The notes below the pieces were generated by a model. It was not told the DNA's origin, ran no database searches, and saw only the letters and a program-made list of their open reading frames with translations. Both the position numbers and the translations under genes were made by a program. 64,000 bases of DNA from Batkoa obscura. Taxonomy: Eukaryota. Of the stretch, positions 1-64,000 are shown in pieces; the first letter of the stretch is position 1, and every line of letters starts with the position of its first letter. The stretch lies in NCBI GenBank assembly GCA_030770535.1, contig JASVEC010000001.1, positions 558,001 to 622,000 of the forward strand. Reading direction: 5' to 3'.

Positions 1-805
1 TGTGCTACTTGAAAATTCTACACAAATACAAGGTGAAGTCAAAAAGCTTGAAGAATGGAGAGGTTAAAGAAGATATGCGTGGTAATCTTTATATGACTCT
101 ATTGTATATGTTATGAGTAAAGCACATAAGGTTTCATGTTAATTAAATTACCTATCTAAGAGATATACTCAGGGGAAATAACTACTACTAATAAAAATTT
201 TGTTAGTATTTTTTTTTAGCTCCTCAGGAAATGATGTCCAAAACACGCTTTTGAAGTTTTAATTATATCTCAGAGCTAAAATTTAAATATAGCAGTGTAT
301 CCCTTATCCACCTAATAATAAATAACTAATATTATAGTATATTTGTTTCAGAATAATTAGATATCATGGTTAATATAGTTATTAAGCTAAATACTGATTT
401 TTGTTGGCTCTTAAATATTGAGTATTTAGCTTAATATGTTATATTGATATGATAGAAGTTATAAAAAATACAGTATGGCATAGCGCAAATTATTATGTGT
501 ACCAATGTTCCTGTATAAACTGAGTTTTTAATTTAACTGGTGCCTCTGGGTTTGCTATTATTTTAGACAATTTAAATTTTTATTTAATTCAAATCGAAAC
601 TAAGTTTTTCTTTATCTTGGCTGCTTTTGTAGTTTAAATTATTTTCTCATTGTATAAATACATCACTCTTCATACCAAATATAAACCACCTCATGGACTT
701 AATTGGAATTAATTAAGGCATCGCTAAACCCTATCGAAATACTCAAATATAAATATAATACCCAGACTCAACGTACATATTAATAGTTGAAATAAATTTT
801 TTAGC

Positions 806-911
806 ATATGGTGATGTTTTTTTGGTTTCATTACTTTTTCCATTTTTTGAGCGCTATTTAAGTGGAAAGATTGTTAGTAAAATTCTTAAACAAAAAAATA
901 CATCCCCGTAT
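806..911 (+). mobile_element. ~105-bp MITE family copy (orientation relative to the 19814-19920 reference copy)
   Basis: ATATGGTGATGT...ACATCCCCGTAT termini and the shared core GCGCTATTT.AGTGGAAAGATTGTTAGTAAAATTCTTAAAC. Confidence 0.85.
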
Positions 912-2784
912 GGCGGTGACTCTTTAGCAAATTAGTACTAAAGAGAAAAAGACTACAGTGAGCAAAACAGATTGAAATAAGGATACATTGTAATTTCATC
1001 TTGGAAACCAGCCTTCGTTTTCATTTCGTTTTTATAAGCTCTATCATCAAAACCTTAAATGTCAAGCTTTCATGACATCAGATAGTGATAGCTTTAAATT
1101 CAAGTATTTTTCATTAAATGATTGTATCTTAATAGCCTCTATGGTTTAACATACATTGTTAAAAAGTTATAACAGTCATTGCAATACAACACTATATGTT
1201 TATGTAATTATAGGATATTAAGTAAAAAATTAAAAGCCACTCATTAAATTTTATACTTCGATTTACATAAAAGTATTAGAGAATTATATTTGATTGAATG
1301 TAGTATTAAAATTAGAAAATGCCTTCTATTAAATGCTTATATTTTTTCCAAAGATCTTGAAGGAGCTTTTCAAGCTCCCAAGTGTTTTATTGTTAGATAA
1401 ATTATCATTTATAATCTTTAGAATTTGCTTTTCTGATTAATAGAGTTTTTTCTTATAATTTACTCCTCTAAATCTATTTATACTATTCACTGCAAAAATT
1501 GTAGCTACCCTGGGACATTACTTATCCTCAGAGTTTGTTTGTACTTCTAATGATAGTAAGACAACGAAAAGACTTTGAAGCCTTTCGGATATTACCTCCC
1601 CCTATATTACTGTCTAGCATTCGATTTTTTATTATCTTGTTTTCTAAAGAATACAACTTAAAAGTTTACAATTGTATTTTAATTTTGGTATTGTGTATCT
1701 TATACTGTGTAATATGTCTCCTCCCTTCCTTTACTTTCAAGCTTGTATCTGGATTATGCTAAATTACTTTTTTATTTATGTGTATGGTTGTTTCTAACAT
1801 TTTTTATACACTAATGATGCCATAAGTAGAAGAATTGTAATATTAAATTGATTTAATTTCATGTTCATTACTTTAGCTCATTTCATGTATTATGTATCAT
1901 TTGCTAAATCTAATATTAATTTATATTAAACTATCCAAGTTTATGTAACTTAGTCAATATAGTCATATAAGTCACAATTAGAAATATTCCCAATTAAAAA
2001 AAGAGTTGCATCAGAAGGAAGGCATACTGGAAGTATCTGCATGATTGCCTCTCGTGAAAGAGGATTAAGACGCGTTTTACATCCAAAATTTTTCATCATA
2101 ATCTCTTTAAGCCATACTGGGAATCGAACCCAGAGCGCTAATTTGACTGAAGCGCTACCATTTGTACTAGCTGACATAAAATATTATTATTATCAAAATT
2201 TGATATTTAATATATTTTAAAATTGAATAAGTGAATTTTTTATTCATTTCAATAGTAAACTTTTATTGGTTACTATTAGTACTATTACAATATAATAGAT
2301 AAAATATTATTTAGTATAAAAAAATAATATATTAAAAAAGTTTCAAGATTAAAATATTAAATATGTTTTGAAAATTTAATAGAAATTCCCGGATTAGCAA
2401 AGCTTTTTCTAATATAACCTATATATTAATATTAATCAAAGTTATATATAAATAAATTAGTTTAATGTTATAATTACATTACTAGTATACCACTAAGTTA
2501 ACAAACAGCTGCACGAGAAGGAGTGGTTGGCCTCAAAATTACAATTAACCATCATTATATAATACAAACAATATAGTAATAGCTTTTATTTATTATTACA
2601 ACTACTTCCTTTTTAACTATTTATTAACTTAATTATTAGTAATTTAAATAATATCAACATTTAATAATTGTTTTCTATTGTCTAATAAACTACTTAATTG
2701 CTTAGTGAATATTAAAACTTTTAAATTTTCTATTATTTTTATAAAATAAGCTGGGATTGATCTTTTTATTTTTTTATTTTCTAT

Positions 2785-3246
2785 TGTGAAATATCGCTTT
2801 ATCAGCTCTCGGATTGATTATAACAACAATCACTTAAGTTGTTGCGTTCTCAAGTTCAAGTACAATCAATTCAGAGCCACTTATTTTGATTTGCTGCAAG
2901 AATTTCTAACTTCATATTGCAAAGAATAATATCCTCTCATTTTGATATCCATACTTGTTGGAGTATAAAAGAGATTCTTCAATATGATAACTTGAAGCTT
3001 TTTAATTGAATTATTCCCTGATATCGTACTATCAATAAAGCCATTAAGTCTTTCTGACAATATCTTACGTAGATTTTACAGTAGTATCCTCTATTCTATT
3101 TGTTTTACATAGTTCGTAGCTTATTGCGTACTATTCATACTAATTTAAGTGTATCTTAGTTACATAAACTAAGACCGTTCGACTCAAGGCAAGTTAATCA
3201 ACCAAGAACTGCTTTTAGCCCCTACCACTGAGTACCAACTTTCACA
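2785..3246 (+). mobile_element. ~460-bp LTR-like element (solo or orphan LTR)
   Basis: TGTGAAA...TTTCACA (TG..CA termini, 7-bp inverted repeat), TATAAAA at 2964 followed by AATAAA at 3034; near-identical inverted copies at 10710-11170 and 15712-16172; no TSD seen. Confidence 0.7.
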
Positions 3247-3412
3247 TAGGTTATACTAGTAAAAACTTTGCTAATTTAAGAGTTTATATTAAATTTAATA
3301 AAAATTCTGCTAATTTATAACATAAATTGTAATAAAATAATTTAAAACTGTGTCAGATACTTTGCTTTTTAATAAAAAATTTACTTTAGAATTTTAAGCA
3401 AAATTTTTAAAA

Positions 3413-3518
3413 TACGGGGATGTTTTTTTTGGTTTCATTATTTTTTCCATTTTTTAAGCGCTATTTGAGTAGAAAGATTGTTAGTAAAATTCCTAAACAA
3501 AAAAATACATTCCCATAT
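3413..3518 (+). mobile_element. MITE family copy
   Basis: TACGGGGATGT...ACATTCCCATAT with the shared core. Confidence 0.85.
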
Positions 3519-5052
3519 AAAATATTAAAAATTGGATAAAAAAATGAAACCAATTTGGAGATCCCTATATAGATGATAAAATTTGCTAAAAAAAATTAGC
3601 ATAATAATAAAAATTTCAAACTGTTAAGTTAGTGATTAGGTTTTGTTTATTTTATGCAAAATAGCTCAGCTGCTTTGTCTTTATATATTTAAATTTAAAA
3701 ATACTTTGTTTTTTTTATTTGTGACTTAGTATAGCCTGAAAAATACAGCTAATTGATAGAACCAGTGAATGACAGCTATTGGAGATAAAACTCAGAAATT
3801 TATTGTGCTGGTGCTTTTAATCACATCGGAAAAGTCAGTTTTTTTTGGCTTTATCTTTGGCAGTTATGGTTTTATGTTTTTGTTACAAAGTTTGAGCTCT
3901 TTGCAACAAATGCTACCACTGTAAAGATCTTATTTTTTAGGAAAGAAGGTATACTAAATATCAAGTAAAGATAAAAAAGTTATAATATTAAAATTAACAA
4001 TAATTGTTAATTTAGTTTATTTTTTTATTTCACAGTAAAAAGCGAGCTTATATAGTGTTTGGGTTAAGCCTATGTGATTTATTGGATGTGTATATAAAAA
4101 TAACCAGTGTGCTTTGTGTGAATATGTTTTATTTTGCGCCATGTGGATGTGGGGACTGATTTAATATTGTGTCTATGACTATTTGGACATTAGTACTATA
4201 TTTGGTTTTATGACTTGTTGGATGTTAATTTAGCAGTTATTTCTATTTAAGGTAAGTTATATCGATTGGCGAATTTGACTCATAACAGTGGAATTAATAG
4301 CGAAACCTGAACAAACATAGTAAAAATCTTAAATTAGAATTACCTTATAAATTAAACAGAAACTGCAATACAGAACACCCATTTCAAAGAACATTAAAAT
4401 GTGGCTATATATTTAATGAGGAAAGAACATTGAACTGAATGATCTATAGCGCACCAGATTGGTTTACTACTTTTGTATAGCATCAGAGTATATTCATAAA
4501 AATTCAACCATTTTATCCGCAAAATAATAATTGAAAGAAAAATGTTCTATCAAAATGTTTTTTGAAAAGTATTCGAATTCTAAAAATATGAAGATAAACT
4601 TTGGAGGTAAACTTTGGAGGTAAACTTTGATAACTATATGTAGATTGATGCTTCTTTTAGACATCAATGTTCATCAAAACATTAAGTAGCTTGGTATCGC
4701 AAGCTCACTATCAAATATCTTTTTAGTCAATCTGGTTAATATATACATCTGTGATTAACCAGAAAATGGATTACTAGTATTGTTATGTTTAAGTAGTACT
4801 CTCTCTTCAAACTTTTTGACTCCCACATATATTCTACACTCTTCACAAAGCTTAGGGTTTGTTTTAGTTTAAACAAGATATTATTATTTTTTTCTCAATA
4901 GTTTAATTTGATCATATTAAATGAATTGGGATTTATAATTCGTGCAGCTACGGGTATAAATACTAATGAATCAATATTAAATATAGATTTGTTTACTTAA
5001 ACTAATAAAGTACAAAATCACTTAAGTAACATCTGAAATATAGCAAATACAC

Positions 5053-6279
5053 TTATAAAGATTCTATTGGGTTACTAAACGTCCCATCATTGTCATGATT
5101 ATTATCAATATTGATAGGATTTGCACTTTCATCTAAAGTTGAATTGATTACATTCAATTCCATAGCAGGTTGATTAACTAAAAATATATAAGCTTATATA
5201 AATAAATAAACAAATAAGTGTACTATCATCTTTTTTCTCACTATTTTTTATAACTTTGATTTTATAAAGAACAACTTTGATTGCATCGTGAACTGTGGGA
5301 TCGCAACAAAAGGCAGTAAAATTTAATGCGCCAATAAGTGGATATGTGATAATAGTCATTCGATCCAAAATAATACTCCCTTTGTCACTAAAATCAAAGT
5401 AAATTTGGGATACAATACTTGCACTGTGAGTTATTAACATGGATATAGGATACAATAATCTATAAAATCAGTGATTTGAAATATTAATAAATTGATAAAT
5501 AGATACATTCTATAACCCAATAGTCTTATAGCTTTGATAGTTTTAAGTGTAGACTCTGAATTGGTCTTTAGTTTACGAGAGCCAATTAAAACAGCTCCCC
5601 GGCTTAACCTTATACATATGATAATAACAATGACACTAAGGTAAATAAGTGTTAATAATCTCCAAAGCTGAGTTGCGAAAAAATCAAAAATTTTCATGTA
5701 GCTTTCATCCCCAGCCTCTGCAGCAACATAGCAGCCAGCATAATCACTCCAACCAAGTTTACCTAAAGCTAATTTCGTGATTAACAGTCTTTCCAAAACC
5801 AATATTATGCTTACCAAGTGGTGGTACCGAAATCAAAAGCGAGATTATTATAGGGACTAGCCAGTATGCTATTTCAATTTTTTTGGTAATTTGGACATTG
5901 TGAATGAAAACTAGCTGTAGATTTACAGCAATTGATACATTTATAAATGAATCAAATGCCGTAATTGCTACCATGCTCCAGCCGAAAAACGTACAAATTG
6001 GACTAGGACTATATGTAAAAGGTACTCTCCATAATGATCCAGTATGTAACCAAAGAGCATAAAATGCTAATCCAGTTTGTAATCTTAAAGACACTCGATC
6101 TACTAGCTTACGATCATATATAGCTAATAAAGAATTGAGTAAAAAAAATAGTAAAACAGCATATAAGTACATATCCCGATCATAAATAAAATTACAAGCA
6201 ATGCCAAAAACGCAGAGACATAAGAAACACTTGGAACGTATTTTTCAGATAATAAATCATTGAGTGGATCGGTCTCCAT
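5053..6279 (-). CDS. 7TM GPCR-like receptor, paralog 1 (~346 aa, 5 exons; cAMP-receptor/Git3-like type)
   Basis: Exons 6279-6171, 6123-5815, 5768-5507, 5459-5224, 5177-5053 splice in frame (1041 nt) with GT-AG introns; METDPLND...IYDRKLVDRVSLRLQ...NFTAFCCDP...IESL*; seven hydrophobic segments, Cys at the top of TM3 and in ECL2. Confidence 0.85.
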
Positions 6280-6941
6280 TTCAAGGGAAGATTTTTATGT
6301 CAAATTTGTGTTAGATATTTATACAATGTAGCAAGCTAACTATTTTAAAAAAAAAAGTAAAGATATGCAATTGTACCCAGTATTTATACTTTTAATGTTA
6401 TACTTAATTGATAAAGCCTTTAAAACATTTCCTACCTATAAGTATATTTTACTTGTGACAATTTTATAAACCAGTTTATTTTTTTAGTACATTTGTAAAA
6501 GCAAGTTCAAAAATCGAATTAAAACTGTTTTGGGTGCAAAAAGTTAATAAAAATTAACTATAATTCAGCTTCGAAGCATTAAATTATGAAAAATTTTATT
6601 TAATAGTCTGATTATTAAAATATAATATAAAATTTTATTCGGCTTTTTGTTTTTAAGTAAGTGGTCAACTGCTTTTAGTTAAAAATTAAAACACTAGGTA
6701 TATACATTTTTTTAGATTTGTTTATATTAAATAAAATTAATCAATAGCTGTAAAAATAATTCAAAGCTTTTTATGACTTTTCTACATCATAAAAAAACTT
6801 TTTATAATTTGTTTCTAGTTTTTTATATTAATTTAATCTTTATTAAATAAAAACATTATATATAAATACTATAAAATTTATAGTTTATATATCATATATA
6901 AACAAATACTTTTATCAATGATAATTAATAAACAAAAAAGC

Positions 6942-7048
6942 ATATGGGGATGTATTTTTTTGTTTAGGAATTTTACTAACAATCTTTCCGCTAAAATAGC
7001 GCTTAAAAAGTGGAAAAAATAATGAAGCTAAAAAAAACATCCTCATAT
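6942..7048 (-). mobile_element. MITE family copy
   Basis: ATATGGGGATGT...ACATCCTCATAT, reverse-complement core. Confidence 0.85.
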
Positions 7049-7818
7049 TATTTATTCCTTAAAGGTTTGTGATTTTGAATCTAAAACAAGTTTGTTTCAA
7101 TTTATGATATATTTGTCTTATACCAAAATATAAAATATGAACACAAACAAATCAAATTAAATTAGATGTGTTCCTATTCATAAACAAGTTAATTTAGAAA
7201 GATTAAGGCAGTCAGTAGCAAGATACAAATAAAAATGTAAATCCGAAATTGGAGACATTTGAATGTGGCGACGTTTTAAGAGAACAGGATATTAAATTAC
7301 ATTATCAGTTGATTTGCAATTTAAATTCATGAATAATACATTACTAAAAATGCAATCAGTTCCATCCCTCAAAGTTATAATATTAGGATAAAATGACAGC
7401 CATCAAAGTAGTTCTTTTTTTGACGAGTAGTAAAATTTCGAAAGTATGTAAGCTTTATATATAACTAAAATTCCAATTATCTTTGTAGATAATGATGCTC
7501 TATGTGATTTTGATTAGCTCAATAATGTTAATTAATATTGGTTTTTTTAAATAACTCTAGCTATTGGTATTATTATATTTAAGTAGAAACAATTCTAAAG
7601 TTTTTAACTTTCATACCTAAAACTCAATTATTTTTACGTAACATAAACTTTACATTGTGTATGTATTAAACTATAGTTTTATTTCTCGACTTTTTGATCA
7701 TACGAAAGTTTATGTTCACTAATCCATTCAATTTTTTGCTTTATAAACATAAATTCAGATTGAATTTTATTTAATAGAATAAATCCTCATTTATAGAGTT
7801 TGGCACAAGCAAAAGAAA

Positions 7819-9043
7819 TTACAAAGATTTAATCAAGGCAGAAAAGGCTTCATTACTAGTGTAGTCATTGCTGTAATAATCAGGACTTTTGCCTTCTTCT
7901 AAACGTGGACTAATGCCATTTAATTCCATGTCAACTTGCGTAGCTAAAAACATAAGTCTATGTAAATTAAAGTAATATCATACATACCATCATCCTTCAT
8001 ATCGTCATTTGGTTTCTTGATAATTCTATAATAGACAACTTTGACTGCATTATGGACCGTAGGATCAAAACAGAAAGCAATAAAGTTTAATAATCCTACA
8101 AGGGGAAACGTAAGCATAGTCCAAGAGTCTAAGAATGTATTGGGAGTATCGCTAAATGCATCATGGGTTTGAGACAAAATTCCTGCGGTGCTGGTGATTA
8201 GCATTACTAATGGATATAACAATCTATAAAGTTAGTTAAGTGTGAAAAAAGTAAACTAACTCATACATTCTATAGCCCAATGTTCTTATAGCTCTGGAAG
8301 CTCTAGGAGAAGTTCCAGAATCCATATTCAATCTTTGCAAATCTACCAAAGTAGCCCCACGCTTTAATTTCATAAATACGATACTGACAACAACTATGAG
8401 GTATACAATTGCTAATAATCTCCAAAGTTGAGCACCAAAAAAATCAAACATCTTCATGTTTTGTTCGTTTCCTTCAACTATTGCAATATAGCAACCACCA
8501 TACCGACTCCATCCAAACATTCCTAAAGCTAAATTTATAATTTAGTAACTTTGTTGAAACCAAAGTCAAACTTACCAAGCGGAGGAATCGTGATTAAAAG
8601 GGAGAGGAGTACAGGAACTACCCAATATGCAATTTCAATATTCCTTGTAATTTGTTTGTTGTGGATGAAGACAAGCTGGAGATTTACAGCAATTGATACG
8701 TTGATAAAAGCATAGAATAATGTAAATGCTATGACACTCCAACCGAAAAAAGTACAAAGAGGTCCTGCTTCCTTTGAATAAGGTATACGCCATAACGATG
8801 CAGTGTGTAACCAGATATCATAAACTGCTAATGCAGTTTGTAATCTTAAAGACACTCGATCTACTAGCTTACGATCATATATAGCTAATAAAAAATTGAG
8901 TATAAATACTATAAAAAAAGCACTAGATACATACACATTCCGATCATAAATAAGATCACAACTAGTGCCAGGAGTGCAGAAATATAACCGACAATTGGGA
9001 TATATTTACTGATTAAAAAGAATTGAAAAGGGCTAGGATCCAT
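7819..9043 (-). CDS. 7TM GPCR-like receptor, paralog 2 (5 exons)
   Basis: MDPSPFQFFLISKY...DRVSLRLQ...NFIAFCFDP...IKSL*; same four intron positions as paralog 1. Confidence 0.85.
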
Positions 9044-9802
9044 CGTTTTAATTTTAATAACATGTTCTATTTTCTCTATTTATACATTTTTAAATCTGGG
9101 TTATTTGATTGATGTATAATTATATAATATGATATAAATGGAACATAATATAGCTTTTGATATTAAAGTTTATAATTTTGTTTTTGGGATCTTTGTTTAA
9201 TTAAAACTCCCAACTATATTCTTGTGGAACTTTTACCATTTATATTGCTAAGGTTGCAAACAAATCGTTTTTTTACTTAATACCAAATATATCTTCTAGA
9301 ATATAAATGGGGATGTTTTTTACTTTCATTTATTTTATATTTTTAAGCTCTGCGAGTGGAAATTTTTTGATAGAATTTTAAACAAAAAAATATGCTCAAA
9401 ATAACACGAGCGGGTTAGAAAACCTAGTTGAAATTGTAATTATCCAATTTGATTTAGGTTCGGGTTTGCAAGGTTGGGGGCATTGATTTTAAAATTTGGC
9501 AAAAGTGGCTTTTTATTATACTAGGTAGGTTTTTATGAGGTAGTTTTTAAAGTATCTAAAGTACTTTAGTGAAAAACCTGGTAAGAGCAATGAATTGCAA
9601 CTAGAAAAAACATTATTTGTAAAATAATACTTAATTTAAAGGAATTTTTTAAAAAATAAAATTGTTAACATAGTAGCAAATTACCTATTTTTTAAAGTCA
9701 AAAACCTTATTTTGAAATAATCTTATGTATGCAATGAAGTTTTTGGGCAAAAAATAATAACCACGTTATTAGCTGCGCCAGCTATTATTTTTGTTCAAAG
9801 CC

Positions 9803-10065
9803 TGTAAAATTCGATACTTAGTAGGTGGGGTTAAGCAGTTCTAGCTTAATCAACTAGCTTTAAGTTAAAAAGTCTTAGTTTATATAATTAAAATAAACTT
9901 AAATTATAAAAAATAGTATATAATAAGTTATAGACTATGTAAAACAAGTAGAATAAAAAACACAATTATGAAGTTTATATAAAATATCATAAAAAAATTT
10001 AATAGCTTTATTAAAAAAAATAATTTAAAAAAACAAGTTATAATAAAAAGTTTTTTTATACTCTG
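9803..10065 (-). mobile_element. Degenerate, AT-shifted relic of the LTR-like element (duplicate at ~14805-15067)
   Basis: 9841-9990 aligns ungapped to 10750-10899 at ~70% identity; begins TGTAAAA versus TGTGAAA; right boundary approximate. Confidence 0.75.
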
Positions 10066-10196
10066 CATTAAATAATTATATATAAAAACCACAATAACAG
10101 TTATAATATTTTATAAGCTATGATTTATTATTTGATAAAAAAAATTCTATAATTCTATAAAATTGCTTTTATAAAAATGTATAAAACAGCTTTGCT

Positions 10197-10302
10197 ATAT
10201 GGGGATGTATTTTTTTGTTTAGGAATTTTACTAACAATCTTTCTGCTCAAATAGCGCTTGAAAGATGTAAAAAGTGATGATACCAAAAAAACATCCCCGT
10301 AT
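10197..10302 (-). mobile_element. MITE family copy (duplicate 15199-15304; degenerate copies at ~9307-9400, ~10421-10516 and their +5002 duplicates)
   Basis: ATATGGGGATGT...ACATCCCCGTAT. Confidence 0.85.
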
Positions 10303-10709
10303 AAAAACTTATTTAGTATTTACTTTTTATAAAATTTGTATTAATTTTTTACTTCCTGAAAATAACTTTTAATTATTAAAACTAAAAAACTTCTAATAAC
10401 TGTTAATATATATATATAAACGTGCATTTTTGTGTTTAAAAATTTTATTAAGAATTTTTGCTTAAATAGCACTTAAAAGATAAAAAAAAAGATAAAGCCA
10501 AACAAACATCGCTATGTTTTTTATTTTTTATTTTTTTAAAGCTTTTTTCAGCTTTTTTTTACTATTTGTTATATTAAAAATAACTTTTAATTATAATACT
10601 CAACAGTCAAATTATTAGTTTAATTTTAATTTTAATTTTAATTTTAATTTTTAAAATAAATTTATAAAAATAAATAGAAAATAACTATAATTAAACCAAA
10701 TATAAAAAA

Positions 10710-11170
10710 TGTGAAAGTTGGTACTCAGTGGTAGGAGTTAAAAGCAGTTCTTGGTTGATTAACTTGCCTTGAGTCGAACGGTCTTAGTTTATGTAACTAA
10801 GATACACTTAAATTAGTATGAATAGTACGCAATAAGCTACGAACTATGTAAAACAAATAGAATAGAGGATACTACTGTAAAATCTACGCAAGACGTTGTC
10901 AAAAAGACTTAATGGCTTTATTGATAGTATGATATCAGGGAGTAATTCAATTAAAAAGCTTCAAGTTATCATGTTGAAGAATCTCTTTTATACTCCAACA
11001 AGTATGGATATCAAAATGAGAGGATATTATTCTTTGCAATATAAAGTTAGAAATTCTTGCAGCAAATCAAAATAAGTGGCTCTGAATTGACTGTACTTGA
11101 ACTTGAAACACAGCAACTTAAGTGATTGTTGTTATAATCAATCCGAGAGCTAATAAAGCAATATTTCACA
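10710..11170 (-). mobile_element. LTR-like element, inverted copy of 2785-3246
   Basis: TGTGAAAGTTGG...ATATTTCACA; reverse complement matches 2785-3246 with few substitutions. Confidence 0.7.
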
Positions 11171-11186
11171 ATAATTAATATTTAGC

Positions 11187-11293
11187 ATCTGGGGATGTAT
11201 GTTTGTGTTTAAGAATTTTACTAACAACCTTTCCACTCAAATAGCGCTTGAAAGATAAAAAAAAGTGATGAAGCCAGAAAAAAACATCCTTAT
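11187..11293 (-). mobile_element. MITE family copy (duplicate ~16189-16295)
   Basis: TGGGGATGTAT...ACATCCTTAT, reverse-complement core. Confidence 0.8.
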
Positions 11294-11643
11294 CTGTTAA
11301 AATAAAAAATTATTAAAAAACAATTTTATATAAATAAAATAAGCTATTTAAAGTCTAGTTTTATTTATAAAAAATTAAGAAAATAAAGAAAAAGTTTTAC
11401 AAATCTGGCAATATAATAATTTATTTAGAATAAAAATAGAAGTAAAGCAGTCGAGGTTTGCTATAAATCTTATATATGGATTTTTTTATTTAAAAACGTA
11501 AATAAAAGTATCATATTCTAAACTATTTAAAAAACAAATAAAATCTTAAAGTAAAAAAAGATTTTTCTATAATAAGTTGCATTTTAAGTTCTGTTTTTAC
11601 TTTTAATTTCTTTTATAACAAATTTATAAATCAAGACATTGTG

Positions 11644-11749
11644 TATGGGGGTGTTTTTTTTGGCTTCATTACTTTTTCCATTTTTTAAGTGCTATTTCAG
11701 CGGAAAGATTGTTAGTAAAATTCTTAAACAAAAAAATACATCCCCATAT
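11644..11749 (+). mobile_element. MITE family copy (duplicate 16646-16751)
   Basis: TATGGGGGTGT...ACATCCCCATAT. Confidence 0.85.
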
Positions 11750-12802
11750 AGCTTATAAATCTGCTATAAAAGAGACTAACAATAAATTAAAAAAAACAAA
11801 AGCACTTAAATGCAACCAGTTTTATAAAAATTTGGAATAATTTAAAGAATATGTGTACCTTATAAAGCAATATAAAGTATAAGACAAAAACTTTAAAATT
11901 ATAACATTACAGACAAACCAAACTTAATAATAAATTTTAAAACTAATAAATCCGATACATAGATATATTTTTGTCGATAATTTAATTATTTTTCAGGTCC
12001 TTAAATTTGGAGAGCAAAAAAGTGGCTAAGAGAAAAAGATATACCACATGGGTTGTAATCTATGAACTTCGGTATATTTTCAAAAAAACCATTTCCTTTA
12101 TTGTAACCTTATTCAAAAGGTGGTAAAATTTCTAAAAAAGAATTATAATATTCCCCTTTAATTCTCAAAGCTGTCATATTATTACCACATGGGATAGTTT
12201 ATTCTTATTGCTTAAATATTTTTTATCTAAATTTATTTGACAAATCATGTTTTATTTGTTCTAGCAGGTGATTCGAAAATAATTTTTTTAAGGGATACAT
12301 ATTTAACAAAAAATGCTCAGATATAATAAAATATTCCAATAATTAGATAAATTGGCCATACTATACTATAGCTAATGCTTTTTTGATTTTGTTGTTTATT
12401 TTTTTACATCTTATTCTCAACCAAACATATAATTTAAATGTATATTTTAATGTTCTAACTTTATAAATCTCATAGCTAAACCTCAGTCCTTGGAAATTTC
12501 TAAAAAATATATAGCACCTAAGTTAGTCTATGTACAAAGTTCATTTTTTTACAGTCTTACTATAAGGGTTTTATTAGCTAAGGATGAACAGGACAAAAAT
12601 ATACAATTCTTCCTAGTTTGGAATTGGCTATATAAATTATAAATATTTGGATTGGTGGAATCTATTTTTAACTTAAGGGTTTCTTAAATTTACCTATTCA
12701 CAGTATAAATGCAAAATCTAACGTTACTAAAATATGACTATTTCAAAAATTCAATAAAAATGTATGTTAATGAGCTTAAACTCAAATTTTATTAATTACT
12801 CT

Positions 12803-14045
12803 TTATAAAGTGCTTATAAAGCGTTGAAGTAAAACATCTTCATTTTCTGTCGCATTCTCCGGAACATCGCCAATTTCAATAGCATTACTATTATTTGTAG
12901 AGGCATCATTAACAAGTTCAAAAGTTCCGTCATTATCTAAATATATAATTAATAAATCTAGAGTCCTACAATCGACTTACTATTATTTTCTACTCTAATC
13001 TCTCTTCCACATGAATAATAAAACGACAGTCTTAAATAAGCTTTCCTAACAGCAGAATGAACGGTTGGATCAGAGCAAAAGGCAATAAAATTTAATGTCC
13101 CAACAAGAGGGAACGTAAGCATAGTCCAAGAGTCTAAAAATGTATTGGGAGTGTTACTAAAAGCATCATGAGTTTGAGACAAAATTCCTGCAGTGTTACC
13201 AATTATCATTACTAAAGGATACAGTAAACTAAATTCCAATTAGATTGTTATATATATATGTTATTTATTACATTCTATAGGCTAAAAGCTTAACACTTTT
13301 CAATGCTTTCATTGAGGTCTTTGTGCCTCGTAGATATTTATTTTCCACTAGAATAGACTCTTTTTTCAAGGACATTATTACAGCAATTACTACAACTATG
13401 AGGTATACAATTGCTAATAATCTCCAAAGTTGAGCACCAAAAAAATCAAACATCTTCATGTTTTGTTCGTTTCCTTCAACTATTGCAATATAGCAACCAC
13501 CATACCGACTCCATCCAAACATTCCTAAAGCTAAATTTATAATTTAGTAACTTTGTTGAAACCAAAGTCAAACTTACCAAGCGGAGGAATCGTGATTAAA
13601 AGGGAGAGGAGTACAGGAACTACCCAATATGCAATTTCAATATTCCTTGTAATTTGTTTGTTGTGGATGAAGACAAGCTGGAGATTTACAGCAATTGATA
13701 CGTTGATAAAAGCATAGAATAATGTAAATGCTATGACACTCCAACCGAAAAAAGTACAAAGAGGTCCTGCTTCCTTTGAATAAGGTATACGCCATAACGA
13801 TGCAGTGTGTAACCAGATATCATAAACTGCTAATGCAGTTTGTAATCTTAAAGACACTCGATCTACTAGCTTACGATCATATATAGCTAATAAAAAATTG
13901 AGTATAAATACTATAAAAAAAGCACTAGATACATACACATTCCGATCATAAATAAGATCACAACTAGTGCCAGGAGTGCAGAAATATAACCGACAATTGG
14001 GATATATTTACTGATTAAAAAGAATTGAAAAGGGCTAGGATCCAT
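12803..14045 (-). CDS. 7TM GPCR-like receptor, paralog 3 (apparent chimera: paralog-2 promoter and 5' end, paralog-4 3' half)
   Basis: 5 exons in frame; MDPSPF...NFIAFCSDP...QRFISTL*. Confidence 0.8.
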
Positions 14046-15711
14046 CGTTTTAATTTTAATAACATGTTCTATTTTCTCTATTTATACATTTTTAAATCTG
14101 GGTTATTTGATTGATGTATAATTATATAATATGATATAAATGGAACATAATATAGCTTTTGATATTAAAGTTTATAATTTTGTTTTTGGGATCTTTGTTT
14201 AATTAAAACTCCCAACTATATTCTTGTGGAACTTTTACCATTTATATTGCTAAGGTTGCAAACAAATCGTTTTTTTACTTAATACCAAATATATCTTCTA
14301 GAATATAAATGGGGATGTTTTTTACTTTCATTTATTTTATATTTTTAAGCTCTGCGAGTGGAAATTTTTTGATAGAATTTTAAACAAAAAAATATGCTCA
14401 AAATAACACGAGCGGGTTAGAAAACCTAGTTGAAATTGTAATTATCCAATTTGATTTAGGTTCGGGTTTGCAAGGTTGGGGGCATTGATTTTAAAATTTG
14501 GCAAAAGTGGCTTTTTATTATACTAGGTAGGTTTTTATGAGGTAGTTTTTAAAGTATCTAAAGTACTTTAGTGAAAAACCTGGTAAGAGCAATGAATTGC
14601 AACTAGAAAAAACATTATTTGTAAAATAATACTTAATTTAAAGGAATTTTTTAAAAAATAAAATTGTTAACATAGTAGCAAATTACCTATTTTTTAAAGT
14701 CAAAAACCTTATTTTGAAATAATCTTATGTATGCAATGAAGTTTTTGGGCAAAAAATAATAACCACGTTATTAGCTGCGCCAGCTATTATTTTTGTTCAA
14801 AGCCTGTAAAATTCGATACTTAGTAGGTGGGGTTAAGCAGTTCTAGCTTAATCAACTAGCTTTAAGTTAAAAAGTCTTAGTTTATATAATTAAAATAAAC
14901 TTAAATTATAAAAAATAGTATATAATAAGTTATAGACTATGTAAAACAAGTAGAATAAAAAACACAATTATGAAGTTTATATAAAATATCATAAAAAAAT
15001 TTAATAGCTTTATTAAAAAAAATAATTTAAAAAAACAAGTTATAATAAAAAGTTTTTTTATACTCTGCATTAAATAATTATATATAAAAACCACAATAAC
15101 AGTTATAATATTTTATAAGCTATGATTTATTATTTGATAAAAAAAATTCTATAATTCTATAAAATTGCTTTTATAAAAATGTATAAAACAGCTTTGCTAT
15201 ATGGGGATGTATTTTTTTGTTTAGGAATTTTACTAACAATCTTTCTGCTCAAATAGCGCTTGAAAGATGTAAAAAGTGATGATACCAAAAAAACATCCCC
15301 GTATAAAAACTTATTTAGTATTTACTTTTTATAAAATTTGTATTAATTTTTTACTTCCTGAAAATAACTTTTAATTATTAAAACTAAAAAACTTCTAATA
15401 ACTGTTAATATATATATATAAACGTGCATTTTTGTGTTTAAAAATTTTATTAAGAATTTTTGCTTAAATAGCACTTAAAAGATAAAAAAAAAGATAAAGC
15501 CAAACAAACATCGCTATGTTTTTTATTTTTTATTTTTTTAAAGCTTTTTTCAGCTTTTTTTTACTATTTGTTATATTAAAAATAACTTTTAATTATAATA
15601 CTCAACAGTCAAATTATTAGTTTAATTTTAATTTTAATTTTAATTTTAATTTTTAAAATAAATTTATAAAAATAAATAGAAAATAACTATAATTAAACCA
15701 AATATAAAAAA

Positions 15712-16172
15712 TGTGAAAGTTGGTACTCAGTGGTAGGAGTTAAAAGCAGTTCTTGGTTGATTAACTTGCCTTGAGTCGAACGGTCTTAGTTTATGTAACT
15801 AAGATACACTTAAATTAGTATGAATAGTACGCAATAAGCTACGAACTATGTAAAACAAATAGAATAGAGGATACTACTGTAAAATCTACGCAAGACGTTG
15901 TCAAAAAGACTTAATGGCTTTATTGATAGTATGATATCAGGGAGTAATTCAATTAAAAAGCTTCAAGTTATCATGTTGAAGAATCTCTTTTATACTCCAA
16001 CAAGTATGGATATCAAAATGAGAGGATATTATTCTTTGCAATATAAAGTTAGAAATTCTTGCAGCAAATCAAAATAAGTGGCTCTGAATTGACTGTACTT
16101 GAACTTGAAACACAGCAACTTAAGTGATTGTTGTTATAATCAATCCGAGAGCTAATAAAGCAATATTTCACA
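15712..16172 (-). mobile_element. LTR-like element, copy inside the 5002-bp duplication
   Basis: Matches 10710-11170 at +5002. Confidence 0.7.
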
Positions 16173-17804
16173 ATAATTAATATTTAGCATCTGGGGATGT
16201 ATGTTTGTGTTTAAGAATTTTACTAACAACCTTTCCACTCAAATAGCGCTTGAAAGATAAAAAAAAGTGATGAAGCCAGAAAAAAACATCCTTATCTGTT
16301 AAAATAAAAAATTATTAAAAAACAATTTTATATAAATAAAATAAGCTATTTAAAGTCTAGTTTTATTTATAAAAAATTAAGAAAATAAAGAAAAAGTTTT
16401 ACAAATCTGGCAATATAATAATTTATTTAGAATAAAAATAGAAGTAAAGCAGTCGAGGTTTGCTATAAATCTTATATATGGATTTTTTTATTTAAAAACG
16501 TAAATAAAAGTATCATATTCTAAACTATTTAAAAAACAAATAAAATCTTAAAGTAAAAAAAGATTTTTCTATAATAAGTTGCATTTTAAGTTCTGTTTTT
16601 ACTTTTAATTTCTTTTATAACAAATTTATAAATCAAGACATTGTGTATGGGGGTGTTTTTTTTGGCTTCATTACTTTTTCCATTTTTTAAGTGCTATTTC
16701 AGCGGAAAGATTGTTAGTAAAATTCTTAAACAAAAAAATACATCCCCATATAGCTTATAAATCTGCTATAAAAGAGACTAACAATAAATTAAAAAAAACA
16801 AAAGCACTTAAATGCAACCAGTTTTATAAAAATTTGGAATAATTTAAAGAATATGTGTACCTTATAAAGCAATATAAAGTATAAGACAAAAACTTTAAAA
16901 TTATAACATTACAGACAAACCAAACTTAATAATAAATTTTAAAACTAATAAATCCGATACATAGATATATTTTTGTCGATAATTTAATTATTTTTCAGGT
17001 CCTTAAATTTGGAGAGCAAAAAAGTGGCTAAGAGAAAAAGATATACCACATGGGTTGTAATCTATGAACTTCGGTATATTTTCAAAAAAACCATTTCCTT
17101 TATTGTAACCTTATTCAAAAGGTGGTAAAATTTCTAAAAAAGAATTATAATATTCCCCTTTAATTCTCAAAGCTGTCATATTATTACCACATGGGATAGT
17201 TTATTCTTATTGCTTAAATATTTTTTATCTAAATTTATTTGACAAATCATGTTTTATTTGTTCTAGCAGGTGATTCGAAAATAATTTTTTTAAGGGATAC
17301 ATATTTAACAAAAAATGCTCAGATATAATAAAATATTCCAATAATTAGATAAATTGGCCATACTATACTATAGCTAATGCTTTTTTGATTTTGTTGTTTA
17401 TTTTTTTACATCTTATTCTCAACCAAACATATAATTTAAATGTATATTTTAATGTTCTAACTTTATAAATCTCATAGCTAAACCTCAGTCCTTGGAAATT
17501 TCTAAAAAATATATAGCACCTAAGTTAGTCTATGTACAAAGTTCATTTTTTTACAGTCTTACTATAAGGGTTTTATTAGCTAAGGATGAACAGGACAAAA
17601 ATATACAATTCTTCCTAGTTTGGAATTGGCTATATAAATTATAAATATTTGGATTGGTGGAATCTATTTTTAACTTAAGGGTTTCTTAAATTTACCTATT
17701 CACAGTATAAATGCAAAATCTAACGTTACTAAAATATGACTATTTCAAAAATTCAATAAAAATGTATGTTAATGAGCTTAAACTCAAATTTTATTAATTA
17801 CTCT

Positions 17805-19047
17805 TTATAAAGTGCTTATAAAGCGTTGAAGTAAAACATCTTCATTTTCTGTCGCATTCTCCGGAACATCGCCAATTTCAATAGCATTACTATTATTTGT
17901 AGAGGCATCATTAACAAGTTCAAAAGTTCCGTCATTATCTAAATATATAATTAATAAATCTAGAGTCCTACAATCGACTTACTATTATTTTCTACTCTAA
18001 TCTCTCTTCCACATGAATAATAAAACGACAGTCTTAAATAAGCTTTCCTAACAGCAGAATGAACGGTTGGATCAGAGCAAAAGGCAATAAAATTTAATGT
18101 CCCAACAAGAGGGAACGTAAGCATAGTCCAAGAGTCTAAAAATGTATTGGGAGTGTTACTAAAAGCATCATGAGTTTGAGACAAAATTCCTGCAGTGTTA
18201 CCAATTATCATTACTAAAGGATACAGTAAACTAAATTCCAATTAGATTGTTATATATATATGTTATTTATTACATTCTATAGGCTAAAAGCTTAACACTT
18301 TTCAATGCTTTCATTGAGGTCTTTGTGCCTCGTAGATATTTATTTTCCACTAGAATAGACTCTTTTTTCAAGGACATTATTACAGCAATTACTACAACTA
18401 TGAGGTATACAATTGCTAATAATCTCCAAAGTTGAGCACCAAAAAAATCAAACATCTTCATGTTTTGTTCGTTTCCTTCAACTATTGCAATATAGCAACC
18501 ACCATACCGACTCCATCCAAACATTCCTAAAGCTAAATTTATAATTTAGTAACTTTGTTGAAACCAAAGTCAAACTTACCAAGCGGAGGAATCGTGATTA
18601 AAAGGGAGAGGAGTACAGGAACTACCCAATATGCAATTTCAATATTCCTTGTAATTTGTTTGTTGTGGATGAAGACAAGCTGGAGATTTACAGCAATTGA
18701 TACGTTGATAAAAGCATAGAATAATGTAAATGCTATGACACTCCAACCGAAAAAAGTACAAAGAGGTCCTGCTTCCTTTGAATAAGGTATACGCCATAAC
18801 GATGCAGTGTGTAACCAGATATCATAAACTGCTAATGCAGTTTGTAATCTTAAAGACACTCGATCTACTAGCTTACGATCATATATAGCTGATAAAAAAT
18901 TGAGTATAAATACTATAAAAAAAGCACTAGATACATACACATTCCGATCATAAATAAGATCACAACTAGTGCCAGGAGTGCAGAAATATAACCGACAATT
19001 GGGATATATTTACTGATTAAAAAGAATTGAAAAGGGCTAAGATCCAT
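17805..19047 (-). CDS. 7TM GPCR-like receptor, paralog 4
   Basis: MDLSPF...; same as paralog 3 except P3L and a CAG versus TAG intron-1 acceptor; unique upstream sequence beyond 19054. Confidence 0.85.
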
Positions 19048-19813
19048 CGTTTTATCTTGATTTTATATCTTAATATTTCAATATCTGGTACGAGTATTTA
19101 TAAATAAATATTAATTAATTATACAGAAATATTGGGATTTGGGTGACAGTGAATTTAATTTTTTTAAGAGTATTTATACTTTTGGCTTGTCTAAACTTAA
19201 TCAAATTTATTAGAGAGTTTTGTTTATTTTTAATTTTTTGAAAAGTTGTTCTCAATAAATTTATCTTAAACTTTAAACGCTACATGCGAACTACAACCTT
19301 TAGGTTATTAAGAAATAGGAGCAACAAATGATAAATTACACTTAGAAGTACTAATTAGTTCATCCTAAATGAATATCAAGTTGAAAGGCTTTATAATTAC
19401 GGCTCAATATATTTCTATCCATATTTAATCCACCGAGAATAGCCCATAAATATGCAACCAATATACTAATATGGTTGTGACATGAAATATGTTAAAAACT
19501 AGGATATTATATAGCGTAATGTTACTGGCTTGAATTCCATTTCAAGGTCAGTCAACGATATTAATATTATAGCCTATTTTTGGTAACGCCTTATTAAATG
19601 ATTTAATATTACATTATTTTTCATATTGATTAAATATTAGTATTAATGATACCACATAGTTATAAATTCCGTTGATTAACATACCTGGATCTATATTATC
19701 AAGAATAGAAGTTCATATTTTATTCTGTAGCATTATTTAAAATGCAACTATTAAAATTAATTTTTGTAAAAAGTAGCTCAAACCAAAAAAAACTGATTTT
19801 ATTTTTTAGATAT

Positions 19814-19920
19814 ATATGGGGATGTTTTTTTTGGTTTCATTACTTTTTTTATTTTTTAAGCGCTATTTGAGTGGAAAGATTGTTAGTAAAATTCTTAAAC
19901 AAAAAAATACATCCCCATAT
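19814..19920 (+). mobile_element. MITE family reference copy (107 bp including flanking AT)
   Basis: Perfect ATATGGGGATGT / ACATCCCCATAT terminal inverted repeat, in a TA context. Confidence 0.9.
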
Positions 19921-20238
19921 AGGTTTTTAAATTTATTTTTTATTTTTTTTAAACTTTTTTTATATATATTTATTAAAAAACTTCAGTAAGTTGTTTGTAA
20001 AAAAGTAGCTTTTGTTTTAGATATAATTAGATATTAACAAATGATTAAAAAATAAATATAAACTCACATTTATTTATTAATGTATTATACAAAATTTAAA
20101 CATTTTTGGACAAACTATGATAAATTTACTTCAGAAAATAAAATCTTAGGAAATAAACTAGTTTTTAAACCATTACAAGTAAAATATAATTATAAATAGA
20201 AGATGCTTCTAATGATGTTACCAATTTAGCATGACATC

Positions 20239-20253
20239 AAAAGTATAAATACT
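20239..20253 (+). promoter_or_regulatory. 15-bp motif AAAAGTATAAATACT shared by three GPCR promoters
   Basis: Exact copies at 6379-6393 (-), 19169-19183 (-) and 20239-20253 (+), about 90-120 bp upstream of the ATGs of paralogs 1, 4 and 5, in the gene sense. Confidence 0.55.
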
Positions 20254-20341
20254 TGAGTGGTTACTTACTTTAGTGGGCTTTTTCATTTAGATGGTTTGAT
20301 AGCTCTATAGATCTTAAGAGAATAACACAACATCAAAGAAA

Positions 20342-21561
20342 ATGGCGTTTAATGACTTTTTAAGAGAGAAATATGTTCCAAATATATCTTATGCTTCCGC
20401 ATTTCTGGCATTACTTATAATTTTGTTTATGATTGGAATGTGTATGTTCTTTGTCACGTTGTTTTTTATATTAATATTGAATTTTTTTTAGCTATTTATG
20501 ATCGTAAATTAGTGGATCGAGTATCTTTAAGATTACAAACCGCATTAGCAGTTTATGACCTTTGGCTGCACTCTGGGCCTTTATGGCGAACTTCACTAAC
20601 AAAAAGCGCAGGCCCAGTATGTACATTTCTTGCGTGGTCTTTTTTAGCTTTTCGGCTGTTTTATTTGTTTATAAACGTTTCAATTGGAATTAACCTTCAG
20701 TTAGTATTTATTCATAATATGGTAGTTACTAAGAAGATTGAAGCGGCATATTGGATAGTTCCTATATTTGTTATTATTGTAATTACGATTCCACCACTTG
20801 GTAGTTTTTGTGTTATTATATCAATATCATTAATTTCCAAGATCAGCTTTAGGTATATTGGGTTGGAGTAAATACAATGGTTGTTACATTTCTGAAGCTT
20901 ATATAGACAACTTCCAAGGCATAATATTTGATATATTAGCAAATCAAATGTGGAGAGTATTTACTCTTATATACCTCATAGTTACTATTGTAATTGTATT
21001 CATAAAACTAAACCGAAAAGCTGTTCTAGTTGGTTCTCAAAAATTAAAATCAAGTTCAGAGTCTACACTTAAAACCATTAAAACCATAAAAATATTAGGA
21101 TATAGAATGTATTTTTATATTTATTATATTTCAAATCACCAATCTTTTAGATTATTGTATCCTATAGCTATGCTAATTACCAATTTTGCAGGGATTGTAT
21201 CTCAGTTTTATTACGATTTTAGTAGTGAGCCAAGTGTTTTTTTGGATAATTGGACTTCTATCACTTACCCACTAATGGGGGCCTTAAATTTTATTGCTTT
21301 TTGTTGCGATCCTACAGTTCATGATGCAATCAAGGTCGTTCTTTATAAAATCAAGGTTAAGAAAAATTGTAAGAAAAAAGATAATGGTATACCTATTTAT
21401 TTATTCATCTATTTATTTAAGCTTGTATATTTTTAGACAATCAACCAGGTATGGAATTAGATGCAATTAATTCAGCTTTAGAAGAAAGTGTAAATGCCAG
21501 AAATCCCAATGATGGTAATGTTGATGATGAGACGTTTAATAATCCAATGGAATCCTTATAA
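20342..21561 (+). CDS. 7TM GPCR-like receptor, paralog 5 (5 exons), head-to-head with paralog 4
   Basis: MAFNDFLREKYVP...DRVSLRLQ...NFIAFCCDP...PMESL*; same intron positions. Confidence 0.85.
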
Positions 21562-23338
21562 CTGTATTTTATATATATTAAAGATGACTTAATTGAATTT
21601 TGTGTTTTACAACAGCAAATAAAATAAAAGCATATTTAAAGTTTATAGAACTAATACAAGGACTATGAATGATGGTTTTAGAAATTACAAAATTATTGAG
21701 ACTTTTTTAACTTCTTGTCATATCTAAATTATGTTTTATATCATGTAAAAAATTTACACAAATTAAATATGAAAATCATATATCAATAATACTAAACTAC
21801 TTGAAATTAGTGTTTACATTTTAAATAAATACTGCTATCTCACATTGTTTGAGTTAAATATGATAGATATAAACGTATTATTTAAGTTATTATAAAAATA
21901 GTAATAAAGCAATAGGTATAGATAGCGAAATATTGAAATGGAACAATTAAATCATATTTTTTGAAATATAATATTATTTAATTGATTCAAGATGATAGTG
22001 ATCTAGGTAAAGGTATGGCGAATCTTAATATATATGTAAAAGAGCTGTTTTTATGAGACGATATTAAACCTTCTTTTGAAGTACTTGTTCTTTAAAGTTA
22101 AAAAAAAGTACTGAATATTTATTCTTTAAAGCTAGGTAAAAGGTTCGAGTATTTAATGAGTTTCAAAATACTAATTTCTATATTTTTGGAATCCTAATAC
22201 TCTTTTAAATTATTTTCAATAATTCATAAACATAATTTACACTTTAAACATTAGAATCTAAAGGATGAAATTGGTAAATTTTCTATTAACATGTTCCTGA
22301 TACCATCCAAAGTATATCAACAAGCTAACATATCAGGTGCTCATGTACATCAACTCTCAGTCTTTTGAAATTATATAACCGCACAGTCGCATTTCAATGT
22401 TGCTCAAATTAAGTAATTTGTATTACCAAAATTATTATTATAGTTATCCGAAGAATTCTAATTTTGGATCCTCAATGTTTTTGTTTAAATTTCGCTATTA
22501 AACATTTTAAATTATAATTAGGGAATTAAACTTGTTTTTAAATAGGAACATTTAAGTAACTTTTCTAAATCTGATTTTCCATGTTTCAAAAACGAATTTA
22601 TACAAATATATTAAATATTAAATTAAACTCGTTTTATTCTTAAGTCACATATTTTTATGAGTTAGTAGCATTTATAGAAATTTAAAGAATTTTTCGAATT
22701 GCGGATGGATCTTTATATAAATAATATAAACACAATTTTATCACCACACATTATAAAAAATGTTATATTCTCAATACGAAATTCCATCCACTTTTTGATG
22801 TTAATTTTAATACAGTCATCCATGTATGTTAGCTTTAAACATTATTGTAGAAATGTAGAATTATTAAAATGAATTACAGTAGGTTCAAATTTCTGATGTT
22901 CCATTTGATTTTAAGTAATTTTAATAGTTGAAATCGGCTAAAATTTAGAATAAAAATTTCTATTTTACCATTTATAAAATCACAATCAATAAACTATTAC
23001 ACCTTTTTTCAAAAGCTATTGGCAATTTTCAAAAGGTTTTGGCAAACTCTATCTTGTTTAGCAAGTTGTGAAAAAAAAAAAAGCAATTTTATTAAAAAGA
23101 ATTAACACTTTTTTTAAACATTTTTAAAAGCATATCTAACTATAAAATTAATAAGCAGTAAAAAGTTAAAATAAATAAAAACTTGATTTTTTTTAAATTT
23201 AATTATCATTTTAATTTGCATTGCTGAAATAGCATTTTTAAAAAAATATTAAGTTAACTTTTTTATTTTAACTGAGCATACTTTAAATAGTTTAACTAAA
23301 AAATAAAATATTTAAAAAATCAATTTTATAGTAAAATT

Positions 23339-23443
23339 TGAGGATGTTTTCTTTAGTTTCATTACTTTTTCCATGTTTTAATTTAAGCGCTATTTGAGCG
23401 GAAAAATTGTTAGTAAAATTCTTACACAAAAATACATCCCCAT
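23339..23443 (+). mobile_element. MITE family copy
   Basis: TGAGGATGT...ACATCCCCAT with the shared core. Confidence 0.8.
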
Positions 23444-24297
23444 TTAGTATTTAAAACTTAGTTGCTTTATACTAGTTATAAAAAGCTGGAGATTAAAAAA
23501 AAAAGTTTATAATAACTTACTAAAAAAGCGTATAAAATATATAAAATATTATTTAATAAAATATAAAGCTATAACAACAATAATAATAAAATAAATAAAT
23601 AAAATAAATATTTATATCAAAATATTATTTAATTTAGGTAAAAGAAATAAAAACTATTTTATATTGAAAAACCAAAAATACAAATAAAGTTTAAAGTTTA
23701 GTTGTATGATAAAATATCGTATTTTCTAAATAAAAATAATTATTGTTTATAGCATTATAGTTTTAAATAACTGATAATTAACAGGTTTTAGTTTATATAA
23801 CTAAAATAAACTATAATAAACTATAATTCATAAGTATAAAGTGTTTATTAACATGTTATATAAAATATACAAACATAAAATACTTATCAATAAACTATAT
23901 AAAGCAATAAAAATAAAAATAATAAAAAAACAAATTAAATAAAAAGTATAAGTTTTAATAAAAGTAAAATATAATAATTATTTAAATAGCTAAAATATAA
24001 ATTATAAAATTAACTTTTATACTTTGCATTATTTTATCAATTTGTTAAAAATTTGAATTGATTAAAATTTTTTTTATTTAAATTAATTTTTTTAGTTTTA
24101 AAATATTTTATATTATTTTATTTTTATTATAAAAAGAAATTAACTATATTAATTTTAACTTTTTATTTTTTAATTATAAATAATTTATAAAGATTATTTC
24201 ACTTTTGTATTAATTAATATTTATAAATAACATTAAACTATAAAATATTAAACTAATTTAGACATAAAAATAAAAAAATAAAATTTTATTATACATC

Positions 24298-24403
24298 ATA
24301 TGGAGATGTGTTTTTGTGTTTAAGAATTTTACTAACGATTTTTCCGCTCAAATAGTGCTTAAAAGATAGAAAAAGTGATAAAGCCAAAAAAAAACACCCT
24401 CAA
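24298..24403 (-). mobile_element. MITE family copy
   Basis: ATATGGAGATGT...ACACCCTCA, reverse-complement core. Confidence 0.8.
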
Positions 24404-25905
24404 ATGTTAGTTATTTTGTTATTAGTTTATAATTATCATTTAGAAAATTAAAAACTAATGCTATAATAAATAAATATTCAGCTATTTTAACTTAATTAAT
24501 ATAAAAGTGTTTTTTTTATTTTTTAAGCATTGTGAAGTAAAATAAAATTTAAGAATTTTTTTGATTAGGATTTTTTTTTAATCGTGCTTAATTCTACAAA
24601 AATTGGTTTTATAGTTCCAGTTGATTACATTTACTGCTTGTGCTGCAAAAAAAAGTCAAATTACTTTGAAAAAATCCTAATAGGTTTAAATTTGCAAAAT
24701 TTATATAAAGCCCTATTAATCAGTATTTTGTTTATTTTTGAGGTATTGTAAAATTTAAAAAATAATTAAAATTAGACTGAACAAAAACACCTATAAATAA
24801 TTTTAAAATTAAACGGGAAATTATCTCTAAGACATTCAAGCTTTATTTTCAATTTTCGAAATCAAATCTGGAAAAAAATTGAATCTTGAATCAGCTTGCA
24901 GTTAGACGTCATTTAATAATTTTAATTTGTAGCTAAAGCTTTTTAATGAAAGTATGAATTATTGAAACCTGCAACTCTTAAATTCATACTAGAAAAAATA
25001 AACTACAAATTTAAAGCAATATAAAACAACTAATTGCAAGCTACTCTAAGCTTGGCCTAACCCATTTAATTGAAATGTAAAATTATTTTATTTAAATTAT
25101 TGTAGTAAGCAAACCCCTATATTTGATTTGATATGATTAAAAACCGATCATTTATCAAATAAATAAATAAGAATAACGAAATTTTGTCGTATTTATTTAA
25201 GCATGGATTCACCTCCTCTCTTTTTCTAGATGACTAAATAATTTTTAAAAAAAAGTTTAAGTTTAATAAAATTAAAGGTGTTGAAACTTCAAGTGTTTTA
25301 TAATGTTAAGGACATAAACGGTGAGAAATATAAGCTTTATACTTTATTATTATTTTACCATTTTTTAATCATTTATTGTTTCACTCAGAATATAGTTTAT
25401 AAAAGTATATATTTAATTTTTTGATAATATAGAAATCGAAAAACAAGTGGTATAAAATTACAAAATTAATTAATATCCAAAAAATCAAAGAAAACAATGT
25501 AGCTAATTCATTTTTATCAACCACTTGATCTTTATACCATTATATTATTTACATTATTGTTCTATTATAAATAATTTAATAAAATTAGTGATATAAGATA
25601 CCGATAGTAGAAAGAAGAGAATAAGCCAAAAAAATTTAATAACTATAGCATGAATTAATAAAAAGGTGCGCACTAAATTTAGTAATCAATAAAAAATTTA
25701 ATTTAAATTTAAATTCATTGAGCCAATAAACTGAGTTGTAAATAATTACAAATTTACATTGTAAATAATACCTAACCTCATGAGTTAATATTTATGTATT
25801 AGCGAAGGTAAATTCACCACAATTGTAAAATTAATAGCGATATAAAGCCTCACTTTGTATGTTTATAAATTGATTTCTTTTCATAAAATTATCTTCTAGT
25901 TTTTT

Positions 25906-25944
25906 TATCTTTTCTTTTCTTTTCTTTTCTTTTCTTTTCTTTTC
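25906..25944. repeat. (TTTTC)n microsatellite
   Basis: About seven TTTTC units just upstream of the 25983 ORF. Confidence 0.8.
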
Positions 25945-25982
25945 TATATTGTTTTTAACTAACCACAACAAATAGTTTATAA

Positions 25983-26948
25983 ATGGACGATCATTCAGAT
26001 ATAACACGTACAACAAGTATCATCAATTGGTGTGTATTAATTATGTCCGTGTTTTCAATGACATTGAATGGGATTGTATTTCATTTAGTATTACGTAAAA
26101 AACAATGGTCATTAGATTTAAAATTAATTTCTATGATTTCTTTAATTGATATAACTACCAATTTATTTAACTTATTTTTCGCTATAATGGAATTAAATTT
26201 TACTTATAAGCTTTATTTAAATTATCCTTCTTATTGTCAATTAATGGGTTTTGTTGTAATTACGCTGTTGATCAGTTCTTCCTCTTTTGTTATTGCTCTG
26301 TCTTTTGAAAGGTATATGATATTGTGTCATCCCAATAAACTTAATGAAAAGGTAGTATGGTGTATACCGATAATTATTATCAGTCTAGTAGTAATATTTG
26401 GAGTCATATCAGCGAGCACAGGACAATATATAATATCGAGTGGGAAAACATATTGTATGCCTAATTTTAAAGGGAGCGTAATTAGTATCACCTACTATTA
26501 TATACTAGCCTTCATCTCTATTATTGGCCTTCAATTTTTAAATTACTTCTTTTTTAATGTCCTATTAAAAAGAAATCAATCACTAGAGCCAATGATTCGA
26601 AATAATCAAAGAAGATTAAGATTAATGAAACGAAATCAAAATCAAAATCATCTTGAGCTAGCGTTACCAGAGATCCCTATCAATAATCCAGAAGAAATAT
26701 CAAGAAAAATTGCAATTAGAGCCATTCTCTTTTTAATCGCATATAATATTTCTTTTTTACCTAATTTAATTGCACTTCTATGGGACATTATAACACAAGA
26801 GCAACGCCCACCTAGTCTTGATAATTTAACTGCAGTTACTTTACATTCCATTGAATTATTTAATCCAATCTTGGTTTTATTTCTACATTCTAAAATTAAT
26901 AAGGATTTTTTTAGTTTAATGTCTAAAATTAAATCAAAGTTGTTTTAA
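25983..26948 (+). CDS. Intronless rhodopsin-like (class A-like) 7TM GPCR, 321 aa
   Basis: TM1 Asn (TLNGI), TM2 Asp (LIDI), TM3 C...LSFERY, ECL2 YCMP, TM6 FLP, TM7 NPILV. Confidence 0.85.
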   Translation: MDDHSDITRTTSIINWCVLIMSVFSMTLNGIVFHLVLRKKQWSLDLKLISMISLIDITTNLFNLFFAIMELNFTYKLYLNYPSYCQLMGFVVITLLISSSSFVIALSFERYMILCHPNKLNEKVVWCIPIIIISLVVIFGVISASTGQYIISSGKTYCMPNFKGSVISITYYYILAFISIIGLQFLNYFFFNVLLKRNQSLEPMIRNNQRRLRLMKRNQNQNHLELALPEIPINNPEEISRKIAIRAILFLIAYNISFLPNLIALLWDIITQEQRPPSLDNLTAVTLHSIELFNPILVLFLHSKINKDFFSLMSKIKSKLF

Positions 26949-28302
26949 TTTAATTAATCATCATCTTTCTTAATCATCAACTATTGATTGTCAGGTTCAT
27001 TAAACTACATTTGATCTCTTTTTCCCCCTTTCTGTGAAACAGTTTGACACCATATCACTTTGTTCTTAATTTTACTAATAAACGTAACATCACACATAAG
27101 AGTTTTTAGTTGTAATCTTATTTTTTTTTGAAAAAGTATAAACCTGTTTATTCTAATATATTGCACAATTAGTTAAATTGATTCATTAAATCAAGTGTTA
27201 CTTATATTACTGCTATTGTTTTCATACAACCCCTAAGCTTTCATCCTAACGAAGACTCATCAAAAAATTGGCCTTTCCAAGGTTTTTTGTTTGTATAAGG
27301 AGTATTTTTTCTTTTACCTATTTCAAATAAGCCATTACAACAGTATCGCCTATTATCCTTTGAGTAATATTTTTTAACCAATTTTTTAGTTATTTATTAT
27401 TATTTCCTCCCTACCCACTAATTTTTATCAACTATAATCAATTTATTGATTTTCAAATAAAATCTTATAAACTAGAAATAGAATTAAACTACCCTCATAT
27501 ATATGCTAAACTACTAGAAACCCCGAGATATCTAATATTATAACCATTAAATTTTATTCATGTTCAAAATACGTCATGATTTTACTATTCTATTTTAGCA
27601 AAATCCTCTTATTCTCCATATTTTATTCATTTTTGTTTCTCATTTTATTTATTTTATAGTTTATGCATCTGTGTTAAGTAAATGTAACCGCTGGTATTAA
27701 ATATTATGATTATTACTACTTTTCCAATTTTATATCATTAAAAATAGAATGAAACTCAAACCTATAATCTTAATATTTACTCTTTTTAAATTAATTTTAA
27801 TACTATCTTAATTTGATTATTTATTTATGACATTAGTTTTTTATATACACTTGAATAGCTGGTTTAACTTCACAAATCTGTCAGAAATAGCTTTTTAAAA
27901 AAATGGGAAGCATTTTCAAAGGTTTCCTATCCTCTGTGAAGTTAAGAAATCAAGGTGATGCTCACGTTAAGTGTACTTTTTAAAAAGCTATCCATTGACT
28001 TGTAATGACTGTAGGTTTAAGTAAGACTTTATAGTTTAAATTTTAATTAAACTATAGAGCATGAAGTATTTATATAAGATCCAAAGGTTAATAAAGAAAA
28101 TTAAGCTTTAACAAGTTAGGGAGTGCAAAACTTTAGAAAAACAAAGTATGGTAGAAGTTGTGGGTGTTTAACTGGGCTGATTTTAAACAAAAGGCTAAAG
28201 GGATAGTACTGATGAGCATAAAACAAACTGATAGAACCATTCATATCATATAAGTTTTAATGACTGCAGTTATTAGGGATAGGAGTAAAAATATTAACTA
28301 AA

Positions 28303-28375
28303 TGCTCCCTGTGGGGATCGAACCCACGACCTTGAGATTATGAGACTCACGCGCTGCCAGCTGCGCCAAAGAAGC
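28303..28375 (-). tRNA. tRNA-Met(CAT), elongator type
   Basis: GCTTCTT-TGGCGCAGCTGGCAGCGC-G-TGAGT-CTCATAA-TCTCA-AGGTC-GTGGG-TTCGATC-CCCAC-AGGGAGC-A cloverleaf; G1:C72 and TTC T-loop indicate elongator, not initiator. Confidence 0.95.
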
Positions 28376-29601
28376 TTGTCTTTTCTATAGAAAATTTAAA
28401 TATATTCAAATTAAAACTTGGATAAATTAACCGATTTATTTTTTGAACCTAATTATTTAATGAATTAAAATTTACTTAAAATGTAAATATATTTTTTATA
28501 TTGAATTGGATTATATGAAGAAAGAGTTTAATTTAATGAAAATTTTATAAGAATGTAAAATTGTTAATTTAAATCAGAAGGAGTGGATAATGATGTCAAT
28601 TGTTTAATTTATAAGCATTGGGTTGTTATATAAATTTCTTAAAATAAATTTATGATATTCAGGTAATAAATTTGTCTATTATTGTAATATTAAAAATATA
28701 GAATTAACTTAATCTTTAGTATTTTATTAGCCCTTTATCGCTGTCAATATTAATAGTGACCAATTAATAATAGTAATTAAATAATAGATTTAAGTTAAGT
28801 AAAAAAGATCAAAAAATTAAAGTAGCCAGTCTATAGGCAAATTTTCTAGTAAAATCTACAATCATTTTGTTTATTTCCTTATTTTGTTTTAGTCTTTATA
28901 CATCAATTTATTATTTGTTTTGAAGCACTTCGAAACTCTAGTTATGAAATAATAATTCAATCTCAAATTGCTTTTTAGCTAACAATAATTATCATGGATA
29001 AACTCAAGTTGTTTACTAAAATTAATTGTATTATAAAATTAGTCCGAAACAAAGCTTACATAAATTGAAAATCAATACTAAACTAAGAACTTCCAAGTTC
29101 AAAGCATAGATATCGAATCATAAAAAACTATAAAATAGAGATGTATAAATACTCCCTCTTAATCAATCTATTAGAAACTAACAATTCACAAGCTTCAAAT
29201 CTCAAATAATTACTTTGATAGTATTATTTTTTCACTATTTTACTACTGACTCAACAATATAACAATGAAATTGTATTTCTTGCTATCTACTTTATTTCTA
29301 TGTACAATATTAAGTATGCCGTTCAAACTACCTTATATACCTATGTTACCATTGCCTCATCCTGCCTTCCTTAGTGCCCTTAAACCACAACAAACCTAAA
29401 CTATAATAACAATTAACATATATTTTATTATTTTATCATTTTTGCCTATTTACCTATAGGGAAAGTCTAGCTTATCCAAGACAATGAAAGGCTTATAACT
29501 TACTTTTAATAATATTACTTCTATTTTCTATATTAGTTTTTCTTCTATAATAAAAAAAAGTTTTAAATTTATCTTCACCTTTGCTTTTATTTATTTAAAA
29601 A

Positions 29602-30345
29602 TTAAAAAATACTCAATAATATACAAACTGTTACTACTTCAAAATTCATTAAATTCCTTTTAGATGACGAATTAATCACTGTAGTAGATAGGCCTCCTCC
29701 ACTACGACTTAGAATATACGCTCCATAAGTCGTATAACCAACTGTTTCTCCATTGGTTGCTGAATTTCTAGATTGATTACTATTTGATGACGATGATGAA
29801 GCTGGTACATTACTTGTAACAATAACACCTCCATTCCCCCCATTACTATCAGTGGTGGTAGTAGCTGAAGTGTTATCGCTATTATTATTACCGTTATTAT
29901 CAACAGTAGAAGTAATAGTAGTAACATTACTACTACTATCATCATTATTATTGATATTACTCGATCCTGATGTAGACGTTGCAGTAGGATTATTAGATCC
30001 ATCGTTACTATTAGAAATCGGAATTATAGAAGTAACTGTAGTAGTGGGAACGCCAACAGTGGGGGTACCACTATCGCCATCTACAACTACAGTACTAGTT
30101 ACTACACCATTAGAATTAGAAATGCCATTAGATGGATTGTTTGAATTTCCTCCACTTTGACCATCAGTAGATATATCCGGATTAGAAATTGAAAAATCTT
30201 TAATACATTGACCTATACAAGTGAAATAAAATTTGGATGGGCATTTTTGAACACATTCAGTTAATTTAGTAACAAATTGTTGAGCATTGAGTTGAATACA
30301 AAATAAGAGTAGCAATAGTATACTCAATTTTGGTAGAAGTTGCAT
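29602..30345 (-). CDS. Secreted Ser/Thr/Asn-rich cell-surface protein, probably GPI-anchored (247 aa)
   Basis: Signal-peptide-like N-terminus, CxxxC...CxxxC motif, long S/T/N low-complexity stalk, NSS followed by a hydrophobic C-terminus. Confidence 0.75.
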   Translation of the reverse strand: MQLLPKLSILLLLLFCIQLNAQQFVTKLTECVQKCPSKFYFTCIGQCIKDFSISNPDISTDGQSGGNSNNPSNGISNSNGVVTSTVVVDGDSGTPTVGVPTTTVTSIIPISNSNDGSNNPTATSTSGSSNINNNDDSSSNVTTITSTVDNNGNNNSDNTSATTTTDSNGGNGGVIVTSNVPASSSSSNSNQSRNSATNGETVGYTTYGAYILSRSGGGLSTTVINSSSKRNLMNFEVVTVCILLSIF

Positions 30346-31479
30346 GTTTTGTTTAAAAAAATATTATCAAGTTGTGTTATGAAGCCTTTATTTAAACCTT
30401 TTTTTTAAATACTATCCTCCATTATTTGTTTATTATAAAAAGCCTCGGTGTCATCTTGAAATGCCATTATGACTTAATGTTCATTATTTAATAGATTTTA
30501 AAGCCATTTTTAGAATCTTTAGAGTGGAATTGTCTTATTTATGATTATAAAAATGATGTTAGAATTAATAATAAGTTTATAAATATCAAGAGTTAATCCA
30601 GATGACTAACTTCGCTTATGTTATTTAATATAAGTCTAGAAACTTTTTACATTTATTTTGTTTAATAATTTTATCTTTTTACATAATACCCTTTTATCTA
30701 AAGTGACTTTGTTAAGAAAAGAATAGTTCATAAAATTAATTACATTGCTCAAATTAATTTGGACTTTTTAATAGGAATCTTTGCACTTCTAAAAGAACTA
30801 GTACAAAAGTAACTTTAGTAAACTTTCTCACTTTCAAATTGATTTATAAAGCTATAATAAAATTGAAAATGCTTTACTGAAAATAGAATGAATAACTAAT
30901 TTACTTTAATAACTCACATTTAAATGAATCAGTAAATATCAATTTTATAAAAATAATACAAATTTATTTCAATGTATAATATTTTTGTCAAACTCACGTT
31001 AAATGTAAAATAAATTTAAAGTTGAAAAATTAATTAAATGTTCTTAAAAACGAGTTTATTTTAATTAGAATTTAAATTGTTTGATAGCCAACTTTAACAA
31101 GAATATTAAAAATCCAAAAGCATCATCGTTCAGATGAAAACAATATAAAAAATGTGGCTATCCATTTTAATAAAGGTGGCAAATTGAATTGTACAACCAG
31201 TTGATGTATCATCTTAATGTAACTAAAAATATACTGGTAATAGTTTAAACTACTTGTCTTCAAAATCAGGAACTTGGAAATGAAGACTATAATCTATTAA
31301 AATACAAAAATCCTTTTTTTTATTTCATCAACATAGTACTAATTTTAACTTCATCAATAGAACAATTTTTATTCAATAAATATCAATAGTGTATATAGAT
31401 TATGTTATCAAAACTAGATCGATTTGACATAACTCAGAATATTAATATTAATATAAATTTATTGATATATTTATAATTA

Positions 31480-32592
31480 TTATAAGTATAATGACTTTAT
31501 TAATTTAGAAAATGCCAAATTACTTTCATAATCATTAAAGTTAACATTATCTTTTCTTTCTTCTATATCTGAAGCCACCCCATCCAATTCAATATTAGAA
31601 TGATAATTTAAAATAGATTAGTCTAAATGAAATAAACAAATAAGTGTACATACTCTTACCTTTTGAATTGTTATTATTTCTCCCTTTGATTCTATAATAA
31701 ACAATTTTAACTCGATTATGAACAGTAGAATCACAACAAGAAGCTACAGAATTTAATGCGCCTAAAATGGGTAAGTGATAGTAGTCCAGTTATCCAAAAA
31801 AGCACTTAATTAGGTATTAAAATCATAATACAATTACAATATGATTCCAGTGTAATTGGTGACCAGTATAGCTATTGTATATGATAATCTAAATTATTAA
31901 ATGTTTGAAATAGAAATAAATAAATAAGTACATTCTATAACCTAATACTCTTATAGCTCTTATAGCTTTTATAGCTTTAGTTGAATTTTCTTGATCCATA
32001 TTTAATTTATAATAATCAACTAAAGTAGCCTTTGAGTTTAGCTTCAAAAATATAGTAACAGTAATGACCATAGGATATACAAGTATAATCGCTTACCGTA
32101 TTTAGTTTGCAAGTATATCGAACATCGTAGTCTGGAATTTATTTGTAACAGCTTCGGAGGTATAATAGCCGTAGTAATTACTATAATCTAATATGCCTAG
32201 AGTTGATTTTGTAATTTGAAAATATTAATAAAGAAACATTATAATTGCCAAGTGATGGAATTGTGATAATGATGATGGCTAAGATATGAATTATCCAATA
32301 TGCAGCTTCAACTTTTTTTTAATAATTGGGGTATTATGAATGAAGACGAGCTGTAGGTTTGCAGCAATTGGTATATTTATAAAAAGATAAAACGACTTGA
32401 ATGCTAAAAATGGCCATATAATGAATGTACATGTTGAGCTCGCACTCTTTATAAATGGACCACGCCACAATGGTACAATATGTAACCAAAGATCATAAAT
32501 AAAATTTCAAGAAATTCCAAGGAAGCAAAAACATAAAAGAGGTTTGGAACATACTTGTTTTTTTTTAATTCTTCAAATGGAGTAGCTAGCAT
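31480..32592 (-). pseudogene. Pseudogene of the 7TM GPCR-like family
   Basis: Recognisable YDLWLH, NLQLVFIHN, VLGYR and CCDSTVHN blocks; in-frame stops (AAC TAA ATA CGG TAA), altered splice sites and an internal deletion. Confidence 0.85.
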
Positions 32593-32823
32593 TTTTCTTT
32601 TGAGTTTTTTTCTGTTTTTTCTTTTTATACCTTATGTTTTCATTAATTTTTATTTATGTTTTATTACATAATTAGGATACAATTAAAATTCAAGTTTTAT
32701 TTTATTTAAAAGTTATAATCTCCTATCTTTGAATTTTTTTAAAATTTGTAATTAAATTATAGTTTATTATTATTTACATGATTAATTTTAATGCTCAAAT
32801 ATGTTTGAAATAAAGTAAATTAT

Positions 32824-33031
32824 ATATGTGGATGCATTTTATATTTAAAAATTTTATTAACAATCTTTTCACTCAAATAACGCATAAAAAATGGAAAAAG
32901 TGATGAAGCCAAAAAAACACCCCTATATGGGGATGTATTTTTTTGTTTAGGAATTTTACTAACAATCTTTCCACTTAAATAGCGCTTAAAAAACGGAAAA
33001 AATAATGAATCCAAAAAAAACACCCCCATAT
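32824..33031 (-). mobile_element. Head-to-tail MITE dimer
   Basis: Two consecutive copies joined at CCCCTATATGGGG (~32920-32932). Confidence 0.85.
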
Positions 33032-34227
33032 ATTTATTCTAAAATTTTAAATTCTAGGTATGATAGTATTATGTATATGTCACAAAAGCTTTAAAAATTT
33101 TATACTCAGCAGTGCAATAACCGATAAGTTAATATAAAATAATATAAAATAAGCTTAATATTTGATTAATGTCAATAGAAAATTTCAAAATCTTCCTAAC
33201 TAAATATATAATAATAAATGTAAATTTGGTTATGCTTATCAGTGTATTTGAATAAAATTTAATGTTGTGTTTTTTTTGTTTTTTTTGTTTTTATTATTTT
33301 AAATATAAAATAATTTGATATATTGATTATTATAAACTAAAAAATAATTTTATAGTATTAAATTAAATAAAAAATTTAAAATATTAAGTATAAGTTAAGA
33401 TATCTATATATCTAAATAAGTTTAAAAGTTGGTTAAAATAAAAAATAAAGTTTAATAATTTTATATTTTTGTCCATTCCCTATGTAGCATAAATTTAAAA
33501 AAACAACTAAAGTTGCACAAAAAGACGTTCCATGAGTTATTTTAAAATTAAACAAAATTTGAGCTAAGTTTTTAAACCAACTCATATATTATTTTTAACA
33601 TTATAAATAGCTTATCATTTTTAATATTCAAACATCAAAATATTAATTCAAAAAGGCTATCACTTATTATACTTGCGATCAATAATAAACAAAACCCCAC
33701 ATCAACTAAAGTGTAAAATTCGAATAGGATAAATTTTCAATGAATATGCTAAAGTAAGGAATTACATTTTATATATATTGAAAGTTCCATATATCACAAT
33801 TATAAAAAAATATACTCAATAGATTAAAAAATAGGCTCTAAAGAAGCCAATTGATTCAATTGAAGTATTTAAAATAGAAATAAAAGTTAATAATGAAATA
33901 ATATTAATGAAAAAACGTCCGTAAAAAATAGGAAATTAAAAGGGTGAATAATTGAGATCGGAAGAATGGGTCATAAGCCAATCATTAACTCAACTCAAGA
34001 ATTGGAGGTTTTATTTATTGGTTATTAAAAACGTTAATTTTTGAGAACTTATTTAATTAAATGGTGTTTTTAAATTTAACTGAAAAATAACTAATTTATT
34101 AAGTTCCAATTATTATTTTTTTCAATATTTTATCTCTTTTTTACTTCCATTTTCATTTTTGTTGAAATTACAATAATCAATATTAACAATTAACTTACTT
34201 TAATTAATATATATTATTAATTCCATT

Positions 34228-36060
34228 ATGATAGCATCGAGTAATAATAATTTATTACAACAAACGGAGAGTATTAAGCACGATATAGAAAAAGAAGTAT
34301 TACAAAATAATAATAATGGGTTTTCAAAGGAAGAGTTATTGACGATTGAGTTAGATAAAGCTATTAAAAATAACACCGATATCAATTTACAATTTGATTT
34401 TTTAAAAAAGGTAGATTTTCTTTTACTTTAGTTTTACTTAAATAGATTTATTTTTATTTTATTTTTATTAGAAATATTCGGGTTTACAAGAGGAATTAAA
34501 TAATGCTTTAGAAGCTCAAAGTAAACTAGAAAAACAATTTTATAAGTTGGAAGCCGAATTAGATTTAAGTAAAGAAGCGGAGTTGGAAAATAATAAAAAA
34601 ATTCGAGAAATGGAAGCTAAGTTAACAAATGAAGTAAGTGATTAATTTTTTTATATCATTTACAATTATTTATCGTTTATAAAAAAAAGACCAAATCCTT
34701 TGAACAAGATAAAACCAAATTTTCACAACGAGAAGAGCACTTAAAAGAACAATTAAAAAATCTCCACAATCAATATAAAGAAAAATTAGCCAATAATTCC
34801 ACCTCACCACGACCCACACGTACACGTTCAGTCTCAGTCAATTTTATACCCAGTAATTTCGGTCATTTCAATGAGCCAGAAGAAGAAGATATCAATAATA
34901 AAGATCCCTCTGATCGTACGGAAGCTTCCTTAGTGCATGAAAATAAAGTAGCTAATCGAACAATACGCCAACAATTAAAAGAGATAGGGGAATTAAAAGG
35001 AACAGTTAAACAATTAAATCAACAAGCTGTTGAACAAAAGGAATTATATATTAAACAAATTAGTACTTTAAAAGAGGAAGTACAACAGTTGATTTTATCT
35101 AATAATAAATTATTAGAAGATAATGAATCGTATCAATTTTTATTACAAGAAAAAACATTAAAGGGCCAATTTTCTTTAAATCAATTTGACTCCACTCCAA
35201 ATTTACAACCTCAAGAATTATTTAATAATCCATCTAATTCCAATAATAGTTTAGGTGCTAATTTAGGTACTGCCTTAAGTAATATTGATTCGGATGAAGA
35301 AGAAGATAGTGATATTAAATTTATTAATTCGAGTCATCAACAAAAAGATGAGTTAAAGTTCCTTAAGGATGAAAATAAAGCATTAACTTTATATATTACC
35401 AAAATATTAGCTAAAATTATGAGTAATCCGGTACTAGCGGATGCTATTACTAATAATGCGGATACTATATCAACTAAAGAAAGTAAAGAAATTTTACCTG
35501 GAAATAGTATCAAATCCAAAGAGGTTAAAGAAAATAAAGAATCTAAAGATACAAAATCTAAAGAAACTACCACTAATAAAAATAATATTAGTCGATTTTC
35601 TTTCTTTTCCCCTACCTTTACAGCACAAACACCACCCACCAATTTATCCGTCACAGCTAATTCTGCTAACCCAGGAAGAGTTTCTTTTGATTTACCTAAA
35701 CCCAATAGAGAAGAACATTTAAAACCTAGTCGGAATTCAACTGATAGTATCGACCTTACTCGAGAACCATTAACAATGATACGAGAAGAAAGTAAACAAA
35801 GTGTTAAAGGAAAAGAAAATAGTGTACGTACTAGAAGAGCAAAATCCATGTCAGTTAGTAGTATTAATTCAAATTTGGATGGAGAAAAAGGAGAAAATTT
35901 GACAAGCCCTAGTATCTTTAGTTTTAGAACTGCATTTAAGAGGATTGCCGTTCCTTGGAAACAAAGTAATAGTAAATTGAGTGGCTCAGATGGTGAAGGA
36001 AATAACGTTGAGGTTAAGAAGGAAAGTACCAATAATAAGGAAAAGGATACTCCTGAGTAG
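34228..36060 (+). CDS. Coiled-coil protein with a FIP-RBD-like (Rab11-binding) motif, ~571 aa, 3 exons
   Basis: Exons 34228-34410, 34472-34633, 34690-36060 in frame; EDNESYQFLLQEKTL and LKDENKALTLYITKILAKIMSNP motifs; function is inferred. Confidence 0.65.
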
Positions 36061-36352
36061 AGAATTGAGTAGAAGTTTTATCTCTTATATGATCCCAGTT
36101 TTTTTTGTTATTTTACATCTTAAAGTTTAATTACGATCTGTCTCTTCTTTTTTTTATTCTATTTTTATATTTCATTATTAAAATTTTATAAATTGAATAT
36201 TAACCTTTTTTTTTGAAATATTTATTCTTGAATTTTTTTCAATAATATGATTTAATCTTGATATCGTATTTGAAATAAAAAATCGATAGATATAAACATT
36301 AGTTTATTTTATCCCAATTTGAATTTGAATCAAAAAATCAAAAACAAACAAA

Positions 36353-36883
36353 ATGGCCAAAATAGTAATTTTAATTATGGGTGTTAGTGGTAGTGGAAAG
36401 AGTAGTATTGCATCCAAATTAAGTCAACATTATAACATATCTTATATTGAAGCGGATGATTACCATAGTGATAATAATAAACAAAAAATGAAGTTAGGTC
36501 ATCCATTAACTGATCTTGATCGTCAACCCTGGTTATTATCTTTAAGTAAAGCATTAAAAACCCATCCAAATGATACAGTAATCTTAGCTTGTTCTGCTTT
36601 AAAAAAAGAATATAGAAATAAGTTAAAGGAAAGAATTGAAAGATTTATTATTGTTTATTTAGATTTAGAATATGAAACTATTTATCAAAGATTAATGTTA
36701 AGGAAAAATCATTTTATGGGCACTAATTTATTAAGATCTCAGTTTGATACATTAGAATTACCTGATGAAAATAAGGAGGAGGATGTTCATTTAATAAATA
36801 TTAAAGCAGAAGATGATATTGAGGATATTGTTGGATTTATAGTACCAGTTTTAGATAAGTTAAATTTGAATTTAAAGAAATGA
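36353..36883 (+). CDS. Gluconokinase (GntK/IdnK, thermoresistant glucokinase family)
   Basis: MGVSGSGKS P-loop, EADDYH, PLTDLDRQPWL, ACSALKKEYR, HFM...LLRSQFDTLE. Confidence 0.95.
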   Translation: MAKIVILIMGVSGSGKSSIASKLSQHYNISYIEADDYHSDNNKQKMKLGHPLTDLDRQPWLLSLSKALKTHPNDTVILACSALKKEYRNKLKERIERFIIVYLDLEYETIYQRLMLRKNHFMGTNLLRSQFDTLELPDENKEEDVHLINIKAEDDIEDIVGFIVPVLDKLNLNLKK

Positions 36884-37033
36884 TGAAATAATTCGAATTG
36901 ACCAATGAGAACTAGAGTAAAGAGAATCAATTGGAATAAATAATGATTTTTTTTGATTTTATTTTTGATGATTATTAGTTTTATGCATTTTATTAATTTT
37001 TAATATTTTTTAAATTTAACACATTATTAAAAG

Positions 37034-38829
37034 ATGAATAACGAAACACCTGAAAAAATTATTAAAAAACTCAAGCAACAAAATGATATTTCAGAAACAT
37101 CAACTACATTAAATAATTCAAGAGAAACAAAAACACGAAATGAAACGAAAAAAGAAAATGTTAAAAAAAAAGTACAATTGATTTATAATAACGCATTATT
37201 TATGTTAGATAAAGGCAATAATACAAGTTGTATTAAAGGAGATGAATTAAAAGATCCAATTAAATTATTTTATCCTTTCTTATTATTGAAGGATACTCAG
37301 CCTGAATTGGGGTTTTTTATTAATAAAATGGATGAAAATGGATATACTAATTTAATTATGGAACAATATTGTAAGTTTTTAATTTAATTTAAATTTAATT
37401 TAATTTAATTTATAAATATTAATAAAGTAAATTTTTATTTTTAGACAATATATTAAAAAAGAAAGAAATGAAAAAAGAATTTGATAATAAAAATTCAGAA
37501 GGTTATAAATTAATGAAAAATTTATATAATTGTATATCAACGGATATGATTAAATTGGCTATTAATTCATGTTTACTTAATATATTTAACCCATCGATTT
37601 GTTTGGTTCAAACTTGGTAATTTAATATATTATTTTATTTATATTAATATGATTATTATTAATAGTGATCCTGAAGTTGATAATGAAAAAGTAAATTATT
37701 ATTATCAATCAATTTAACTTATTTACTAATATTATTAATTAGAAATAGTAATTTAAATTTTATTTATAATAGTAATATACTAAATTATACTTATTATTTA
37801 TTTTATTTATTATTTGTAGTATTGTATGTTTTATTGTATGTTTTAATTAGAATAATAATTAAATTATTAGGTTGATGCCCTTAGTCATCATTTTGTACAG
37901 TCACCTAAATCAAGGGTAGCTATATTTAATTGGTAATTTAAATTAATATAATACTATTTTAATTAAAGTAATTCATATAATTAGGGATTTATGTCATAGT
38001 AATAAATATAGAACTAATTAAATTATTATGACAATATATTAAATTTTAAATCAGGTAAAGAAATTGAAAATAATTTTAATGATAAAGAAGATGTATTAGT
38101 AATTAGTATTAATACAATAACAAATAATCAAAGTAGAAATAATGGAAATGAAGAATTAAATAAAAACAAAATAAGAAAGTAAGTTTATATTTCATATTAA
38201 TATCAAAATTGAATTTATTAATTATTTTTATTTAAGGAATATTAATTTAGATTTAGAATTTAATAATACAATTAATCAAGATATTTTATTTCTATTTCAT
38301 CAACTTTTATTACCAATATTATTGGAGTTTAATCCAGATTTTATTTTAAGTAATTAATTAATTAAATTATTTATATTTATGTTGATAATAATATTATAGT
38401 ACCAACACATTTTAATAGAAACGATAGTAAGTTTATCTATATAATTTTATATTTATAATTAAATTTAATAATTGAATATTAAATAGAATATAAACAATTG
38501 AATACAAGTACTTATGTTCATTTATTATATTATTTATCAATGGTACAAAAAGGGAAACTAATCTTATCAGTGGAAGTAAGCAGTATAACACCATTAATAT
38601 TTAATTAATTTTAATAATTCTTATTAAATTAACCTTTAATATTATTAAATAGGTAGATAATTCCATTGAAAACATTAAAAATATAATGGAAGAATGTGTC
38701 AAATTATTTATGGGCAAAAATATCAATGATAATGATATATTAGTGAATTATAAACCTTCAGGAAAAATTATTTCAATAGTCAAAGCATTTAATAATAGAT
38801 TTAAAAAATATTGGATGTTTTTAAGTTAA
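37034..38829 (+). CDS. Catalytically dead class II HDAC-fold paralog (pseudo-deacetylase), 12 exons
   Basis: Splices into an uninterrupted ORF with 11 introns at the same positions and phases as the neighbouring HDAC; keeps RVAIFNWD, LPILLEFNPDFIL, GKLILSVE and KKYW but lacks the catalytic motifs. Confidence 0.75.
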
Positions 38830-39301
38830 TTTGTTGAGAAGTTAAAATATTAGTTGTTACCTTTAAATAGATTTATTATTTTGTTTTTAGCTTCTTTTAT
38901 ATTTTATTTGTTTAATAGAATAGCTTGAATATATTTTGTTTTATTGAGTAATTAGTATTTTTCTAAAATTTAGTTGATTCAACCACTATCTTATTTTGAT
39001 GACATCTCCTATTCCTTCATATTATTTATTATATTTTGTTTTATAAACAGTTAATTTGTAGTATTAAACTCTTTTAAAAATAAACTTAATTAATTTTTAT
39101 TAGTTTAATCATTTATCATGTCTATTTAATTAACTTTATTAATATTAGAGTTGAAATTTTTGATTTTATTTTATAATAAAGAAATTCAAAGCTGATTGGT
39201 TTACTATTCTAAAAACTAAACTGCATTACATAACATTATAAAAACAACAGCCTAGTTGTTAAAACTCAATTTTCATTTTCAATTTTTCAATTCGTCTAAA
39301 A

Positions 39302-41140
39302 ATGAATGATAGCACAGTAAGTCAACTCAAATATCCAAAACAATAATTTCACTCAACATCAATTTTCAATTAGAAAAAAGAACAAGAAACATTACTATCG
39401 GAGCTTACACATAGGACTGGAATAGTATATGATGCACGTTTGTTAAATCATGATCAAATAGATCAAGCTTCTGGAATTCATCCAGAAAATCCAGTACGAA
39501 TTTACAAAATTTATAAATTATTACAAGAATTAGATTTATTAAAGAAAATGAAAAATATACCATGTAGAGAAGTGAATGATTTCGAAATTTTATATTACCA
39601 TGATAGAGAACATTTAGAATTTATGCAAGATACAGAAAGTAAGTTAAAGGATTTGTGAATTTAATTTAAAAAGATGAAGGAGGCTAATATCAATTTTTTA
39701 TTTATAGAATTAAGCTTAAAGAGATTAAAAGAATTGACTCAAGATGGAGATTCTGTTTATTTTAATAAAAGTACTCATTTTTGTGCACGATTATCGTGTG
39801 GTGGAGTACTTGAACTGCTTAAAGAAATTGCATTAAATAATATTAGTAATGGTATTGCAGTAGTTAGACCGCCGTAAAAATTTACTTCAAATATGTATAA
39901 ATTATATAAAGGGTATTAATCGATTTTTGTTAGTGGTCATCATGCAGAGAAAAAAAATGTAATTTTATTGTTTATATAAGAATGTTAAATATGTTTTATT
40001 AATAAATTATTTTTTAGGCAATGTAATATTTGGGATTTGCTTTTTTAAATATAAAAATTAGGTTTTAATGCTTTTTTAAAAGGGGATTTTGTTTCTTTAA
40101 TAATGTTGTAAGTCAATTCATAAATTATAATAAATGGTTATAATAATTAATAATTAAGGTTATTGGAGTAGAAAAATTAAGACGAACATATGGAGTTAAA
40201 AAAGTATTAATATTAGATTGGTAATAAATATTAAAATATTTAAAATAATATTATATAATATTAATTAAATTAAGGGATGTACATCATGGTATAAATAAGA
40301 TAAATAAAATAAGATGAATAAAAAAACTAAATAAAATAATAAAGGAAACGGAATTGAAGATGCATTTATTAATGAAAAAGATATACTTTATATATCATTA
40401 CATCGATATGGTAATGAATTTTATCCAATGACTGGACATCCAGCAGATATTGGTAGAGGAGAAGGTATTGGAAGGTAATTCATCATAAAATTAAATAAAA
40501 TATTAAAATAATATTAAATATAATAGAAATGTAAATATTGCCTTTACTGAAAAAGAAATGGGAGATGCCGATTATATTTATGCTTTTATTAAAGTGGTGA
40601 TGCCAATGGCTATGGAATTTAATCCTGAATTGGTTGTTAGTAAGGTTTAATATTATCTAATTATTATAACTTTTTTTAAAATAGTTATTCTTTTTAATAG
40701 TTTCTGCTGGATTTGATGCAGCTAAAGGTAATTTTAAAAATAAAATTAATACTTTTATATAAATTGATATAAAAAATAAGGTGATCCTATCGGAGAATTT
40801 AAAGTAACTCCTGATGGTTATGCAATGATGACTTATTTATTGAAAGGATTAGCTAATGGTAAATTAGCAGTTTGTTTGGAAGTAAATAAAATATTTATTT
40901 ATTCTAATAACTAAATTGAATTAATTTTATTTTTAATAGGGGGGGTATAATCCAGATGCAATTGCTAAATCAGTTTTAGCAGTATGTAAAGTATTATTAG
41001 GTGATATACCCAATACAATTGAATTTGAAGATGTAAGTGAAAAGGGTAAAAAAGATGTTTATGAAGTAATTAGTCATCATGCTAAATATTGGAATTGTAT
41101 GAGATCAGCTGCTAAAATTTTAAATTTAGAAAGCTATTAG
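39302..41140 (+). CDS. Class II (Hda1/Clr3-like) histone deacetylase, single catalytic domain, 13 exons
   Basis: RTGIVYD, HPENPVRI, VRPPGHHA, MGFCFFNNV, LDWDVHHGNG, SLHRY...FYP, SAGFDAAKGDPIG, LEGGY all intact; ends ...LESY* with no Arb2 domain. Confidence 0.92.
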
Positions 41141-41337
41141 ATATATATGTGTATATATGAAAATTAGCTAATTAAATTTAGTTTTACTTTTTATACTTTT
41201 ATTTTAATAAATTAAGCTATGAATAAAGGAGTATAAAAAATTAAATACTTTTGAATTTTTATAATAATAAATTAGCAAATGCAGTATAAGGAATTAGATA
41301 TTCAAATAATCATAACAATAAAGAAACCATCAACATT

Positions 41338-42584
41338 TTAGGTTTTCATTAATTTCCTAGCACGTCTTGACCCAGCTTTAAAAAACATTTTGCCTTTTAA
41401 AATAGTATAATTAATCCTTTTTTGTTTTCTTAAGTTACGTGGATATTTTTCTACTTCTTCTTTTTCTTTTTCTTTTTCTTCTTCTTTTTCTTTTTCTTTT
41501 TCTTTTTCTTTTGCTTCTTTTTCTTTTCTTTTGTTTACCCTCATCTCTTGCATTTCCTTTTTATTGATCGGAACTACAGATAAACCCGAACCCTTTTTAT
41601 TTACTTTTAATTGTTCACTAACTTGCATTTGTGATTTATTAGTATCTTCACTTTGTAAATCTTTTCTCTTCACAGTTTGTAAATTATTTCTTTCTACATC
41701 TTGTAAATTATTTCTACTTTCCATTGTAATTTTATTTCTTTCCACAGCTGATAAACTTTCTCTTTTTGTACTATTCATTTGATTACTTAATTTGACTATT
41801 TGTTTCTCATTGTTTTCATTGAAAGATAGAAAACTAAGTTGCTCCTTATCTGTTAAACTCAAGCTTTCTAAAGGTGGAAGTTCAATACTTTTATCCATAA
41901 CATCCTCTTTATCAATTTCATTTTCTATATTCAAACTATTATTGTTGCTCAATTCCAAGGACACCAATGGTGACAATAAGTCAGTAATTGGTAAGTTTAA
42001 TTTTTTACAAAATTCTAAATTCACTTTTTTGGTGTTCTTAGATACATTTAATAAATCCAATCCTTGTTGTTTAATCATCTTAGTCATATTACTTTGTTTC
42101 AATAATAAATCTTGAATCACTATATTTTGTAAACTTAATTTACTTTCTAATTCTTGAATTTTGAGATTGGATTGATTAAGGGATAAAGAAAGTTCCACAG
42201 ATTGTACTTTTAATGAAGTGTTTTCTGTTTCTAGTTTTTGACGATGGAGTTTGGAGTGATTATGGCTTCTGTAGGAGAGTGTTAATAGGTTTATTTATGA
42301 GTTGATGACTATAAAAGATAATACTTACCTAGCTAACTCACTATTTTTAGTTTTGAGGTTTTTTATTAATTCTATAAAACAAAAAAGTACAATTAGTAAA
42401 TTTTAAATCTTAATATGATTTATTCGAATCTTTTTTTACCTTCATATTGACGATACCTTTTATCAGCAAATTTATCTAAATATGGTTGATATTTTATAAC
42501 TTCTTCTTTCTTTTTATATGGTTTTGGAAGACTTGTGGTGGAGAATAATTCATCCCTTTTATGGAGAGATTTATAGTTAGACAT
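41338..42584 (-). CDS. Shugoshin-like protein (N-terminal coiled coil, C-terminal basic SGO-like motif), 3 exons
   Basis: Spliced N-terminus ...KNSELARSHNHSKLHRQKLETENTSLK...; C-terminus PRNLRKQKRINYTILKGKM; KE repeat. CDS is solid, family call is tentative. Confidence 0.55.
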
Positions 42585-43235
42585 TAGAGAGAGTTGAATT
42601 TGGTTTTTTCTTTTTCTTTGGTTGAGTTGAAGTAAATTGATTAAAAAAAGAATGAAGAAAATGTTTTATTACAAAAGTAATAACAATTTGGTAGACTGCA
42701 AAGTTTCAAATGATCAAATTAAGATGATTGGTTGAATTGTGATGAGAAATTGAGTAGAAAATTGGAAAACAGTCACGTTTATTTTTAAAAAGATCCTTTT
42801 ATTAAAAAATTTAATTAATTATATTCAAATAAAAATTTTGATAATAAAAATCCAATTTTTAACATTAATAATATCATTATTATCATCTTCATCACTATTT
42901 TAAGTTTTCATTATTATCATAATTATTATTTCTAATAATAAATAATAATAAAAATACATTTTTGTTATTTCTTAATAGTTTCAAAAGAATGAATTAAATT
43001 TAGTTCAAATTTTTCAAAATACTAAAAAAAGAAAAGGTAGCATTTAATAATTTTCTAGCATAAAAAATGATTTGACGCAAGCTTAATAATTCCATTACAC
43101 TAAAAATTGTCTTTTGAAACTTACGAAATTTAAAGAGTAAGAAAACCAATATAAATATAAAAAGTAAATACAACAAATAGTAAAATTAATAGTCACAATT
43201 ATAAAACATAAAATAATAAAAATAATTAAGAGAAA

Positions 43236-44374
43236 ATGAAATTTGGTAGTTACATTGAAGTATGTGATTCAAGTGCATTAAGTATTTGTAATTTACTCAA
43301 TAATTCCACTGGTTTATCAACCAAATGTTATACTCGTACCTATCAATGGTTTAACTCCTATTTATTTGAATATTGTTATTTTTTTATATATTTAATTGCT
43401 TTTATTATGCTATCAATTATTTTATATAATTTAAAAAAGAAAACAATGACAGAAGGTAAGTATTAATAATATTATAATAAATTATTTTTTTATTGATGAT
43501 AAATTATTAGTAGTTAAAAATATGATAATTTTTTTTTATCTCTATTTATTCATGTTGACTGTGGATTCAGTAACTATTACGAATATCATACCGTCAAATT
43601 CAGGGTTTTATACAGTAAGTTTAATTAGATATTATATTATTATATGAAACTAATAATATTATTATTATAGTTTTTAGTACTTTTGAATACTTCTTTAAAT
43701 TTAAGTTTATCAATCTTTTTATTTTTAACTGGATTATTAAATTTTCCATTTGTATTAAAAGTTAATCGGATCAATTTAGTAAGTTCTTCATCCTCATATC
43801 TTTAAACTAATATTAACATTAATATTACTATTATTATTAGTACATCAAACTCACTTCATTAAGTTTATTTTTAATAATGTTTTTAATTAGTATATTAACT
43901 ATTAAAAATATGGGAGGATTAGATTCTAAAAATCCATCTTTATTATGGTTTCTTCATTTATTATTACCCAATTTATTAATTACATTATATATAATATCTC
44001 AATTATGTTTTACTTTTTATTATATTGAAAATCGATGGGCATTAGGTAAATTCTATATGTTAAATAATAATAATATAATATTAACTATTAATTTTATTTT
44101 ATTATTACTATTATTATTATTAATTCATTATAATAATATAGGTGATATTATTATAGGTTATTTATTTTATTTATCAGGTTTATTATTTTTATCTGTATTA
44201 TCAATACCATTATGTCAATCCTTTAAACATTATTTAGATGGTATATTTTTCTTTCAAGTTAGTCAATTATGTAGTATTATGATGTGTTATAAATTTATTG
44301 ATGGGATTACTACTACTGATTTAGAATTTATTATGTTACCTTTGGATTTAAAAAATAGTTTGTCATTGGATTAA
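43236..44374 (+). CDS. CHS7: Chitin synthase export chaperone Chs7 family, 5 exons
   Basis: MKFGSYIEVC...LSIC N-terminus, RWALGDI, HYLDGIFF, MMCYKFIDGITTTDLEF; multiple TM segments. Confidence 0.85.
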
Positions 44375-44919
44375 TTATATTATGTTTATTGAAATAAAAG
44401 TTTTAAGATAAGTTAATTTATTATTTATTGCTTTCAAAATAATAATAGAATATAATTAATTTTTAACTCAATTACAAATTAAATATTAGTAGTCGATATA
44501 TAAATAACTCTTATTATAATAATAGTCCTAAATTCCTCATAACATTAATTCATTAAAATATTTCTAAAGTTGAAGTTGGGTTTACATATGAAGATATATT
44601 AAAAATTAGATTAATAAAGTAAATTCTTGTTGAATATTGTAACAAAAAATTGATTTAATTGAGTTTGAAAAAATTAAAAAGTTGGGAAAATAACAACCAA
44701 TTATAAAAGAATAATTGGGATGGGATTCCAATTTTATTGAATGAATTAAACCAATGAAACAAAAGCCCCACTGTATCATCCAATGAACTTCAACTAAATA
44801 ATAAACTTCAAATTTAGCTCAAAATTTCAAAAAAACCAAACTTCGAAATCTGAGATAATCTAAACAATATAATCTTTGATTAAACTACTTTCTATACAAC
44901 TAAAATAGAGCAATAAAAG

Positions 44920-45427
44920 ATGCGTTATTTAAGATCTTTGACCAGTTTAAAATTATTCAATGGAAGAAATTTAATAAAATCCAATATGATTGTAAATAAT
45001 CAAAGTTTACGTTTTTATGGTGCTCCAAGTGGTAACCCAAAGTTAATAATTCAAGAAAGAGTTTTGGATTTATTGAAGGACTTCGATAAAGTTGATCAAG
45101 GTTTAGTAAGTTTTTTTATATCACGTTATTTATTATTCTATTAGTTTTATAATTAACGATAATAAATTTTTATTTTAATCATATTTCTATAACAAGTTTA
45201 TTTTGTTCATTCATTAACAAGACAATAATTAATCCTTTCTCTTTTTTTAGCTCACTGCTGAAGCCCATTTAACCAAAGATTTAAAATTGGATAGTTTAGA
45301 TACAGTTGAAGTTATTATGGCAGTTGAAGAAGAATTTTCTATTGAAATACCGGAACATGATTCAGTTGAAATTAAAACTGTTAAAGACGTTATTGAATAT
45401 ATTAGTTTAAGAAATGACGCTGTTTAA
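44920..45427 (+). CDS. ACP1: Mitochondrial acyl carrier protein, 2 exons
   Basis: Basic presequence; exon 2 (from 45251) has DLKLDSLDTVEVIMAVEEEFSIEIP with the phosphopantetheine Ser. Confidence 0.95.
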
Positions 45428-46217
45428 AGAGTTTAAAGTATGAAGACTTAAAAAATAAAGTAACATTTTTTACAATATCTGGTTTTTGATGTTTTAACGT
45501 TTACTTTTTCAATTTAAGCTTTTAATTCTTATGGTAAGGCTTCTTGGTGTTATTGAGTTTGTTTATTATATTGTGTTTTTATGTTGAGTGTCTTTCATTG
45601 ATCTCAAATTAGTAGTTTGAACTATTTAATTGTTTTTAATACAAAACAAAAATATAATTTATTATCAATGTTTACTTCATATAAGTGTCATAGATAATTG
45701 ATATCATATGAAAGTTGATCTAATAGTTATAATTTGAAAGTATTGCTTTTGTATCAATAAGAAATATATTCATATCGTTAGTTATGTAGAATAGAAAATA
45801 GGGAATAGCTTGGCTTACTTTTATATTATATTAATAAAACAAATAAATAAAATGTATAATAAAAAATTAATTTTCACTTGTAAATATATAATTGAATATC
45901 ATAATAACAAATATGATAAATTATTTTTATTTATTATCTATAGTAATAACATGATTCAATTCAATGATCAATTGACTTAAACTTAAAAACCGGTAAAACT
46001 TGATAACCGATAGATTAATTTTATTAATAAAAATAGATACAATAACAGAGAATTCAATAAGACAACGAAATAAACATAAGTTCAATTAACCAACAAGAAA
46101 TAGTTTATTATAGTTAGTAAACAAAAGAAGGAGGGGTAGAGTGGAGGAGGTGTATAGTATTAAACCGTTAAAAATAGAAACAAGAGAGATGAAAAAATGT
46201 AAACCAACCACACCAAC

Positions 46218-46892
46218 TTAAATCTTTTGACCTGGAAATGTGGTAATAATATCCGTCAACACTTGACCATTTTGATCCATAATAGCAGCCTTAATAGTGA
46301 CTCCATTAACAGAATTAACCGGAGGTTGAGCCATAACAATTAAAGGTTGATCCGAGAATGCTGGTCTTCTATAATTAACTGAATATTTAACATTAACCTT
46401 AGGATTTGTAAAACCAGTAAATTCTCTAGTAGCTTCTTGTAATAAAGTAGCTAATAAGCCTCCATGAATAATTCCTTTATGACCACAAACATTGGCACCC
46501 ATATAATAAACTTTAGTTAGCTTACCGCTGAATTCAGCTTGAATCAAATCTTCTCTTTTTAATGTTTGTTTGGTTAAATGAGTAGAAGTTGGGAATAATT
46601 GAGTTTGTAATTTATTGAGTAAAGTGACTTCTTCATTAGCTTCAAGTTGGATTTTATGTTTTGAAATAATAGGTAAATTGTAAGGTTCTAATTTTATACT
46701 AGAGTTTGATGTTGATTTAGTACTATAATATAAACTTGGAGCAACTAAACCAGCTATTAATAATAGGGTATTTCTTAAATAAGCGGGTTTATAATTGGAT
46801 GTTGGATAATTAATAGCTGGTAAACTAGATGTCATACTTATCCCTGCTTTACTTTGATAAAGGGATTTAAATTGCTTTAATTTAGTTAACAT
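46218..46892 (-). CDS. Hotdog-fold acyl-CoA thioesterase (PaaI/THEM4-like), probably mitochondrial
   Basis: GANVCGHKGIIHGGLLATLLQE and VNYRRP motifs. Confidence 0.85.
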   Translation of the reverse strand: MLTKLKQFKSLYQSKAGISMTSSLPAINYPTSNYKPAYLRNTLLLIAGLVAPSLYYSTKSTSNSSIKLEPYNLPIISKHKIQLEANEEVTLLNKLQTQLFPTSTHLTKQTLKREDLIQAEFSGKLTKVYYMGANVCGHKGIIHGGLLATLLQEATREFTGFTNPKVNVKYSVNYRRPAFSDQPLIVMAQPPVNSVNGVTIKAAIMDQNGQVLTDIITTFPGQKI

Positions 46893-48062
46893 ATTGTTAT
46901 TATTATTTTTTTATGAAATTATTTTTATTTTTATTTTAAATTAAATTATTTTAGTTTTGTGTTTATTTGATTTTATATACTCTTTTTTTGGATTCTCCCT
47001 TAAATAGATATCAAAAGAATGTGATTCTTAAGAGCCAATGAAATTACAAAAGCTTATCTCTATTAAAATTAATAAACTCTCTCTTTGGATCATATTTTTT
47101 CAAATCAATGGGACTATTAAAAACTGATCACTTATTGACAAATTAAATGACTAATTAAATCAATATAATTTGTTATTAAGTTTCAAATTGTTTGAAAAAT
47201 TACAAATTACTTTGCACCTCCTAAATTTGGTAAATAGCAATCTATTTTTTGACATTTTTGAAAAATATATTTCCATCAGCTTTCCCCCACCCAATTTTTA
47301 TTTGGCTAATTTTTAGAAAATGACATCATAGTTAAGGGAAATTAATTTTCCAGGATAAAAATTTATGATATTTTTTAAAAAGCGGTTATTAAAATCTTAA
47401 TTCCCATTCTCCCCCTCTCTTTTATGCAGTTTAAGCTTACTTTTTCAACAATAAAAATTAACTGTGAGATTCAATTTAAGCTGGTTTAAAGTGAGTTCTT
47501 TTTGAATATTGTTGTTTATTCTTAGGTTAATAGCTTTTTTGTTATTAACTTGGTATCAGACTTTGGTTATGTGAAATTATAAGGTATTTGTTTATTAACA
47601 GGGTATGTTTGATTATATATGTTATTAATTTTCTTTATACAAAATTTAATCAATTGTCGATAAATTAGACAAAAACCAGTATTAATTTTTTAATAACTTG
47701 CAACATGGTGTTTTATAAAAAAATTAGCGGTAAGGGTATAAGGTTGCAACAAAGTATTTTTACATGAAAGTAATTTTTGTATTTGGTCTAAAGATTAACA
47801 TCTGTTGCAATCAACAACTTTGCTATTTTTTGGTCAAAAAACTAAGATTATTCGTAAAAAAAAAACCTTATATTGTTTTAGATATATTATAAAAATATTA
47901 ATACTCTATATAAAAATACAAACTTCCTAACTATTTTAGCTTGTAAATGTTTAATACTAACCTATATTTAACTTATGTATAACTTCAGCTTTTTAAAATA
48001 TTAAAATATAATTAATTTCATATAACTTCAATTGTTTGTATTATTAGTAGTTTTATTTTACT

Positions 48063-48325
48063 ATATGGGGGTGTTTTTTTGGCTTCGTTATTTTTTCCAT
48101 TTTTTAAGCGTTATTTGAGTGGAAAGATTGTTAGCAAAAAATAAAACATAAGGAAATTATTTAATACCAAATTATATTTTTGTTTATACTGCAGTTAAAT
48201 ATAAAATTAAATTAATAGGCACATTAAATTTAATGCTCAGAGCTTGCTTACTTTATATTATTTATAAAAAGCTAAAGTTAAAAAAAAAGTTTGCAATAGC
48301 TTATTAAAAAAATACATCCTCATAT
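48063..48325 (+). mobile_element. MITE copy interrupted by ~165 bp of AT-rich repeat-derived sequence
   Basis: Left part 48063-48138; right terminus AAAAAAATACATCCTCATAT at ~48306-48325. Confidence 0.65.
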
Positions 48326-49589
48326 AGTAAAATATAATATTAAATAAAAATAATTGATATGCATAGCATTATAATCCTAAATAAAATTGATAACTAATAA
48401 TTTTTAAGTCACATAATTAAGACAGGCTTTAATTTATAAGTATGAAATGTTTATTAATAAATTATACAAAGTAATAAAAACAAATGTAATAAAAATAATT
48501 AATTTATTAATTATTATTTTTTTTGAACTACCACCTCACTTTTTTTTTAATTTTATATTATTATAGATAAAACACTTAAGATACTATCTCTTTTAAGTTA
48601 TTTTTAAAAAAGTATATAATTTAATTACATCAATTGTAATATAAATCTGATTGTTTAAACTATATAAAATTTGTAAATTTAAAATGTTTATTTTCAAAAA
48701 TGTCAATAAAGCTTATAAAATTTTAAATTTATTTTAAAAAATAAGTATGGTGAAAAATTGCTATAATCGAATATTAAAATTTAAATTCAAAAGATATTTA
48801 CTATATAATTTATTTAAGATAGTAAAACTGTTTTAACACTCAGCTATATAAATTTATATATTTAAAGGATTTCTTTACTATTTATTTTTTTATCATAATC
48901 AATTCCAGAATTATTTTTAAAAAATTTATAAATTAGAAGACTTTGTGTTCAATTCTATAGCTTTACAATCTCTTATGCTTTGTTTCAAAACCACTTTGGT
49001 AAAATGGATCACTTTTAACTAATGATACACTCAGTCTTTACACAGTAAAGTAATAACTTTGTTAACTTTGAATAACTTTAAATTCAAATTCAGATCCAGA
49101 TCAGGTGCCACTTTTTAAAGTTAAGCGTATATTTTACTTTAAAGATTAAAGTATAAATTGTTATGAATTATGATTAATTGATATTATTTATAAACATTGT
49201 AGTATTCTAAATGAAATAATACTATCATTTTATTCTTTAATAATTGCAGGATTTAATATAGTCACTTAATAGTTGCTCAATTATATCACCGCTGTGTTTA
49301 AATCAAACAAGTACATATTATTATCATTATCATTATCATTATCAAGTCTTTTAAAGTATTTATAAAATGAGAAATAAGAAATGTTAAAGCAAATAAAAGG
49401 GGATAAAAGATGAGTAAAATTAATTGATTGGTGGTTTTATAGGTTAAGTAAGGGTAAAAATTAAAATTGTAATAAGAAAACAACTAGTGTAATTGATCGT
49501 TAAAATAGTAGCTTAAATGGAAGTAGAGTTTGTATGTTGGACTTCTCTTACTTATAGTACTTTAGTATCCTCTTCAAAACTATTTACTT

Positions 49590-50378
<789 letters not shown>

Positions 50379-52019
50379 TAATATGAATTAATTCTATATA
50401 CTATATATTTAGTTAAATTTTTAGCTGAATAGAAAAATTTAAATTACTAGATAAGAAATGAAAAAGCGGAAAGATTAATAGTAAGTTGAAAACTAGAACT
50501 ATATTAAATCACAAAATAAAAATAAAATATCTGTTAATTACCAAGCCATAAATTCCTTCGAAGTGCCTTAACCTCTATAAGTGATTTAATTGGTAAACTC
50601 AAAGCTATTTAAAGGCGGAGACAAACTTAAAATCCCCAATTAACCCAAATCTTAGGCTATTGATTGGCTCTAGTAGTGAAATCATTAAAGCAAAGTTCTT
50701 TTTCTACTAACCAATAAAAGCAACAACGGCTTCAAACAAACTCAAAATCAACCAATTAATTTCTCCCTTTTGGCTATGGTTATGAGCAATAAATTAACGA
50801 AGGATTTTTCAATTAACATGAACTAATTAGGGGAAATACAAAAATAAAAGAGGAGAATTAAAAAATAGAGTTTACAAAGTAGCATAAATTAATAAAATAA
50901 AATAAAATAAAAATTTATGGCTTTAACCAAAAGAATTTAAAAAAGAAATTATAGTTTGTGGAGTTATTTTACAGAATTACGGTCAATTATAGCGTTATTC
51001 TTTAAATTTGTCCATTGCCAAAGGCTAAAATTAAATCCATATTTTGCATTGTTAAATCATTTGATCAAAATATCAAAACAAAACTGATATCTACTGCAAT
51101 AAAAACAAGCTTTTACTTTAATGACTTATAGTAATTCGAATGTGATACACTTATTAAGAAAGAGAGCAGTTCTATTTTAAGCTGGAAACAGTCTTAATTT
51201 TAGCGTTCTTATTACTTTCTAGTCTTCAAATCAACAAATCGTCAAAAATAGTCTTATAAATGCTGTTGACTACTGTAAAGGTCGTATAATATATTAAGGA
51301 ACATACGGCTTATTAATGATATTTAATATATCCTTGTAACATTAATTATCAATTTCATTATAAATTAACCTACAAGTTTTTACAGAAATAGTAAACTACC
51401 ATTAGATTTAAAATCACATGCTATAAGTTTATAAAGATTCTACTAGTAATTTTTATAGGTGTTCTTTTCCACTAATGTTTTGTATTCTCTATTAATAATT
51501 CATTTTTATCATTTATTATCTTATCATAGTATTATACCGATATGTCTAAAATTTAAAAAATAAATATCTTAATAAATATTCGAGTCTTTTTTAATTTGAT
51601 AAGGTGTTTTTTTGTAAGCAGAATTATTATTAAACTCATTTTATTTCTAATTTAGCTCGAATTAAACAACTATTTTGCTAAGAATGGCAAAAAGTTATCA
51701 TTTGCTACTCTAAAAATGATTGGTTTGCTTAAGCCTTTGCACATCAGTTGTAAATTCTAATGTAATTTGGTGTAAAACTAAAGAGCAAGCTAATAAATTA
51801 ATAATTTCTTTTGTTTTTAAAATGGTAGACTTCCCTACTAAACGATTTAAGTACCAGAAAAAGTCCCTTTCCCTTTTATTTCCAGCAATTTAAATTTAAT
51901 AATTGGTTATAATATATTTAAAATAAAACTAATCAAAGGGATGGGACTATTTTTAAACTTGTTTTTGACCCTTATTTATATATTTATAAATTTACGATAG
52001 AATAAATTCAACAATTTTT

Positions 52020-52466
52020 TTATTTCTTACAAAAAATACTTAAGTTAGGCCAGAATATGACGGTAAGATTAATGATAACTGGTAGAGACCAAGCGCAAGA
52101 ATTTAAAAGTAATAAACCACATTGTGAAGATAGTGACAAGAATTTATGGTTTGCATGGATAGGAGCTATGACAGCTAAAAGCAGCCACATAAAAGAAATA
52201 AACAAAGAAATGAGAGGCTCAACCATTGGGATCATCAAAATAAGTAATAAGTGACTGCGATATTTTTTACACCAAATTTCAATTTCTAAAAAGACACTAG
52301 AACATAAAAAAGAAGCTAAACTCATCGCTAATAAAGCTATACAAAAGCCATTTTGTTCTAAATATGGAGTCATGGTTAATACAGTCGTAATACTTATTAT
52401 ACATTGTGTTAATCGTTGTGAGTTATGATAACTATAAGGTGTTTTTCCAATTAATTTATATTCCAT
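52020..52466 (-). CDS. Hypothetical small multi-pass membrane protein (148 aa)
   Basis: ATG-initiated intronless ORF with about four hydrophobic segments; no family recognised. Confidence 0.55.
   Translation of the reverse strand: MEYKLIGKTPYSYHNSQRLTQCIISITTVLTMTPYLEQNGFCIALLAMSLASFLCSSVFLEIEIWCKKYRSHLLLILMIPMVEPLISLFISFMWLLLAVIAPIHANHKFLSLSSQCGLLLLNSCAWSLPVIINLTVIFWPNLSIFCKK

Positions 52467-64000: not shown

Follow-up and report, generated by a model that had tools for sequence, protein, structure and literature searches.

An Hda1-like deacetylase gene is preceded, within the window (the whole 64,000-nucleotide stretch of DNA analyzed here), by a second gene on the forward strand (37034-38829) whose modeled product of 382 aa has a class II HDAC fold without the catalytic residues. 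Sequence comparison and structural modeling support a non-catalytic protein, which we refer to as the dead protein. Dead relatives that are likely orthologs, in Massospora and in two further sequence records, are new here and support, on sequence grounds, a gene that is older and more widespread than first thought. Our literature search found no description of a free-standing fungal pseudo-deacetylase.

A degenerate copy with the exon structure of its neighbor

Splicing of the dead gene is predicted from the sequence. The model joins 12 exons (37034-37370, 37445-37616, 37666-37690, 37743-37747, 37820-37823, 37871-37932, 37985-37998, 38055-38178, 38237-38349, 38400-38426, 38487-38575 and 38653-38829) into a frame with zero internal stops, and all 11 introns (47-77 nt) have GT-AG ends. 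Each intron occupies the same aligned place and phase as an intron of the active neighbor, in which a further intron follows MNDST. The original prediction of a stop-free spliced frame, of equal intron phases and of six paired exons of 25, 5, 62, 14, 113 and 27 nt at the given coordinates is borne out at the level of sequence. GC content is 21.3% in the exons vs 9.7% in the introns. The stop codon of the gene upstream is only 150 nt from the ATG.

Exon 1 (37034-37370) encodes a polar, basic N-terminal extension followed by the first strand and, like exon 2 of the active gene, ends in phase 1. The micro-exons (37743-37823) comprise the 5-nt exon 37743-37747 and an uncertain exon 5, and the GFCFFNN loop is lost. 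Exon 5, which matches the 25-nt GFCFFNNV exon of the active gene, is shrunken and its boundaries are uncertain. Three options keep the frame: 4 nt (37820-37823), which we prefer, 16 nt, or skipping it along with the 5-nt exon. The 16-nt option is disfavored, as it gives a 35-nt intron and a loop segment of 37 aa vs 33 in the relative P0009. The NCBI model of the ortholog (P0001, KAI9293923.1) omits both micro-exons. The segment measures 33 aa in the window protein and 30 aa in that model, vs 40 aa in the enzyme.

Alignment to the neighbor reproduced the motif replacements that had been claimed. The 25-nt exon (37666-37690) has CDPEV where the enzyme has PGHHA, and the tandem catalytic His-His pair is gone. 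In the 14-nt exon (37985-37998), DLCHS replaces DVHHG, retaining the first zinc Asp and changing the zinc His to Cys, while the third zinc ligand is lost in the 27-nt exon (38400-38426), where HFN replaces GFD (Asp to Asn). The last exon (38653-38829) has VDN in place of GGY, with loss of the catalytic Tyr, then a retained KYW tail and its own stop codon. The best-kept element is the helix before strand 7, alpha-F, encoded by the 113-nt exon (38237-38349; LLLPILLEFNPD). In total, five of six key residues are gone, plus part of the tunnel loop, and the scaffold motifs EFNP, GKL and KYW persist as first described. Identity to the neighbor is about 25% over the 157 alignable residues. This likeness is not due to chance, since the local score of 210 compares with 51 ± 7 (maximum 77) in 500 shuffles and the BLASTP E value is 6e-17.

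The neighboring gene (39302-41140, forward strand) has 13 modeled exons and encodes 382 aa with, by sequence, the full catalytic set HH, DxH, D and Y. Judged from its sequence, the enzyme appears Hda1/Clr3-like and lacks Arb2. Its best single-domain PDB matches are Hda1 (332 bits) and Clr3 (316 bits) (PDB 6Z6F, 5IKK), then HDAC6 CD2 (303 bits). Its gatekeeper is Ile, with GDPIG aligning with GDPKG of HDAC6 CD1 and GDPLG of CD2. The stop codon falls 14 residues past YW, a 10-sequence Arb2 profile found nothing in the 64-kb window (best E 2), and Pfam reports PF00850 only on the enzyme's ortholog KAI9293922.1. A 37-row tree grouped the enzyme with four Arb2-bearing proteins (93/78, unstarred), a grouping that the 24-row tree did not resolve.

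Predicted fold, selection and age of the dead protein

Fold predictions were run on P0001, which is 89% identical to the window protein. As anticipated, the dead protein is predicted to adopt the arginase/deacetylase alpha/beta fold rather than an unrelated one, with structural match Z scores of about 27 (27.5 to HDAC6 CD2, 27.4 to HDAC10 and 26.5 to Clr3) and 290-336 residues aligned to class II HDACs, nearly the full fold. The AF2 model had a pLDDT of 76, with residues 20-37 at low confidence, from an input alignment containing many active HDACs; single-sequence AF2 gave a pLDDT of 38. An ESM Atlas model independent of that alignment had a pTM of 0.70 and a TM of 0.71 to class II HDACs. A Pfam search with the ortholog matched PF00850 (E 2.9e-5), below the curated cut-off. 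Annotation overlooks the gene: the ortholog, under the Pfam cut-off, is a "hypothetical protein", and the Massospora fragment is labeled as an ordinary hda1.

Neoconidiobolus thromboides FSU 785 carries both genes under consecutive accessions, KAI9293923.1 (dead) and KAI9293922.1 (active), and adjacency of the pair was observed only in two very close genomes, that of FSU 785 and that of the window. The dead proteins of the two strains differ at 39 of 378 aligned residues (10.3%) with no stop, vs 12 of 382 (3.1%) for the enzymes, an approximately threefold faster divergence. In neutral simulations of the dead gene against FSU 785, the probability of seeing no stop was about 0.01-0.02 and that of changes as conservative as those observed was 0.001-0.006. 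The open frame and conservative changes support purifying selection on a non-catalytic protein, as the original prediction had proposed. Residues 259-283 are free of strain differences, a weak signal given that about 2.6 of the 39 were expected there.

P0009 was the best non-self BLASTP match of the dead protein among the fetched proteins and the best single-sequence profile, at 76 bits, with the others at most 60. Loop L3 of the dead protein is 7 aa shorter than normal, and among 11 rows measured, the 33-aa loop left by this active-site deletion is common to the window protein and P0009 only. The contig that encodes P0009 (368 aa) is 1,386 nt long, a length suggestive of a spliced transcript. 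Window introns 7 and 9 coincide with breaks in the Massospora model, whose N-terminal extension, like that of the window protein, is polar, basic and longer than that of the enzyme. We infer from such sequence comparisons that the Massospora-type dead proteins are orthologous to the window protein. Shared derived residues do not single out P0009 (10 of 62 columns, vs 11 of 62 for the animal-type P0106), and among two-sequence profiles, animal pseudo-domain pairs reached up to 104 bits vs 83 for P0009 with P0110.

Five dead fungal-type rows formed one clade (100/99) in the 37-row tree, which included 7 animal-type pseudo-domains, none of them from a vertebrate HDAC10. The Neoconidiobolus dead branch is very long (4.57) and atypical in composition, and the dead clade was unplaced in a 24-row tree from which the long rows (13 of 37) had been removed. 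A recent local duplicate origin of the dead gene was borderline rejected (AU p 0.047), common descent with four P0003-type animal pseudo-domain rows was rejected (AU p 0.032), and a dead clade sister to the Neoconidiobolus enzyme was neither shown nor rejected (p 0.32). The single dead clade, together with the loop deletion common to one relative, suggests that the dead gene likely predates the split between Neoconidiobolaceae and Entomophthoraceae, two families of Entomophthorales. The micro-exons common to both genes suggest that a gene with a single domain was duplicated, and we infer from sequence that the dead gene is an old duplicate of the Hda1-like gene beside it.

The homologue alignment search covered proteins of 95-662 residues, and an all-length search with P0001 identified no fungal fused form among its labeled matches (150 of 164 listed). 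Twelve loci at 25-35% identity came out of a metagenome scan; L012, the one looked into, has a pair of HDAC-like genes without introns and does not represent a dead ortholog. The three text supplements of PMC11105155 contain no PF00850 or Arb2 entry.

Possible partnership with the neighboring enzyme

Our tentative reading, which may well be correct, is that the dead duplicate, predicted to fold, likely pairs back-to-back with the neighboring enzyme, which it would stabilize or target. The pairing step draws on the retention of interface helices and on the dimer geometry known for class II enzymes. The domain pairs of HDAC10, HDAC6 and Clr3 are described as having a common interface (PMC5454378). 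The HDAC domains of Hda1 and Clr3 are reported to act as butterfly homodimers, and the lobes of yeast Hda1 as asymmetric, with the Tyr in the catalytic position in one and shifted in the other (PMC7793584). Dimerization is not obviously essential to HDAC10 activity, according to the discussion in PMC11532494.

With helix names assigned from sequence, and relative to the identity found among active enzymes, alpha-F keeps 60% (window protein) and 77% (P0009), and alpha-G keeps 41% and 87%, respectively. The active-site loops L3, L7 and L8 of the dead proteins keep 0-14%; loop LH is not conserved in the active enzymes themselves (17%). Of 16 regions compared between the window protein and P0009, alpha-F has the highest identity (52%). 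Alpha-F retention may merely reflect folding, since the core strands, at 80-103%, match or exceed the interface helices in retention, and the alpha-F motif also occurs in the prokaryote-type enzyme P0162. Adjacency of the two genes could be explained by tandem duplication alone.

We speculate that an Hda1-like gene, whose ancestral product would have been a homodimer of HDAC domains, was duplicated and that one copy gave up catalysis and kept the interface (alpha-F, alpha-G, loop LH and the C-tail). The homodimer would thereby have become a heterodimer of an active and a dead lobe, the latter holding the enzyme in shape or recruiting partners. This lobe would possibly matter more where the enzyme lacks Arb2, a domain reported to dimerize and bind histones (PMC5036196). 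The outcome would be the HDAC10 layout on two genes, arrived at independently. That the Hda1 homodimer gave way, in at least two families of Entomophthorales, to an obligate heterodimer in which an Arb2-less enzyme is joined by a dedicated pseudo-deacetylase from a separate gene, reaching the HDAC10 layout independently, is possible rather than probable.

The evidence for age, selection and fold applies equally to a conserved scaffold or adaptor that has partners of its own or forms a homodimer, and that neighbors the enzyme merely through tandem duplication. Core strands as conserved as the interface helices, the threefold faster divergence (10.3% vs 3.1%) and the long basic, polar N-terminal extensions of the window protein and Massospora model would suit such a protein. 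Against it stand the top conservation of alpha-F (52%) in the comparison of the window protein with P0009 and, weakly, the 0 of 39 differences in residues 259-283, and we consider it somewhat unlikely. An inhibitor would have an anatomy identical to that of the stabilizing partner we favor. It would bind the enzyme in place of an active lobe, or sequester co-factors, and lower deacetylase output at some life-cycle stage, and separate genes with a 472-nt spacer would allow separate regulation. This is improbable, as the present data fit activation equally well and an HDAC10 construct with both domains is reported to stay active (PMC5454378).

A re-purposed protein, with a pocket remodeled for a metal, a small ligand or a different chemistry, has in its favor the first zinc Asp and following xxH common to the window protein (DLCH) and P0009 (DKDH). 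If the orthologs had a new active site in common, it should be conserved, yet they diverge in the rest of the pocket (C/D for the zinc His, N/D/D for the third ligand and N/C/N for the Tyr), which makes this quite improbable. The very long branch, AT-rich composition and 150-nt upstream spacing would be in keeping with a decaying pseudogene or relaxed duplicate whose frame is still unbroken. This is very improbable: there is no stop despite only about 25% identity to the neighbor over 157 residues, the frame is intact in two genomes 10% apart (probability of no stop 0.013-0.02), dead relatives occur in another family, and the short contig of P0009 suggests a spliced transcript. Read-through into a single HDAC6/HDAC10-like two-domain protein is hardly credible, even with the genes on the same strand, 472 nt apart and the dead domain first. 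Across the spacer (38830-39301, forward strand), no splicing that keeps the frame leads into the active gene: four GT donors tested in 38700-38826 gave 0 routes with introns of 45-100 nt, and the open stretch 39263-39301 contains no AG. One in-phase jump, from 38825 to an acceptor at 39707, would require an intron of 883 nt, starts at a weak donor and would cost the enzyme its first 93 residues. With its own stop codon, no in-frame route through introns of 45-100 nt and two proteins modeled by NCBI in FSU 785, the dead deacetylase is a separate gene that stands alone, as originally proposed.

Comparison with known deacetylases

The original prediction's "split HDAC10/HDAC6-like module" holds as an analogy only. 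The neighbor is Hda1/Clr3-like with an Ile gatekeeper, and the 37-row tree did not place the dead copy with the animal pseudo-domains (AU p 0.032 for the four P0003-type rows). The pseudo-domain of zebrafish HDAC10 (PDB 5TD7) is likewise a non-catalytic arginase/deacetylase-fold domain beside an active class II domain, and it too has diverged fast; its active-site loops are lost and its interface helices conserved (PMC5454378). The dead protein resembles it in part, with degenerate loops, alpha-F well kept and alpha-G partly kept, but with core strands kept equally. The HDAC10 domain differs in being fused and C-terminal, where ours is a separate upstream gene and fungal, and its aligned fold covers about 213 residues vs 290-336 here. 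The partner's gatekeeper is Ile (GDPIG) here, whereas the polyamine deacetylase HDAC10 has Glu (PMC5454378).

Hda1 and Clr3 carry Arb2, which the neighbor here lacks. Yeast Hda1 is described as requiring the non-catalytic subunits Hda2 and Hda3, which contain long coiled coils (PMC7793584). The candidate non-catalytic subunit here differs in being a paralogue of the enzyme itself. Yeast Hda2 and Hda3 are not known to be HDAC paralogues. Class IIa HDACs (HDAC4/5/7/9), which have been termed pseudodeacetylases (PMC12747566), resemble the dead protein in their class II fold and little catalysis, and have a scaffold role that it may share. The dead protein, however, has lost the zinc site, the His pair and the Tyr. 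In class IIa HDACs the zinc site is intact and one key residue is replaced (Tyr to His). Degenerate domains in animal HDAC6-like proteins (crayfish XP_045600455.1 domain 3 and P0156 domain 1) show similar losses, in part convergent (R>Q, D>N), but these two are fused to active domains and were not grouped with the fungal dead clade in the 37-row tree (AU p 0.032 for the four P0003-type rows).

Dead HDAC domains have been described mainly within animal multi-domain proteins. When a dead domain is fused, its role is hard to separate from that of the attached enzyme, whereas one encoded on its own can be supplied, withheld or titrated, making its effect on a partner directly testable. If the proposed partnership is true, fungal class II HDACs would gain a new type of subunit, in a lineage that branched off early and whose Hda1-like enzyme here lacks Arb2.

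Gene models of the tandem pair

The window has a GC content of about 24%, and its introns are short. As the original prediction held, window 37034-38829 can be read as a spliced, stop-free ORF: joining 12 exons by predicted splicing yields a 382-aa frame with zero stops, and all 11 introns in this model are GT-AG and 47-77 nt long. The active gene at 39302-41140 has 13 modelled exons and likewise encodes 382 aa. The six exon pairs predicted to be equal in length between the two genes are indeed so, and the proposed match in intron phase extends to every intron of the dead gene (11 of 11), each coinciding with an enzyme intron in aligned position and phase. Aligned with each other, the two proteins score 210, where 500 shuffles give 51 ± 7. 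For the exon encoding GFCFFNNV in the enzyme, the dead-gene counterpart is uncertain, being 4 nt in our preferred model, with the frame also intact for a 16-nt version or with both micro-exons skipped. The NCBI model of the dead-gene ortholog skips both, and that of the active gene differs at the same spot, where its VILL matches the translation obtained from the window by reading on into the intron; because the active-gene model also deviates here, the NCBI models are not decisive for the micro-exons. A 12-nt tandem repeat (window 37820-37843) lies exactly over the shrunken exon 5 and gives two alternative donors, for a 4-nt or a 16-nt exon.

The enzyme has a complete catalytic residue set, and its best single-domain matches are Hda1 and Clr3. 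Its gatekeeper residue is Ile, and it is therefore not HDAC10-like. It ends 14 residues past the YW motif without an Arb2 domain, none was found anywhere in the 64-kb window, and the next gene lies on the opposite strand. Just 21% of a 63-protein Atlas cluster, mostly from Zoopagomycota, carry Arb2; Arb2-less forms may be common in that group, or the cluster may contain fragments. A lineage-wide loss or separation of Arb2 is possible.

A single-exon P-loop kinase at 36353-36883 (Pfam SKI, E 4.9e-11), presumably gluconokinase-like by its motifs, ends 150 nt before the pseudo-deacetylase ATG. Downstream of the pair are a Chs7-like chitin synthase export chaperone (43841-44374, E 3.4e-24) and a thioesterase-like frame (46218-46910, E 0.004). 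A near-perfect tandem duplication with a period of 5,002 nt occupies 8387-19054; it comprises about 2.1 copies, which match at 99.95% over 5,666 nt, and a further copy, 75% identical, lies at 5612-6197. The minus-strand frames of the duplication are hydrophobic and multi-pass membrane-like with no Pfam match, and it represents either a recent gene-family expansion or an assembly artefact. Two other repeats may be small mobile elements: one of 466 nt that is inverted in orientation (96.6%; 2782-3247, 10709-11173, 15711-16175) and one of about 115 nt that is dispersed (90-93%; 806-918, 6942-7057, 11644-11760, 19814-19932, 32918-33039).

Predicted fold and retained regions of the dead protein

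Excerpts of PMC7793584 list six key residues for Hda1: His-His, Asp-His-Asp and Tyr. The first zinc Asp is the sole survivor of the six in the dead protein, bearing out the claim that its catalytic motifs are replaced. The segment from strand 3 to DW spans 33 residues versus 40 in the enzyme, with the GFCFFNN loop removed.

Fold predictions were run on P0001, the FSU 785 ortholog. Single-sequence AF2 failed, and AF2 with a 70-row alignment of mostly active HDACs gave pLDDT 76 and pTM 0.77. Among 48,161 chains compared, that model reached Z 27.5, 27.4 and 26.5 to HDAC6 CD2, HDAC10 and Clr3, and its TM to class II HDACs was 0.63-0.68. The ESM Atlas model, independent of our alignment, had pTM 0.70 and, when compared with class II HDACs, a TM of 0.71. 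A class II HDAC fold is predicted. Retention was expressed as the percentage of the identity common to active enzymes, over 16 regions of the window protein and P0009, a database relative. Active-site loops L3, L7 and L8 retain 0-14%. Retention is 60-77% for alpha-F and 41-87% for alpha-G, and it reaches 80-103% in core strands 7 and 8.

Relatives and origin of the dead gene

The dead protein and the enzyme each have one close match, both from Neoconidiobolus thromboides FSU 785 (Entomophthorales, Neoconidiobolaceae), which assigns the window to that species or a near relation. Because their accessions are consecutive (KAI9293923.1, dead; KAI9293922.1, enzyme) and the longest contig for each is 74,260 nt, the two are very probably neighbours in that genome as well.

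A P0001 search of 1.84 billion representatives (E <= 0.001) gave 164 matches, 150 of them listed, and in 23 of 232 domains surveyed for motifs at least two key residues were altered. Among the matches listed were two proteins that are 48% alike: P0009, with 368 aa on a contig of 1,386 nt, in which four of the six key residues differ, and P0110, a fragment of 173 aa on a contig of 948 nt, which has lost the Tyr. Searching with their alignment returned six proteins, including P0161, an incomplete gene model from Massospora cicadina that carries the name hda1 and is 69% identical to P0009 over 84 residues; the other three new matches have ordinary catalytic motifs. Massospora belongs to Entomophthoraceae, a family other than Neoconidiobolaceae.

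In a mixture-model tree of 37 rows and the C-terminal 260 columns, the five dead fungal-type rows formed a single clade (100/99), separate from seven animal-type pseudo-domains. Joining the window dead gene to its neighbour was borderline rejected (AU p 0.047). Grouping it with four P0003-type animal domains was also rejected (AU p 0.032). The segment from strand 3 to DW is 33 residues long in P0009, as it is in our preferred dead-gene model, and the breaks in the Massospora model coincide exactly with window introns 7 and 9. Against orthology stand a Neoconidiobolus branch length of 4.57 and an odd composition; two simple tests, shared derived residues and two-sequence profiles, did not discriminate. 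We consider orthology with the Massospora-type dead proteins likely. Judging from sequence comparison, we favour an origin by duplication of this lineage's Hda1-like gene, because the 5- and 14-nt micro-exons are shared and because, among fetched proteins, no other active one matches P0009 or P0110 as well by BLASTP as the Neoconidiobolus enzyme does.

Degenerate domains also occur in the animal-type HDAC6-like proteins P0003, P0045, P0130, P0106, P0151 (from a 12-member cluster) and P0156, whose first domain is dead and second intact, with a zinc-finger-like region C-terminal. The set includes a crayfish HDAC6-like protein in which the third of four HDAC domains is dead. Inactivation of an HDAC domain seems to be a recurrent event.

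Possible roles of a stand-alone pseudo-deacetylase

According to excerpts of PMC5454378, the active and dead domains of HDAC10, the HDAC6 domain pair and the Clr3 homodimer all use the same butterfly interface, to which alpha-F, alpha-G, loop LH and the C-tail contribute. Excerpts of PMC7793584 describe a catalytic Tyr whose position differs between the two lobes of yeast Hda1, and PMC5036196 assigns dimerisation and histone binding to Arb2. A dead paralogue holding the second lobe of a class II dimer would be the simplest route to its long retention, and we tentatively suggest, at slightly under even odds, that the dead protein is a stabilising or targeting partner of the enzyme, a pairing that we infer. 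It could instead be an independent scaffold, which we think rather unlikely; folding alone would also account for the retention of alpha-F, and tandem duplication for the adjacency of the two genes. An inhibitory partner of the enzyme is improbable, and new chemistry even more so.

That the dead gene is a pseudogene appears very improbable. Relative to FSU 785, 39 of 378 aligned residues differ in the dead protein and 12 of 382 in the enzyme. When neutral change was simulated up to 39 differences, with 1,000 runs for each setting, only 1.3-2.0% of runs stayed stop-free and 0.1-0.6% gave changes as conservative as the real ones. These figures come from simulations under an assumed mutation model rather than from dN/dS, and they depend on the frame of the NCBI model. 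A fusion of dead gene and enzyme is the least credible reading, since no plausible read-through route joining them was found in the window sequence.

The original prediction also viewed the pair as possibly a split HDAC10/HDAC6-like module. The resemblance in anatomy to the HDAC10 pseudo-domain stands, but membership does not: unlike that domain, the window protein is not fused to an active one, and the neighbouring enzyme, unlike HDAC10, lacks the Glu gatekeeper. Full-text literature, mostly outside subscription journals and judged largely from abstracts, yielded no comparable pseudo-HDAC, whether fungal or free-standing, matching the earlier statement that no fungal example was known; in the excerpts of PMC11105155, both mentions of 'deacetylase' concern polysaccharide deacetylases. 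The stand-alone pseudo-deacetylase is real and, in the literature covered, undescribed, and it is probably order-wide.
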